From positions 1 to 50,789 of the forward strand of contig CAIYXV010000112.1 in assembly GCA_903930225.1 (NCBI GenBank): a DNA stretch of 50,789 bases, in the 5' to 3' direction. The stretch comes from an uncultured bacterium (GTDB taxonomy: Bacteria; Margulisbacteria; WOR-1; XYC2-FULL-46-14; WPAF01). The translations under genes and the position numbers were made by a program. The notes below the pieces were generated by a model. The model was not told the DNA's origin. It worked only from the letters and a program-made list of their open reading frames with translations, and searched no databases. Positions 1-50,789 of the stretch are shown here, in pieces. Positions within the stretch are counted from its first letter, which is position 1. Every line of letters begins with the position of its first letter.

Positions 1-1
1 C

Positions 2-706
2 CATTTTATGGCTTCAGACGACAAAATATTACCGGGATTGTATGAGAGATCAATGGGAATGCTGTCAAAATATCCGGAAGCCGGGCTTTGCTGTTCGGAT
101 CTGATATTGTTTAACGGCAAAACTACAAAAGAAAATCGGATGTTCCTAAGCGAACAGGCCGGCTACTTTCCTCCGCGTGAAACGTTGAACTTGTTCTTAA
201 AAGAGAAATTCTCTCCGGTGCAGTCCAGCACGACAATTGTTAAGCGAAAGGCACTTCTTAACGCGGGCGGATTCCGTCCGGAATTGCGATGGTCGATCGA
301 TGCGTTCGCGTTCGATGTCGTAAGCTTTAGGGAAGGGCTTTGCTACGTTCCTGAGGCACTGACTATGGTGCGGAGCCATTTAGGCCAATACGGCGAAAGA
401 AGATATAAGGAGCGCGGTCTTGAAAGAGAGATAATCGCAAAAATGATCGCGCTGGTCCGATCTCCTCAATACGCGGATGTTTTGCCGATGTTTAAACAAA
501 CCGCTCCCTTTTCGACTTTGCCGTTTGAAGTCTTAAAGGTAGCGATAAGTAAAAGAGAAAATTGGGATTTTATATCACCGAAACTGCTTAAGTTTGTCGC
601 GTATGATCTGCTCACAGGTTTTATGTCAAAAATAATGCCTTCCTCTTTGTATATTAGGGCCAGGGAATATTACAGAAATCTGCTCAAGAAGCGGGGGAGT
701 ATTTAA
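2..706 (+). CDS. Glycosyltransferase family 2, 5'-truncated by the window edge
   Basis: Frame is open from base 2; ASDD (DxD-like) motif and GGFRPELRWSID acceptor region typical of GT2; adjacent to another GT2. Confidence 0.75.
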   Translation, partial: HFMASDDKILPGLYERSMGMLSKYPEAGLCCSDLILFNGKTTKENRMFLSEQAGYFPPRETLNLFLKEKFSPVQSSTTIVKRKALLNAGGFRPELRWSIDAFAFDVVSFREGLCYVPEALTMVRSHLGQYGERRYKERGLEREIIAKMIALVRSPQYADVLPMFKQTAPFSTLPFEVLKVAISKRENWDFISPKLLKFVAYDLLTGFMSKIMPSSLYIRAREYYRNLLKKRGSI

Positions 707-1678
707 ATGCCGGAAATAAGCGTTATAATCCCGACGTTTAACCGGGAAACATTTATCGGGGATGCGATCGATTCCGCGCTTAACCAGACATTTTTGGATC
801 TTGAGATCATTGTAGTCGATGACGGTTCAACGGATAATACCCGTAAAATAGTCGCCGCGTATAAGGATCCGCGGATCAAATACGTTTATATTGATAATTC
901 CGGTCTTGCCGCCGCGAGGAATAAAGGGATCACAGAGTCCCGGGGAAGCTATCTGACCTTTCTTGATTCGGACGATATTTTATATAAAAATGCGTTGGAT
1001 GTGCTGTATGAAAATATAAAAAAACGCAAGGTGATGATGCTCTATTCGAATTGTTGTTTGGCAGGGGAAGAAAAAAACATTCCTTTCGGTCTTAAATTCA
1101 AGAAAAAACATTATGAAGGGAAGATCTTTGAAACATTACTTTTAAAAGGCAATTTTATTTCCTGTCTGGGGATATTGATCGATCGGAGAGTGGTTGATAC
1201 TGTCGGATGCTTTGACCCTAATTTTAGGAGGCTTGAAGATTGGGAGTATTTTCTCCGCATCGCAAAAAAACATGAGATTGGTTATGTTGATGAAACGTTG
1301 TCGGAATACCGCTTTCACGGTGGCAATATGACCGATGACTATGAGAGCCAAAATATGGCTAAGATCAAAGTTATCAGGACGATAGACGAGAAGATCGGGA
1401 TAGAAAATAAAATAAAAAGACGGGCTCTGGGGCGAGTGCTTTTTTCGTTGGGCAGGATATATTTGATCCAAAAGGATAAAAGGGCGAAGAGCGTGATATT
1501 TGAAGGGTTGAAGGAAAGCCCCTTTAGCGGTACCGGATATTGGCTTTTTGTTATATCATTATTTAATAAGGATGCGGCGTATATCTTGATCAACGCGACC
1601 GAATCGGTTTACACTCTGCTTTTTTCCATATTGGGGAGGCATAGGAAAGTTGCGCCTCCGGTCAATGGCGGAAAATAA
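707..1678 (+). CDS. Glycosyltransferase family 2
   Basis: ISVIIPTFNR, IIVVDDGSTD, FLDSDD and EDWE motifs. Confidence 0.95.
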   Translation: MPEISVIIPTFNRETFIGDAIDSALNQTFLDLEIIVVDDGSTDNTRKIVAAYKDPRIKYVYIDNSGLAAARNKGITESRGSYLTFLDSDDILYKNALDVLYENIKKRKVMMLYSNCCLAGEEKNIPFGLKFKKKHYEGKIFETLLLKGNFISCLGILIDRRVVDTVGCFDPNFRRLEDWEYFLRIAKKHEIGYVDETLSEYRFHGGNMTDDYESQNMAKIKVIRTIDEKIGIENKIKRRALGRVLFSLGRIYLIQKDKRAKSVIFEGLKESPFSGTGYWLFVISLFNKDAAYILINATESVYTLLFSILGRHRKVAPPVNGGK

Positions 1679-1733
1679 ATAGTACGGAAATGCGGGGAGA
1701 CGTAATATAATGCCAATGAGGGATTAGGATAAA

Positions 1734-2996
1734 ATGAAAGCGATAATCGATCTTTTGATCATCAATGTTTCGGTTGTAATGGCCTTTGTGCTGCGCGAGT
1801 TGTGGGGCAGTTTTCCGGACAAGCCTCCTTCGTTCTTTATGGGCAAATATCTTTTAACTATTCTGGCGCTTAATCTTGTTTATTTGTTCCTGCTCTGGAT
1901 CCTCGGCGCCTACGACCGAAGGCAAAAAAGGGCTCTGCTTGAGGAATTTGTCCTGATCTTTGGGGTTATCTCTACCGGTCTTTTTGTCCTGCTCACGTTC
2001 CTTTTTATGGGGAGAATGTGGTGGATGTCGCGGGGGATCATTTACATGTTTTGGGCGTTCTCTATCGTACTGCTATGCCTTTCGAGAATGGCAACGCGGG
2101 GAAAAACACCGAGGGACACTCTGGTAGTTGACCTTTCGCGAACGTTAAAAGAGCTTGAAAACAGAAAAAAGGCGCTGGAAAAAACCATTCTTGAACCGGT
2201 ATCGATCGTTATTGTCACTTACAACAGCCGGGAAAAGATCGGAGGCTGTTTAGACTCGCTGTTAAAAGCCGATCTTAAAATAAAAAATGAGATTATAGTC
2301 GTGGACAACGCGTCTCTGGATGATACGGCCGCAATGATAGCTGATAAATATCCGCGGATCAGATTGATCAAGAACCAGAATAATCTTGGATATTCCAAAG
2401 CGGTCAATCAGGGCATCCGGGCCGCGGGATCAAACTTGATCCTGATCCTTAATCCGGATATGACAGTGTTCCCTGGAACGATCGAAGTAATGATGGAATA
2501 TATGATCATTAATCCCGAGGTTGGCCTGGCTGGCTGCAAGCTCCTCAACCGGAACGGCAGTTTGCAGTATTCCGCCAGGCGGTTTTTAGATCTGCGCACT
2601 TATTTGTACCGGTTCACCCCGTTGCGCGGCCTGTTGAAGGGTAGCGCGCTTGAAAGATCGTACCTTATGCAGGATTGGGACCATAATGAAGACCGCGACG
2701 TCGATTGGGTGTTGGGAGGTTGCATGCTGGGCACAAGATCGGCGATCAATAAAGTCGGGCTGATGGACGAGAACCTCTTTTTATACTTTGAGGATACCGA
2801 CTGGTGCTTCAGGATGTGGGACAAAGGATATCGGGTCGCCTATATCAAAAGCGCGGTGATGGTGCACGAGCATTTGCGCTTAAGCGCGAACCGGCTTTTA
2901 AGCCGCCCCGCCTATGAACATTTTAAAAGCCTTTTATATTATTTAAGGAAACATGGATTGCAGTTCCCGAAGAATTGTCCCTCGAGCTGGGAATAA
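1734..2996 (+). CDS. GT2 (rhamnosyltransferase-like) fused to an N-terminal 4-TM domain resembling the WcaJ/WbaP N-terminus
   Basis: Four hydrophobic segments in aa 1-120, then VSIVIVTYNS, VVDNAS, LNPD and FLYFEDTDWC. Confidence 0.88.
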   Translation: MKAIIDLLIINVSVVMAFVLRELWGSFPDKPPSFFMGKYLLTILALNLVYLFLLWILGAYDRRQKRALLEEFVLIFGVISTGLFVLLTFLFMGRMWWMSRGIIYMFWAFSIVLLCLSRMATRGKTPRDTLVVDLSRTLKELENRKKALEKTILEPVSIVIVTYNSREKIGGCLDSLLKADLKIKNEIIVVDNASLDDTAAMIADKYPRIRLIKNQNNLGYSKAVNQGIRAAGSNLILILNPDMTVFPGTIEVMMEYMIINPEVGLAGCKLLNRNGSLQYSARRFLDLRTYLYRFTPLRGLLKGSALERSYLMQDWDHNEDRDVDWVLGGCMLGTRSAINKVGLMDENLFLYFEDTDWCFRMWDKGYRVAYIKSAVMVHEHLRLSANRLLSRPAYEHFKSLLYYLRKHGLQFPKNCPSSWE

Positions 2997-3000
2997 ATAA

Positions 3001-3009
3001 TGGTAAAAT
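3001..3009 (+). promoter_or_regulatory. Extended -10 promoter (TGG-TAAAAT) 6 nt before the rmlC ATG; probably leaderless
   Basis: tggtaaaat-actgat-ATG with no Shine-Dalgarno. Confidence 0.45.
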
Positions 3010-3015
3010 ACTGAT

Positions 3016-3654
3016 ATGAAAATAATCGAAGTTAAAGAACTCGCGCTTCCGGGCGTAAAAGTTGTCCGTTACGCCCGCTTTGGGGACGCCCGCGGTTTTT
3101 TCTCTGAATCTTATAGAAGTTCGGACCTCAAAAATGATCCCCGACTGGCGTTCCTTAAGAATGTGGAATTCTTGCAGATGAACGAAAGTTATTCCCGGCC
3201 GAATACCGTCCGGGGACTGCATTTTCAGTGGAACCCGTACATGGGAAAGCTGGTAAGGACCTTAAGGGGAAGAATGGTGGATATTTTCCTTGACATCAGA
3301 AAAGGATCGGCGACTTTCGGCCGGGCGGCCATGTACGATATGCCGTCCGATCTTGGCGCCGATTTTTCGGAATGGATCTGGATCCCGCCCGGTTTCGCCC
3401 ACGGGAATTATTTTACCGTTGAAAGCCAGATCGAGTATTTTTGCTCGGGCGAGTACAGCCCCGGCTGTGAAGCGGGGATCTCCCCGTTCTCGAAAGACAT
3501 CAACTGGGATCTTTGTCCTGAAAATTTGATGAAAGAATTCATTAAGATCAAGAACGGCGCTCCGTTGATCACGGATAAAGACAAAAACGGTTATTCGGTC
3601 GCGGAATGGGAAAAAAATCCCAGAGCTGATAATTTTAAGATCCGTGCCCTGTAA
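3016..3654 (+). CDS. rmlC: dTDP-4-dehydrorhamnose 3,5-epimerase
   Basis: DARGFFSESY, RGLHFQ and WIPPGFAHG motifs. Confidence 0.93.
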   Translation: MKIIEVKELALPGVKVVRYARFGDARGFFSESYRSSDLKNDPRLAFLKNVEFLQMNESYSRPNTVRGLHFQWNPYMGKLVRTLRGRMVDIFLDIRKGSATFGRAAMYDMPSDLGADFSEWIWIPPGFAHGNYFTVESQIEYFCSGEYSPGCEAGISPFSKDINWDLCPENLMKEFIKIKNGAPLITDKDKNGYSVAEWEKNPRADNFKIRAL

Positions 3655-3661
3655 ACTCCAA

Positions 3662-4258
3662 ATGAAAATTAAAATACTGCTGTTCGTCTTATTTATTATC
3701 CTGATCGGTTGGCTTAGCTATCCTTGGATCTTGAATTCAATGGCCGGTTTTCTGGTCGTGCAGGGTAAGTTAAGCAAGGCGGACGCGATCCTGGTCCTTG
3801 CCGGAGACAGTAACGGAGAGCGAGTCGCTCAAGCAGTGGCACTCTATAAGAACGGATGGGCTCCCCGGCTGGTGATGAGCGGCGGACCGGCGGTATGGAG
3901 CCTAACCTATGCCCGGAACATGCGGAACCAGGCGAAATATCTTGGGGTTCCGGATAAAGATCTTTATCTTCAGGACAAGTCGGAGTCAACCTACGAAGAT
4001 GCCAAGTTTTCATTGCCTATTTTAAAAAACCTGGGAGCACGCAAGATAATACTGGTCTCTTCTCCGTATCACATGAGGCGCGCCACGCTGGTGACCCGCA
4101 AAATGTATCGCTCAAGCAACATTGAGATCATTCCGTATCCGGTGCAGCAGTCAAGATGGAAGAGCGACGGCTGGTGGAAGCGGCACGAGGACACGCAAAT
4201 GGTGGTCTGGGAATATATGGCCATGATCGAATATTTATTGAAGGGCTGGCTGATATAA
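3662..4258 (+). CDS. YdcF/DUF218 (SanA/ElyC-like) membrane-anchored protein
   Basis: N-terminal TM, DAILVLAG, MSGG, SESTYEDA and SSPYHMRRA; ATG 3662 preferred over GTG 3644. Confidence 0.88.
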   Translation: MKIKILLFVLFIILIGWLSYPWILNSMAGFLVVQGKLSKADAILVLAGDSNGERVAQAVALYKNGWAPRLVMSGGPAVWSLTYARNMRNQAKYLGVPDKDLYLQDKSESTYEDAKFSLPILKNLGARKIILVSSPYHMRRATLVTRKMYRSSNIEIIPYPVQQSRWKSDGWWKRHEDTQMVVWEYMAMIEYLLKGWLI

Positions 4259-4272
4259 GGTAAGATGATAAT

Positions 4273-5139
4273 ATGAAGACGGCGGTGATCGGCGCGGACG
4301 GACAGCTGGGAAGCGATCTGCGTAAAATAATCCCGGACAATGAACTGATACCCCTTACGATCAAGGATCTTGATATCGCCGATTATGAAAAAACAAGAGC
4401 GGTGCTGTTAGCCGCCGCTCCATCTGTTGTGATCAACACGGCGGCTTACCACCGGGTTGACGACTGCGAAATAAATGATAATGAAGCTTACCGCGTGAAC
4501 GCCCACGGGGCGAAAAACCTATCTCTGATCTGCCGCGAACTGAACATTGATCTGGTGCATATTTCCACCGATTACGTTTTTTCGGGCGACCGAATGTCGC
4601 CTTATTCGGAGACCGATCCTCCTGACCCGAAAACCGCCTACGGGATATCAAAGCTGGCGGGCGAGCAATTCGTAAAATACTTAATCCCCGCGCACTATGT
4701 TGTGCGGACTTGCGGGCTGTATGGGGTGGCCGGATGCCTGGGGAAGGGCGGGGGCAATTTTGTGGAGAACATGATACGTAAAGCCGCCGCGGGTGAAGCG
4801 ATAAAAGTAGTGGATGATGAGATCGTCGGCCCGACCTATACATTTGACCTTGCGCAAAAAATATGGGAGCTGGTCAGAACAAAAAAGTACGGCCTTTATC
4901 ATATTACCAATTCCGGACAGTGCTCGTGGTGGGAATTCGCTTCCGAGATCTTTAAGATACAAGGAATTGATGTGAAAATTAAAAAGACCAGCGCGGCGGA
5001 ATTTAAGGCTATGGCCCACCGGCCCAAGTTTTCGATCCTTGAGAATAAAATGCTTGAGCGCTCCGGGCTGTCGGGGATGAGGCCTTGGAAAGAAGCTTTG
5101 CGCGCTTATCTTGAGGAAAGAGGCCGGTCCATTAGATGA
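4273..5139 (+). CDS. rmlD: dTDP-4-dehydrorhamnose reductase
   Basis: GADGQLG, HISTDYVF and YGISKLAGE motifs. Confidence 0.95.
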   Translation: MKTAVIGADGQLGSDLRKIIPDNELIPLTIKDLDIADYEKTRAVLLAAAPSVVINTAAYHRVDDCEINDNEAYRVNAHGAKNLSLICRELNIDLVHISTDYVFSGDRMSPYSETDPPDPKTAYGISKLAGEQFVKYLIPAHYVVRTCGLYGVAGCLGKGGGNFVENMIRKAAAGEAIKVVDDEIVGPTYTFDLAQKIWELVRTKKYGLYHITNSGQCSWWEFASEIFKIQGIDVKIKKTSAAEFKAMAHRPKFSILENKMLERSGLSGMRPWKEALRAYLEERGRSIR

Positions 5140-6221
5140 AGGCCGCTATTGTTCATGATTACCTGATCCAGATGGGCGGGGCGGAACGGGTGGTCGCGGC
5201 AATGCATAAATTATTCCCTCAAGCTCCGGTATTTACCTCTGTTTTTCGTAAAAATAAATTATCGGATGATTTTTCTGGCATGGACATCCGGACATCATTT
5301 CTGCAGAACTGGCCGCTGATGGACCAGGAATTCAGGCTATATTTCCTGCTATATCCTCTGGCTTTTTACCTGATGGACCTTTCAGGCTATGACCTTGTGA
5401 TTTCCTCATCTTCCGCTTACGCGAAAGGGATAAAAAAAAGAAAAGGACAGCTGCATATTTGTTACTGCCATACTCCCATGCGGTTCGCCTGGAGATTTGA
5501 TGATTATATTAGAATGCAGGGGCTTGGAAATCTTTCTGCCGCGGTCCTTTCCCCCTTTATGAGCTTGCTTAGGATGTGGGACCGGTGGTCATCCGATAAT
5601 GTTGATCATTTTATCGCCAATTCCGCTTTCATCGCTGCGCGTATCAAGTCGATTTATAATCGTGATTCTGTTATAATACATCCGCCGGTAGAAACCTCGG
5701 ATTTTGATCCCGCCGGAGCCGACGGGGATTATTTTTTGATCGTTTCCCGCCTGCTTTCTTACAAGCGGATCGATATCGCGGTGAATGCTTTTTGCCGTCT
5801 TCAATATCCTCTTAAGATCGTGGGAGAGGGGCCGGCGCGACGAGCGCTGGAGAAGATCTCCGGCCCGAATATCGAATTTTTAGGTAGACTGCCGGACGAT
5901 CAGGTCAAACGGCTTTTTTCCGGCTGCCGGGCGCTGATCTTTCCGGGAGAAGAAGATTTTGGGATCACGCCGATCGAAGCGGCCGCGTCGGGAAGGCCGA
6001 CCATCGCTTATAGGGGCGGCGGCGCTCTCGAAACAGTGATCGATGGGGAAACCGGCGTGATGTTTAATACGCAGGAATCTTCGGCCCTGGCTGAAGCAGT
6101 GATTCGATTTAATGAAATAAAGTTCGACCGATCGCGATTAGCGGCACACGCACGAAAGTTTGATCGGACCGTATTTGAAGAAAAGTTTAGGAGATTTTTG
6201 GATGAAATTAAAACATTTTGA
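5136..6221 (+). CDS. Glycosyltransferase family 4 (mannosyltransferase-like)
   Basis: HDYLIQMGGAERV, YCHTPMR and EDFGITPIEAAASG (EX7E). Confidence 0.93.
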   Translation: MKAAIVHDYLIQMGGAERVVAAMHKLFPQAPVFTSVFRKNKLSDDFSGMDIRTSFLQNWPLMDQEFRLYFLLYPLAFYLMDLSGYDLVISSSSAYAKGIKKRKGQLHICYCHTPMRFAWRFDDYIRMQGLGNLSAAVLSPFMSLLRMWDRWSSDNVDHFIANSAFIAARIKSIYNRDSVIIHPPVETSDFDPAGADGDYFLIVSRLLSYKRIDIAVNAFCRLQYPLKIVGEGPARRALEKISGPNIEFLGRLPDDQVKRLFSGCRALIFPGEEDFGITPIEAAASGRPTIAYRGGGALETVIDGETGVMFNTQESSALAEAVIRFNEIKFDRSRLAAHARKFDRTVFEEKFRRFLDEIKTF

Positions 6222-8583
6222 CCGGGCGATAGAGATACTTTTCGTAGCGATGCTTTTTTTCATTCCGATCATTTTTGACCGCAGGATCGGGATCGTTTTT
6301 TCCGGAACCAAATCCGCATTTTTACGCGTTTTTATTATTCTAATCGCGCTCCTGTTTGTTTTAAAGCAGCTCCTGGGCGGAAAGCATATCTTTAAAAGAT
6401 CCCTGCTGGACTGGCCGGTCCTGGCTTATCTTTTCATCATTGTCGCGGCGACCATTAATTCCGTTAATCCGATCATAAGTTTCTGGGGTTTTTACGGCAG
6501 GTATGAAGGCTTAACTACCTGGCTCTGCCTCGGCATTATGTTCTTTATTGTTACTAATTTTTTCTCCGGTACGAAAAAAACAAAATTAATTTCGGCGGCG
6601 GTAATGCCGGTGGCGACGGTAATGGCTATTTACGGGATAATTCAGCGTTATGAGCGCGATCCTTATGCCTGGGGCGGAGTGGTCACAAAAGACCGGGTGA
6701 TCGCGACCATCGGACAGCCGAATTTTCTCGCGGCATATGTGATAATGGCGTTCTTTCTGAGCCTGTTTTTTCTTCTTGAAAACAATAAGCGGGAAGAAAA
6801 CAGTAAGCCCTTGCCGGCTGATAAACAAACCAAAAAAGCGGGAAAGAGCATCATTAGCGCGAACTGGTTTCTTGATCTTCTGCCTTTGCTTTATTTTATC
6901 CTGGTGCCCTTGATCTTTGCCGCTACGATCTTTTCACAGAACGGGATCGATATCGTGGTCTGGTATTTATGCTTCTTTTTAATGACCGCCTGCTCATGCC
7001 TTTTTGCTTTTACTTACGAGAGACTGCCAAAGGTCGTTCTTGATGCTCTTATTGTCTGCAGTCTGGGATTGAGCTATCTGGTGCTTTACTACACGCAGAG
7101 CCGCGGCGCCTATATTGGTTTTGCGGTTGCCGGCGTTCTTTTTATTATGCTAGTACCCAAGAAGCTGCTTTTTGCCAATTGGAAAAAATTGGGCATTATT
7201 GCTCTGATCATTGGATTTGTAACATTGTTTGCCGGAGGAGGATCGCCTTTTGCCCGATACAGCGCGGAGATCAAAATAGATAAGATCGAGCAGCCGGCTT
7301 CGACCAATCCCCAGACGAAAGCCATCACGAAAAAGGAAACAAAGACCAATATTGAATTGTCAGGCGCCGCGGGAAGCCGCATTGAAACCTGGAAGAGCGC
7401 GGCCGGCATAATTGTCGACCATCCGGTATTCGGGATCGGGCCGGAAGTTTTGAAAATGATATTCCCCCGGTACGAGACCAATCTTTTTAGATTTAAAGAA
7501 GCTTTCCACGTAAAGCAGGACCGCTGCCATAATGAGACCTTCGACGTTCCGGTCACAAAGGGTCTGGTCGGATTTTTTGTCTACCTTATTATACTGGGAT
7601 CGATCTTTGGTTTAGGTTTTAAAAAATGCGCGAAGCTTGATGATAGCAGTAAGATAGTCACGGCATCGCTTCTTTCGGCTATGGTCGCTTATCTGTTCCA
7701 AAACCAGTTCAGTTTTGGCGTTATTGCCATTACCTCGCTTTTCTGGGTAGTCTGGGGCATGGTTATGAGCGTTGGTTCTCCCTCGTCCCACGAAGCGGCG
7801 GATGACAACCGCGATCTGTCGTGGGATGCCGTTCCCTGGATCCCGGTCGCGCTGGTAACCGCGATCGTGGTTTTTATGATCTTTGTTTCTTTTCAGCAGT
7901 TCATGGCCGATCTGCATTTCAAGACCGGAAAATCTTACACTGACATGGGGAATCTTGCGCCGTCGCTTATGGAATTCGATCGATCACTGCAGATCTTCCC
8001 ATACGAGGGCGGTACGATCACAAACTACGGCATTTCGCTGCTCAACGAATCCCAGCGCGAGCAGGGTGATGCCAGGAATAAAATGGTAGATCAGGCGATA
8101 TCAGTGTTCGATTTCGGGATGAAGGTCGATCCGTACAACGCCGATAACTTTTACATAACTTCCAGGATCTATTTAATGAAGAACGACCTGAAACGGACGA
8201 TCGAGCTCGCGCAAAAAACGCTGAAGATAGACCCTTATTACGCGGAAGCGCACCTTTCGCTGGCCGATGCGTACACAAGGATGGGCAAGGCGGATGAGGC
8301 CCAGAAAGAATATGACGAAACCTATCGGATCAATCCCAATCTTACCGAGCCAAAAATAAGGACGGGCTGGAAGATGATCGAATCGAACCGGCTTGATCAG
8401 GCTTTCCAGCTTTTCCAGGACATGTTGTCGACCGATCCCAGGAACGTTGACGTCCATGATGCGCTGGGAGCGATTTATTTAAAGCGGGGGGATCGCGCCC
8501 GGGCAAAAGAGGAATTCGAGCAGGCGCTTGCTTTTGACCCCAATAACCAGTATGCGCACAAGATGCTGCAATGGTTAAAATAA
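6202..8583 (+). CDS. O-antigen ligase/Wzy_C family membrane protein with C-terminal TPR repeats
   Basis: About 12 TMs; TIGQPNFLAAY, TQSRGAY, RIETW...GIGP and HNE motifs; TPR-like C-terminus; AGGAG Shine-Dalgarno before ATG 6202. Confidence 0.88.
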   Translation: MKLKHFDRAIEILFVAMLFFIPIIFDRRIGIVFSGTKSAFLRVFIILIALLFVLKQLLGGKHIFKRSLLDWPVLAYLFIIVAATINSVNPIISFWGFYGRYEGLTTWLCLGIMFFIVTNFFSGTKKTKLISAAVMPVATVMAIYGIIQRYERDPYAWGGVVTKDRVIATIGQPNFLAAYVIMAFFLSLFFLLENNKREENSKPLPADKQTKKAGKSIISANWFLDLLPLLYFILVPLIFAATIFSQNGIDIVVWYLCFFLMTACSCLFAFTYERLPKVVLDALIVCSLGLSYLVLYYTQSRGAYIGFAVAGVLFIMLVPKKLLFANWKKLGIIALIIGFVTLFAGGGSPFARYSAEIKIDKIEQPASTNPQTKAITKKETKTNIELSGAAGSRIETWKSAAGIIVDHPVFGIGPEVLKMIFPRYETNLFRFKEAFHVKQDRCHNETFDVPVTKGLVGFFVYLIILGSIFGLGFKKCAKLDDSSKIVTASLLSAMVAYLFQNQFSFGVIAITSLFWVVWGMVMSVGSPSSHEAADDNRDLSWDAVPWIPVALVTAIVVFMIFVSFQQFMADLHFKTGKSYTDMGNLAPSLMEFDRSLQIFPYEGGTITNYGISLLNESQREQGDARNKMVDQAISVFDFGMKVDPYNADNFYITSRIYLMKNDLKRTIELAQKTLKIDPYYAEAHLSLADAYTRMGKADEAQKEYDETYRINPNLTEPKIRTGWKMIESNRLDQAFQLFQDMLSTDPRNVDVHDALGAIYLKRGDRARAKEEFEQALAFDPNNQYAHKMLQWLK

Positions 8584-9962
8584 TACTTGATGCGGCACTG
8601 ATCTACTGTTCGTTCCTGCTGGCGTATTATCTGCGTTTTCATACCCTGATGGCATATTTCCCGACCGCGCATATGGGATTTAAGAATTATTCCGGGACCC
8701 TTCTGATCGTAGTTATTCTCTGGCTGGCTATTCTTAAGCTGATCGGGCTTTACGATGAAAAACGCTCCCGGATGATAATCGACGAGATCGCCCTGCTTTT
8801 CCTTTCTGTTTTAGTCGCGGCTTTCACCCTGTTCGGTTTTCTTTTTCTTTACCGTGGGCTCTGGTATTCGAGGCTTTTAATTATCTGCGCTTTTGTAATT
8901 GCGATCATCGGATTGACCCTTGAACGTCTTCTTTTAAACGGCATCTCAAAAATGATGAAGAAATATGGTTTTGGGAGAAAGCGGGTGCTGATACTGGGCG
9001 CGGGAAATATGGGGCAGACACTGGCTTCACGATTAAAGACGGACCGCACTTTAGGCGGTGAGCCGGTCGCGTATCTTGACGATGATATAGGAAAGATCGG
9101 GAAACTATATAAGAACGTGGCCGTCCTGGGCCCGATCGCTAACATCAAAGAAATAATAAAAAAAGAAAATATAAACGAAGTGATATTCGCCACGACCAAG
9201 CTTCCTTATCAGACAACGCTTGATATCATTACCGAATGTGAAGTGCTTAAGGTCAGTTTTAAGATCGTTCCGGGCATCCTGGAAATCATCGCTTCCCGGG
9301 TCGACATAGAGGAAATGGGAGGGATCCCCCTCATCACGGTCAAGGAGATCGGACTGAAAGGTTTTAACGCTTTTATTAAAAGAGCGATCGATATTTTATC
9401 CTCCGCTTTTTTGCTTGTTATTTTATCGCCGATATTTGCTCTTATTTCCATTCTGGTAAAGATCGATTCCCCGGGAGTGGTCTTTTTCAGCCAGGACCGG
9501 GTGGGGAAGGACGGAAAGATATTTAAAATGTTTAAATTCCGCTCCATGATCGCGGGCGCGGATGAGATGATCCCGCAGCTTAAAGAATTGTCCGAGACCG
9601 AAGGCCATATCTTCAAGATAAAGGACGACCCCCGGATGACCCGGGTCGGGAAGTGGATCCGGCGGCTGTCGATCGATGAATGGCCGCAGCTTTTAAATGT
9701 ATTGATCGGCGATATGAGCCTGGTCGGGCCGAGACCTCCGCTGCCCCGCGAGGTGGAAAAATATTCTCCCTGGCACCGGAAACGCCTGCGGATCGCGCCT
9801 GGGATAACCGGGCTCTGGCAGGTTTCCGGTCGGTCGCTTCTGCCTTTTGAGGATATGGTGCGGCTGGATATTTATTACATTGAGAACTGGTCGCTGTGGT
9901 TTGACGTGAAGCTACTTTTTCGGACGATCTCGGTGGTCCTGACCGCTTTCGGCGCTTATTAA
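8571..9962 (+). CDS. Polyprenyl-phosphate hexose-1-phosphate transferase (WcaJ/WbaP family)
   Basis: KRAIDI, FKFRSM, DDPRMTRVG, DEWPQL, MSLVGPRP and PGITGLWQVSGRS. Confidence 0.95.
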   Translation: MVKIILDAALIYCSFLLAYYLRFHTLMAYFPTAHMGFKNYSGTLLIVVILWLAILKLIGLYDEKRSRMIIDEIALLFLSVLVAAFTLFGFLFLYRGLWYSRLLIICAFVIAIIGLTLERLLLNGISKMMKKYGFGRKRVLILGAGNMGQTLASRLKTDRTLGGEPVAYLDDDIGKIGKLYKNVAVLGPIANIKEIIKKENINEVIFATTKLPYQTTLDIITECEVLKVSFKIVPGILEIIASRVDIEEMGGIPLITVKEIGLKGFNAFIKRAIDILSSAFLLVILSPIFALISILVKIDSPGVVFFSQDRVGKDGKIFKMFKFRSMIAGADEMIPQLKELSETEGHIFKIKDDPRMTRVGKWIRRLSIDEWPQLLNVLIGDMSLVGPRPPLPREVEKYSPWHRKRLRIAPGITGLWQVSGRSLLPFEDMVRLDIYYIENWSLWFDVKLLFRTISVVLTAFGAY

Positions 9963-12334
9963 AGTAGGATTATTTTCCCTCTTTTTACTTCCGACCGTCC
10001 GGAATCGCTCTGCGCCACCATCGCAAAAAGATAGACCCCGGAAGAAAGCGCTTCCCCCGCGTCGTTTTTCCCGTTCCAGATGATATCTCCATTCACGGTA
10101 TTGGTCACCGTGCGGGAAAAAAGCTGCGCGCCGTTCAGTGAAAAGATATAAAATTTCAATTCGGCCGGGCGGGAAAGAGAATATCTGATAAGGCATTTCT
10201 GTCCGCTCGCGGGAGAAAAGGGATTGGGTCCGTATTGAGCGGCCAGGATTCTAACCGCGCTGCTGTCGTCGATCGAAGCGGCTTTTACCGAAGATCCGTC
10301 ATAATTCAGCACGAAATCTGTTTCCGGGCCGACATTGCCGACATTGTCCCTGGCGGTCAGTACGACTTCGATCGAACTTAATCCCAGCGGCTGGTCGGGC
10401 GTGAATGTGATCTGCCCGTTGCCGGCTTTAACTTTTCCGCTTACTTCCCGGCTCGCGATCTTGATCTTTAAGATCGTTCCGTTCACGTCAATGCCGCTTT
10501 CCTCGTCCTTTAGCGGAATAATTATTTGGCCTTGTAAGATCGAGCATTCCTTTTGGCTGACCATAGGCGGGGTCCTATCGATCATGAACGTTCCCGCGCA
10601 TAAGCCAAGATTCCCGGATGAATCATTCAGCATGACCTTGAACCGGTGCTTGCCGGCCGAAACATCAGATGGTATCCTGATAAATCCGCTAAGGTCATTA
10701 TCGCTTTCCGAATATATTAGCTTGTCCGGGATGATCTGGTCATCGATTGTTACATCCGCGTCAGCCTCATCCGCGATATTATTGCTTGTATCCCGCACGT
10801 TTGCTTCTATCAGTATAGTGGCTCCGCTCTTGTACCATGCGCTGGAGTGGGGCTTAAGCAGGGTAAGCGCGGGCGCATTCTCGTTTAAGATAAGAGAAAA
10901 ACTTTCGGAAGTGGTATTGCCCGCTTCATCGGTTGCGATCAGAGTGATCCGGTTCACGCCGGAGGCGAGCGGGACCGCCTGCGTAAAAGAAAGACCGATC
11001 GGTTGGACCGGAATGGAATTTACGGTGATCAGACATTCCTCCGATATTGTCCCCTGAATATTTACCGACGAAGTGTTGACGATCGTATCCGGTTCCGGCT
11101 GGGTTACGGTGATCACGGGTGGTGACCGGTCGATTAAAAAATCAGAAACATCGGAGAGCGGACCGGTAAGAATATGATCGCTGGCGCACGCTCTTATAAA
11201 ATATTTACCGTCGGGAATAGGAAGCGGGACCTCGGCTTCATTGGAGAAGATAGTGAACGACCAGGTATTGGATTTATCGAAGTACCGGTCCCAGCTGACA
11301 TCGACCTTATATGAAATAGGGTCAAGGTCCGGATCGGAGGCTGACAGTTTTAACTCGAGACGGCCGTTGTTCTTTTTCTTTAAAATGTTCACGGACGGTT
11401 GGGTTGGCGCGACGTCCGCCAGTTTAATTATCTTGGGTAGAGCGTTTGAACTGAACAAAGCTGACGGCCCGTCTTTTAAGAATACTATTTGTTCGAAAGC
11501 GGCATTCGGGGTCGTATACTGTCCAACCGGTTTAGGCTGGCTGAAGCTGCCGTTATAAACGATATAATATGGGGAATAGTCCGATCCCTTAAGGAGCGAC
11601 AACGAAAAACATTCGAACGTTTCAGCTTTAAGATCAGCTATTGGAAAAGGATCTTCATAAAGCAGGTTGACTATTCCGTCCTGTTTAAAAAGCAATTGGT
11701 GATTGCCATTAATGTTTTTTTCGAGCAGTAGCAAAGCGTTATTGAGCGCGAGGAAACCTTCCTGCTTGTTCTGGCTTGTGTAATATTCTTCCGGCAGCTG
11801 CCAGCCGTCCAAATATTTGACGCGGAAGATCTTGTCCGCGGACCGGAAAAATATCGTAGATCCGTCCGGGCTCAATGTATAATCAATAACCGGCAGGTGA
11901 TTGTTCAGCGCCTGCGGAGTGGAAAACGTTTCCCCCAGATCGATCGAATAACTGCAGTAGAGGTCCCGGTCCTTAACAAAGAAAAGAAAGACCGCGTCCT
12001 TGATCAGGCGGGCGGAAAAAGGTCCGGGGATCAGGTTTGATGAACGGCTGACGATCGGAGGGCCGAAAGTTACTCCGTGGTCGCGGGAAAGCGAAAGCGT
12101 GATCTGTCCGCCGGTCCGGGTTAAAAGATAGATCGCTCCTGCGGAATTCTCGAGAATGGATGATTCTCCCGACGCGACCGGGTGCTGATACCAGATCCGG
12201 CCGTTATCAAAAGAGGTCTTTAAAACATCGTCTTTCAGATAATAAAGGTGCTCTGATCCGTCCTTGAAGAACTGGGCGGCTGCGGCAGAGCAAAAAATGG
12301 CGGATATTATTATCAGAACATAGATTTTTCTCAC
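9959..12334 (-). CDS. Secreted protein with BNR/Asp-box repeats, Ig-like domains and a C-terminal FlgD-Ig/CTD-like domain
   Basis: Signal peptide; SRDHGVTF and SIDLGETF Asp-boxes; ATDEAGN-type Ig repeats; C-terminal GPNPFSP...WNGKNDAG...GVYLF...KIILL. Confidence 0.75.
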   Translation of the reverse strand: MRKIYVLIIISAIFCSAAAAQFFKDGSEHLYYLKDDVLKTSFDNGRIWYQHPVASGESSILENSAGAIYLLTRTGGQITLSLSRDHGVTFGPPIVSRSSNLIPGPFSARLIKDAVFLFFVKDRDLYCSYSIDLGETFSTPQALNNHLPVIDYTLSPDGSTIFFRSADKIFRVKYLDGWQLPEEYYTSQNKQEGFLALNNALLLLEKNINGNHQLLFKQDGIVNLLYEDPFPIADLKAETFECFSLSLLKGSDYSPYYIVYNGSFSQPKPVGQYTTPNAAFEQIVFLKDGPSALFSSNALPKIIKLADVAPTQPSVNILKKKNNGRLELKLSASDPDLDPISYKVDVSWDRYFDKSNTWSFTIFSNEAEVPLPIPDGKYFIRACASDHILTGPLSDVSDFLIDRSPPVITVTQPEPDTIVNTSSVNIQGTISEECLITVNSIPVQPIGLSFTQAVPLASGVNRITLIATDEAGNTTSESFSLILNENAPALTLLKPHSSAWYKSGATILIEANVRDTSNNIADEADADVTIDDQIIPDKLIYSESDNDLSGFIRIPSDVSAGKHRFKVMLNDSSGNLGLCAGTFMIDRTPPMVSQKECSILQGQIIIPLKDEESGIDVNGTILKIKIASREVSGKVKAGNGQITFTPDQPLGLSSIEVVLTARDNVGNVGPETDFVLNYDGSSVKAASIDDSSAVRILAAQYGPNPFSPASGQKCLIRYSLSRPAELKFYIFSLNGAQLFSRTVTNTVNGDIIWNGKNDAGEALSSGVYLFAMVAQSDSGRSEVKRGKIILL

Positions 12335-12340
12335 GGCTTC

Positions 12341-12369
12341 ATTCTATAATCTTTAAATTGAAATGGCAA
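12341..12369 (-). promoter_or_regulatory. Sigma70-type promoter for the 791-aa secreted protein (leaderless)
   Basis: TTGCCA-N17-TAGAAT on the minus strand, 6 nt before the GTG at 12334. Confidence 0.55.
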
Positions 12370-12386
12370 CCCGCAGAGTGTATAAT
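12358..12386 (+). promoter_or_regulatory. Sigma70-type promoter for trmH-pheST (leaderless)
   Basis: TTGAAA-N17-TATAAT, 7 nt before ATG 12394. Confidence 0.65.
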
Positions 12387-12393
12387 TTGTAGA

Positions 12394-13161
12394 ATGCAAC
12401 TTATTCCGCAAGTCAGGGAAGCCCTCGGTCTGCTTGAAAAGAAGAAAATAAGGGATAAGGCCGGTAAATTTGTGGTGGAGGGCGAGCATCTGGTGCTTGA
12501 GGCGCTCAAAGATGCGGAATACGTTATCTATTCGGCGGAAAGCCCGGCGGTCAGGGCCGCCGCTTCAAGCAGGATATCCAGTTTTAAAGTTTCCCGCAAG
12601 GTTTTCAGTCTTTTAACCTCGGTTGAGACGCCGCAGGGCGTTCTGGCGGTGGTGAAAAAGCGCGAATGGAACTTGGAGGACGTCATAAGATCGGCCGGGA
12701 CCATAATTTTCTGCGCGGGGATACAGGATCCGGGGAATCTCGGGACCGTGATCCGGAGCGCGGACGCGGTGGGTGCGGCGGGGGTGATCGTTTCGCGCGG
12801 GACGGTCGATCCGTTCAACCAGAAAACGATCCGATCGACCATGGGTTCTCTGTTTCATCTGCCGCTGGTCCAGATCGATGACGAAGAGGAAAGCATTAGA
12901 GCGCTCAAGAAGAGGGGGATCAAAGTGATCGGCGCGGATATGTCCGGAAAGGATTACTGGGGAGCGGAGCTTTCCGGTCCCGTGACTGTGCTGATCGGCA
13001 ATGAGGGCGCGGGATTGCCGGATAAGGTCCTCGCGGCCTGCGATGAAGTGGTGAAAATACCGATGCCGGGCAGGGCTGAATCGCTTAACGCGGCCATGTC
13101 GGCATCTTTAATAATGTACGAGACATTGAGGCAAAAATGGTCGAAAGAATCAAAACTTTAG
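12394..13161 (+). CDS. TrmH/SpoU family RNA methyltransferase
   Basis: IQDPGNLGTVIRSA, IGNEGAG and IPMPGRAESLNAA SPOUT motifs; conserved position upstream of pheS. The ORF-track TTG start at 12358 is the -35 box, so ATG 12394 is preferred. Confidence 0.92.
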   Translation: MQLIPQVREALGLLEKKKIRDKAGKFVVEGEHLVLEALKDAEYVIYSAESPAVRAAASSRISSFKVSRKVFSLLTSVETPQGVLAVVKKREWNLEDVIRSAGTIIFCAGIQDPGNLGTVIRSADAVGAAGVIVSRGTVDPFNQKTIRSTMGSLFHLPLVQIDDEEESIRALKKRGIKVIGADMSGKDYWGAELSGPVTVLIGNEGAGLPDKVLAACDEVVKIPMPGRAESLNAAMSASLIMYETLRQKWSKESKL

Positions 13162-14153
13162 AGATCGAGGCTCTAGCGGCGCTCAACCGCGCCAAGACGC
13201 TGGCGGATGTAGATTCCGTTCAGGTGCGGTACCTTGGCCGCAGCGGTCTTTTGACCGAATTGATCAAGAATCTCAAGAACCTGCCGCCCGAGGAGAAACC
13301 GAATTTTGGAAAGGTATTGAATGAGACGAAGGTCAAACTGGAAGCGGCGGTCAAAGAAAAAAAACAGCTATTCCAGGAACGGAATACCGAACAAAAGCTG
13401 AAAGCGGAAATCATTGATATAACTCTTCCCGGAGAAGGCGTAAAAAGAGGGAAGCTCCATCCCATAACTTCTACTATGGAAGAGCTCGTCGGGATCTTCA
13501 GCCGAATGGGCTTCTCGATCGCCGAAGGACCGGATATCGAGACAGATTATTATAATTTTGAAGCTTTGAACATTCCCAAGTTCCATCCCAGCCGCGATAT
13601 GTGGTCGACCTTGTGGATCACTGAAGACACGCTGCTGCGCACCCATACCTCTCCGGTCCAGATCAGGGTGATGGAGAAGAAAAAGCCCCCGCTGGCAGTG
13701 ATCGCGCCCGGCCGGGTTTATCGCCGCGACGCGGATGTTACCCACTCAACGGTCTTTCACCAGCTTGAGGGATTGCTGGTAGACACAGATGTGACATTCG
13801 GAGATCTAAAAGGAACGCTTACCGCTTTCCTGCACGCGGTTTTTGGGAAAGATAAAAAGGTCCGGTTCCGTCCCAGCTATTTTCCTTTTACCGAGCCGTC
13901 GGCCGAAGTCGATGTTGAGTGCGTCATGTGCGGCGGCTCCGGCTGCCGGGTCTGTTCCGGCACCGGCTGGTTGGAGATCCTTGGTTCGGGCATGGTTGAC
14001 CCGAACGTTTTTAAACATGTGAATTATGATCCGGAAAAATATACCGGATTCGCTTTTGGGCTGGGGGTCGAGCGCATCGCCATGCTTAAGTACGGGATCG
14101 ACGACATTCGCCTGTTCTTCGAGAACGATCTCCGCTTTTTGAGGCAATTCTGA
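13137..14153 (+). CDS. pheS: Phenylalanine-tRNA ligase alpha subunit
   Basis: LLRTHTSPVQIR, FHQLEG, RFRPSYFPFTEPS and GFAFGLGVER. Confidence 0.98.
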   Translation: MVERIKTLEIEALAALNRAKTLADVDSVQVRYLGRSGLLTELIKNLKNLPPEEKPNFGKVLNETKVKLEAAVKEKKQLFQERNTEQKLKAEIIDITLPGEGVKRGKLHPITSTMEELVGIFSRMGFSIAEGPDIETDYYNFEALNIPKFHPSRDMWSTLWITEDTLLRTHTSPVQIRVMEKKKPPLAVIAPGRVYRRDADVTHSTVFHQLEGLLVDTDVTFGDLKGTLTAFLHAVFGKDKKVRFRPSYFPFTEPSAEVDVECVMCGGSGCRVCSGTGWLEILGSGMVDPNVFKHVNYDPEKYTGFAFGLGVERIAMLKYGIDDIRLFFENDLRFLRQF

Positions 14154-16471
14154 TGAAAATACCGTTTGAATGGCTTAAGGATTTTGTCGATATCAAGCTC
14201 CGTCCGGAAGAGCTGGCGGAAAAGCTTACTCTGGCAGGCCTGGAGGTTGGCGCGATCGAATATCACGGGAAAGATATCGAAGGGGTGGTTGTCGGCAAGG
14301 TAAAGACTACCGAAAAGCTTGCTTCCGATCACCATTTGATCTGCCAGATCGATATCGGGAAAAAGCTTATTCAGGTGATTACCGATGACTTGACAGTGCA
14401 GGCGGGGGACCGGGTACCGGTAGCGCCTGAAGGTGCGACTATCTCTGGAGGTATCACGGTCACGAAGACTGCGCTTCACGGCGTTGAAACCTTCGGCTAC
14501 CTCTGTAAGCCGCACGAGCTGGGGCTTTATCAGGAAAATTATGTCTTAAGGCTGCCGAAATATTCCGTGTTGGGCGATGATGTCAGGAAATATCTGGGAT
14601 CGGGCGGCTGTGTCCTTGATGTCGATGTACTCCCGAACCGCGGCGACTGCCAGAGCATTATTGGCATTGCCCGGGAAGTGGCGGCCGTGCTCGACAAAAA
14701 ACTTAAGATCAAGAGCGCAAAGATCAAAAAACCGGTAAAGTCCGCGGCCAAACTTCCGATAACGATCACGGTAAAGAACAAGGACCTTTGCCCCCGCTAC
14801 ATGGCGAAGATGGTCACCAATGTTGTGATCAAGGAATCACCGGCCTGGTTGAAAGACCGGCTAATGCTTCTGGGCATGCGGCCGATCAACAATGTGGTCG
14901 ATACCACCAATTATCTTTTGGCCGAGCTCGGCCAGCCGATGCACGCGTTCGACGCCGATCTTATTTCGGGTGGAAAGATAATTGTCCGGGAAGCGGCAAG
15001 GGGCGAGACGATAAGAACCCTCGATGGAGTCGAGAGAAAACTTGAGGCCGGTATGCTTGTGATCGCGGATGAAGAGCATGCGGTGGCGCTGGCCGGGGTG
15101 ATGGGCGGGGTGAATTCCGAAGTCTCATCAATAACTAAAAATATTCTGCTGGAATCGGCTTGTTTTGATCCGGTCTCGATCAGCAAGACCTCAAAGGCGG
15201 CCAAACTTCGCACCGAAGCGTCGGTCAGGTTTGAAAAGGGCGTTGATTGGAACATGATCGCGGAGGCGCTGGAGAAGGCGGCCGCAATGATCGCTGAACT
15301 GTCGGGAGGTATCATCCTTGACGGCGCGGTGGACATTAAAATAAAAGATCGCAAGCCAAAAAAGATCGAATTACGGGCCCAAAGGATAAAAAAAATACTG
15401 GGCGTCGACCTGTCATTGACGGAATCGATCAAGCTTCTGGGGCGGCTCGGGTTTAAAAAAATAAAAGCGAGTAAAGAGCGGGCGATCCTCGAAGCGCCGC
15501 TTTACCGGGCGGGAGATATTGAGCGGGAGATCGACCTGATCGAGGAGCTGGCGCGGATCATGGGGTACGACCGCATCGATTCCACAATGCCAAAAATAGC
15601 GAGAAGCGAGATCCTGGCCGATCACGCGGGTGAGTTTAAATATCAGGCGGAGGAAATATTAGTCGGCTGCGGCATGATGGAAGTCGTTACCTTCAGTCTG
15701 GTCGATCCCGGCATGGCATCCGCGGATGCGGTCAAGATCTCCAATCCCATGACGAATGAGGAATCAGTAATGCGGACCGCGCTGCTGCCAGGTCTTCTCA
15801 AGGTCCTGTCGCACAATCTCCGGCACCAGGTGGACAGGGTCCGGATCTTTGAGATCGGCAAGGTGTTCATTCCCAAAACAGCGGGTTCGGCAGAGGAAAA
15901 AGTGAGGGTAGCCGGGATCCTGGCAGAGCCAAACGCCGATTTCCTGAAACTAAAAGGTATCATAGAGAGCCTTGTTTCTGCTTTTACTTCCGACTGGTCG
16001 CTCGAAAGCGTGTCGGACAATACATACCACCCGGGAAAATCGGCGGGGATCCTGATCGGACCGAACAAAAAACTGCTCGGCAAATTCGGGGCGCTGCATC
16101 CGGAAGTGACCGGAAAATGGGACATAAAAGAAGAAGTATTCGGCTTTGAGCTCGATTGTGGGGTCTTGATCGAGGCCTGTAAAACCGTGAAAAGATATCG
16201 TCCGCTCCCGAAATTCCCTAATGTAGAGAGGGATCTGGCGATGTTCGTGCCGGCGGAGGTCAGATCGAGCTCGATCGTCGAGATCATAAGACAGATTGGT
16301 GGGCCGATGGTTGAAGAGGTCTATTTGTTCGACCGCTATAAAGACAGCCAGGCGTATCACATTTCTTTCCGCGAGGCGGAGCGGACCCTGACCGACGATG
16401 AGGTGAATCGGCAATTCGAAGCGATCATGGCTGAACTGGAAAAGAAGCTTCAGGTAAAGATCAGGAAATGA
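14153..16471 (+). CDS. pheT: Phenylalanine-tRNA ligase beta subunit
   Basis: PNRGDC, PINNVVD, GQPMHAFD, RFEKGVD, DLIEELARI and the FDX-ACB motif KFPNVERDLA. Confidence 0.97.
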   Translation: MKIPFEWLKDFVDIKLRPEELAEKLTLAGLEVGAIEYHGKDIEGVVVGKVKTTEKLASDHHLICQIDIGKKLIQVITDDLTVQAGDRVPVAPEGATISGGITVTKTALHGVETFGYLCKPHELGLYQENYVLRLPKYSVLGDDVRKYLGSGGCVLDVDVLPNRGDCQSIIGIAREVAAVLDKKLKIKSAKIKKPVKSAAKLPITITVKNKDLCPRYMAKMVTNVVIKESPAWLKDRLMLLGMRPINNVVDTTNYLLAELGQPMHAFDADLISGGKIIVREAARGETIRTLDGVERKLEAGMLVIADEEHAVALAGVMGGVNSEVSSITKNILLESACFDPVSISKTSKAAKLRTEASVRFEKGVDWNMIAEALEKAAAMIAELSGGIILDGAVDIKIKDRKPKKIELRAQRIKKILGVDLSLTESIKLLGRLGFKKIKASKERAILEAPLYRAGDIEREIDLIEELARIMGYDRIDSTMPKIARSEILADHAGEFKYQAEEILVGCGMMEVVTFSLVDPGMASADAVKISNPMTNEESVMRTALLPGLLKVLSHNLRHQVDRVRIFEIGKVFIPKTAGSAEEKVRVAGILAEPNADFLKLKGIIESLVSAFTSDWSLESVSDNTYHPGKSAGILIGPNKKLLGKFGALHPEVTGKWDIKEEVFGFELDCGVLIEACKTVKRYRPLPKFPNVERDLAMFVPAEVRSSSIVEIIRQIGGPMVEEVYLFDRYKDSQAYHISFREAERTLTDDEVNRQFEAIMAELEKKLQVKIRK

Positions 16472-16503
16472 TCTTCGGATGCAGAAAGATCGCATCATTG
16501 AGA

Positions 16504-16532
16504 TTGAAATAGCCCCGGTTTTGGGTTAAAAT
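16504..16532 (+). promoter_or_regulatory. Sigma70-type promoter for dnaB
   Basis: TTGAAA-N17-TAAAAT, 9 nt before the ATG, no Shine-Dalgarno. Confidence 0.55.
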
Positions 16533-16541
16533 GTAACCCTC

Positions 16542-17879
16542 ATGTCCGAAGAAAGAATTCCACCACAAAACCTGGAAGCGGAGCAATCCGTGATCGGCTC
16601 CATGCTTATCGACAAGACCGCCATCATCAAGGCGATCGAAGCCTTGAAGCCGGACAGCTTTTACCGCGATGCCCACCGCTTTATATTCGAAGCGATGCTC
16701 GATCTTTTTGACCGTGGCGAGCCGGTCGACCTGGTAACAGTCACCGAAACCCTGCGGAAATCTGGCAAGCTCGAGGCGGTCGGCGGTTCGGTCTATGTAG
16801 CCGATCTGATCAATTCCGTTCCCACCGCCGCCAACATCGATTATTACGCCCGGATCGTCGAGGAGAAAGCCACGTTAAGAAGGCTGATCGATGCCGGCAC
16901 GAGCATTGTTCAGGCGGCGTTCGACGAGCCGGAGAACGTTGACCAGATCCTTGACCACGCGGAAAAAACCATCTTCAGCATTGCCATGAAAAGGGTGCAT
17001 GAAGGGTTTCACAAGATTGATGGCGTGCTGAAACGGGTCCTGGAGCGGATCGATAAGCTTTACGGGAAAAAGGAGCACATCACCGGCATCCCGACCGGAT
17101 TCACTGATCTTGACAATATGACCGCCGGTTTTCAGAATTCCGATCTGATCATTATCGCCGCGCGGCCGTCGGTTGGAAAAACGGCGCTGGCCCTTAACAT
17201 GGCCCAGAACATGGCGATCAAGTTCAATATTCCGGTCGCGATCTTTTCGCTCGAAATGAGCAAGGATTCGCTGGCCCAGAGAATGCTCTGCTCTGAAGCC
17301 GAGATAGACGCCCTGAAGCTTAAGACCGCTTCTTTGCCCGATACCGGATGGAAAAAGCTTACCCGCGCGCTGGCAAAACTTTCAGAAGCGCCGATCTATA
17401 TTGACGATACCTCGGCTGCTACCTCCATGGAGATAAGGGCAAAATGCCGGCGGCTGAAACTGGAAAAAGGCATGGGCGCCGTCATTATCGATTATATGCA
17501 GCTGATGCAGGGCCGGGCGAGGGTAGAGAACCGGGTACAGGAAATATCGGAGATCGCCCGGTCGCTTAAAACCATGGCCCGGGAGCTTGATATACCGGTC
17601 ATCGCTCTGTCGCAGCTCTCGCGGGCGGTAGAACAGCGCACCGACCGCATTCCCCGCCTTTCAGATCTGCGGGAATCGGGAGAGATCGAGCAAACCGCCG
17701 ATGTGGTGATGTTCATTCACCGCGAAGATTATTACAATCCTAAATCCGATCGCGGGAACATCGCCGAGATTATAATCGCCAAGCAGCGGAACGGGCCGAT
17801 CGGCTCGATCGAGCTTGTGTTCCGCAAGGAAATCACCAAATTTTGCAACAAGGAAACCAGATACGAAGAGGTTGGATGA
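16542..17879 (+). CDS. dnaB: Replicative DNA helicase
   Basis: PPQNLEAEQSVIG, AARPSVGKT, IDYMQLM, LSDLRESGEIEQ and AKQRNGP. Confidence 0.98.
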   Translation: MSEERIPPQNLEAEQSVIGSMLIDKTAIIKAIEALKPDSFYRDAHRFIFEAMLDLFDRGEPVDLVTVTETLRKSGKLEAVGGSVYVADLINSVPTAANIDYYARIVEEKATLRRLIDAGTSIVQAAFDEPENVDQILDHAEKTIFSIAMKRVHEGFHKIDGVLKRVLERIDKLYGKKEHITGIPTGFTDLDNMTAGFQNSDLIIIAARPSVGKTALALNMAQNMAIKFNIPVAIFSLEMSKDSLAQRMLCSEAEIDALKLKTASLPDTGWKKLTRALAKLSEAPIYIDDTSAATSMEIRAKCRRLKLEKGMGAVIIDYMQLMQGRARVENRVQEISEIARSLKTMARELDIPVIALSQLSRAVEQRTDRIPRLSDLRESGEIEQTADVVMFIHREDYYNPKSDRGNIAEIIIAKQRNGPIGSIELVFRKEITKFCNKETRYEEVG

Positions 17880-19345
17880 GGAAGCTTCTTCTATTCACGA
17901 CATTACTGATGATGATGAACATATCTTACGCCGGGGAAAAAGAGTTGGTCATCAATGCCACCAGCCTCATGTACGATAAGGACGGCTCCCGGGTGGAGGC
18001 TAAAGGATCGGTGGAAGCGGTCTACCGGGATTCCAGGATGACCGGCGAACACATGGTCTATTATTCCATAAGCCGGGAAGCGAAGCTTGATTCCGGGTTC
18101 GATCTAACGTTTAACGGCCTTAATTTTTCGGGGAAAACGCTTGATTACAACTTGAGCTCCGAAAGCGGGAACGCGACCGAGGTTAAAATGAAATACGATC
18201 GCGCGTACATCAGCGGGGGAGAGGTTTCCTTCAGCCACGACAGGGTAAGTCTGAAGAACGCGAATTTTACCACCTGCGATCTGGAATCTCCTCATTACCA
18301 TATCTCCGCCGCGGAGATCGATCTTTACCAGAAGCAGGCCTGGCTGGTGGCTTACTGGGGAATATTCTGGCTAGGGCCCCTGCCTTCGCTTCCGATCCCG
18401 GTCTATGTGTACGATTTTAAAGCGGGACAAAAGGGCAAAAAGAACGTGATGCCCTATCCGGAAGCGGGGGTCAACAGCAACGACGGTTTCTGGATAAAAG
18501 AAACGATGTCCTGGCATCTGCAGCCGGAATTGAACGGAAATTATAATATTAGCTATGCCGCGAATAAAGGGGTGGGGGGAGAATTTAGCCTGCAGCATCA
18601 AATAGACGAAGACCGCGAAAACGATGCCAATATTTCCTTGAACGCGGCCGAAGCGCCCAGCGGGGGGATCGAGTATCGGGAGAGCTTCGGACGGGAGATC
18701 CGGGAAAGGCACGACCTGGCCATGCTTCCGGTCGAGGTCTACAAGCAGTTTTATTTCGATCTTAACCTGACCGGCAGGGAGAGGATCAATTACGAAAGGG
18801 TAAGCAAAACGCCGGAGATCACCCTGGGCATGAGAAGGACCACTTTGCTGGACGGCTGGCTGGAATACTCCGCCGCGGTCGGATCCATCGCCGAGGAATC
18901 TTCGGGAAAGAGCTTGAGCCGGGAGAACGTGAACGCGACCGTATGGTATCCGATATTTGACGGGTTCAGCACGGATCTGAATTTCGACGCATCGCTTTAC
19001 GGCGATATGACCAGCTGGCTAAAGATACTGGGAGGGATCGATTACGCTAACCGACTGAACAACATTCTGGCTTACGATATCGGCTATTCCCATTATTTCA
19101 AGAACCGCGGCCAAAGCGCGTTCAATTACGAGAAATACCGCTTTAATGCAATGGATAAGATCGGTTTGAGCATTTATTCGACCAGTTCCGCCGGAAGGTA
19201 TATGTTCAGCTGCTCATATATCCTGCCTGATCTTGAGCCGCAGGATATCGATTATACGGCGGGCCTGATGGTCCATTGTTTCAATGTCGACCTGACCTAC
19301 CGCGCTATGCGGGGAGAATTTGTGCTCGGGTTCAGTCTGAATTAG
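17876..19345 (+). CDS. LptD-like outer membrane protein (OstA-type N-domain plus beta-barrel)
   Basis: Signal peptide, beta-taco-like N-domain, FTTCDLESPHYHI motif, alternating beta strands; ATGA overlap with the dnaB stop. Confidence 0.75.
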   Translation: MRKLLLFTTLLMMMNISYAGEKELVINATSLMYDKDGSRVEAKGSVEAVYRDSRMTGEHMVYYSISREAKLDSGFDLTFNGLNFSGKTLDYNLSSESGNATEVKMKYDRAYISGGEVSFSHDRVSLKNANFTTCDLESPHYHISAAEIDLYQKQAWLVAYWGIFWLGPLPSLPIPVYVYDFKAGQKGKKNVMPYPEAGVNSNDGFWIKETMSWHLQPELNGNYNISYAANKGVGGEFSLQHQIDEDRENDANISLNAAEAPSGGIEYRESFGREIRERHDLAMLPVEVYKQFYFDLNLTGRERINYERVSKTPEITLGMRRTTLLDGWLEYSAAVGSIAEESSGKSLSRENVNATVWYPIFDGFSTDLNFDASLYGDMTSWLKILGGIDYANRLNNILAYDIGYSHYFKNRGQSAFNYEKYRFNAMDKIGLSIYSTSSAGRYMFSCSYILPDLEPQDIDYTAGLMVHCFNVDLTYRAMRGEFVLGFSLN

Positions 19346-19355
19346 AGGAGGCTTT

Positions 19356-19967
19356 ATGTTCATCAGTTTTGAGGGCGGCGAAGGCTGCGGTAAATCGACC
19401 CATGCCCGGATGCTGAAGGAATATCTTGAATCGTCCGGCAAAGAAGTGGTCTTGACCCGGGAGCCGGGCGGCACCCAGTTCGGGAGCACGATCAGAAAAA
19501 TGCTTTTGGACAACGATCTTTCGATCGAGATGACGACCGAGATGTTCCTTTTTTGCGCGGACCGGGTGGAGCATGTCGAAAAAGTGATCCGGCCGGCCCT
19601 CTCGGAGGGGAAGATCGTGATCTCGGACCGCTACATTGATTCGACTATCGCCTATCAGCTGGGGGGAAGGGCATTGCCGGAGGACCTGGTAAGATACTTG
19701 AACTGGATATCGTCAAAAGGGCTGGTCCCCGACCTGACTTTTCTGCTCGATATTCCGGTCGAAGAGGGATTAAAGCGGACCGCGGAGAGAGGAAAGACGA
19801 ATCGGTTCGAGAACGAGATCCTGGCGTTCCACGAGCGGGTGAGGGAAAAATATCTTGAGATCGCCGGCAACAACCGGCAGAGGATCAAAGTGATCGATAC
19901 CTTCAAGGGGATCGAAGAAACGCAGAAAGAAATAAGAGGGCACCTGCCTGCCGGCAGGCAGGTATAA
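19356..19967 (+). CDS. tmk: Thymidylate kinase
   Basis: FEGGEGCGKST, TREPGG and SDRYIDSTIAYQ. Confidence 0.97.
   Translation: MFISFEGGEGCGKSTHARMLKEYLESSGKEVVLTREPGGTQFGSTIRKMLLDNDLSIEMTTEMFLFCADRVEHVEKVIRPALSEGKIVISDRYIDSTIAYQLGGRALPEDLVRYLNWISSKGLVPDLTFLLDIPVEEGLKRTAERGKTNRFENEILAFHERVREKYLEIAGNNRQRIKVIDTFKGIEETQKEIRGHLPAGRQV
19942..19963. repeat. Perfect 22-bp palindrome ACCTGCCTGCCGGCAGGCAGGT within the tmk 3' end
   Basis: Self-complementary; encodes the C-terminal LPAGRQV tail. Confidence 0.85.
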
Positions 19968-19971
19968 AATT

Positions 19972-22632
19972 ATGAAAAGCGAAGAGATAAGAAGAACTTT
20001 CCTTAAATATTTCGAGGAGAAGGGGCATAAGATCATGCCTTCGGCCTCCCTTATCCCCAATGACCCGACCGTGCTGCTCACCCTGGCCGGCATGCTGCCC
20101 TTTAAGCCTATTTTTTTGGGCGTTCAAAAGCCGGAATCAAAACGCGTAACTTCCTGCCAGAAATGCGTCCGAACCAACGACATTGAGAATGTGGGCAAGA
20201 CCAGCCGGCATCACACCTTCTTCGAGATGCTGGGGAACTTTTCGTTCGGCGATTATTTCAAGGAAGGCGCGATCGCGTTCGCCTGGGAGCTTTTGACCGG
20301 GATCTATAAACTGCCGAAAGAAAAATTAGTGGCGGCGGTTTATGAAAAGGATGATGAGGCGGCGGAAATATGGGAAAAAAAGTTCAACCTGCCCAAAGAA
20401 AAGATCTATCGGCTTAGCGAGGAGAATAATTTTTGGGCGGCCGGCCCGACCGGTCCCTGCGGGCCCTGTTCCGAGATCTATTACGATTACGGTCCGGAAA
20501 AAGGATGCGGCAAACCGACCTGCGATCCTAGCTGCGACTGCGAGCGGTGGCTCGAGGTCTGGAACCTGGTATTCATCGAATTTAACCGCGACGAGAGCGG
20601 AAAGCTCACCCCGCTGCCTTCAAAGAACATCGACACCGGGATGGGGTTGGAGCGCATTTCGCGCCTGTTGCAGAACGTTGAAACCAATTTTGACACTGAT
20701 CTGTTCTTGCCGATCATGGAGAAACTGCCTGGAACCAATGTTTTATCCAAAAGGATCATCGCGGACCATGTGAGGGCAGCCTCATACCTGATCGCGGACG
20801 GCGTCATGCCCGGCAACGAAGGCAGAAGCTACGTATTGCGGCGCATTATACGCCGGGCCGTGCTTCATGCCCGCAAGCTGGGGATAGGTGAGATCTATCT
20901 TCCGAAACTTGCCGAGATCGTGATCGGTATGGGAAAATCGTTCTATCCCGAGCTTAATGAAAAAGCCAGCCTCATCAAGGACACCATAAAAACGGAGGAA
21001 GAGAACTTCCATTCGACCCTGGGATCGGGCGTGAAGCTCTTAAACGATCTGATCGCGAAATACGGCAAACAACTTCCGGGAGCGGAGGTGTTCAAGCTTC
21101 ACGATACTTACGGGTTCCCGGTCGAGATGACCAGGGAGATGGCGGAGGAAGCGGGTTCGGAAATTGACATGGAAGGTTTTAAAAAATCGATGGACGAACA
21201 AAAGGAGCGGGCCCGGGCGGCGGTGGGGGGAGCGGGCCTTTTGACCGGGCTTGATCTTACAAAATATCCAAAGACTAATTTTATCGGTTATGAAAAATTT
21301 GAATGCGATACCAAGGTGGTCGGGATCCTGCCTGACCAGAAGCTGGTCATTCTTGAAAAGACGCCTTTTTATCCGGAAGGCGGCGGTCAGGTCGGCGATA
21401 CCGGCATCATATTTTTTGACGGCAAAGAGATCCTGGTCACTAACACTTACGGTGAAATCGGCGGAGTTATTTTACATAAGATTGACCGGGTCGAGGGCTT
21501 GAAGGACAGACAGGGAGTCAAGGTTAAGATCGATGCCAGCCGGCGGTCAAATATTTCCCTGCATCATACCGTGACCCATCTTCTGCACGCGGCCTTGAGA
21601 GGGATGCTGGGCGCTCAATCGACACAGGCGGGATCGTTCGTTGCGCCCGACCGGCTGCGGTTCGATTTTCATGCTTCAAGCGCGTTGAATCTTGTCCAGA
21701 TCGAGGAGATCGAACGGCTGGTTAACGAGAACATAAAGAAAAATCTGAAGGCGGAATGGATCGAGACTTCGATCGAAGAGGCGAAAAAAATGGGGGCAAT
21801 GGCCCTGTTCGGCGAAAAATACGGCAAGCGGGTCCGGGTGATCAGAGTGCCGGGGGTTAGCGTCGAATTGTGCGGGGGCTGCCATGTCAGGAACACTTCA
21901 GAGATCATGTTCTTCAAGATAATCAGGGAAGAATCCCTGCAGGCCGGGGTGCGGAGGCTCGAGGCGGTGGCCGGTCCGAACGCGAAAGTTTATGTCGTTT
22001 ATCAGGGCAAGGCGCTGCGGGAAGAGATCCTCAAGCTTCAATGCCAGAACCGGACGCTTCAGGAGGAAAAACAGTGCCTTGGCGACCAGAAGCTGCTGGA
22101 GCCGAACGTGTTCTCGGTTGATCAGGAGGAGCTGGTCAGGCTGAAGGACGCGGTGGACAAGCTTGACATCGTGAACGTAAATAAATTTATTGAGCATTTA
22201 AAGGGCCGGGTCGACTGGTTGAAGGAGAGAAATATCAGTTTGATAAAGGAGATCGAAAAGCTCAAAGGTAAAAAGGTCTTGGCCCTGGTGGAGGATCTCG
22301 TTAAAGAAGTAAAGGATGTAAAGGGAATAAAACTGCTGTTAAAAGAGCTGAAAGATGTTTCCATGCCCAATTTACGGGCGCTGGCGGACGAGATCAAGTC
22401 AAAGGTGCCGTCTATCATAGTGGTAATGGCGTCGACCATGCCGGATAAAGTTTCGTTCCTGGTCAATGTCACCAATGACCTGACCGGCAGGTATAACGCC
22501 GGAAAGATCGCGAAAGTCCTGGCGGAAACTTGCGGCGGGGGCGGGGGAGGAAAAGCGGATAAAGCGGAAGCCGGAGGCAAGGACCCGTCCAGGGTGGGCG
22601 AAGCTTTCAATAAGGTAGTAGAGATGCTATGA
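19972..22632 (+). CDS. alaS: Alanine-tRNA ligase
   Basis: HHTFFEMLGNFSFGDYFK, IDTGMGLER, HHTVTHLLH/ELCGGCHV editing site and GGGGG DHHA1 domain. Confidence 0.98.
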   Translation: MKSEEIRRTFLKYFEEKGHKIMPSASLIPNDPTVLLTLAGMLPFKPIFLGVQKPESKRVTSCQKCVRTNDIENVGKTSRHHTFFEMLGNFSFGDYFKEGAIAFAWELLTGIYKLPKEKLVAAVYEKDDEAAEIWEKKFNLPKEKIYRLSEENNFWAAGPTGPCGPCSEIYYDYGPEKGCGKPTCDPSCDCERWLEVWNLVFIEFNRDESGKLTPLPSKNIDTGMGLERISRLLQNVETNFDTDLFLPIMEKLPGTNVLSKRIIADHVRAASYLIADGVMPGNEGRSYVLRRIIRRAVLHARKLGIGEIYLPKLAEIVIGMGKSFYPELNEKASLIKDTIKTEEENFHSTLGSGVKLLNDLIAKYGKQLPGAEVFKLHDTYGFPVEMTREMAEEAGSEIDMEGFKKSMDEQKERARAAVGGAGLLTGLDLTKYPKTNFIGYEKFECDTKVVGILPDQKLVILEKTPFYPEGGGQVGDTGIIFFDGKEILVTNTYGEIGGVILHKIDRVEGLKDRQGVKVKIDASRRSNISLHHTVTHLLHAALRGMLGAQSTQAGSFVAPDRLRFDFHASSALNLVQIEEIERLVNENIKKNLKAEWIETSIEEAKKMGAMALFGEKYGKRVRVIRVPGVSVELCGGCHVRNTSEIMFFKIIREESLQAGVRRLEAVAGPNAKVYVVYQGKALREEILKLQCQNRTLQEEKQCLGDQKLLEPNVFSVDQEELVRLKDAVDKLDIVNVNKFIEHLKGRVDWLKERNISLIKEIEKLKGKKVLALVEDLVKEVKDVKGIKLLLKELKDVSMPNLRALADEIKSKVPSIIVVMASTMPDKVSFLVNVTNDLTGRYNAGKIAKVLAETCGGGGGGKADKAEAGGKDPSRVGEAFNKVVEML

Positions 22633-23048
22633 GGATAATCGGCATAGATTTTGGCGATAAGAGGATCGGGATTGCGATCAGCGATCCTCTTGGGATCATC
22701 GCACAGGGAGTAGCGGTGATCGGTAAAGGCGCCACCTTCGCGGAGGACGTAAAAGAGCTTAAAAAGATAATGAAAAAATATGAATCGATCAACGAGATCG
22801 TGGTTGGTCTGCCCAAGACCATGTCTGGAGAGATCGGCATTGCCGCGGAAAAGGTATTAAAGTTCGTGGAGGCGCTTAAAACGGCGTTTAGGATCCCGAT
22901 TGTGACCTGGGACGAGCGGCTGACCACCGTCCAGGCGCAGAGGGCCCTGACGGAAGCGGGGCTGTCAAGCAAAAAACAGAGAAAAGTGATCGATAAGTCC
23001 GCGGCCTTTTTTATTCTTCAGAATTATTTGGACAGCCGCAAGAAATGA
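22629..23048 (+). CDS. ruvX: YqgF/RuvX family nuclease
   Basis: IDFGDKRIGIAISD, VVGLP, WDERLTT and IDKSAA. Confidence 0.95.
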   Translation: MRIIGIDFGDKRIGIAISDPLGIIAQGVAVIGKGATFAEDVKELKKIMKKYESINEIVVGLPKTMSGEIGIAAEKVLKFVEALKTAFRIPIVTWDERLTTVQAQRALTEAGLSSKKQRKVIDKSAAFFILQNYLDSRKK

Positions 23049-24079
23049 AACGCGCCGCAAAAATTACGCTGATCGTTTCGACCCTGCTGCTGGTGCTTAT
23101 GTTTTTTATGGCCGTTTCGGTCTTTCTGCAGGCCGGCGCCAATAACGGTCCGGTAACGATTGATATCCCAAAAGGTGCGTCCGCCAATCAGGCCGCCGCC
23201 CTGTTGCGGCAGGAAGGGATAATAAAAAGGACCATCGATTTTAAATTTGCGAGCCGGATATTATTCTTAACCGATAAGATCAAGGCCGGGCGGTACCGCT
23301 TCCCTGCTCATCCGTCTCTTTTTAGCGTACTGCTTGACCTTAAAAATGCCAGGACGATTGTTGAAGAGCCGTTGAAAGTCACTTTTCCGGAAGGGACCTC
23401 GATCTACCGGATGGGTTTGATCCTGGAAAAAGCGGGAGCTGTTTGTTCCGAGGAAATACGTTCGTTGGTCGATTCCTCTTTTGTGGAGAAGCTAAAAGGG
23501 GAATTCCATTTTCTTGATGGGGTAAAAAGCCGTTCTCTCGAAGGGTATCTTTTTCCGGATACTTATATGTTTGACCGTAACATTTCCGCCGAGGCGCTGG
23601 CCAGATTGATGCTTAGAAGGTTTTCAGATGTGGTACTGCCTTACTGGAATGACAATAAATACGCGGCGCGGTATGATCTTCATCAGATCGTAACGCTCGC
23701 TTCGATAATAGAGAAAGAAGCCAGGCGGCCCGAAGAGCGGCCGGTCATCTCATCCGTCTTTTACAACCGGCTAGAGATCCAAATGCCCCTAGCCGCCGAT
23801 CCGACGGTAAAATACGCGCTGGAGCGGCCGAGCAAGACCGTATTCTTTGATCAATTGAAAGTTAATTCTCCTTATAACACGTATAAGAACCGGGGTTTGC
23901 CTCCGGGGCCCATCAGTAATCCGGGGCTTGATTCCATCAAGGCGGCGATCTATCCGGCCAAGACCGATTATCTGTTCTTTGTGGCGCAGACGGATGGATC
24001 GCACATTTTCTCGGCGACCATGGCTCAGCATGAGAACGCCCGGGTCAGAGCCAAAAGATCTAAGAAAACCAGCCGCTGA
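23045..24079 (+). CDS. mltG: Endolytic transglycosylase
   Basis: LEGYLFPDTY, LASIIEKE, SPYNTY and GLPPGPISNPG. Confidence 0.96.
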   Translation: MKRAAKITLIVSTLLLVLMFFMAVSVFLQAGANNGPVTIDIPKGASANQAAALLRQEGIIKRTIDFKFASRILFLTDKIKAGRYRFPAHPSLFSVLLDLKNARTIVEEPLKVTFPEGTSIYRMGLILEKAGAVCSEEIRSLVDSSFVEKLKGEFHFLDGVKSRSLEGYLFPDTYMFDRNISAEALARLMLRRFSDVVLPYWNDNKYAARYDLHQIVTLASIIEKEARRPEERPVISSVFYNRLEIQMPLAADPTVKYALERPSKTVFFDQLKVNSPYNTYKNRGLPPGPISNPGLDSIKAAIYPAKTDYLFFVAQTDGSHIFSATMAQHENARVRAKRSKKTSR

Positions 24080-24953
24080 TCGTATCCCAGACATCTCCGG
24101 CGGCATCCGCTATGTCATTTGCGGCCGATTCCGCGGTGTAGAACGCATCTTCCAAACCGTCAATTATATCAAGATAAGTTTTAAACGTGTCCGACATCCG
24201 GTCGGACGGAAGATAAGCTTTAAGCTGTGATTCATTGAATGAACCTTTGGGAGCCATGGCCATTATATATCTGTGACCGCTCGGCACCAGGTTGTTGTCC
24301 CAGAACTTGCTTTGGAAATCAGCCGCGGTCCAGCACTGGGTGGTCGAATAGTTCGGGTTATTGAAATAGATATGGGTTATTTTCCCGGAATCGTCCTTTT
24401 TATATCCGGTGACCACCATCCAGTGTCCCCGGGAAGCATTGCTTATATAATCGGAAAGCGAAGAATTGCTGCCGCCGCCGTTTATCCCCAGCACCATGGC
24501 GGGAATGCCTTTATCTATCAGCGCGGCCAGGTCATTTAACGTGCCGTTGTTTATCTGCCTGACCGTCAGGTTTTTAGCTTCCGCTTTTTCTTTGAGCGCT
24601 TCGGGTCCGTGGCCGACCGTGCTTGATCCGAACATGGTATGCTGATCGACGTTGATGCCGTAATATTTTTCTAGCATCGCGAGAGAGGTCGGACCGCATT
24701 CGTTGTGGCCCTGGATCAGGTTGGTAACGGAGATCTTTTTATCGACCGCCAGGGAAACCGGCGTGATCTTTGGCAGTTGAGCGTTGATGATCGGGAGCGT
24801 GATCGGGGCCAGCTTTTGCTGTACCACCGCCGCCATTGATGAAAGAAATGACGGGCCCGAATAGGATGGACTGACGGTCGCCGGTTTTACCTGGGTTTCG
24901 ATCTTGGAAAGTGCGGACGACGCGATACTGCTGAAAGTCCTAAAATTATCCAT
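24060..24953 (-). CDS. C39-like cysteine peptidase with a Ser/Thr/Pro-rich N-terminal extension
   Basis: QGHNECGPTSLAM (Q, Cys), GHWMVVTGY (His) and YFNNP; AGGAG Shine-Dalgarno upstream; no Sec signal peptide. Confidence 0.8.
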   Translation of the reverse strand: MDNFRTFSSIASSALSKIETQVKPATVSPSYSGPSFLSSMAAVVQQKLAPITLPIINAQLPKITPVSLAVDKKISVTNLIQGHNECGPTSLAMLEKYYGINVDQHTMFGSSTVGHGPEALKEKAEAKNLTVRQINNGTLNDLAALIDKGIPAMVLGINGGGSNSSLSDYISNASRGHWMVVTGYKKDDSGKITHIYFNNPNYSTTQCWTAADFQSKFWDNNLVPSGHRYIMAMAPKGSFNESQLKAYLPSDRMSDTFKTYLDIIDGLEDAFYTAESAANDIADAAGDVWDTISGWFS

Positions 24954-24993
24954 TTTCTTTCTCCTTCCTCTATGGGAATGTCCTACATAGATA

Positions 24994-25023
24994 TTATCGT
25001 GAGGTTATGCTTAAAACTTGTAT
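24994..25023 (-). promoter_or_regulatory. Sigma-28-like promoter motif upstream of the C39 peptidase
   Basis: ATACAAG-N15-CACGATAA, same spacing as the four copies at 41.4-49.9 kb. Confidence 0.6.
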
Positions 25024-25174
25024 CCGGTCATTCCCATTCGATCACCAATGGTAAATTTGAAAAAATGTTCCAGTTTGAGCCAATAAAATTGTATTTTGTA
25101 GCCCATGAAAATGTCTAAGAAAATTAACGATATATTATATGAGAGCATTAGACAGCTAAGAGGGGAATTAATAA

Positions 25175-26230
25175 ATGCTGATTTCAAGAATGCCTTCAGT
25201 TAACAGAATTAAGGCCGCGATGTTCGTCGCGACCTCGGCCTTTTCAATTATGGCCCCTGCCGGATGTTCTCCTTTTCAAAAGGATCAGATTGCTTCTCCG
25301 GAATCGGTTGTTGCACGACCGTGGATACAAGATTTGCGACAGCAGCCGGATAAGATCGTATTTTTATCTTCAGAAGATCATGAATCACCAATGATCCCTA
25401 ACCTGCGGACGAGCCGTGAACCCAAAAAGCCCTGGCTCGTTGAGAGCGGAGATTTCTCCGCGAGGGTAAAGGCAACAACGCTTAATCGATCACTCGGCGC
25501 CGTTAGGTGGCGGCTTGATGTTGACCTTAATCTTCCCGGCCGAAGCTGGCAGTTCATTGCCGCCTCATCTTCAACTCCCGATGTAGTGATACGAAGCGTG
25601 CCCGATAACACAGTTCCCGGATATGGGTCGCGACGGGTCACGCTTGATGTGTCCGCCCCGACTTTTTGCTCGACAGCGGTAGAGCGAGAACCGGTGATCC
25701 TGTCGGTTGACTATGCAGACGGATCGGGCGCACTGGCCAGAATTTTGCTCGAAGTCGATCATCGCTGCCTGCTTGGAAGCATCGTTCCCTATGAGGACTC
25801 CCATGTATTAGCCGCACAGGCGGAAACATACCAGTCGGATCCGGAAATTAAACGGCTCCTTGCCCGGGCCCGATCTTTTCCCCGCGGCTCGGTGGAAGAA
25901 GAGATCTTAAGGCTCAAACAGTGGGTCAGATTTGATGATGAAAGCATAGAGATGCCGCCAAACGACGACATCGATGGATGGAATGGCAATAGTTATAAAC
26001 TCACGCCTACGGAAACGGTAAGGCTGGGGGGCTGCTGCCGCGATTGGTCAACGCTGGTGGCCGCGTATCTTGTAGGTCGCGGGTTCAAACCCTTTATTGC
26101 ATTGACTCCGGGGCATGTATGGGTCCAGGTGACAGATCAAAACAAGGTTGTTATAGTAGATCTTGTAGCAAAACGTCAGTTTTCCGACCCGCCGACCGAG
26201 ATCACGCCGGTATTTATTCCCACTCGATAG
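25175..26230 (+). CDS. Transglutaminase-like (Cys-His-Asp) protein, possibly a lipoprotein
   Basis: GCCRDWSTLVAAYL, GHVWVQV and VDL; hydrophobic N-region ending PAGC. Confidence 0.65.
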   Translation: MLISRMPSVNRIKAAMFVATSAFSIMAPAGCSPFQKDQIASPESVVARPWIQDLRQQPDKIVFLSSEDHESPMIPNLRTSREPKKPWLVESGDFSARVKATTLNRSLGAVRWRLDVDLNLPGRSWQFIAASSSTPDVVIRSVPDNTVPGYGSRRVTLDVSAPTFCSTAVEREPVILSVDYADGSGALARILLEVDHRCLLGSIVPYEDSHVLAAQAETYQSDPEIKRLLARARSFPRGSVEEEILRLKQWVRFDDESIEMPPNDDIDGWNGNSYKLTPTETVRLGGCCRDWSTLVAAYLVGRGFKPFIALTPGHVWVQVTDQNKVVIVDLVAKRQFSDPPTEITPVFIPTR

Positions 26231-27764
26231 TGGCCGGCGGCTTGCTAGAAATGTCGTATACCACGCGGTTTACCTCGGGGGTCTCGTTGATGATCCGGGT
26301 GCTGATCTTCTCAAGCAGATCGTAGGGGAGACGGGCCCAATCCGCGGTCATGGCGTCGGTTGACTGTACCACCCTTAGCGCCACGGTGTTCAAATAGGTT
26401 CGCTTGTCTCCCATAACGCCGACGGTCCTGATCGGAAGAAGAACGCCGAATGATTGCCATACTTTTTTATAAAGATCCGCGGCCTTGATCTCTGAAACCA
26501 CGATATCGTCCACTTCCTGGAGAATTTTAACTCTTTCTTTCGTCACCTCTCCGATAATGCGTATTGCCAGCCCCGGTCCAGGGAACGGCTGGCGGGTTAC
26601 GATCTCTTCCGGTACGCCCAGTTCTCTTCCCAGCGCGCGAACCTCATCCTTAAATAATCTTTTAAGCGGCTCAACCAGCTTGAATTTTATATCTTTAGGC
26701 AGGCCGCCGACATTATGATGGGTCTTTATTCTTACCGCGGTCGTGGCGGAGAGGCCGGGAACGGCCGATTCAATGACATCGGGATAGAGAGTGCCTTGAG
26801 CAAGATAGGGCATAGCACCCAGCTTTTTCGCCTCTTCCTCGAATACCCGGATGAATTCATTCCCGATGCGATGGCGCTTTTCTTCCGGATCGGTTACGCC
26901 TTTTAACTTTTCATAAAATCTTTCCGAAGCGTCGATATGGATAAAATTTATACCGAAAAAGTCCTTGAATATCTTTTCGATCTTTTGCGGCTCGTTTTTC
27001 CTCATAAACCCCTGGTTTATGAACATGCAGGTCAGCTGTTTCCCCACCGCCTTGTGGACCAGAACGGAGACAACGGTCGAATCGACCCCTCCGGAAAGGG
27101 CGCAGAGTATCTTGTCCGATCCCAGGGTCTCTTTGACCTCTTCGGTCGCGGTTTGGAGAAAGTTCTTGGTCGTCCAGGTGGGCTTTACGTCGCAGATGAT
27201 ATAAAGAAAGTTCTTGATGATCTCCAGCCCCTGCGGAGTATGGACCACTTCCGGATGGAACTGCACGCCGTAGATCTTCTTTTCAACGCTGCCGAACGCC
27301 GCATTTGGAGTGTTTTCGGTATGCGCGATCGATTTGAATCCCGAAGGGAGCTTGGCTACCGAATCCCCGTGGCTCATCCAGCACTGGATCTCGCCCTTGA
27401 GCCCGGCAAAAAGATTCGTCTGATCGTCGATCTTCAATATCGCTTTGCCGTATTCTTTCTTTGTTCCCGGCTTGACCTCTCCTCCCAGTTCGAGGCCGAT
27501 CAGCTGCAGACCGTAGCATATTCCCAGGATCGGGACATTCAGTTTCCAGATCTCCGGATCCGCCTTGGGCGCGCCCGGGTCGTAAACAGAAGAAGGGCCG
27601 CCGGAAAGAATTATGCCTTTAACGCCTTTCTTTTTTAATTCGGAAGCGGAAGTATTATACGGCAGGATCTCGGAATAAACATTGCATTCCCTGACGCGCC
27701 TGGCGATCAGCATCGAGTACTGGGCGCCGAAATCGAGGATCGCGATCAGATCATGCTTTTCCAT
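26214..27764 (-). CDS. guaA: GMP synthase (glutamine-hydrolysing)
   Basis: GICYGLQ, QFHPEV, LSGGVDS, IKTHHNVGG and KPPATIEWE. Confidence 0.98.
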   Translation of the reverse strand: MEKHDLIAILDFGAQYSMLIARRVRECNVYSEILPYNTSASELKKKGVKGIILSGGPSSVYDPGAPKADPEIWKLNVPILGICYGLQLIGLELGGEVKPGTKKEYGKAILKIDDQTNLFAGLKGEIQCWMSHGDSVAKLPSGFKSIAHTENTPNAAFGSVEKKIYGVQFHPEVVHTPQGLEIIKNFLYIICDVKPTWTTKNFLQTATEEVKETLGSDKILCALSGGVDSTVVSVLVHKAVGKQLTCMFINQGFMRKNEPQKIEKIFKDFFGINFIHIDASERFYEKLKGVTDPEEKRHRIGNEFIRVFEEEAKKLGAMPYLAQGTLYPDVIESAVPGLSATTAVRIKTHHNVGGLPKDIKFKLVEPLKRLFKDEVRALGRELGVPEEIVTRQPFPGPGLAIRIIGEVTKERVKILQEVDDIVVSEIKAADLYKKVWQSFGVLLPIRTVGVMGDKRTYLNTVALRVVQSTDAMTADWARLPYDLLEKISTRIINETPEVNRVVYDISSKPPATIEWE

Positions 27765-28928
27765 TTACTTGTACATCCCCAGCGACTGCGCTTTTTGATA
27801 AACTTTTCCCTCGGTTAGAATGGAGGGGGCGATAACTACTTCAACATGCTGCATTTCTTTGATGGTCGAAGCGCCCAGCGTTCCCATCGAGGTCTTAAGC
27901 GCGCCGGCCAGGTTCATGGAACCGTCGTCGTATTTTGCCGGGCCGTGAAGTATTTCTTTAAGGTTTCCGATGGTCCCGACCCGCACGCGCGATCCGCGGG
28001 GCAGGGCGGCGTTCGGGGTGGCCATCCCCCAATGGAACCCGCGGCCGGGGGCTTCTTCAGCGCGGGCAATGGGGGAGCCGATCATGACCGCGTCCGCGCC
28101 GCAGGCGATCGCTTTGCAGATATCGCCTCCGGTGACCATTCCTCCGTCGGCGATGATCGGGACATAGATCCCGTTTTCCTTGAAATATGCTTCACGCGCC
28201 GCCGCGCAGTCCGCGATCGAGGTCGCCATTGGTACTCCGACTCCCAGCACTCCGCGGGAGGTGCAGGCCGCGCCGGGGCCGATGCCGACCAGTACGCCGG
28301 CAACGCCGGTTCCCATCAGGGTCAGGGCGACCTCGTAGGTCACGCAATTCCCGACCAGTACCGGTATTCCCATCATCTTACAGAATTCCTTGAGGTCCAG
28401 CGGTTTGCTCGAGGTCGACTTGTGCTTGGTCGAAATAACGGTTGACTGGATGACGAAGATATCGGCGCCGGCTTTTTTGGCGATCGGCCCAAGCTGCAAC
28501 GCTTCCTGCGGGATCGAGGACACGGCCGTGACCGCGCCGGCGGCCTTGATCTCCCTGATCCTTTTTTCAACCAGCGCCGGTTTTGACGGTTCGGTGTACA
28601 TCTTCTGCATCAGCGGCACGTATTCTTCCTTGGACACTTCGGATATCTTCTTCAGCATTTCTTCGGCATTTTCATATTTGGTCCAAAGTCCCTGGAGATT
28701 GAGGACGCCCAGCCCGCCGTACTGGCTCATCAACACGGCCGTTTTTGGCGAGACCACGCCGTCCATGGCGGAGGCAATGATCGGGACCTTGAAGTTTATC
28801 CCTCCGATCGTGGTCGAAATATCCGCGTCATCGGGATTCACGGTGACGATGCTCGGACACAGCGCGATCTCATCGAAACCGTATGACCTTCTTACCGCCC
28901 TGCCTCTTCCCAGTTCAAATTCCGCCAT
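27765..28928 (-). CDS. guaB: IMP dehydrogenase, GuaB3 type (no CBS domains)
   Basis: ASAMDGV, GIGPGAACTSR, IIADGG and HWGMATP; start at MAEFELGRG after AGGAG. Confidence 0.92.
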   Translation of the reverse strand: MAEFELGRGRAVRRSYGFDEIALCPSIVTVNPDDADISTTIGGINFKVPIIASAMDGVVSPKTAVLMSQYGGLGVLNLQGLWTKYENAEEMLKKISEVSKEEYVPLMQKMYTEPSKPALVEKRIREIKAAGAVTAVSSIPQEALQLGPIAKKAGADIFVIQSTVISTKHKSTSSKPLDLKEFCKMMGIPVLVGNCVTYEVALTLMGTGVAGVLVGIGPGAACTSRGVLGVGVPMATSIADCAAAREAYFKENGIYVPIIADGGMVTGGDICKAIACGADAVMIGSPIARAEEAPGRGFHWGMATPNAALPRGSRVRVGTIGNLKEILHGPAKYDDGSMNLAGALKTSMGTLGASTIKEMQHVEVVIAPSILTEGKVYQKAQSLGMYK

Positions 28929-28941
28929 TTTTTTCTCCTTT

Positions 28942-30036
28942 CTACTTCTGCGCCGGTCTTTCCTCGAGCCGGCCGGACAGCGCATAGTTCTTTCCTTCGC
29001 GGTAGATGATCAGGCTGATCGCGTCACCCGGCTTCATCTTCTGGATCAGCTTCAGCGCTTCCTCGCTTTTCCTGACCGCGAGACCGTTTATTTCTTTAAT
29101 GATATCATATTTTTGAACGCCCATTTTCTGCGCCGGGCTTTCGTCCACTATGTCTATTACCACGATCCCGTCCGCGACCGGCAGTTTCAGGTAAGCGGCG
29201 ATCTTTTCGTCGACATCCCTCATGTATATTCCCAGCCACGGACGGACCACTTTTCCCTTCGTGACCAGATCGTCCTTGATCTCTTTTGCTTCGTTTATTG
29301 GGATAGCGAAACCGATCCCCTGCGCCTGCGCCACGATCGCCACATTTATTCCGATGACCTCGCCGTTGATATTGATCAGCGGGCCGCCTGAATTGCCGGG
29401 ATTGATGGCGGCATCGGTCTGGATCAGGTCCTTTTTCCCTAGTTCCCCCAGAGTCCTTCCGGTCGCCGAAATAATGCCGGCGGTGACGGTATTGCTGAAG
29501 CCGTAAGGATTCCCGATCGCGATGGCCAGTTCGCCGGGCCGGGCCTTGCTTGAATCTCCAAGCGATATGGTCGGAAGGTCGTGGGCGTTGATCTTTACGA
29601 TCGCGAGGTCCAGAGTATTGTCGGAACCGATCACCTTGCCGTCAAATGATCTTCCATCCTTAAGCGTTACCCGGATCTTGTCCGCCCCGCGGACCACGTG
29701 TTCATTTGTGAATATGAGGCCGTCCTGATTAATGATAAAGCCGGAACCGGCTCCTCTGATCGGCACGGCGTGGTCCTCAAAAAAGTTCCTGAAATCGGGA
29801 TCGAGGTCAAAGCCGAAACCAAAGTCCTTGAACGGATTAAAAACGCTGGTCTGCTGTACCTTGATGACATCGATGTTGACGACCGCCGGGCCGACCTTTT
29901 CTACAATGTCCGCGATCAGGTTCGGGTTGCCGGCGCCGGTAAGCGCGGGAACAAACGCATGGGAGATCGGGGCAAAAATGAACAAAAAGGCGGACAGCAG
30001 TAAATATAATGTACTTTTCCTGATAAAGTTGTTCAT
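28942..30036 (-). CDS. HtrA/Deg serine protease with one PDZ domain
   Basis: Signal peptide, GSGFII, TNEHVV, DLAIVK and QTDAAINPGNSGGPL; single PDZ. Confidence 0.95.
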   Translation of the reverse strand: MNNFIRKSTLYLLLSAFLFIFAPISHAFVPALTGAGNPNLIADIVEKVGPAVVNIDVIKVQQTSVFNPFKDFGFGFDLDPDFRNFFEDHAVPIRGAGSGFIINQDGLIFTNEHVVRGADKIRVTLKDGRSFDGKVIGSDNTLDLAIVKINAHDLPTISLGDSSKARPGELAIAIGNPYGFSNTVTAGIISATGRTLGELGKKDLIQTDAAINPGNSGGPLININGEVIGINVAIVAQAQGIGFAIPINEAKEIKDDLVTKGKVVRPWLGIYMRDVDEKIAAYLKLPVADGIVVIDIVDESPAQKMGVQKYDIIKEINGLAVRKSEEALKLIQKMKPGDAISLIIYREGKNYALSGRLEERPAQK

Positions 30037-30084
30037 ATAACTGTTTGCCTCCTTTTGGGATTTGATGCGGTAGAAATTTGAAGA

Positions 30085-30113
30085 ATTATACCAAAAGCAG
30101 AGGGGCGTGTCAA
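30085..30113 (-). promoter_or_regulatory. Perfect-consensus sigma70 promoter for htrA-guaB-guaA
   Basis: TTGACA-N17-TATAAT with an extended TG on the minus strand. Confidence 0.8.
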
Positions 30114-30120
30114 AACCGGC

Positions 30121-30435
30121 TCACGATTTTTTCTTGCCGGCATTCCCGGGCAATTTGGGTTTGGCGTGATGTTTTGAGGCATAGGTTTTAGCGGTATGCA
30201 TCATTTTTTCGAATTCCTTTATGACCGGTTCGGGCACCCAGACCTCTCCGCATTGCTGGCAGACATGGGCGATAACGTTTTCCATCAGGTACAGTTTGCC
30301 GTTCTCGAACTCTTCGAGGTTAACTTTGTCTACCACCAGCTCGCCGCCGCAGGCCTGGCAGGCCTCCTCGGCCGATTCGAACGAATCTTCCGTCTGATCT
30401 TCGATGGGGTCTTTTTTCTTTTTATTTCCGTTCAA
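30121..30435 (-). CDS. YgiT/MqsA-type zinc finger protein
   Basis: CQACGG...ENVIAHVCQQCGE; TTG start 8 nt after a TATAAT box. Confidence 0.75.
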   Translation of the reverse strand: MNGNKKKKDPIEDQTEDSFESAEEACQACGGELVVDKVNLEEFENGKLYLMENVIAHVCQQCGEVWVPEPVIKEFEKMMHTAKTYASKHHAKPKLPGNAGKKKS

Positions 30436-30443
30436 GATGAGCC

Positions 30444-30472
30444 ATTATATATCCCAAAAAAAGTCTTGACAA
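30444..30472 (-). promoter_or_regulatory. Sigma70-type promoter for the zinc finger gene
   Basis: TTGTCA-N17-TATAAT on the minus strand. Confidence 0.55.
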
Positions 30473-30493
30473 GTAAATACTTGATGTTAAACT
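30466..30493 (+). promoter_or_regulatory. Sigma70-type promoter for the OMP-like/VWA gene pair
   Basis: TTGACA-N16-TAAACT with TG extension; AGGAGG Shine-Dalgarno follows. Confidence 0.55.
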
Positions 30494-30515
30494 ATCCATA
30501 ATACCAGGAGGTGCA

Positions 30516-31202
30516 TTGATGAGGAAAACATTTGTCCTGCTTCTTTTATCCGCGTTCTTATTTTCTTTGATAGCCCCTTCACTAGCCGCGAACCCTGCAG
30601 ATAATAAGGCTCAAATAGCTAAACTCCAGAGCGAAGTTTCAAAGCTCGAAGCTACCCTTGCCACTACCAAGAGCAAGGTTCAGAAAGCCAGACTGCAGAG
30701 CACGATTGCCGGTCACAAAAAGGTGATCGCCGAGCTTCAGCGGGCAGCCGCGCGGCAATCATCCACGCAAACCATGACCGTCCAAAGACCGGCTCCGGTC
30801 CAGGCCGCGCCGGTGGAAGCGGCTCCCGCACAGCCTAAAATATTCGCGTTAAAAGGCGGATTGGCGGGTGGCGCGGGATTGATCGCGGCGGATTTCATGA
30901 TGCCGGTTGGGCCGATGTATCTGGGCGGCGAAGCCGGATATGCGGTCGGCAACAACTTCGGGATCATTGATGCCGGGATCAAAGGTGTCTTTGATTTTGG
31001 CGGACCGTTCGTCGGGCTCGAAGTCAGCTACGGCGGGTACAGCAAGAAGGTCCAGGATGTCCCTGGTCTTTCAGGTATTATTGACAGCGGCGTCGGCGTG
31101 GGCCTTTTGGCCGGAACGGCGATGGGGCCGCTGGCGGTTACGGTCGGATATGATACCAAGCTGGGCGCTAGGGCTGATGCCGGTTACCGGATCCTGTTAT
31201 AA
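30516..31202 (+). CDS. Secreted protein: coiled coil, Pro/Ala linker and small Gly-rich beta-barrel-like C-domain
   Basis: Signal peptide ending SLA-A, heptad region aa 28-80, alternating beta strands at the C-terminus. Confidence 0.6.
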   Translation: MMRKTFVLLLLSAFLFSLIAPSLAANPADNKAQIAKLQSEVSKLEATLATTKSKVQKARLQSTIAGHKKVIAELQRAAARQSSTQTMTVQRPAPVQAAPVEAAPAQPKIFALKGGLAGGAGLIAADFMMPVGPMYLGGEAGYAVGNNFGIIDAGIKGVFDFGGPFVGLEVSYGGYSKKVQDVPGLSGIIDSGVGVGLLAGTAMGPLAVTVGYDTKLGARADAGYRILL

Positions 31203-31214
31203 GGAGGGGGTAAA

Positions 31215-32348
31215 ATGAGTAAAAAGTTATTGGTTTTATTATTGGTAGCGGCCGTTGGTTTTACCTTCTTTGGCTGCGCCAAAGTTGCGGAAACCACGCA
31301 ATCAGGGGGCGGTGGCGGTGGGACTAATGTCACCAATGTTACCGGAACACCTCCTGTCGGGACCACACAGGTAAGATTATCGGCCGGAAACGTTGCGGCT
31401 AATGGTAACAACCTGGCTTTCACTATGTCCGCGCTTAATCAAAACGGGACAGCGTTAACCGGAATGGGCGGAGGAAACTTCACGGGTGCAGTTTATGGTG
31501 CCAATCCTTCCATTTCAAGTGTTACGTCGACTACCACTTTAACGGCGGTTTCTTCTTTGACCGTAACCGTAGTTAATTTCGGCGGTACAGCAGTTTCTGC
31601 CGCGATGGTGATGGACAAGAGCGGAAGTATGTTTGGGGATAAATTAGTTTCTGCAGAGATCGCGGGAAAGTTGTTCGTTGACCAGATGGCGACCGATCCG
31701 AACAATAAAACCGCGGTGGTATGTTTTGACGATCATGTTGCGGTTGAAGCCGCAATGATGAACGCCGCGGCCAACAAACAGACCCTATATAATGCTGTAA
31801 CCAAGGAAGCCGGATACGGCGGATCGACCGCATTGTATTATGGTATCGCCAACGGCATCTGGGAAGCATCAAAAGAAGCTGCGTCCGCCAGCAGAGTAAG
31901 GGCAGTTGTTGCTATGACCGACGGCGGGGAAAATGCGAGCCCAGCCCCATATAATGGGACAGATACCGGAACGGTTGAAGTTGTAAACCAGGCGATAAAA
32001 GCAAGTATCCCGGTTTATACGATCGGTTTATTCCTGGATTCCGGGGAAGCATCGTCTTATGCCCCTTATCTTAGGAGCATTGCTAAGGAGACCACCGGTT
32101 CAGCTGATAACTATTTTGAAGTTGTTATTGGTGTTACCGGTCTGTCTGTATCGGCCCAGAGGATCAAAGCGCTGGGAGTATTGTCGGATCTGTATACCAA
32201 GCTGGCAGGTGCGTTCAGCCAGTCGTATACATTCACTTGCACTACTTCTTCAACGCTTCCTCCAGGCACGTATTGGCTGATGTTGACCCTTCAAAATTAC
32301 GGGTCGTTCAGCGGCCAGACAGTCGTCGTTCAGTTCGTTATCTCATAG
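31215..32348 (+). CDS. VWA-domain lipoprotein
   Basis: Lipobox FFGC, MIDAS DKSGSM, GSTALY, MTDG and IPVYTIGL. Confidence 0.88.
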   Translation: MSKKLLVLLLVAAVGFTFFGCAKVAETTQSGGGGGGTNVTNVTGTPPVGTTQVRLSAGNVAANGNNLAFTMSALNQNGTALTGMGGGNFTGAVYGANPSISSVTSTTTLTAVSSLTVTVVNFGGTAVSAAMVMDKSGSMFGDKLVSAEIAGKLFVDQMATDPNNKTAVVCFDDHVAVEAAMMNAAANKQTLYNAVTKEAGYGGSTALYYGIANGIWEASKEAASASRVRAVVAMTDGGENASPAPYNGTDTGTVEVVNQAIKASIPVYTIGLFLDSGEASSYAPYLRSIAKETTGSADNYFEVVIGVTGLSVSAQRIKALGVLSDLYTKLAGAFSQSYTFTCTTSSTLPPGTYWLMLTLQNYGSFSGQTVVVQFVIS

Positions 32349-32368
32349 TTTAGCGATACTGGTTCTTA

Positions 32369-32408
32369 AAGCGGGGTCCCGATCGATCGGGACCCCGCTT
32401 ATTTGTTT
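32369..32408 (+). terminator. Intrinsic terminator built on a perfect 32-bp palindrome
   Basis: AAGCGGGGTCCCGATC-GATCGGGACCCCGCTT followed by ATTTGTTT, just after the VWA stop. Confidence 0.75.
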
Positions 32409-32423
32409 GCGGGGAGAGAAGCA

Positions 32424-32586
32424 GCCCTCACCCGCGTCTTATCAAGCAGGTCATCTTGTTCCTTGCCTCCCTCTCCCAAAGGGCGAGGGGCGGGCCGATT
32501 AATTGTAACTATATCAACCACCCCTTCTCCCCCTGGGAGAAGGGGAATGAGATAAAGTATTTGCTCGAGTAGACGTGGATGAGGGC
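32424..32586. repeat. Inverted pair of CCCTCACCC/CCCTCTCCC-GGGAGAGGG-type REP-like units
   Basis: Ends GCCCTCACCCGCGTCT and AGACGTGGATGAGGGC are imperfect inverted repeats; internal hairpins CCCTCTCCCAAAGGGCGAGGG and CCCCTTCTCCCCCTGGGAGAAGGGG. Confidence 0.7.
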
Positions 32587-32614
32587 ATTTAGTATATTCG
32601 CGGGTTAGGGGTCT

Positions 32615-32643
32615 TTGACGCTCTTGAACTTTTGTGTTAAAAT
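32615..32643 (+). promoter_or_regulatory. Sigma70-type promoter for glyA-ftsEX-surA
   Basis: TTGACG-N17-TAAAAT with TG extension. Confidence 0.6.
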
Positions 32644-32681
32644 ATAAACATATTTATTTTATAATGTAAGGAGAAGATCCG

Positions 32682-33932
32682 ATGCATTTTGATCTGGAAC
32701 ATGTTCGTAAGATTGACCCCGATATTGCCAAGATAATGGACCTTGAGTTCGAACGCCAGCAAACCCACCTTGAACTTATCGCTTCAGAAAATTTTACTTC
32801 ACGCGCCGTGATGGAAGCCGCCGGATCGGTATTGACCAACAAATATGCCGAAGGTTATCCGGGAAAAAGATATTACGGCGGCTGCCAGTATGTCGATATG
32901 GTCGAGGACCTCGCCCGCGAAAGAGCCAAAAAGCTGTTCAATGCCGATCATGCCAATGTTCAGCCTCATTCAGGTTCCCAGGCCAACATGGCGGTTTACC
33001 TTGCCTGTCTTAATTACGGCGACACGGTCATGGGCCTGAACCTTTCCCACGGAGGACATTTAACCCACGGTTCGCCGGTCAATATTTCCGGAATATATTT
33101 TAAGTTCGTTTCGTACGGCGTAAGACAAGATACCGAAGTGATCGATTATGATGAACTCAGGAAGCAGGCGCTTGAAGTAAAACCGAAGATGATAGTTACC
33201 GGCGCGACCGCGTATCCCAGAACCCTGGATTTTATTAAATTCAGGCAGATCGCCGATGAAGTCGGCGCCGTGCTTATGGTCGACATTGCCCATATTGCCG
33301 GTCTGGTGATCGCCGGGGTCCATCCTTCACCGGTACCGCATTCGCAGGTCGTGACCACCACGACGCACAAAACGATCCGCGGGCCCCGCGGCGGAATGAT
33401 AATGTGCCGGCAGGATTACGCGCAAAAAATAGACAAGGCGGTATTCCCCGGCCTGCAGGGCGGCCCGCTCATGCACATTATCTCGGCCAAAGCGGTCGCC
33501 TTAAAAGAGGCCGCAACACCCGAATTCAAAAAATATCAGGAGCAGATCGTTAAGAACGCCAAAGCATTGGCCCAGGCCCTGATCGATAACGGATTCCGCC
33601 TGGTTTCCGGAGGCACCGACACGCATCTGATGCTGGTCGATCTAAGGAGCAAAAAGATCAACGGCAAAGACGCAGAAAAGTTGCTGGACGAAGTAGGCGT
33701 AACGATCAATAAAAATACCATTCCGTATGATCCGGAAAAGCCGTTCATTACTTCCGGCATCAGGGTAGGGACGCCCGCGGTCACATCGCGGGGAATGAAA
33801 GAAGCGGAAATGAAGATCATTGCCGAATTCATCACGCGCGCGATAGATAATAAAGACAATGATCCCAAAAAGAAGGAGATCCGCGAGGAAGTCAGGAAGC
33901 TTTGCCTTCGATTCCCCCTCTATAAAGAATGA
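32682..33932 (+). CDS. glyA: Serine hydroxymethyltransferase
   Basis: [22 protein letters not shown] and [14 protein letters not shown]. Confidence 0.98.
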
Positions 33933-34612
33933 TAGAACTTAAGCACGTATCAAAATTATATACCAACGGCGTCGAAGCTCTGCTGGATATAAATCTTCAT
34001 ATCGGGAAAGAAGAATTTGTGTTCATCGTGGGTCCGTCCGGCGCGGGAAAGACAACCCTGATGAAGATGCTCTACCGAGAAGAAGTGCCGAGCAGCGGAC
34101 AGGTGATCGTCGATCGCGTCAATGTGACCGAGCTGACTCCCGATCAGGTTCCATACTTAAGAAGGAATATCGGGGTTGTTTTTCAGGATTACAAGCTTCT
34201 TCCCAGAAGAACGGTTTATGAGAACGTCGCTTTTGCCTTGCAGGTGACCGGGGCGGCGCGCTCGCAGATCCGGAGGCATACCATGCAGGCGCTGGAGCTG
34301 GTGGGTATGCTTAAACGAGCGAGTTCCTTCCCGGAGGAGCTTTCAGGCGGGGAGAAGCAAAGGGTATGCATCGCCCGGGCGATCGTGAATAATCCGCCGC
34401 TTTTGCTTGCCGATGAGCCGACCGGCAACCTCGATCCGCAGACGACTTTTGAGATCATGGAGCTTTTAGACAAGATCAACCGCCGCAGTACTACCCTGAT
34501 CACCGCCACCCACAATAAGAACATCGTCGACATGATGAAGCGGCGGGTGGTCCAGCTGGAAGCGGGAAGGGTGATCAGGGACCAGCAACTGGGGACATAC
34601 AGCAGCTCATGA
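33929..34612 (+). CDS. ftsE: Cell division ATP-binding protein
   Basis: [29 protein letters not shown] and [10 protein letters not shown]; followed by ftsX. Confidence 0.95.
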
Positions 34613-35502
34613 GCGTATTATCAAATCTCGAATTTTTTGTGGTCGAAGCCCTGCGCAGCATCCGCCGTTCCGGCCTGATGAGCATTGTTGCTATCGGTAT
34701 CGTCATTATCTCGCTCACGATCTTCGGAATGTTTCTGCTTTTTATGGCTAATCTGGGCAATATAGTGGCTTTTATGGGTTCGCGGCTCGATATTGTGGCA
34801 TATGTCGATAAGGATCTGACCGCTGATGCCGCCCAGGTGCTGCAGACCTCGATCTCGCAGATCGGCGGGGTTGATACCGTGGTCTATGTTCCGAAAGAGG
34901 AAGCCTGGAAGAATTTCCGGGAAGAATTCGGAGCCAAGCTTGATCTGCGCGAAGTGATGGACGAGAACCCTCTGCCCAATTCCTTTTCGATCAAAGTGAC
35001 GTCCCCGGATGTTTTGCCAAAAGTGGCGGAATCGGTCGCCAATTTCGCCGATGTCAGCGAGGTCCGCTACAGCGGAAAGCTGATCAAGCAGATCCAGACC
35101 ATGGTGGATGCGGTCAGGCTTGGCGGTTTACTGCTTTCAGTCCTTTTATTCTTCGCGACATTATTGATCGTCGTCAATACTATAAGGTTAACGGTGCTGG
35201 CGCGGGAAACGGATATTTACATCATGCGGCTGGTAGGCGCGACCAAATCCTTTATCCGCTGGCCGTTCGTGATCGAAGGCGTTCTGATGGGGATAATGGG
35301 CGGAGCTTTCGGCATCATGATCCTGAAGTTTTCCTATGAATCGGTGCTGGCCAGGATAAAGGACGCGCTGCCTTTTTTACCGGTGGTATCCGATCCGAAC
35401 GTCTTGACCCTGATCTATTTGAGCGTGGGAATAACCGGCGTGCTTTTAGGCATGCTGGGAGGATATATTTCGGTATCAAGAATTCTGAAAGAAAAGGGGT
35501 AA
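34609..35502 (+). CDS. ftsX: Cell division permease
   Basis: NPLPNS, NTIRL and IMRLVGAT..FIRWPF..EG. Confidence 0.95.
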   Translation: MSVLSNLEFFVVEALRSIRRSGLMSIVAIGIVIISLTIFGMFLLFMANLGNIVAFMGSRLDIVAYVDKDLTADAAQVLQTSISQIGGVDTVVYVPKEEAWKNFREEFGAKLDLREVMDENPLPNSFSIKVTSPDVLPKVAESVANFADVSEVRYSGKLIKQIQTMVDAVRLGGLLLSVLLFFATLLIVVNTIRLTVLARETDIYIMRLVGATKSFIRWPFVIEGVLMGIMGGAFGIMILKFSYESVLARIKDALPFLPVVSDPNVLTLIYLSVGITGVLLGMLGGYISVSRILKEKG

Positions 35503-35506
35503 TAAT

Positions 35507-36880
35507 ATGCTGACATGGCTTAGAAAACATACTAAAACAATAATGATCGCGGTCGCCGTGCTGTTTGCGATATCAATGTTCTACGGACTGGGCTACCGGG
35601 GCGTAAAGAATATCGGAAAAGAAAATACCGGTTTTATCAAGGTAAATGGAAAAGAGATCAGCCCCCGGCTCTATGCCAATATTTTCCAGAAAATGCGTGA
35701 GAACGCGCCCGAACGGTTAAAACCCGCGGAATCGATCGCTTTGCAGGCGCAGGCGCTTCAACAGACGATCGATTTTGCGATTATGCTTGAGGATGCCCAG
35801 AAGAACGTCGGGATTTCGGGCGGGGAGCTCAATCAGGCGATCGATGAGATCGTAAAACAGCAAAAATATACCTCTGTCGACCAGTTCAAGGCTGCGCTGG
35901 AAAGGACCGGATACGATTGGAACGACTTTAAACGCATGCTCAAGGATGACATGACCGTTCAGAAAATGGTACGTAAGGTCAGGGACGGCGTTTCGGTCTC
36001 TCCTAATGATCTGAGGGAGATCAAGGTAAGGCATATTCTTATCAGGATTGTTGCCGGCAAAGAGGATGAGGCCAAAAAACTGGCCGACAGCCTGCTGGAA
36101 AGGATTCGGAAAGGTGAGGATTTTGCCGCGCTGGCCAAAAAGTATTCCGAAGATCCGGGTTCGAAGAACTCCGGCGGATTGATCGATTTCTTCTCAGCCG
36201 GCGCGATGGTAAAGCCGTTTGAGGACCTGGCTTTTTCCCTGAAGGTCGGGGAAGTGGGCGGACCGGTAAAGACCGATTACGGGTATCACATCATCAAACT
36301 GGAAGACGCGAGGCTTAGGAAGATAAAGGGCGAGGCCGATCCGGAAAAAGCGATATTGAAGCAAAAGCAGGAGCGGGCTTACATGGAATGGATGTATAGC
36401 ATAAAACAGAATGCTAAAGTTGAGATCCTTGATCCTTCGCTTAGAGCGCTCGACCTCCGATTTAGGGGCAGGATCGGCGACGCGGTCGCGGAATACCAGA
36501 AAGCGATCGTCCAGCATCCCGAGAATGCTTACCTGCACCTGGCGCTTGGCCAACTCTACGAGGAAGCGCAGAAGATCGATCTGGCGATCTATGAATACAA
36601 GCAAGCGATCCTGCGCGAAGCCGGAGACCCGACGCTGTATATCACGCTGGGCGACGCTTATCGCAAGAGCGGACAAAAGGATCCGGCGGTGGAACAGTAC
36701 AAAAAAGCTTCTATTATTGCCGGAGACGATAAAAAAACGCACGAGGAGCTTAGCAAAATATTCAATCAGATCAAGCAGCCCGCGCTGTCCCTTCAGGAGT
36801 TGAAGGAGATCTCCCGCGTTGAAAAGAAGGAAGCTTTCGAAAAAAGCCTGAAAGAAAAAGCCAAGGTCAAGACAGAATAG
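35507..36880 (+). CDS. SurA/PrsA/PpiD-like parvulin peptidyl-prolyl isomerase with TPR repeats
   Basis: N-terminal anchor, SurA_N-like region, VRHILI...FAALAKKYSED...YGYHII and TPR-like C-terminus. Confidence 0.88.
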   Translation: MLTWLRKHTKTIMIAVAVLFAISMFYGLGYRGVKNIGKENTGFIKVNGKEISPRLYANIFQKMRENAPERLKPAESIALQAQALQQTIDFAIMLEDAQKNVGISGGELNQAIDEIVKQQKYTSVDQFKAALERTGYDWNDFKRMLKDDMTVQKMVRKVRDGVSVSPNDLREIKVRHILIRIVAGKEDEAKKLADSLLERIRKGEDFAALAKKYSEDPGSKNSGGLIDFFSAGAMVKPFEDLAFSLKVGEVGGPVKTDYGYHIIKLEDARLRKIKGEADPEKAILKQKQERAYMEWMYSIKQNAKVEILDPSLRALDLRFRGRIGDAVAEYQKAIVQHPENAYLHLALGQLYEEAQKIDLAIYEYKQAILREAGDPTLYITLGDAYRKSGQKDPAVEQYKKASIIAGDDKKTHEELSKIFNQIKQPALSLQELKEISRVEKKEAFEKSLKEKAKVKTE

Positions 36881-38261
36881 CTTTTTGGCCTACCTCAAGC
36901 AGCTGTTCCACCCGGTCAAACGATGCTCCTTCAGCGTAGATCCGGAGCAGGGGTTCGGTCCCGGAAAGTCGGAACAATATCCATGAGGAATCTTCGAAAT
37001 TCAATTTGATCCCGTCAAGCGTTTCGATATTTGTGATCTTGCTCCCGGCAAACGATCCCATTTTATTGAGCTCTTTCATTTTGGGGAGGGCGGTTTCCCG
37101 CTCCACGTGCAGGTCGATCCGGTCGTAATAATAATGGCCGAGCTCATCCATAATGCCGTCGAGGAGCTGTTTTAAGGTCTTTTTTTCGTAGGCCATCAGC
37201 TCCAGCAGGAGCAGGGCGCACAAGCTTCCGTCGCGCTCGGGAATATTGCCCAGCACTCCGATCCCTCCGCTTTCTTCCCCGCCGATCAGCACTTTTTCGT
37301 TGATCATTTTATCGGCGATGTGCTTGAAGCCGATCGGCACCTCATCGATCGGCAGTCCGTATTTTTTCGCCTGTTTTTCGACCAGCCGGGAAATATTGAA
37401 GGTCTTGACCACTTTCCCGCTCATTTTACGGTTCTCGACCAGATGCTTCAATATCAATGAAAAAGCATAATGTGAGGTTATGAATGTCCCGGTCGGATCG
37501 ACCGCGCCGATCCGGTCCGCGTCGCCGTCGATCGCGATCCCGACCGATAGCTCCGGCATGCTTTTCATATATGACATGAGCTCTTCAAGGTTGGGGAGGA
37601 TCGGCTCCGGGTTCACCCCGCCGAACAGGGGATCCCGATTGCCGTTGATCTCTTCAAGATCGATCAATTCCTTTAAATATCCGGATCCGCTGCCGTGCAT
37701 TGGGTCCAGCACCGCGTTTATACCGGCTTTTTTTATCTTTTCAAGATCAACAAACGAAGCGATGTGCTTTAGGTATTCGGGTTTAGGGTCAAATACTTCG
37801 ATTTTAACCGCGAATTTATTCGCAGGTTGAGGAACGTGACCGGAAGCCGAGAATAAATTCTCGCTTAAAATTTTCTCAACCGCCTTGGTCACCTCCGGTC
37901 GGGACGATCCGCCGAAATTCTCTTTTATCTTGAAACCGTTCCATTCCGGCGGGTTATGGCTGGCCGTGATCATGATGCCAGCGCCCAAACCGTGCGATTT
38001 GACAAAATAAGAAAGAGCGGGCGAGGGGAGCGATATTTTTGATAAATATGTCTTGATCCCGGCGGCGGCGCATACTTCGGCCGCGCAGGCGGCGAAATCC
38101 TCGGATTGAAAACGATTATCAAACCCGACCGCAACTCCGTCCTTGGCCAGGCCGCTTTTTTTCAGGTATAAAATGAAGGCGGCGGTGACCAGCCGAATAT
38201 TGTTAAAAGTAAAATCATCCGCGATCCTGGCCCTCCAGCCGTCTGTTCCGAACTTTATCAT
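36867..38261 (-). CDS. Phosphoglucomutase/phosphomannomutase family protein
   Basis: FGTDGWR, TASHNP, DGDADR, GEESGG and RLSGTEP. Confidence 0.95.
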   Translation of the reverse strand: MIKFGTDGWRARIADDFTFNNIRLVTAAFILYLKKSGLAKDGVAVGFDNRFQSEDFAACAAEVCAAAGIKTYLSKISLPSPALSYFVKSHGLGAGIMITASHNPPEWNGFKIKENFGGSSRPEVTKAVEKILSENLFSASGHVPQPANKFAVKIEVFDPKPEYLKHIASFVDLEKIKKAGINAVLDPMHGSGSGYLKELIDLEEINGNRDPLFGGVNPEPILPNLEELMSYMKSMPELSVGIAIDGDADRIGAVDPTGTFITSHYAFSLILKHLVENRKMSGKVVKTFNISRLVEKQAKKYGLPIDEVPIGFKHIADKMINEKVLIGGEESGGIGVLGNIPERDGSLCALLLLELMAYEKKTLKQLLDGIMDELGHYYYDRIDLHVERETALPKMKELNKMGSFAGSKITNIETLDGIKLNFEDSSWILFRLSGTEPLLRIYAEGASFDRVEQLLEVGQKAILS

Positions 38262-40282
38262 TGCGACGGGCTCCCTTCATCGGTTTTATATATATCCTCT
38301 GCATTTTCGTCGGGATTATTGGGCTCTACTTTTGGATGAATATAACATTGCGAGATCGGCACGTCATTCTCGAAGAATTGAGCGGCAACTACCCGGTTCG
38401 CGGGGCAATAGCTGTTTGCCAGAAGCCCGGAGCTCAAGCAGATCCTCACCGTTACCAGCCCCTGAGGCGGCGGGAAGTCGAGCGGCGGATCGTTCGCGGT
38501 GGCCTGGGTCATGAAATCCTTGAAGATCCTGGGACAGATCGCAACTTCCGCGATCCCTTTCATGTGATGATTGTCATCGTTGCCCACCCAGACCCCGGTA
38601 ACCAGCTGGGGCGTGTAACCGATGATCCAGGCGTCCTTGAAATCTTCCGTTGTTCCGGTCTTGGCCGCGGCGGGACGGTTCAACCGTCCCATGTATCCGG
38701 TCCCCCTGGCCAGAACCCCCTTCATCATGTCCACCATGATCGCGGCCACGTTCTCTTCGAGCACGCGCTCGCCTTTAGGCTCATATTGATAGATCACCGC
38801 TCCGTCCCGATTGACGATCTTGGTAATGGCGGTCGGTTCCACTTTAACGCCGTTGTTGGCGAACACGCCGTAAGCGGATACCATCTCGATCATCGATACA
38901 TCGGAAACGCCCAGCGTGAGTGCCAACCCTGATTCCAGGTTGCTGGTTATACCCAGCCTTCTGGCCATCGAGATCGCGGAATCGATTCCTACTTTATTAA
39001 GCAGTTCAATTGCCGGAAGATTAAGGGAATGTTCCAGCGCGTAACGCATGGTCACGTTGCCCCGCCACTTGCGGTCAAAATCCTTCGGTTCCCATTTGCC
39101 GAAGGGATTCCACTTATTGGGGAATACGTTGTAAGTGGTCGGTTTGTCCGCCAGCACGGTCCCGGGAGATATGCCCTGTTCGATCGCGGCGGCGTACACA
39201 AAAGGCTTGAACGACGATCCCGGTTGGCGCTTCATCTGTATCGCGCGGTTGAACTGGCTTTTAACGAAATCGGCTCCGCCGACCATAGCTTTGATGAACC
39301 CGGTCCGCGGGTCTATCGCAAGCAGGGCCGCCTGCGAGAAGTCGTATTTTTTGCCTTCCTCATTGACGTATTTTTTTATGGTATCCTCTGCGGCGGCCTG
39401 GGCGTTTAAATCCAGCGTAGTGTAGACCCTCATCCCGCCCTTGTTGACGGCTTCCTCCCCGAATTTTTTTATCAGCTCTCCCCAGACATAGGACACAAAA
39501 TAGGGCGCGGATTGACCATACCTTTTAAGATTTTCAGGATGCAGTACGATCTGCTCGGCATAGGCCTTTCTGGCGTCGTCGAGCGAGACCAGGCTTTGTT
39601 TCACCATTTTTATCAGCACGATCTTTTGCCGGGACTTAGCCAGCTTGAAATTGCGATAGGGCGAATAGATCTCGGGCCCTTCGATAATACCCATGAGCAT
39701 TGAGGCTTCCCCGAGCGTGAGCTCGTTGGCGTGTTTTCCGAAATAGGCGTCGGACGCGGCCTCCACGCCGTAGGCATTGTGACCGAGATAGATCTGGTTA
39801 AGGTAATATTCGAGGATCTCGTCTTTTGTGAAGCGCCTTTCTATTTGAATCGCCAGCAGTACTTCGGCCAGCTTCCGGAAAAGCGTTTTTTGCCTGCTAA
39901 GGAACAGGTTCCTGGCCAGCTGTTGGGTGATGGTGGAGCCGCCTTCTACGATCCGTCCATACATGAGGTTCCGGCCGGTGGCCCTTAGTATTCCCAAGAC
40001 ATCAATGCCGTGATGGTTGTAAAACCTCTCGTCCTCGACCGCCACCAACGCTTTTTGGAGGTAGGGGCTGATCCGCGATAAAGGCACGACCCGCCGGTTC
40101 TCTTCCTCGTGGAACCGGGCGATGATCTTTCCGTCCTGGGTCAATAGCACCGACGCTTCCGAAGGGGTGTAGTAATTTAGGTCATCCACATTGGGAAGCG
40201 ATAACAGTATCTGGAGCAATATCCCGGAAACCGCGGCCAGAAGGACGAACACGACGATGATAAAAGTCCTGGAAAGCTTCAT
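38258..40282 (-). CDS. Class A penicillin-binding protein (PBP1A family)
   Basis: EDERFYNHHG, GGSTITQQL, SSFK (SxxK), SLN and KTGT. Confidence 0.95.
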   Translation of the reverse strand: MKLSRTFIIVVFVLLAAVSGILLQILLSLPNVDDLNYYTPSEASVLLTQDGKIIARFHEEENRRVVPLSRISPYLQKALVAVEDERFYNHHGIDVLGILRATGRNLMYGRIVEGGSTITQQLARNLFLSRQKTLFRKLAEVLLAIQIERRFTKDEILEYYLNQIYLGHNAYGVEAASDAYFGKHANELTLGEASMLMGIIEGPEIYSPYRNFKLAKSRQKIVLIKMVKQSLVSLDDARKAYAEQIVLHPENLKRYGQSAPYFVSYVWGELIKKFGEEAVNKGGMRVYTTLDLNAQAAAEDTIKKYVNEEGKKYDFSQAALLAIDPRTGFIKAMVGGADFVKSQFNRAIQMKRQPGSSFKPFVYAAAIEQGISPGTVLADKPTTYNVFPNKWNPFGKWEPKDFDRKWRGNVTMRYALEHSLNLPAIELLNKVGIDSAISMARRLGITSNLESGLALTLGVSDVSMIEMVSAYGVFANNGVKVEPTAITKIVNRDGAVIYQYEPKGERVLEENVAAIMVDMMKGVLARGTGYMGRLNRPAAAKTGTTEDFKDAWIIGYTPQLVTGVWVGNDDNHHMKGIAEVAICPRIFKDFMTQATANDPPLDFPPPQGLVTVRICLSSGLLANSYCPANRVVAAQFFENDVPISQCYIHPKVEPNNPDENAEDIYKTDEGSPSQ

Positions 40283-40287
40283 AAATA

Positions 40288-40299
40288 TATAATATTATA
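40288..40299. promoter_or_regulatory. Back-to-back divergent -10 boxes (TATAAT/ATTATA)
   Basis: 12-bp palindrome TATAATATTATA in the 23-bp gap between the divergent PBP1A and plsC genes. Confidence 0.45.
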
Positions 40300-40305
40300 C
40301 CATAT

Positions 40306-41007
40306 ATGAGGGCTTGTTTTGACCTGGCGCGATCCGCAGTTCTATGGCTTATCTTCTTCTTTGGCATTTTCACGATCGCTCTTTTGTATCCGATCATCCG
40401 GTATCTTTCTCCTGGTAACGAAGAGATCTTTCAGTATATGATGGGCTTCTGGGCCAGGATGTGCCTTCGCTGTTCACTGACCCGGGTCCGATTGATCGGT
40501 GCCGCGAATATTCCCGCGGCCGGCGGAATGGTCATTGCCGCCAATCATAGCAGTTTCATCGATAACCTCGTTTTGTTGGGTGAGCTTCCTCTTCGGTTTA
40601 AGATCGTGGCTTCCCGCGCTGGATTTTCATTGCCTTTTATGGGAAGGGTGTATCGCGGGGCGGGATACATACCCACCGGGCTGCGTATGGACCTGTCGGA
40701 ACAGATGAAGCTCTACCGCGAACTGAAAAATAAGCGTAATGTACTGATATACAGCAAATTACCGAAAAATAGTAAGCTCGGGGAATTTACCGAAGCCATG
40801 ATCGCGGCGGCCAGGGAAACGCATTGTCCGATCGTCCCGATCTCAATTAAGCATGCCCGCGAGGTCTTGCCGATGAAAAAATTCATATTAAAAAAAGGCG
40901 AGATCGTGGTCAGGATCGGGGAGCCGATCTATGTGCCGGACCTTAAGATTTTACAAGATAAGATCAGGGAATTGTATCAGGCGGAGGAGGGGGCGTTCCG
41001 GGCTTGA
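40306..41007 (+). CDS. Lysophospholipid acyltransferase (PlsC family), divergent
   Basis: NHSSFID (HX4D) and PIVPISI motifs present; FPEG motif degenerate. Confidence 0.8.
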   Translation: MRACFDLARSAVLWLIFFFGIFTIALLYPIIRYLSPGNEEIFQYMMGFWARMCLRCSLTRVRLIGAANIPAAGGMVIAANHSSFIDNLVLLGELPLRFKIVASRAGFSLPFMGRVYRGAGYIPTGLRMDLSEQMKLYRELKNKRNVLIYSKLPKNSKLGEFTEAMIAAARETHCPIVPISIKHAREVLPMKKFILKKGEIVVRIGEPIYVPDLKILQDKIRELYQAEEGAFRA

Positions 41008-41377
41008 CCCGGAATCCTGGGGTGGAGGGGTTTGTCATTCCAGGCTTGAACTGGAATCCAGGGGAGGGGCTTTCGATCCTTCTGGATTCCAGCGTTCGCT
41101 GGAATGACGGATGACAGTTTGAAGGAGGGGTTTGTCATTCCAGATTTAATCTGGAATCCAGGGGCGGGGTTTTCGATCCTTCTGGATCCCAGCGTTCGCT
41201 GGAATGACGGATGGCAGTTTGAAGGAGGGGTTTCAGTCATTCCAGGCTTGACCTGGTGTCCAGGGGTGGATGGGTTTGTCATTCCAGGCTTGACCTGGAA
41301 TCCAGGGGGGGGGCTTTCGATCCTTCTGGATTCCAGCTTTCGCTGGAATGACAGGCTCCAGCGTTCGCCGGGATGAC
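40993..41377. repeat. BIME-like array of GTCATTCC...GGAATCCA palindromic repeats
   Basis: Forward units at 40993, 41034, 41134, 41236 and 41278; inverted units at 41082, 41182, 41326 and about 41356; 100-bp periodicity. Confidence 0.9.
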
Positions 41378-41398
41378 GGATGAAGATTTGAAACCTGG

Positions 41399-41428
41399 AT
41401 GCAAGTTTTTTGTCCCGTCTTCCGATAT
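41399..41428 (+). promoter_or_regulatory. Sigma-28-like promoter copy 1
   Basis: ATGCAAG-N15-TCCGATAT. Confidence 0.7.
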
Positions 41429-41446
41429 CTTATGCGGAGGACTAAG

Positions 41447-41635
41447 GTGGCAATAGATCTTTCTTCCGTAAACGTAAATTTGGATAAGATAAACGGTGAT
41501 ATCAACAGTATTTTATCTGAAATAAAACCGATGTTCAATTCGGAGCAATGCCATGTAAATATTCCCGGAAATGTGGTAAACTCGGTTGATCTTGATAGCG
41601 CATGCAAGATTTTTGGCCTTAAGTCCGATAAATAA
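41447..41635 (+). CDS. Small hypothetical protein (62 aa)
   Basis: GGAGG Shine-Dalgarno before GTG 41447, downstream of promoter copy 1; begins MAIDLSSVNVNLDK. Confidence 0.55.
   Translation: MAIDLSSVNVNLDKINGDINSILSEIKPMFNSEQCHVNIPGNVVNSVDLDSACKIFGLKSDK
41602..41631 (+). promoter_or_regulatory. Sigma-28-like promoter copy 2
   Basis: ATGCAAG-N15-TCCGATAA. Confidence 0.72.
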
Positions 41636-41653
41636 AATGGAGACATATATATA

Positions 41654-42049
41654 ATGGTTAATTTTGAAGCGGCAAATGGATTTGGCAGAAATAGAGCGCA
41701 GTGGAAACTGCAGGGAGGCTTGGGCAATAAAGCTCAGGCTTTCAGCGAATCCACGCAAAAAGCTACACGTGCCTTAACCCAGGACCAGTTCATCCACGGC
41801 GCCCACAACACGGAGACCCGCGATTCCACTTCGGGAAAATACGAGCGTTTGGAAAAGGGATATACGAGCGTGCTCGAGGAACTGTTCACCTGGATCGCCA
41901 ACCTTTTTGGCAAGGGCACCCCCAAGACCGCTCCCCGCGATCCGGGGACGGGAGACGCGATACCTACCCCGGTTGGAAAGGCCCCCGGGGAGATAGCGCC
42001 CGGAAACCCCGGAGCGTCGGACATTGCCCCTAGAGGAGTGACAGCATGA
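41654..42049 (+). CDS. Hypothetical protein (131 aa) with an amphipathic helix and Pro/Gly-rich tail
   Basis: GGAG Shine-Dalgarno; VLEELFTWIANLFG helix; ATGA-coupled to the next gene. Confidence 0.7.
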   Translation: MVNFEAANGFGRNRAQWKLQGGLGNKAQAFSESTQKATRALTQDQFIHGAHNTETRDSTSGKYERLEKGYTSVLEELFTWIANLFGKGTPKTAPRDPGTGDAIPTPVGKAPGEIAPGNPGASDIAPRGVTA

Positions 42050-42255
42050 GCATAGATTGGTTCTCTTTTTTTATTGGAACCGGCGCGGGCGTGTTTTTAA
42101 TGTCCATTACCGGGCTGATATCCTCTTACATAAGATTAAAGAAAGCAAGGGCACGGGTTGATCTTATGGAAGCAAAAATCAAAAAGTTCCAGGATATCCT
42201 TGAAAAGAAAAAAGAAGAATTGATCGGACGGATCGAAGAGGAGAAAAAATCGTGA
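42046..42255 (+). CDS. Small membrane protein (single TM plus coiled coil)
   Basis: AGGAG Shine-Dalgarno; hydrophobic aa 5-29 followed by a K/E-rich helix; overlaps both neighbours. Confidence 0.7.
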   Translation: MSIDWFSFFIGTGAGVFLMSITGLISSYIRLKKARARVDLMEAKIKKFQDILEKKKEELIGRIEEEKKS

Positions 42256-43409
42256 TCGCATTGGCAGGCGACGTCCTTGGGCTAAACCCGGCAGGCGGAG
42301 CCCCCAAGCCGGTTGGCAAAAAGGCGATCGCACCACAACCCCCGGCGATGCCCATAGATCAAGTGACCGTGAGCGACCAAGCCCGTAAGGAGATTGCTCC
42401 GGGAGTTACCGAAACCGGTAAAATACCGGTAGCGGGGAAAAAGGAGCCGGACGGCGTCGATCGTTTATTGGGCCTTATGTCCGATCTTTTTGGCACAACC
42501 CTTTATGACAAAGGCGGCGTTGGAGGATGGATCCGTGAACAGCGAGCGAAAAATCCCGATGGGAAGATCGATTTTAGGGATATCGGTTTTAGAAGGGCTC
42601 TAGCCAGGGATCTTTATGGAGAAATGGCGACCAAATGGAGCGATAGTGAAGTAAAGGATCACATAACCGATGAGGCGGTCGACTACTTCTTTGGAAATCA
42701 GGATGGCAAGATCGATTCGAACGATCAAATGACCACCGCCCAGTTGATAAAACGGCTTGAATTCACTCTGCCCAGGTTCAAGGCGCAGATTGCCGCGGGC
42801 GGCGAGAACGCTTTCACATACCTTGGTTCATACCTTAGTTCTCACGAAATAATTATAGTCGATTACACCAGGGCGGCCGAATACTTTAAAGGCGTTGATT
42901 TTTCGGCTTTAGGTAGAGCAAACGACCGCATATTTAATAAATGCCTCGACGGCGTAATGGAAACCTACAAGTTCCTTTCTGTCAAAGGAATGATAAGCGA
43001 AGATGAATTTAAGGCCGCGGCTGAAGCATACGGCAAGTTCAAAAAAGGCGAAGGCGACGAAAAAACACTTCCTCCCCGGTTCAAGGAATTGCTCTTCGCT
43101 TCGTACTGGGGATTGTTCAAAGCGGAGTGCGGCGCCAGAGGCGTAAAACTGCCAAAGGACGCTTTACAAGATAAAATAAAAGGTCCGAAACTGGTCATGG
43201 ACCTTATGCAGGGAGCGTTCCAGAACTTTATCGAAGGCCACAGCGACGTGAATCCGGAAAATATCACCCATGACCTTCCGGACAGCCTTGACGAAACCGG
43301 CATTCAAAAAGCCAAAACCGCAAGAGATAATCAAGTCGGCGCCCGCAACGCAGCCAAAAAGACCGATGAGGTTCCTGCTCCGGATGGCAATGTTAAAGTC
43401 GTCCAATAA
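42252..43409 (+). CDS. Hypothetical helical protein (385 aa) with a disordered N-terminus and two EF-hand-like loops
   Basis: GAGGAG Shine-Dalgarno and GTGA overlap; DQVTVSDQAR; NPDGKIDFRD and NQDGKIDSND. Confidence 0.8.
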   Translation: MIALAGDVLGLNPAGGAPKPVGKKAIAPQPPAMPIDQVTVSDQARKEIAPGVTETGKIPVAGKKEPDGVDRLLGLMSDLFGTTLYDKGGVGGWIREQRAKNPDGKIDFRDIGFRRALARDLYGEMATKWSDSEVKDHITDEAVDYFFGNQDGKIDSNDQMTTAQLIKRLEFTLPRFKAQIAAGGENAFTYLGSYLSSHEIIIVDYTRAAEYFKGVDFSALGRANDRIFNKCLDGVMETYKFLSVKGMISEDEFKAAAEAYGKFKKGEGDEKTLPPRFKELLFASYWGLFKAECGARGVKLPKDALQDKIKGPKLVMDLMQGAFQNFIEGHSDVNPENITHDLPDSLDETGIQKAKTARDNQVGARNAAKKTDEVPAPDGNVKVVQ

Positions 43410-43426
43410 AAGAATACCCCTTTTTA

Positions 43427-43456
43427 ATGCAAGTCCCATGGACTATAATCCGATAA
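43427..43456 (+). promoter_or_regulatory. Sigma-28-like promoter copy 3
   Basis: ATGCAAG-N15-TCCGATAA, 9 nt before ATG 43466. Confidence 0.72.
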
Positions 43457-43465
43457 TATAGTGTA

Positions 43466-46400
43466 ATGGTCAATGGCGTAAACCCTAATCCAAATATCGA
43501 TAAACTCAATCAGAAAAATGATGTCTATCAGGGCAGCATCAATCCTTCTTTTATCCCGTCAAACGAACCCGAGCCGGGCGAGACCAAATCCACAACTGAT
43601 TCGACTTTGATCTCGTCCACCACACCCGGGGCCGTCAATTCGGCCATGTCTTCGGCTATATATAATGCCGGAGGGGTTCAGAAACCGGAAGACATAGGTT
43701 ACATCAAGAACACTCCGACGCCTCCCAGCCCGACACCTCCCAGCCCGCCTCCTCCGCCTCCCGGCGATGCCGGAGGAGTTGGCGGATCGACCCCGACGGG
43801 CGGCACGAGCGGTGATACAAGCACCGGTATGGATGTGGCGGGGGACGTCGACCAGGGAATGGACGATTTCTGGAACAGCGTCTTAAATGACCCCCTTTAT
43901 GACACGGATATTAACGGGTTTGAAAGCCTCAACGGAGATAAACTGGAAGCACTTTACCGCCAGCTTCTCTCCCTTATGAATACCAGGCTTTTTATGATGA
44001 TGTTCCTCGAGCAGAGGGGCGAGATCCGCGATATGCTGTTTAAAGCCTTCATCAGCGCCGATCTTTCGGATGTCTCCAAAAAAACCTCGCTGGTCGAGCT
44101 GACCGGCAAATCGAACGCTAAACTGGCAAAATTTTTCCAGAAGGGTATCGCCATCCTGATGACGAACATCAAAGCCCACAATGACGCGGTTTTAGCTGAA
44201 AAACTTAAAGAAGCCGATGACGCTAAAGGCAGCGGCTGGGATAACTACTGGTCCAGCAACGGCGACCAGGAAGACGCGCTCCAGATGGCGGAAGATGCCA
44301 AAAAAGAATACAAGGATGCCATGGACAGGAGCATCGCTTCGCTAAACCGCGTTTTTGGCGGGAGCTTTGTCGGACTAACTCCGGAAACTAAAGCGAAAGG
44401 TGACGAGGTCATGAACGACCTCAAGAATTCGGAGAGCCATCTTACTTACGATGCGGACGGTTATGTGGATACCGGGGCTTTCAAGCAGTACATTGTTGAC
44501 TTGAGAAATGAGTTCATAGGTCTTTTGAACGTGAACCGGCTGGTAGTTTCATCCGCCCGGCAGAAAGAATCGATGCAGAAGGCGATGTTCGAAGCGATCA
44601 CCGGAAAAAGCGGCTTGAGCGAACGCCTGGGCGGCGCGGAAGAAGGGGTTGAGTCGGAGAACGCCCACCAGGCGGTGCTTTTTGACCAGACCGCCAGCTC
44701 GATACTCGAAGTGCAAAAGGTAAAGAACGACATCAAGTTCATCCAGAAACAGATAGAGAAGATCGATGATTCGATGTGGGCCACCGTGCTGGGGAACATT
44801 TTTGAAGCGGTGGCGATCGTCGCCACCATTGTGGTTGCGGTGGCGGTATCGATCGTTACCTGGGGATCGGCTACGGCGGGGGCGGTCGCGGGGGCGGTCG
44901 CGCTGGTCGCCCTGATAGTTGCAGTTTGCGCGGGGGTGTTGGCGGCGACGTTCAAGTACGTCGGGGCAGAGATCGGCGATGCGGTGGATGACGCTTATGA
45001 CCCATCTGTTGATACTTATAACCCCAAAATGCGGGAAAAAGATCGCGTTAAACACAGTATGCTTGACCAGGCGGATGAACTTGAGTACGAAGAGCAAATG
45101 CTGGTAAACGGCGTCGGGATGGGGCAGATCGATACTTTAAGCGATGATTACCTGGCGGTTAACAATGGACAGATCGCTAACCTTACCCGCCAGCTGAATG
45201 GCCTTCAAAATGCCATGCGCGTGATCGCGAAAATGATGAAACAGCAGGCGGAGATCCGCCGGATGATCCAGCGGGCGCTGACCGGACTTTCGGGAGGGAG
45301 CGCCTCCGGAAATCTCACCAGCGCGGCGCTGGAAGATGTCTTAAAACAGATGGGAATGCAGTTCCAGGCCCTGGTATCCAACCTAAGTGAATACAAAGAC
45401 GCCCAGAACAACGAGATCCAGCAGGCCAAGGCCATGGAAGCAGCGCGGATCAACTTTGCCGTAAGCATGGTAACGGCGGTCGTGGCCGCGATCATCGGGG
45501 CGGTGATCCCGGGCGTGGGGGGGCTGATGGGAGCGCTGATCGGGTTTTCGGTCGGTATGACGCTTGGTTCGGCGATCGCAGGTATGATCACTGCCTCATT
45601 GTACGACACCAGAAACATCACTTACGCGCCGAACGTCAACGATTGGCGGCCGATCGGCAGCGAGGGGAAAGGGCGGACCGGTTCGGTGCTGGCCAATCTC
45701 GATACCGAAGCTTTTAATGTATATGATGAGCTCTTTTCGGTGGGGACCTGCGACGCGGGCGACGGCAACATCGGCCTGAACACCAACAAAATACAGGCAA
45801 TGCAGAAGCGGCTGGAGAATATCTTTATTACCATCGGCAATATCGCCTCTACCATTGAAGCCAAAAGCAAAATGCTCAAGGCGATCTGGCAGTCGCTAGG
45901 GGTTGTGACCGACGAGACCGAATCGATCAGCGACATGGTCCGGGGTAATTTTGAGACCCAGATGAAGGTTTTTCACAGCGCGGTCAGCGCGCTGTCAGAG
46001 AAGGTGGAGGTGGCCAACCGGGCCAACGCCGCTCAGCAGCAATACGACAATGCCACCACCAAATTGATCGTTACGGTAGCGCTGCTTGCCGTGTCGGCGG
46101 TAATCGGCGGGGCGACGGGATTGACCTCTGTCTTTAACCTCTGTCTTTCCGTCACCAACCTAACGGTATCGGCGATTGATATGATTAATGCATGGATGAG
46201 AGCGCGCAACGATACCGGCGAACTTGGGACCATGGCCGCGCAGACCACGCCTGAAGACGCGAAGTCGGTAAAACAAAAAATGTCCGCGGAGCAGCAGCTT
46301 CTGGAGAAGGCGGAAGAGATCGAGGCGGGGATCTCGGTCAATTCGGGCATGATCGTTCAGGGCGGCGGCGGCAACTATGGGATCAACAGCGGAATGTTCG

Positions 46401-49231
46401 AGGTCCAAAACGCGGCGCTTGAAAAAATGAACCGCATCAAAGAACTTATTGGGGACATAGTTAACCAGGGCAAAGACGTTAAAAGCCGGCTGGCGAGGGT
46501 ACTTGGCGGAGTAAGGCCGAATTCTCCAAACGCCATGGATACAGCGGCCTATATTTCAAGCACCATCGCGCGCGCCATGCTCCAGACCCAGATGCAGGCG
46601 GTGCAGCAGTTGGTAGGGCGTATGAACCAGATAAACCAGGCCGAAAAAAACGCCATCCTGCAGTCGGTAAGCACCGGCATTTCGGCGGTACAGGTTGCGC
46701 TTTCGGTGGTAAACTTCGCCAAGACCAACGGGGCAATGAAAGAATTCAAGGATATGCAGAAGGATATACAGAGCAAGCCGGAAGCGAAAGACAAATGGGA
46801 CCAGAAGGAGATCAACCGCAGGACCGAAAATTACAAGGAAGCGCTAAAGACCAGCCAGAATATCGGCTACGTGAATTTGGCTTTGTCCGTGGTCCAGACC
46901 CTTATCGATTCATTACTTATTGCTTCCGACCACTGGAGCGCCGGGCCGGACAAAAATGAAAAAGCGGTCAGCGAAAGCAAGAACAAGGAAAATGTCGCAA
47001 AAAGCCGGCAGGCGATATCTTCCGCGCAGGGAGCGTCTGTTTCATCTTACGGAGCCCAGCTCGATTCGATGGAAGCGGAGTCCACCACTCTCGCTCTTGA
47101 TTCCGGCAATGCAGACCTTGACATGCAGTTCCAGGAGATATTAAGGAACGCGGACACTCAGCTGATGAATACCTCCGAAAGCCATTTAAAGAGCCTTCTC
47201 GGCCAGGCGACCAGCCTGATGGACGGCGTGAGCAAAAAGGACTCGGCCAAGCTGGCGGTCGAATACGGCAAGCAGAGGCTGGATATTCAACAGAAAGAAG
47301 ATGACTTCAGGAAAAAAGCGGCCATGGCTGCCGCCGCCGATGTGCGCTATGCTCAGGCAAAACAGGCGCTTGAAACATACCGCCCGGAACAACAGCCCGA
47401 TCGTGCAAATCAACCGATGTCGGGCAGGCTTGAAAAGCTTTTGGCGGATGTCGAGAATGCGAGGAGAGAAGTTGATGCGGCGAAGGCAGATGTGGTAAAA
47501 AGCTATAAAGATTGGAAAGAAAGCGCGGGCAAACTGTTAACGATCGTGACCGCTCAAAATGCACGGTTGGGCAAAAAGACCGATCTGCCGCCGGAGCTTC
47601 AAGCCATGGCTGATGATCCGGTTTCCGATGAGAAAATATTTGAATCAGCCAAAAAGGTCAGCGAAGGGCAGCCGCTCGATCTTACTTTTGAGACCACGAT
47701 CGAAGGGAAAAAAGTAGACATCACCCTGACCATGGCGGCGGACGGGACCCCGAAGATCAATTATACAAACGATCAGGGAAAACAGGTTTCAATGACCCTT
47801 CCCGAATATGCAGCTATCAGGGAAACGGAGCTGAAAAACAAGGCTCAAAAAGCCGATGGTGAGGCGACCATCAGGGAGAACGAGTCAACCCTGGCGGACC
47901 GGGATGCGTCCAAAGCTGAACGAGAAGCCAAAGAAACAAAACTCCCAAGCGCGGCGGCGGACGCAAAGGAAAAACGCAGGATCGCCACAGAAAAGAAAAC
48001 TATTGCCACGGAGGCACGGGAAGCCCACAAAGCCGCCGCCGCAAAGAAATATGATCTTATGCAGGATGAGGTCATCAAGCGGATGGTCGGACAAAGTGTC
48101 GAATCTTATGATAAGACCTCCCGGGCGATGGCAAGGTTCATGGAAGATGTGACATCTATGTCCACCTCGGTTTCACAAATGTCTTCCGAAGTGTCTATTG
48201 AAGCGGACAAAGCGATGGCCGCCATGAACAAGATGGACGAGGAAGTAAAGGAAAAACGGGGGAACCGGGAGCTTAAGGAGCTGTCGGCAGAAGAGCTCCA
48301 GTCGCATTATGATACCGTTTATAAGGAAGTGTTCCTGCCGACCAGGGCGGAACTCCAGCAGATACTCAAGGATAAAAGCCAGGTCAATTCGGAGCTCCGG
48401 CAGCTTAAGGCCGAACAGAAAACGGAAGATGACCTGATCAAAGCCGGTGAATTGAAACCGGAAGATGTTAAAGAAAAGGCCCAGGTTCGCCGCAACCGGA
48501 TCGCAGAGCTCGAGGTAAAGATGGGCGATATTTCATCGAGAGAAGGAGCCTGCCGCGCCCGGATCAAATCGTTCAACCAGTACATCGGCCAGATTAATAA
48601 TGAATTCCGTGCCAAGACGGTCACGACCGATAATCCAAAAGGGAAGGACCTGAAACCGGCTGCTTCTCCTGACGCTACTACGGCCGTGACCAAGCCCAAG
48701 GCCGAAGGAAAACCGACGGCTGGACCCGAGATCGCTCCGAGCGCCGGGAAACCTGTATCTAAACCTTTATCAGACCCGGTCGTGCAGGCCGTGCTTCAAG
48801 GAAAAGTGTTTATTGAGAACGGCAAAGTGAACGTTAACGGCAGCGGGAAAATGGCAGTTGAGGATGTGGTAACCAAATTAAAGGCGGCGCTCGAAGACCC
48901 GAGGATATCAAAAGATCAGAAAGCGATAATCCAGGCCGAGATCAATCGCCTGTCTACTGAGGCGGCGGTCCCGGCCACAACCCCGGACAAGGCGGAAAAG
49001 ACCTCCACCGCTTCATCTGCGGCCACGGCAGAATCCGGTGAAGTCAAGAAAGAAGAATTGAAAAGTGGTAATATATGGAAGTCTGAGTTCGCGGAGGATC
49101 TCAGACTTGTGCTGGCTAAGGTCGACGATGCGAGCGGCAGGCTCAAAGGCTATGCCCAGACGATCGAGCATCTGACCATTCGGGTTGATAAAATTAAATC
49201 GTTCGCTCCTAAGGAATCTCTAACCGCATGA
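43466..49231 (+). CDS. Giant hypothetical protein (1921 aa) with tandem helical repeats and hydrophobic hairpins; putative multi-translocator/pore-forming protein
   Basis: Long ORF; no signal peptide; Pro-rich N-terminus; five ~200-aa repeats; hydrophobic segments at about aa 438-498, 663-712 and 867-908; coiled-coil C-terminal half. ORF is solid, product call is inference. Confidence 0.7.
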   Translation: MVNGVNPNPNIDKLNQKNDVYQGSINPSFIPSNEPEPGETKSTTDSTLISSTTPGAVNSAMSSAIYNAGGVQKPEDIGYIKNTPTPPSPTPPSPPPPPPGDAGGVGGSTPTGGTSGDTSTGMDVAGDVDQGMDDFWNSVLNDPLYDTDINGFESLNGDKLEALYRQLLSLMNTRLFMMMFLEQRGEIRDMLFKAFISADLSDVSKKTSLVELTGKSNAKLAKFFQKGIAILMTNIKAHNDAVLAEKLKEADDAKGSGWDNYWSSNGDQEDALQMAEDAKKEYKDAMDRSIASLNRVFGGSFVGLTPETKAKGDEVMNDLKNSESHLTYDADGYVDTGAFKQYIVDLRNEFIGLLNVNRLVVSSARQKESMQKAMFEAITGKSGLSERLGGAEEGVESENAHQAVLFDQTASSILEVQKVKNDIKFIQKQIEKIDDSMWATVLGNIFEAVAIVATIVVAVAVSIVTWGSATAGAVAGAVALVALIVAVCAGVLAATFKYVGAEIGDAVDDAYDPSVDTYNPKMREKDRVKHSMLDQADELEYEEQMLVNGVGMGQIDTLSDDYLAVNNGQIANLTRQLNGLQNAMRVIAKMMKQQAEIRRMIQRALTGLSGGSASGNLTSAALEDVLKQMGMQFQALVSNLSEYKDAQNNEIQQAKAMEAARINFAVSMVTAVVAAIIGAVIPGVGGLMGALIGFSVGMTLGSAIAGMITASLYDTRNITYAPNVNDWRPIGSEGKGRTGSVLANLDTEAFNVYDELFSVGTCDAGDGNIGLNTNKIQAMQKRLENIFITIGNIASTIEAKSKMLKAIWQSLGVVTDETESISDMVRGNFETQMKVFHSAVSALSEKVEVANRANAAQQQYDNATTKLIVTVALLAVSAVIGGATGLTSVFNLCLSVTNLTVSAIDMINAWMRARNDTGELGTMAAQTTPEDAKSVKQKMSAEQQLLEKAEEIEAGISVNSGMIVQGGGGNYGINSGMFEVQNAALEKMNRIKELIGDIVNQGKDVKSRLARVLGGVRPNSPNAMDTAAYISSTIARAMLQTQMQAVQQLVGRMNQINQAEKNAILQSVSTGISAVQVALSVVNFAKTNGAMKEFKDMQKDIQSKPEAKDKWDQKEINRRTENYKEALKTSQNIGYVNLALSVVQTLIDSLLIASDHWSAGPDKNEKAVSESKNKENVAKSRQAISSAQGASVSSYGAQLDSMEAESTTLALDSGNADLDMQFQEILRNADTQLMNTSESHLKSLLGQATSLMDGVSKKDSAKLAVEYGKQRLDIQQKEDDFRKKAAMAAAADVRYAQAKQALETYRPEQQPDRANQPMSGRLEKLLADVENARREVDAAKADVVKSYKDWKESAGKLLTIVTAQNARLGKKTDLPPELQAMADDPVSDEKIFESAKKVSEGQPLDLTFETTIEGKKVDITLTMAADGTPKINYTNDQGKQVSMTLPEYAAIRETELKNKAQKADGEATIRENESTLADRDASKAEREAKETKLPSAAADAKEKRRIATEKKTIATEAREAHKAAAAKKYDLMQDEVIKRMVGQSVESYDKTSRAMARFMEDVTSMSTSVSQMSSEVSIEADKAMAAMNKMDEEVKEKRGNRELKELSAEELQSHYDTVYKEVFLPTRAELQQILKDKSQVNSELRQLKAEQKTEDDLIKAGELKPEDVKEKAQVRRNRIAELEVKMGDISSREGACRARIKSFNQYIGQINNEFRAKTVTTDNPKGKDLKPAASPDATTAVTKPKAEGKPTAGPEIAPSAGKPVSKPLSDPVVQAVLQGKVFIENGKVNVNGSGKMAVEDVVTKLKAALEDPRISKDQKAIIQAEINRLSTEAAVPATTPDKAEKTSTASSAATAESGEVKKEELKSGNIWKSEFAEDLRLVLAKVDDASGRLKGYAQTIEHLTIRVDKIKSFAPKESLTA

Positions 49232-49851
49232 CGATGCGTAAAATCGAAGAAGCCAGGGCCCGGGCGGAAGCATTAAAAAAAGAGCATGACGCGCTGGTCT
49301 CCGAACTGGCCAAGAAGAAGGCCGAGATCGACGGAATTGCCGCCGGCCATGATAAATACAAGGATAACCCCGCGATGCTTTCCCAGCTTGAAGAGGTCAT
49401 GAAAAAGAGGATGGAAGAGCTTTCCGCCCTGATCAGGAATATTGATGAGCTTGGCGATAAGATCAAAGCCGTGAACGAAGAGCTGAACCGCTTGTTTGAC
49501 GAGATAAAAACTCAGATAAAGCGTGTGCCTGCTAAGGAGTCCCCGATTGTAAAGATCGCTAAAACCCCATTGGCCGAAAAAATGCTGAATCAGGCGATGG
49601 CGGTAAAGCCCCTGGTAAAGCAAGACATCCCAGTTGCCAAACCCGCTGCCGCTAAACCAACCCCGGCTGTAATTGAGAATAAAAAGGAAGCCCCGGCGCC
49701 TGTAAAGGAAGCGGAAAAAAAGATCAAAACTGAGGTCAAAAAGACAGCTCCTTCAGGGGACCTTTATGATAAAGCCGCCCGCGAAGCCAAAGCGCAGGAA
49801 GAATACTTGAAGAAAATGTCCGGTTCCCACAAGGATTACGGCGCAGCTTAA
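49228..49851 (+). CDS. Coiled-coil hypothetical protein (207 aa)
   Basis: ATGA-coupled to the giant gene; heptads over aa 1-98; K/P/A-rich tail. Confidence 0.75.
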   Translation: MTMRKIEEARARAEALKKEHDALVSELAKKKAEIDGIAAGHDKYKDNPAMLSQLEEVMKKRMEELSALIRNIDELGDKIKAVNEELNRLFDEIKTQIKRVPAKESPIVKIAKTPLAEKMLNQAMAVKPLVKQDIPVAKPAAAKPTPAVIENKKEAPAPVKEAEKKIKTEVKKTAPSGDLYDKAAREAKAQEEYLKKMSGSHKDYGAA

Positions 49852-49875
49852 TCCCGCCCCCTGGCCTTAAAATCC

Positions 49876-49905
49876 ATGCAAGTTTTTACGCTCCCCCCCC
49901 GATTA
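49876..49905 (+). promoter_or_regulatory. Sigma-28-like promoter copy 4
   Basis: ATGCAAG-N15-CCCGATTA. Confidence 0.65.
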
Positions 49906-49920
49906 TATATGTGAACGCAT

Positions 49921-50142
49921 ATGCAGATATCAAATTCAATAAATAACAATATGAGCTCGGTGAGGGAGAACGTATTGGATGCCCTTAAGAGCGGGAATGT
50001 GTCAGACGGCCTTAAAGCGACCGATCTTTTTTTAAATTCTAATAGTGGTACTTGCGTTTCCATTTCCAAGACTGATGATGTTGCCACTTTGGCTCATCAG
50101 CTCCTGGGAGGAAAAATGACCCAGGTTAACACGGTAGTCTGA
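49921..50142 (+). CDS. Small hypothetical protein (73 aa)
   Basis: Directly after promoter copy 4; N/S-rich N-terminus. Confidence 0.55.
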   Translation: MQISNSINNNMSSVRENVLDALKSGNVSDGLKATDLFLNSNSGTCVSISKTDDVATLAHQLLGGKMTQVNTVV

Positions 50143-50155
50143 AAGGAGAAATGAA

Positions 50156-50371
50156 ATGACAGAAACTACAGGCGCCGCCGGACAGATAAAACCAGGTTTT
50201 CAGTCTGAAACCGGACGAGCGATGATCAACGAGCTCAAGACCATCCTTGGCGGAGATAAGGGCGTCAATACCAATACCGATCTTAATGCCAAGTCGGAAG
50301 AGATCGTTAAGGCCAATACTTCGATCGCCGGCGGAAATTCGGCCTTGGGACAAAGAGGAGTAGTAGTCTAA
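50156..50371 (+). CDS. Small hypothetical protein (71 aa)
   Basis: AAGGAG Shine-Dalgarno; TAATG overlap with the next gene. Confidence 0.65.
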   Translation: MTETTGAAGQIKPGFQSETGRAMINELKTILGGDKGVNTNTDLNAKSEEIVKANTSIAGGNSALGQRGVVV

Positions 50372-50652
50372 TGGAAATTCAGGGTATTTCAGGTAAACCC
50401 GCAATTGCGGCAAAACCGGAAACAAACAACCAGGCGACGCGCGCCGATGGGGCCAGCTTTTTGGGCTCGATCACGGAAGCGGTAAAAGCGGGAAAGATCG
50501 TTATGCCAGGCGGGACCAATATGGAACAGCTCGATTTTAAGAAGACAAAAGTTAACGGGGAAACGGGTATCAAGGCCGAAGAAACGGAAGAAGAAAAGAT
50601 CAAAGGGTTTCTGACCAGGATAAAAAATATTCTGGATAAATCAAAAAAATAA
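50371..50652 (+). CDS. Small hypothetical protein (93 aa)
   Basis: GAGGAG Shine-Dalgarno; translationally coupled; contains ASFLGSITEAVK. Confidence 0.7.
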   Translation: MEIQGISGKPAIAAKPETNNQATRADGASFLGSITEAVKAGKIVMPGGTNMEQLDFKKTKVNGETGIKAEETEEEKIKGFLTRIKNILDKSKK

Positions 50653-50667
50653 AGGAGGTGATACGAG

Positions 50668-50789
50668 ATGATAAATATGGAAGTAGCACTTGACTGCGCG
50701 AAGATGATCGACGACCGTTTGAACCTGCTTGAGCATGTGAACACCTTGACGGCTGATGGAGATGGTTCGACCGATATCAGCACGTCGGA
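50668..50789 (+). CDS. Hypothetical protein, 3'-truncated by the window edge
   Basis: Strong AAGGAGGTGA Shine-Dalgarno; open frame MINMEVALDCAKMIDDRLNLLEHVNTLTADGDGSTDISTS to the end. Confidence 0.6.
   Translation, partial: MINMEVALDCAKMIDDRLNLLEHVNTLTADGDGSTDISTS

Follow-up and report, generated by a model that had tools for sequence, protein, structure and literature searches.

The window analysed here, 50,789 nucleotides in length, is one entire contig of a Saganbacteria MAG. This lineage is sibling to Cyanobacteria, in line with the Cyanobacteria-related origin surmised in the initial annotation. A block of 10 ORFs, all on the + strand, occupies 41.4-50.8 kb and contains four copies of a promoter-like motif (P1 to P4):

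41400-41430, + strand: P1, ATGCAAGTTTT-N11-CCGATAT (regex match)
41447-41635, + strand: 62-aa ORF with a GTG start and no family (ORF call; no Pfam match)
41603-41633, + strand: P2, within the 3' end of the 62-aa ORF (regex match)
41654-42049, + strand: 131-aa orphan with a polar N-terminus (ORF call; homologues in G001 and G003)
42046-42255, + strand: 69-aa protein, N-terminal transmembrane helix, then a charged helix (ORF call)
42252-43409, + strand: 385-aa helical protein with proline-rich ends and two DGKID loops resembling EF-hands
43428-43458, + strand: P3, 38 nt upstream of the giant gene (regex match)
43466-49231, + strand: giant protein of 1921 aa (ORF call)
49228-49851, + strand: 207-aa coiled-coil protein, its start overlapping the giant's stop by 4 nt
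49877-49907, + strand: P4, with CCGATTAT as its -10 part (regex match)
49921-50142, + strand: 73-aa orphan (ORF call)
50156-50371, + strand: 71-aa orphan (ORF call)
50371-50652, + strand: 93-aa orphan, family H (kept in 11 of 12 loci, by alignment)
50669-50789, + strand: first 40 codons of a gene for a ~120-aa protein, family I, truncated at the contig end

The genes overlap by 1-4 nt at four junctions (42046, 42252, 49228 and 50371), which fits translational coupling and agrees with the initial description of co-oriented, mostly coupled genes. The start then given to the first ORF, 41399, falls inside P1; the GTG start is at 41447. The 62-aa ORF has a 64-aa homologue at the same position in G001, and the family of the 69-aa protein is present in 11 of 12 compared loci. 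Weak LapA_dom matches were obtained for 5 of 143 scanned locus proteins, left unnamed in the output and presumably members of this membrane-anchor family, and the G050 counterpart of the 69-aa protein gave a weak DivIC match. A single-sequence query with the 385-aa protein found homologues in 6 of 41 relatives; its matches to EF-hand_7 (E 0.17) and to a calcium-sensor chain (E 0.055) were not significant. The Pfam matches of the 207-aa protein were to coiled-coil families only, and in 6 of 12 loci a member of its family comes after the giant gene; the family is present also in the G007 locus. No relative of family H was found in PDB or Pfam searches, and kinship with a G050 ORF read as FlgM was ruled out (hhalign probability 0.2%). 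The family I fragment is 94% identical in nucleotides to C127 9560-9439, where a complete 120-aa copy is found.

The giant, which the initial annotation had recognised as a hydrophobic-hairpin protein with a coiled-coil partner, begins with a polar N-terminal region that bears a conserved (Y/F)IPSN motif, and its C-terminal third is a charged coiled coil. It comprises four helical modules, each ending in a hydrophobic segment (residues 437-501, 659-709, 862-890 and 1136-1154), with 3-4 hydrophobic hairpins. Its profile matches a second stretch within the giant itself (E 2.9e-11), and at least two hydrophobic segments were present in 10 of 10 full-length homologues examined. The family accounts for 126 clusters among 1.84 billion representatives. 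A profile search found it in 34 of 38 class genomes. Across the phylum it was found in 55 of 101 genomes, whereas FlhA was found in 96; this difference speaks against the link to an export apparatus that we favour below, with a profile built from Saganbacteria whose sensitivity falls with distance. Among 177,635 PDB sequences, the top match of the hairpin-module profile was the T3SS major translocator AopB (E 0.04), over the helix running into the first hydrophobic segment. This match is not significant and is partly compositional (bias 5.1 of 16.2 bits), which also counts against the favoured reading; no SctE/SseC-type family was listed for the giant in the Pfam scan at E<=1. Multi-hairpin proteins of this kind could equally be resident inner-membrane proteins.

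Comparison with relatives extended the analysis beyond 50.8 kb and showed that the cluster makes up the first half of a ~20-kb locus confined to this lineage and flanked by PBP1A and PEPCK. The locus is kept class-wide, with motif copies at orthologous places. By domain matches it includes two glycosyltransferases, one with GT2 and TPR domains and one with DUF3880 and Glyco_trans_1_2. In G050, where the chromosomal site differs, the locus contains a 4319-aa giant, a J-like 103-aa protein, an 860-aa protein and a 371-aa ORF whose N-terminus aligns, by eye only and with no Pfam basis, with the GT2-TPR family.

As initially stated, the cluster genes resist assignment to phage-structural or other known families: no Pfam match at E<=1 reached its family cut-off, PHROG and NCBIfam returned coiled-coil noise only, and no match to PDB sequences was significant. 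We considered the possibility that the cluster is a mobile element, domesticated or resident, that lies at this site by chance, for example a module of phage-tail or tape-measure type. Giant helical proteins whose hydrophobic segments are rich in Gly/Ala resemble tape-measure proteins in general, weak PHROG matches to tape-measure proteins (E 0.005-0.006) were obtained for the 207-aa partner, and REP-like repeats are found on the flanks of the cluster. Yet PHROG gave nothing for the giant and for seven of nine other proteins tested, the remaining two matching only at E 0.004-0.006, and inspection of the ORF lists, with neighbours scanned in part, brought up no gene for an integrase, terminase, capsid or baseplate. 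Furthermore, the G+C content of the cluster is similar to that of the remainder of the contig, the PBP1A/PEPCK site is constant across orders (G050 excepted), and inheritance appears vertical throughout the class, as judged from the 34 genomes with a giant. A mobile element is, in our view, very improbable.

The majority of the locus proteins are small and have a polar N-terminus and no membrane segment. The claims that the cluster proteins have no cleavable Sec signal and that many have S/T/N/P-rich N-termini appear to hold. The former was judged only from hydrophobicity and by eye, a hydrophobic N-terminus being seen only in the 69-aa protein among the cluster ORFs. As to the latter, S/T/N/Q/P/G make up 38% of the first 30 residues in 14 non-glycosyltransferase locus proteins vs 29% in 1357 background ORFs (permutation p about 0.0004), a rough comparison since background starts are longest-ORF calls.

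The four motif copies, ATGCAAGTTTT-N11-(C/A)CGATAWAT, are identically spaced, as first noticed, and start at 41400, 41603, 43428 and 49877 (regex search for TGCAAG-N16-NCGAT). Genome-wide, 14 matches were observed vs 3.2 expected from base composition; outside the search pattern, A precedes TGCAAG in all 14 and TTTT follows in 11-12 of them. As judged by us from the flanks and the downstream ORFs, 13 of the matches lie closely upstream of genes, all of which are orphans or locus genes; the same promoter type stands upstream of the gene for a 1319-aa protein that has a Hanks-type kinase domain. The motif is found at orthologous positions in 11 of 11 relatives' loci examined. In G001 an orthologous copy of P1 stands ahead of the corresponding small gene, and in G003 the motif is found upstream of the first gene of the locus; in both genomes, copies of P2 occur 48-49 nt before the gene for the 131-aa homologue. 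Nine of 11 relatives' loci have a copy of P3 ahead of their giant gene, and copies of P4 precede 70-75-aa genes in G010, G005, G008 and G014. Both halves of the motif resemble the E. coli sigma-28 consensus, given as TAAAGTTT-n11-GCCGATAA in PMC2859248. The spacer is 1 base longer than in this consensus and in relatives' flagellin promoters, a point against the favoured reading.

A FliA/WhiG-like sigma of 249 aa is encoded on C43, inside a basal-body operon, between flgI and flgB. Its best family is FliA/WhiG (141 bits), followed by SigB/F/G (77), and its score lies under the NCBIfam cut-off (141 vs 189.6), which again tells against the favoured reading. In all 5 flagellin-bearing relatives checked, the best sigma match is framed by the order FlgI-sigma-(FlgB)-FlgC, and a second FliA-like sigma lies 2.4-2.7 kb from the other flhA copy; the sigma of the source genome (G000) shares 28-35% identity with either one. 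These findings support the sigma-28 type of control proposed initially and suggest that the cluster promoters belong to this dedicated sigma, termed sigma-B. None of the known late flagellar genes (flagellin, FlgM, FlgK/L, FliD/S) falls within the motif regulon, another point against the favoured reading, and the link between motif and sigma is therefore drawn from resemblance and gene position.

The source genome has a single T3SS, termed system B. C93 carries FliO, FliP, FliQ, FliR, FlhB and FlhA; C43 carries FliK-like and FlhB-C-like genes, FlgF, G, A, H, I, B and C, and FliE, F, G, H, I and J; C8 carries FliN and a 264-aa FlgE/F/G-like protein (short, hook-like). Export gate, ATPase complex, MS ring, rods and L/P rings are thus all represented. 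Two secretin genes lie elsewhere in the genome, apart from the apparatus. The predicted type III export apparatus is thus present, but it is of flagellar type (FlgB/C/F/G, FlgH/I, FliE/F) and not an Sct injectisome. HMM searches of this MAG did not find Flagellin_N, MotA_ExbB, FliG_C, FlgM or FliS, and FliG, at 176 aa, has N and M domains only. In a sample of 41 class genomes, FlhA was found in 39, Flagellin_N in 1, MotA_ExbB in 5 and FliG_C in 3, all component absences being HMM negatives in MAGs. With an intact export apparatus in 39 of 41 genomes and flagellin in 1, the apparatus needs some cargo.

System B is, across the phylum, a paralogue of the true flagellum. Thirteen of 13 flagellin-bearing genomes outside the class have two FlhA copies and other genomes have one. 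A tree of 21 FlhA rows places copy A in a separate clade (SH-aLRT 100), and copy B groups with the single-copy FlhAs, including that of the source genome (support 100). Flagellin-bearing relatives thus carry both systems, each with its own sigma, and G050 has the locus alongside a second, canonical flagellar gene set with true flagellins. This coexistence with ordinary flagella in related classes indicates an accessory module of the second, paralogous system and not a filament replacement.

It also bears on the idea that the machine is a real motile flagellum, whose hook-associated, filament, cap and chaperone proteins, encoded in the locus, have diverged too far for profiles to recognise. Such proteins would be expected under sigma-28-like control, as late flagellar genes are, and the locus glycosyltransferases are of kinds contained in flagellin glycosylation islands. 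A ~530-550-aa family of the locus has an N-terminus, M-x-I-N-x-V-x-x-N-x-x-x-Q-Q, that looks faintly flagellin-like by eye. However, in G050 the locus cannot be the filament set of the canonical flagellum present there; 36 of the 41 class genomes show no MotA/ExbB-family gene and 38 no FliG_C, and the FliG of the source genome is truncated as above. When the 143 locus proteins (12 genomes) were scanned against Pfam at E<=0.05, the 25 families matched most often, out of a list with 84 others, included no flagellar one, and we know of no filament protein with transmembrane hairpins. We regard a diverged flagellum as improbable.

FliA/WhiG-family sigmas also govern non-flagellar programmes, as described in PMC12871210. 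The locus could accordingly be a non-secretory regulon of sigma-28/WhiG type, a developmental or envelope programme like that of WhiG in Streptomyces, in which the giant and its partners form a resident membrane and coiled-coil scaffold with no type III link. This would suit a giant with several hydrophobic hairpins and long coiled coils, as well as the weak LapA_dom and DivIC matches, which are typical of inner-membrane anchors. It would also suit the distance between locus and system-B genes, itself an argument against the favoured reading, in the two complete, single-contig genomes G013 (locus at ~170-190 kb, flhA at 267 kb) and G018 (~186-200 kb and 289 kb). In contrast, the position of the sigma gene in the source genome and its five relatives ties it to the basal body, an intact export apparatus is maintained in 39 of 41 class genomes, of which 1 yielded a flagellin, and most locus proteins are small, N-terminally polar and free of membrane segments. 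A non-secretory regulon seems to us possible but rather unlikely.

We consider the chances about even that the cluster forms a late or exported module that belongs to system B and is driven by sigma-B. The conserved orphan block would then probably provide the components that a flagellum-like secretion machine exports. After completion of the basal body and hook-like tube, sigma-B would turn on the locus, and its products, with polar N-termini and no Sec signal, would leave the cell through system B, some perhaps after glycosylation in the cytoplasm by the two locus glycosyltransferases. Small helix-loop-helix proteins may form or cap a distal structure, and the giant, with its four repeated modules of helical bundle and hydrophobic hairpin, may insert into a membrane like T3SS translocators, serving as a translocon or in the contact-dependent injection that the initial annotation proposed. 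If true, this would add another example of a flagellum converted to a secretion device.

The injectisome is described as a flagellum derivative minus motility parts (Abby and Rocha 2012, PMC3459982), and system B likewise looks like a flagellum stripped of them. The cluster resembles SctE/SctB/SctA translocon and tip operons in its operonic, translationally coupled genes, products without Sec signals, and one large hairpin protein with preceding coiled coils next to small helical proteins; the best, non-significant, PDB match of the hairpin module is itself of the SctE family. Yet the cluster proteins match no Sct family by sequence, neither SctA/B/E nor the needle families invoked in the initial annotation. 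Its reading of translocon or late flagellar substrates is supported as to sigma control and apparatus, but not as to Sct type or membership. Moreover, flagellar rods and L/P rings are retained in system B, whose genes do not cluster with a secretin gene. The giant contains four hairpin modules and is 3-5 times as large as SctE, and control would be exerted by a sigma-28 paralogue. No class II TPR chaperone was identified, the sole TPR domain being fused to the GT2 glycosyltransferase.

FliA late regulons share with the cluster a group-3 sigma encoded among basal-body genes, a promoter of two parts (-35 with AAGTTT, -10 with CCGATA) and small candidate cargo proteins without Sec signals. They differ from it in that the cluster promoter has one more spacer base and a -35 part starting with GC, not TA, the sigma is a paralogue, the regulon includes no recognised flagellar gene, and no filament genes were found in Saganbacteria. 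Campylobacter Fed/Cia proteins are non-flagellar proteins co-expressed with, and exported by, a flagellar T3SS. Where dual flagellar systems, primary and secondary, are known, each set produces flagella that have flagellins and stators. Some relatives similarly carry two complete paralogous gate and basal-body sets, each with a FliA-like sigma, whereas among 41 genomes with system B only, flagellin was found in 1 and MotA-family genes in 5.

Finally, Buchnera aphidicola is described as retaining flagellar basal bodies without filament (PMC8109811), and the non-flagellated Lysobacter enzymogenes as having an FT3SS-like system (PMC7688988). As in these bacteria, export gate and basal body are kept and no flagellin was found, suggesting export rather than motility. 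Theirs, however, is a remnant of the sole flagellar system, whereas system B is an old paralogue beside the true flagellum of sister classes, with its own sigma and a large, conserved candidate cargo locus.

The cluster at the end of the window had been described in the initial annotation as at least ten co-oriented, mostly coupled genes without assignable family, and this anatomy was correct: ten ORFs lie on the plus strand, four of their junctions overlap by 1-4 nt, and none could be assigned to a family. Pfam curated cut-offs were reached by none of the cluster ORFs in the window, and PHROG and NCBIfam returned coiled-coil noise only. The window is the entire contig C112 of a 1.69-Mb Saganbacteria genome (137 contigs, 99.2% complete; here the source genome). 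Its sequence was present in three DNA runs from one freshwater-sediment study, with no RNA run listed. Upstream of the cluster are genes for phosphoglucomutase, a class A PBP and an acyltransferase, followed by a ~360-bp array of REP-like repeats.

Features of the cluster in the window, in order
41399-50789, plus strand: whole cluster
41400, 41603, 43428 and 49877: copies of the promoter-like motif TGCAAG-N16-NCGAT
First ORF, plus strand: 62 aa
Second ORF, plus strand: 131 aa
Third ORF, plus strand: 69-aa membrane anchor
Fourth ORF, plus strand: 385 aa
43466-49231, plus strand: giant protein, 1921 aa
Sixth ORF, plus strand: 207-aa coiled coil
Seventh ORF, plus strand: 73 aa
Eighth ORF, plus strand: 71 aa
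50371-50652, plus strand: 93 aa (family H)
Tenth ORF, plus strand: ~120-aa gene truncated after 40 codons by the contig end (family I)

At the end of the window, 122 nt share 94% identity with the beginning of the 120-aa gene on contig C127, indicating that the assembly was broken by a repeat. The remainder of the locus is on C57 and C127, and from synteny with the relatives G003 and G010 and partial matches we infer that C112 continues into C57 and then into C127. The array directly upstream of the cluster (40996-41355) consists of three tandem ~100-bp REP-like units, mutually 88-92% identical; related copies are found on C127, likewise immediately before a locus gene, and on C82, C73, C19, C91 and C76. 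In relatives of the source genome the locus is contiguous.

Gene order of the contiguous locus in relatives
PBP1A (flanking)
small protein
65-83-aa membrane anchor
307-466-aa protein
giant protein, 1373-2620 aa
coiled-coil protein
three or four 60-140-aa proteins
~100-aa protein
455-770-aa protein
~180-aa protein
~130-aa protein
GT2-TPR glycosyltransferase
~530-aa protein
variable genes
DUF3880-type glycosyltransferase
PEPCK (flanking)

We compared 143 proteins of the locus in 12 genomes with Pfam (E ≤ 0.05). The 25 families matched most often included none of flagella, T3SS or phages; another 84, mostly with one match each, lay outside that top-25 list. In a sister species (L030, G001:C1:1-14770) the cassette of small protein, membrane anchor, ~370-aa protein, giant and coiled coil is duplicated in tandem, and its two ~370-aa paralogues are 64% and 40% identical to the 385-aa protein of the window. 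In G003 only, an insertion of 131- and 143-aa ORFs separates the last locus gene from PEPCK (L034:5433-6256, G003:C22); by eye, they look like a nucleotidyltransferase/HEPN-type toxin-antitoxin pair.

Besides the four copies in the window, the promoter-like motif occurred ten more times in the genome, giving 14 copies vs 3.2 expected from composition. Conservation extended beyond the search pattern, to ATGCAAGTTTT-N11-(C/A)CGATAWAT, and reading of the flanking sequence and downstream ORFs placed 13 of the 14 copies closely upstream of genes. These genes encode orphans, two glycosyltransferases and one kinase; on other contigs there are three on C127 and small orphan genes on C3, C74, C94, C98 and C118. 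The motif was found at orthologous places in the loci of all 11 relatives examined, and upstream of the giant gene in 9 of the 11. The motif is similar in both halves to the sigma-28 consensus of E. coli, TAAAGTTT-n11-GCCGATAA (PMC2859248): the -35 part, GCAAGTTT, agrees at 6 of 8 consensus positions and the -10 part, (C/A)CGATA, matches the core, with a spacer one base longer. This resemblance, together with a FliA/WhiG-like sigma gene in the genome, supported the earlier suggestion of alternative-sigma control, here by a sigma-28-type factor. The kinase gene (G000:C113:8607-12566, minus strand; L022) lies behind the same promoter type and encodes a 1319-aa protein, a candidate cargo of this regulon, with a proline-rich N-terminus, a Hanks-type Ser/Thr kinase domain at residues 174-417 (Pkinase, E 6e-38) and a hydrophobic C-terminal part rich in Gly and Ala.

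The initial annotation had also predicted a type III export system, and the source genome was found to encode one of flagellar type, which we call system B.

System-B genes of the source genome, by contig
C8: 264-aa FlgE/F/G-family protein and FliN
C93: FliO, P, Q, R, FlhB, FlhA
C43: FliK-like, FlhB-C-like, FlgF, G, A, H, I, sigma factor, then FlgB, FlgC, FliE, FliF, FliG, FliH, I, J

Synteny with G003 and G010 and partial matches indicate that C8 probably continues into C93. The set comprises the export gate (FliPQR/FlhAB), FliHIJ, the MS ring, rods and L/P rings, with FlgB/C/F/G, FlgH/I and FliE/F all present; FliG (176 aa) has its N and M domains only. HMM searches of this 99.2% complete genome did not find Flagellin_N, MotA_ExbB, FliG_C, FlgM or FliS, supporting the view of a type III apparatus without detectable flagellin. 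A sigma-28-dependent late operon would include flagellin, FlgM, hook-associated proteins and chaperones; none of these was recognized behind the 14 motif copies. An Sct-type injectisome context (secretin SctC, SctD/J rings, needle) was not found, the apparatus being flagellar in type. Two secretin-family genes (G000:C103:24329-24805 and G000:C9:1544-2011) were located on contigs other than those where T3SS genes were found.

The same pattern was seen across the class. Among 41 genomes, 29 of them high-quality MAGs, FlhA was detected in 39, Flagellin_N in 1, MotA_ExbB in 5 and FliG_C in 3, the absences being HMM negatives in MAGs. The single Flagellin_N match (L038, G028:C4:60770-64132, ORF 1408-2163) is a 251-aa protein with a hydrophobic N-terminus outside a flagellar context, its 395- and 262-aa neighbours not being flagellar by reading. 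FliG_C was found inside a ~495-504-aa frame adjoining a 260-aa MotA-like gene in three related genomes (G021:C24:4206-5190, G033:C20:16535-17519 and G024:C24:13194-14193). None of the three matched the 664-aa locus family, and two of them had no match to the giant family. On the small basis of these three related genomes, system B may have retained a motor in the absence of the locus.

The sigma gene on C43 sits between flgI and flgB. Its 249-aa product matched FliA/WhiG best, with 141 bits over the full model length, a score below the curated cut-off of 189.6; the next family scored 77. When 101 phylum genomes were sampled, 96 had FlhA and 14 Flagellin_N. Outside the class, flagellin was present in 13 genomes, each with two FlhA copies (one copy being split over contigs in two of them); the other sampled genomes had a single FlhA, barring split or fragmentary matches. 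In a midpoint-rooted tree of 21 FlhA proteins, without outgroup (9 single-copy proteins and the two copies of each of 6 among these 13 genomes), copy A formed its own clade (SH-aLRT 100), and copy B grouped with the single-copy proteins, including that of the source genome (100). In all five flagellated genomes examined, the best match to the sigma of the source genome sat in an arrangement FlgI-sigma-(FlgB)-FlgC, FlgB being undetected by tblastn in two of them, and a second FliA-like sigma lay 2.4-2.7 kb from copy-A flhA. The grouping with copy B and the sigma arrangement identify the Saganbacteria apparatus as system B, an old flagellum paralogue with its own sigma.

Among 15 flagellin upstream regions of eight flagellated relatives, 7 carried a match of the type TAAAG-N15-(C)CGAWAAT, two of which look like chance, and 8 had none. 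Compared with the cluster motif, this one has a spacer one base shorter and a different -35 part; two related, distinct promoter types would fit two paralogous sigmas. Six of the 15 regions (L080, L083, L085, L087, L089 and L091) shared a different conserved block, GGTCCGC.TGTCGGGG, in place of the sigma-28-type motif, which suggests that flagellin is under a second type of control there.

The flagellated relative G050 has both systems and the locus. Its copy-B contig carries a short FlgE-like gene followed by FliO, P, Q, R, FlhB and FlhA (66% identical to FlhA of the source genome), and its copy-A contig FlgC, FliF, FliH, FliI, FlgE/G-like genes, FliPQR, FlhBA (44%) and a FliA-like sigma. Of its assignments, FlgF/G/H/I were tested by tblastn and Flagellin_N by a match in a 414-aa ORF; the labels FlgK, FlgM, FlgN, FliW and CsrA were read by eye from translations. 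The locus of G050 encodes a 4319-aa giant, a 103-aa protein resembling locus family J, an 860-aa protein and a 371-aa protein that, by eye, aligns at its N-terminus with the GT2-TPR family. At least one copy of the cluster's motif type lies within this locus, and Pfam found no family in 10 of its ORFs. We considered the possibility that the locus was a diverged filament set; its occurrence alongside true flagella in G050 argues against this.

We also considered that the 93-aa family might be FlgM. An hhalign comparison with the ORF read as FlgM in G050 gave a probability of 0.2%, and this reading was dropped. The best Pfam FlgM match in the source genome (E 0.54) was in an unrelated 415-aa frame. 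A phage tail or tape-measure module was not borne out either: PHROG had no match for the giant, no PHROG or Pfam membership was found for the giant and its neighbours, and the 207-aa coiled coil alone gave PHROG tape-measure matches (E about 0.005).

The giant protein belongs to a family of 126 clusters among 1.84 billion representatives, whose members are nearly all 1200-5700 aa long, with profile matches in 2-5 stretches; where members carry a name, it is that of a hypothetical protein from Margulisbacteria. Of the 101 phylum genomes, 55 matched the family, among them 34 of the 38 that belong to the class. Hydrophobic segments occur about every 200 residues in the giant, two or more being present in all 10 full-length homologues, and each is preceded by conserved helical stretches (alignment A6). 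These hairpins and flanking helices were seen at sequence level only. The repeat is visible through profile matches and by eye, BLAST self-comparison detecting none.

The initial annotation had likened these proteins to injectisome translocon (SctA/SctB/SctE) and needle or rod subunits. By sequence, an identity with translocators or tip/needle proteins (SctE, SctB, SctA, SctF) did not hold: the window ORFs matched no such family in Pfam at E ≤ 1 or in NCBIfam at E ≤ 0.01, and none was among the 25 most frequent for the 143 locus proteins. The only trace was AopB, the major translocator of the Aeromonas T3SS, which was the best match of a profile of the giant's first two modules among 177,635 PDB sequences (E 0.04, 16.2 bits, bias 5.1); the alignment covers the helix ahead of the first hydrophobic segment and extends into the latter. 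We regard it as a lead, not significant, and the likeness to a translocon as a hypothesis of working alike rather than of membership.

The 385-aa protein contains two DGKID loops with weak EF-hand-like matches, and a homologue search with it returned only 3 proteins. No entry for it or for the giant was found in the protein atlas. Profiles of its family and of locus families H, I, J and K gave nothing meaningful against PDB sequences; the small locus proteins have helix-loop-helix shapes, as judged by eye from alignments. The N-terminal 30 residues of locus proteins are enriched in S/T/N/Q/P/G (0.38 vs 0.29 in background ORFs; permutation p about 0.0004). Two cytoplasmic glycosyltransferases are encoded in the locus; flagellins are typically glycosylated in the cytoplasm before export.

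Our best reading, to which we give about an even chance, is that the cluster is a late or exported module, driven by the system-B sigma, of a flagellum-derived and probably non-rotating T3SS. The main rival keeps the sigma and its promoters and sees in the membrane anchor, the giant and the coiled coil a non-secretory regulon of membrane and scaffold proteins; we consider it rather unlikely. A more specific form of the export reading is speculative, and we hold it to be improbable in its entirety. System B would be an independently evolved, flagellum-derived injection or secretion machine common to the phylum Margulisiibacteriota, with its own sigma-28 paralogue and with L/P rings, not a secretin. 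The window would then encode its distal end, with small helical tip- or needle-like subunits and a giant four-hairpin pore-former entering the target membrane, followed by cargo such as the 1319-aa Hanks-type kinase. On this speculative reading, a flagellum would have been converted to contact-dependent delivery for a second time, separately, in small-genome relatives of Cyanobacteria.

Judged by titles and the starts of abstracts, none of the papers retrieved by full-text search treats flagella or type III secretion of Saganbacteria, Margulisbacteria or Margulisiibacteriota; supplements may contain relevant gene tables. The paper that founded the genomics of these lineages mentions neither flagella nor secretion in its main text (no occurrence of 'flagell'; PMC6349859), and the Trichoplax symbiont paper likewise contains no 'flagell' (PMC6784892).

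The classic example of a flagellum turned to secretion is the injectisome. If the export reading is true, system B would be an independent case to set beside it: a second, ancient, phylum-wide flagellar paralogue in which no filament or motor genes were found, with its own sigma and a conserved set of about 20 uncharacterized candidate cargo and distal genes. It would help to explain why small-genome Saganbacteria retain some 25 basal-body genes. The reading also suggests about 15 new protein families that share a function open to testing, and it gives a hint that this uncultured sister group of Cyanobacteria lives in association with a host or partner.

Follow-up and report, generated by a model that had tools for sequence, protein, structure and literature searches.

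Candidate promoters of a derived sigma-28 type precede orphan genes and a basal-body operon in a Saganbacteria/WOR-1 bacterium

Introduction

The window analysed here, a stretch of 50,789 nt, carries four copies of a bipartite sequence, ATGCAAG-N15-YCCGATWW, each a short distance upstream of a start codon, and raises the question of whether these sites are promoters, which sigma factor would read them and which genes they would serve. An earlier note on this DNA had placed them in a regulon under a sigma factor of the FliA/WhiG family. The four sites, together with a fifth copy in the window and about 17 more, are very probably promoters of one group-3 (FliA/WhiG-like, sigma-28-type) sigma factor; both the start of transcription by RNA polymerase at these sites and the identity of the sigma factor that reads them are what we infer from sequence. 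A promoter code of this kind, ATGCAAG-N15-NCCGATWW with a predicted start 8 nt downstream, would make the regulon of an uncultivated lineage readable from its sequence.

Copies of the motif in the window

A pattern scan of the whole window found ATGCAAG-N15-YCCGATWW four times and no more, always on the + strand and at the four positions previously reported (P1 to P4, Table 1). Shuffled windows had a mean of 0.01 composite motifs, and four were reached in 0 of 100 shuffles. The ATGCAAG heptamer alone occurs four times against 6.0 expected, and all four occurrences are within the composite motif. The distance from copy to start codon, said before to be 9–22 nt, was measured as 18 nt for P1 (to GTG 41447, which is preceded by GGAGG), 22 nt for P2 (to ATG 41654), 9 nt for P3 (to ATG 43466) and 15 nt for P4 (to ATG 49921). 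No sigma-70-like match was found on the + strand directly before the four ORFs. The fifth copy, P5, is weaker and is absent from the earlier note; it lies 40 nt before ATG 24953 of a gene for a C39-like peptidase.

Table 1. Predicted promoters, genes and repeats in the window
Feature	Coordinates	Strand	Remarks
297-aa Peptidase_C39-like protein	24060..24953	-	PF13529, E 2.7e-12
Promoter P5 (predicted), weaker copy	24994..25023	-	ATACAAG-N15-CACGATAA; PWM 24.3 bits
REP/MITE-like nested-palindrome array	40990..41395	.	directly upstream of P1; RNA fold z-score -5.8
Promoter P1 (predicted)	41399..41428	+	ATGCAAG at -37..-31, 15-nt spacer T-rich then C-rich, TCCGATAT at -15..-8
62-aa orphan ORF	41447..41635	+	GTG start after GGAGG; no Pfam family
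Promoter P2 (predicted)	41602..41631	+	within 3' end of the 62-codon ORF
Three orphan genes: 131 aa; 69 aa (one TM segment); 385 aa	41654..43409	+	
Promoter P3 (predicted), of the giant gene	43427..43456	+	pattern scan
1921-aa giant protein	43466..49231	+	polar N-terminus, long helical charged stretches
207-aa coiled-coil-like orphan gene	49228..49851	+	overlaps stop of the giant gene; coiled-coil-type Pfam matches sub-threshold
Promoter P4 (predicted)	49876..49905	+	pattern scan
Three small orphan genes (73, 71, 93 aa)	49921..50652	+	contig end at 50789

The predicted start sites borrow their geometry from the sigma-28 open complex of Pseudomonas aeruginosa, as given in the part of that report drawn on here (PMC12784957). 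Transcription would begin at the purine 8 nt past CCGATWW, and the resulting mRNAs would be leaderless or would open directly with a Shine-Dalgarno sequence. For P1 the +1 would be G41436, so that the mRNA would start with GGAGG, and for P2 it would be G41639, so that the mRNA would start with GGAGAC. The +1 of P3 would fall at 43463-43465, which would leave the mRNA of the giant gene leaderless or nearly so. The +1 of P4 would be G49913, with an 8-nt leader without Shine-Dalgarno sequence before the ATG, and that of P5 would be G24986.

Housekeeping genes of the window had been said to use TTGACA/TATAAT promoters. In a light check, TTGACG-17-TAAAAT (with a TG extension) and TTAAAA-17-TATAAT were present just upstream of the SHMT gene (32682); overall, sigma-70-like matches are only weakly above shuffles (27 in 31000-50789 versus 17.5 +/- 5.1).

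The motif in the genome and across the phylum

The 1.69-Mb genome contains 84 copies of ATGCAAG, of which 10 belong to ATGCAAG-N15-NCCGAT, and when weaker variants are included, PWM and regex scans yield about 22 sites in an unchanged register. This genome scan, which had been suggested before, places 18 of the 22 sites outside any ORF of at least 150 aa, although such ORFs make up 89.7% of the genome, and a co-oriented ORF start lies 3–114 nt downstream of each site. The spacer is 15 nt in all 10 strict sites, and the weaker sites keep the same register. CCGAT is invariant in the strict sites, while CGAT is found in all but one of the approximately 22 (the exception, C19:5346, has CGAA); the two bases that follow are A or T at all but two sites, which end in AG. 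Among the 10 strict sites, position -15 is occupied by C, T or A and in no case by G. CCGATWW is followed by an AT-rich stretch of 7 nt, and the eighth base, read by eye, proved to be a purine in 21 of the 22 sites of this genome (the strict set has G 7, A 2, T 1) and in all 13 sites inspected in relatives. The canonical TAAA-N15-GCCGAT has 11 matches in the genome, which look to us like chance occurrences within coding sequence.

Within the class, 45 of 48 genomes carry the strict pattern, as do 25 of 73 genomes of other classes, and a reversed-motif control gave 4 matches in all 121 genomes. Similarly, it is present in 39 of 41 relatives, with 1 match for the reversed control. Individual sites are kept as well: in a same-genus relative (G001) the motif precedes both the ortholog of the giant gene (74% identity) and, at the site corresponding to P2, an orthologous 133-aa gene, and in G015 it precedes a homolog of the giant gene that is only 21% identical. 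Among 16 related loci that were scanned, 5 also have the motif in front of the fliK-like gene, and one more has it in front of flgF.

Much of this bears on whether the motif is a promoter at all. That it serves instead as an operator to which a regulator binds, or forms the conserved terminus of some small element, mobile or repeated, is a reading that we consider very improbable. A REP/MITE-like palindromic element does lie directly upstream of 3 of the 22 sites (P1, C19:5346 and C127:9643), but it is absent at the other 19, and no Rfam families were found in the window. The two boxes are neither palindromic nor direct repeats, and the spacer between them is fixed in length but free in sequence, with flanks that are not conserved. 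Furthermore, the second box is the sigma-28 -10 core, and the motif is always oriented towards a gene, with a purine at the expected +1. The REP/MITE-like array upstream of P1 is outside the promoter and may be an insulator or a terminator.

A probable derived form of the sigma-28 promoter

The E. coli sigma-28 consensus is TAAAGTTT-N11-GCCGATAA. The motif had been described as having a matching -10 element and a variant -35 element; the -35 is indeed a variant, and the -10 shares the CCGATWW core with the consensus but does not conserve the G at -15. A strict sigma-28 consensus in fact failed at the -35 (GC for TA), in the spacer (15 versus 14 nt) and at -15, which we count against the promoter reading, and we also count against it that the classical sigma-28 targets flagellin, flgM, motAB, fliS and fliD were not found in the genome. 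Of 17 flagellin loci from flagellated families of the phylum, 6 have yTAAAG-N14-A(C/T)CGA(T/A)AA in the 330 nt upstream. Since these families carry yTAAAG-N14-ACCGAWAA before flagellin genes, we read the motif as a derived sigma-28 promoter, with GCAAG for TAAAG, a spacer longer by 1 nt and loss of the -15 G. The specificity of sigma-28 promoters would thus have drifted within one phylum, from the canonical form before flagellin in flagellated families to the derived form here.

In such a promoter, domain 2 of the sigma factor would read the invariant C-G-A-T (-13 to -10), with the A at -11 flipped out as in canonical sigma-28, and domain 4 would read ATGCAAG at -37..-31, with a T-tract following it. 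ATGCAAG and its T-tract would correspond to a derived (TC)TAAAG(TTT) moved 1 bp upstream. The earlier proposal of a regulon under a FliA/WhiG-family sigma factor is thus supported by the bipartite motif, its position, the purine at +1, its conservation, the sigma-28 promoters in relatives and two sigma factor genes.

Candidate sigma factors

A search for FliA-like sigma factors, which had also been suggested, found two FliA/WhiG-like proteins encoded in the genome, of 249 and 194 aa. The 249-aa protein, whose gene sits between flgI and flgB, matches TIGR02479 FliA_WhiG along its entire length (E 3.7e-41), with a score of 141.3 bits that is below the curated cut-off of 189.6 bits. The best match of the 194-aa protein is also FliA_WhiG, in regions 2 and 4 (E 3.9e-24; 85.6 bits in two pieces). 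The 249-aa factor is found in 36 of 41 relatives and the 194-aa factor in 40 of 41, and the latter is present in 113 of 121 genomes of the phylum. Within the class, orthologs of the 249-aa protein share 59–90% identity; outside it, identity does not exceed 39%. The choice of a reader by presence and absence was non-discriminating: both factors are present in almost every genome of the class, and both have relatives phylum-wide. In the 5 relatives that still carry the motif and in which the 249-aa ortholog was not found, its absence is probably an assembly effect, since among the 4 examined for contig ends (G012 was left out) flgI is at a contig end in 3 and is itself not found in G008.

In P. 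aeruginosa sigma-28, as described in the part of the report cited here, D66, Y76, R80 and D87 hold -11A, -12G and -13C, while R97 reads -15G/-14 and Q228 reads the upstream half of the -35 (PMC12784957). When both sigma proteins were aligned to the P. aeruginosa chain (9wsm_F), the equivalents of D66, Y76, R80 and D87 were kept in both, and those of R97 and Q228 were replaced in both. By this alignment, the replaced residues correspond to the same two promoter parts that differ here; that is, the substitutions fall at residues that the 2026 structure shows touching the changed bases.

Either protein could read the motif. The 249-aa protein, a full-length FliA/WhiG-like factor with regions 2, 3 and 4, is one candidate, which we put forward tentatively, at somewhat under an even chance. 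The motif heads the operon that holds its gene, both here (C43:19187) and in 5–6 related loci, and this candidate would thus stand under its own promoter type; because this operon, which encodes the basal body, carries the motif, the factor would form a positive feedback loop. Its full-length match to TIGR02479 and its conserved -10-reading residues argue for it, and its class-specific ortholog group parallels the class-wide abundance of the strict motif. However, its region 4.2 helix is unlike that of canonical sigma-28 at nearly every base-facing position and varies within the class (SRPKVCR versus SKSKVNR) while ATGCAAG is constant, and its closest relatives in flagellated families share SKSKVNR, yet there are 0–2 strict sites per genome there. 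Both the variation of the helix and the presence of SKSKVNR in motif-poor families weaken the case for the 249-aa protein.

The 194-aa protein, a two-domain sigma factor with regions 2 and 4 only, is a possible reader to which we give the same weight, just short of an even split. It is nearly phylum-wide and adjoins flhA in many relatives. Its region 4.2 sequence, LSESQVSRICK, does not vary among three families of the class and differs from the canonical ESR(I/V)SQ by an R/Q swap and one residue only; such a helix suits a -35 that keeps AAG with two bases changed. By our reading it keeps the -10 contact residues Y, I, R and D, and its lack of region 3 is consistent with the lack of a conserved -15 G. 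Against it stand its phylum-wide occurrence, when the strict motif is abundant in this class only, its weaker match to FliA_WhiG, and the position of its own gene in this genome behind a sigma-70-like TTGCGT-17-TAGAAT, with no motif nearby that points at the gene.

Genes downstream of the motif

The dedicated regulon envisaged from four sites is supported but would be larger, with about 22 sites, and would include a basal-body operon (fliK-like/flhB_C-like/flgFG/flgAHI/fliA/flgBC/fliEFGHIJ). It consists of fast-evolving, lineage-specific genes without Sec signals together with this operon, and contains no classical late flagellar gene. The motif-linked genes encode the 1921-aa multi-hairpin membrane protein, a kinase-domain protein, the C39-like peptidase, which has no N-terminal hydrophobic segment, and small proteins. 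A comparison of 29 regulon proteins revealed one related pair (C102, 342 aa, and C118, 262 aa). All 9 genes of the orphan block in the window gave sub-threshold Pfam matches at most.

The 1921-aa protein has at least four internal hydrophobic segments (445-463, 474-492, 664-682, 867-885) and belongs to a family of 5 proteins including the query (4 relatives in 5.8 billion clusters). It was considered as a member of the SctE/IpaB/SseC translocator family and rejected, as there was no match to Pfam SseC or T3SSipB at E up to 0.01; a language-model likeness to T3SS translocators (0.79–0.80, ESM Atlas) is weak and below the reliability level of the tool. The 385-aa protein combines an N-terminus that is disordered with an all-alpha domain and has two DxDGKID loops. 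It has 2 relatives in 5.8 billion clusters and 17 representatives in a 1.84-billion library, and no Pfam family was matched by any of the 17 family members that were aligned (the query and 16 of the 17 representatives). Its AlphaFold model (pLDDT 67.8, pTM 0.67) found no PDB structure at E up to 0.001 with Foldseek, the best rows being EF-hand proteins at E 0.4–2. In the ESM Atlas it lies near a 'Cj0814 family flagellar-dependent secreted protein' cluster, with a score of 0.89 that is below the reliability level and serves as a lead only.

The flagellar apparatus

The genome encodes an export gate, ATPase complex, MS ring, rod, and P and L rings: we found FlhA, FlhB-like and FliOPQR-like ORFs, FliH/I/J, FliF, FliE, FlgB/C/F/G, FlgA/H/I and FliMN_C, where FlhB, FliOPQR and FliI were named by ORF order and the look of the sequence, without a family scan. 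Flagellin_N, FlgM, FliS and FliD_C were not found in this genome, which is estimated to be 99% complete, and there was no FlgK-type protein among its rod-family model matches. MotA_ExbB and FliG_C each had 0 matches in the genome, and FliG is a protein of 176 aa with the N and M domains only. Within the class, FliG_C occurs in 3 of 48 genomes, in ORFs of about 500 aa rather than of FliG size, and Flagellin_N in 1 of 48 (G028), in an atypical 251-aa protein that we rejected as a motif-driven flagellin, as it has a signal peptide and no motif upstream. Very divergent filament proteins may exist, but judged from its genes, the flagellum-like apparatus seems to have neither a motor nor a filament. 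With the motif before them, some 20 transcription units made up of orphan genes would represent what this flagellar-type export apparatus, for which genes of motor and filament were not found, has as its late output; if the proteins are exported, the system bears on how flagella become secretion machines. In the literature on Margulisbacteria, Saganbacteria and Termititenax, supplementary files excepted, we found no paper that describes this promoter, nor one that reports a flagellar apparatus without a motor from the phylum.

A more far-reaching reading, which we consider unlikely but worth stating, is that the Saganbacteria flagellum has lost its stator, FliG torque domain, filament and cap along with FliS and FlgM, has retained export gate, rod, rings and FliK, and is now a machine for secretion or contact-dependent delivery, and that its sigma-28-type regulon has been refilled with lineage-specific cargo, among it the giant protein with translocator-like hydrophobic hairpins, a protein with a eukaryote-type kinase domain, a papain-like C39-like peptidase and many small proteins with polar N-termini. 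If this were true, a flagellum would have become an injectisome-like device independently of the known conversion, while still under late-gene control of the FliA type. 

Comparison with known systems

The sites resemble class-3 promoters of sigma-28 in being bipartite with a fixed spacer, in having CCGAT(A/T)(A/T) at -14..-8 and in having AAG followed by a T-tract in the -35; in both systems a group-3 sigma is encoded among flagellar genes, and the residues that contact -11A, -12G and -13C are conserved. The fliC promoter of P. aeruginosa, for example, has (-36)TCTAAAG(-30) and (-15)GCCGATAA(-8) (PMC12784957, in the part cited). In contrast, the -35 here is ATGCAAG(TTTTT), with GC for TA before AAG and an extra conserved AT upstream, the spacer is 15 nt versus 14 between TAAAG and GCCGATAA, and the -15 G of GCCGATAA is not kept, in parallel with the replaced R97 equivalent. 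The regulon differs as well: in place of flagellin, flgM, motAB or che genes, it holds orphan genes together with an early operon, that of the basal body, and FlgM was not found here. The flagellin promoters of flagellated Margulisbacteria, from the same phylum, share the AAG...CCGA core and the lack of a -15 G, but have TA before AAG, a 14-nt spacer and true flagellin genes downstream, and these bacteria carry a canonical FliA (ESRISQIH helix) that is missing from this class.

Several of the Cia, Fed and FspA genes of Campylobacter jejuni depend on sigma-28. The products are non-flagellar proteins exported by the flagellum, as reported in the parts of two papers used here (PMC2764114, PMC5223770). 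The candidates here would resemble them in being non-flagellar proteins that carry export signals at the N-terminus, exit the cell by way of a flagellar type III apparatus and share their regulation with the late flagellar genes; unlike here, C. jejuni has a complete rotating flagellum. For the transition from flagellum to injectisome, we refer to the portion consulted of Abby and Rocha (PMC3459982). Buchnera aphidicola has flagellar basal bodies without a filament (PMC8109811, in the portion consulted), and as in Buchnera, a small genome here keeps export gate, rod and rings, with filament and motor genes not found. Unlike Buchnera, this is a free-living sediment lineage according to sequencing-run records (a search of runs for the window DNA found it in three DNA runs of one freshwater-sediment study and in no RNA run), and the whole class retains the apparatus, along with two sigma factors of FliA-like type and a promoter regulon that is conserved.

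Motif copies in the window and across the genome

The motif ATGCAAG-N15-YCCGATWW is real. The earlier note had claimed four copies in the window, each 9-22 nt ahead of a start codon, and both statements were borne out: there are exactly four matches, all on the plus strand (P1-P4), and the distances, as read from the sequence, fall within this range (see the table). Dinucleotide-preserving shuffles of the window yielded a mean of 0.01 copies, and none of 100 shuffles reached four. The heptamer ATGCAAG occurs in the window only inside these four copies.

Positions of the motif copies and associated features (window positions, unless a contig, C, of the window's genome or a relative's genome, G, is named)
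Feature	Position	Strand	Remarks
P1, motif copy	41399	+	start GTG 41447, 18 nt after motif; GGAGG ahead of GTG
P2, motif copy	41602	+	start ATG 41654, 22 nt after motif
P3, motif copy	43427	+	start ATG 43466, 9 nt after motif
P4, motif copy	49876	+	start ATG 49921, 15 nt after motif
P5, fifth, weaker copy, ATACAAG-N15-CACGATAA	25023-24994	-	40 nt ahead of gene start (gene 24060-24953)
C39-like peptidase (Peptidase_C39-like), 297 aa	24060-24953	-	downstream of P5
385-aa protein	42252-43409		
REP/MITE-like nested palindrome array, 400 bp	40990-41395		directly upstream of P1
Same palindromic element	C19:5346; C127:9643		directly upstream of two more promoters of the class
Small protein, 73 aa	49921-50142		ends in VV or VVV
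Small protein, 71 aa	50156-50371		ends in VV or VVV
Small protein, 78 aa	C118:40974-41210		ends in VV or VVV
ORF of ~70 codons (L004/L038)	C1:558-772		next to the short sigma gene
Flagellin_N-like ORF, 251 aa (locus L022, G028:C4:60770-64132)	1408-2163 of the locus		

In the assembly that contains the window (G000; 1.69 Mb in 137 contigs, an estimated 99% complete, 51.5% G+C), the strict form ATGCAAG-N15-NCCGAT has 10 copies, compared to 84 for ATGCAAG alone. A genome scan with a weight matrix built from these ten sites, together with a relaxed pattern, added ~12 sites in the same register with slightly weaker boxes (A replacing G in the first box; TA, TG or CA preceding CGAT). The site consensus is ATGCAAG-TTTTT-(C-rich, 10 nt)-N-CCGAT-WW. 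Of the 22 sites, 18 lie outside ORFs of at least 150 codons, which make up 89.7% of the genome, and P1 and P2, among the four inside such ORFs, are overlapped by an opposite-strand ORF that we take to be spurious. Every one of the 22 sites is oriented toward an ORF, whose start follows at a distance of 3-114 nt.

The palindrome array next to P1 consists of units of the form GTCATTCCAG-N6-CTGGAAT ... CTGGATTCCAG-N6-CTGGAATGAC and, as RNA, is much more foldable than shuffled sequence (z -5.8). Five other intergenic sites also carry this element, and the array is separate from the promoter.

Conservation among relatives

Of 41 relatives, 39 carry the strict pattern, whereas a reversed control pattern has a single match. 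Among 121 genomes sampled from the phylum, it is found in 45 of the 48 from the same class versus 25 of the 73 from other classes; the control pattern has four matches in total. The promoter is retained ahead of orthologous genes despite great protein divergence, being kept upstream of the giant gene (1921 codons) both in a same-genus genome (74% protein identity) and in another family, where the homolog shares 21% identity over 1056 residues.

Proteins encoded downstream of the motif

The promoter would drive proteins without known relatives instead of classical late flagellar genes. In the window, the regulon ORFs have 62, 131, 69, 385, 1921, 207, 73, 71 and 93 codons, and P5 precedes the peptidase gene, whose product has no signal peptide; outside the window, the regulon includes two large proteins, one of 1319 aa that carries a protein-kinase domain and an orphan of 1247 aa, as well as numerous small ones. 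Of 29 regulon proteins, 26 lack hydrophobic segments, and the N-terminus resembles a signal peptide in just one. Within the first 25 residues of these proteins, S, T, N, Q, G, A and P are over-represented (a share of 0.54, compared to 0.37 for a background of 1382 ORFs; Mann-Whitney p 2e-7). The giant has a polar head of 440 residues followed by hydrophobic hairpins, and its nearest protein-language-model clusters are T3SS translocators, a weak match (0.79-0.80). The same kind of search puts the 385-aa protein close to a Campylobacter 'flagellar-dependent secreted protein' cluster (0.89). Its N-terminal 66 residues are disordered, and it also contains an all-alpha domain (AlphaFold pLDDT 67.8) and a pair of DxDGKID loops resembling EF-hand calcium sites; its model had no significant fold match in the PDB. 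These features would fit export via the flagellar apparatus; the same features would arise from disordered orphan proteins in general. The VV or VVV endings of three small regulon proteins are either a shared C-terminal signal or chance.

Flagellar genes and candidate sigma factors

The genome encodes the export gate, ATPase complex, MS ring, rod, and P and L rings (contigs C43, C93 and C8), as well as FliK-like proteins, a FlgD-like protein, a short FlgE/G-like protein and a FliM/N-type protein. Flagellin_N, FliD_C, FliS, FlgM, MotA and the FliG C-terminal domain were not found in G000, nor was a FlgK-type protein with rod-family models. Its FliG has 176 aa, with N and M domains only, and fliH follows directly; within the class, FliG_C matches occur in 3 of 48 genomes, all in ORFs of ~500 aa. 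On a bolder, possible reading, the motif would mark the putative cargo of a flagellar machine that has no motor and serves for secretion.

There are four sigma-70-family genes in G000, encoding RpoD, one ECF sigma factor and two FliA/WhiG-like candidates of 249 and 194 aa, which we rate about equally as reader of the motif. The 249-aa protein matches the FliA/WhiG model over its full length, and its gene lies in the C43 flagellar operon (fliK-like, flhB_C-like, flgF, flgG, flgA, flgH, flgI, small ORF, 249-aa sigma gene, flgB, flgC, fliE, fliF, fliG, fliH, fliI, fliJ). A weaker motif copy stands 28 nt upstream of the operon start; the motif likewise heads the flagellar operon in 5 of 16 related loci scanned and precedes flgF in one more. 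The 194-aa protein has regions 2 and 4 only, with the FliA/WhiG model as its best match, and by coordinates its gene adjoins flhA in many relatives. Orthologs of the 194-aa protein occur in 40 of 41 relatives and those of the 249-aa protein in 36; in the four of the five misses that were looked at (all but G012), flgI lies at a contig end in three and was not found in one, so that the absence may be only apparent. The closest sigma orthologs come from Candidatus Saganbacteria, candidate division WOR-1 and Candidatus Margulisiibacteriota MAGs, and one labelled Omnitrophota. Separately, the ~70-codon ORF on C1 overlaps the short sigma gene at its start codon (ATGA) and stands behind a sigma-70-like promoter (TTGCGT-17-TAGAAT); its product may act as a partner protein or as an anti-sigma factor.

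The earlier claim of a sigma-28-type promoter regulon under a FliA/WhiG-family factor is well supported by motif statistics, position, conservation and sigma genes; the identity of the motif as such a promoter is unproven. We found no paper on this promoter class in Margulisbacteria in the literature searched.

Relation to known sigma-28 promoters

Flagellin genes occur in 14 of 73 genomes from other classes of the phylum, with one atypical match within the class. Of 17 flagellin loci examined, six carry yTAAAG-N14-A(C/T)CGA(T/A)AA within 330 nt upstream, and their genomes encode a canonical FliA (ESRISQIH helix), a paralog like the 249-aa protein and a short sigma. The phylum has three group-3-like sigma paralogs (L090-L099, from flagellated Margulisbacteria, and L003, L004): canonical FliA, which in this analysis was confined to the six flagellated genomes looked at, a paralog grouping with the 249-aa protein, and the short sigma of ~200 aa, in 113 of 121 genomes. 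Because yTAAAG-type promoters at flagellin genes and FliA paralogs occur in the same phylum, the window motif most likely derives from the sigma-28 promoter of the phylum itself.

Two observations concern flagellin itself. A conserved GGA-loop hairpin, gtttcacGGAtgaaac, lies just 5' of the flagellin Shine-Dalgarno sequence in other Margulisbacteria (L069, L073, L074, L082, L086), which we take to be reminiscent of CsrA/FliW-type translational control. The sole Flagellin_N match in the class is the 251-aa protein of L022, with a signal-peptide-like N-terminus and then a Flagellin_N-like domain; there is no sigma-28-like motif upstream of its ORF.

In the P. aeruginosa sigma-28 open complex, GCCGATAA occupies -15 to -8 as the -10 element, and TCTAAAG occupies -36 to -30 as the -35 element (PMC12784957). 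With NCCGATWW set at -15 to -8 by this geometry, +1 is the eighth base after the motif. By our own reading, the predicted +1 is a purine in 21 of 22 G000 sites (G 7, A 2, T 1 in the ten strict sites) and at all 13 sites read in relatives; the seven intervening bases are mostly A or T. Unusual transcripts are predicted: several would open with a Shine-Dalgarno sequence (GGAGG at 41436, GGAGAC at 41639, likewise on C3, C98 and C130), and five would be leaderless, with ATG at +1 to +4 (P3, C102, two on C118, C1).

Both candidates were aligned with the sigma-28 chain of P. aeruginosa, in which residue numbers are those of the paper plus 5 (verified on D66, Y76, I79, R80, R97 and R101). The paper describes D66 and Y76 as holding the flipped -11A, R80 and D87 as touching -12G and -13C, R97 as reading the -15/-14 G:C pairs and Q228 as reading the upstream half of the -35 element (PMC12784957). 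D66, Y76, R80 and D87 are kept in both candidates. R97 is replaced by Tyr in the 249-aa and Val in the 194-aa protein, Q228 by Arg in both, and S224 by Pro in the 249-aa protein, with Ser kept in the 194-aa protein. In this alignment, kept residues would face the kept bases CGAT and altered ones the altered -15 and TA-to-GC part of the -35 element, a correlation. The predicted promoter is a new variant of the known sigma-28 class: compared to the canonical -35 element, ATGCAAG lies at -37 to -31, 1 bp further upstream, and the two have in common AAG and the T-tract after it.
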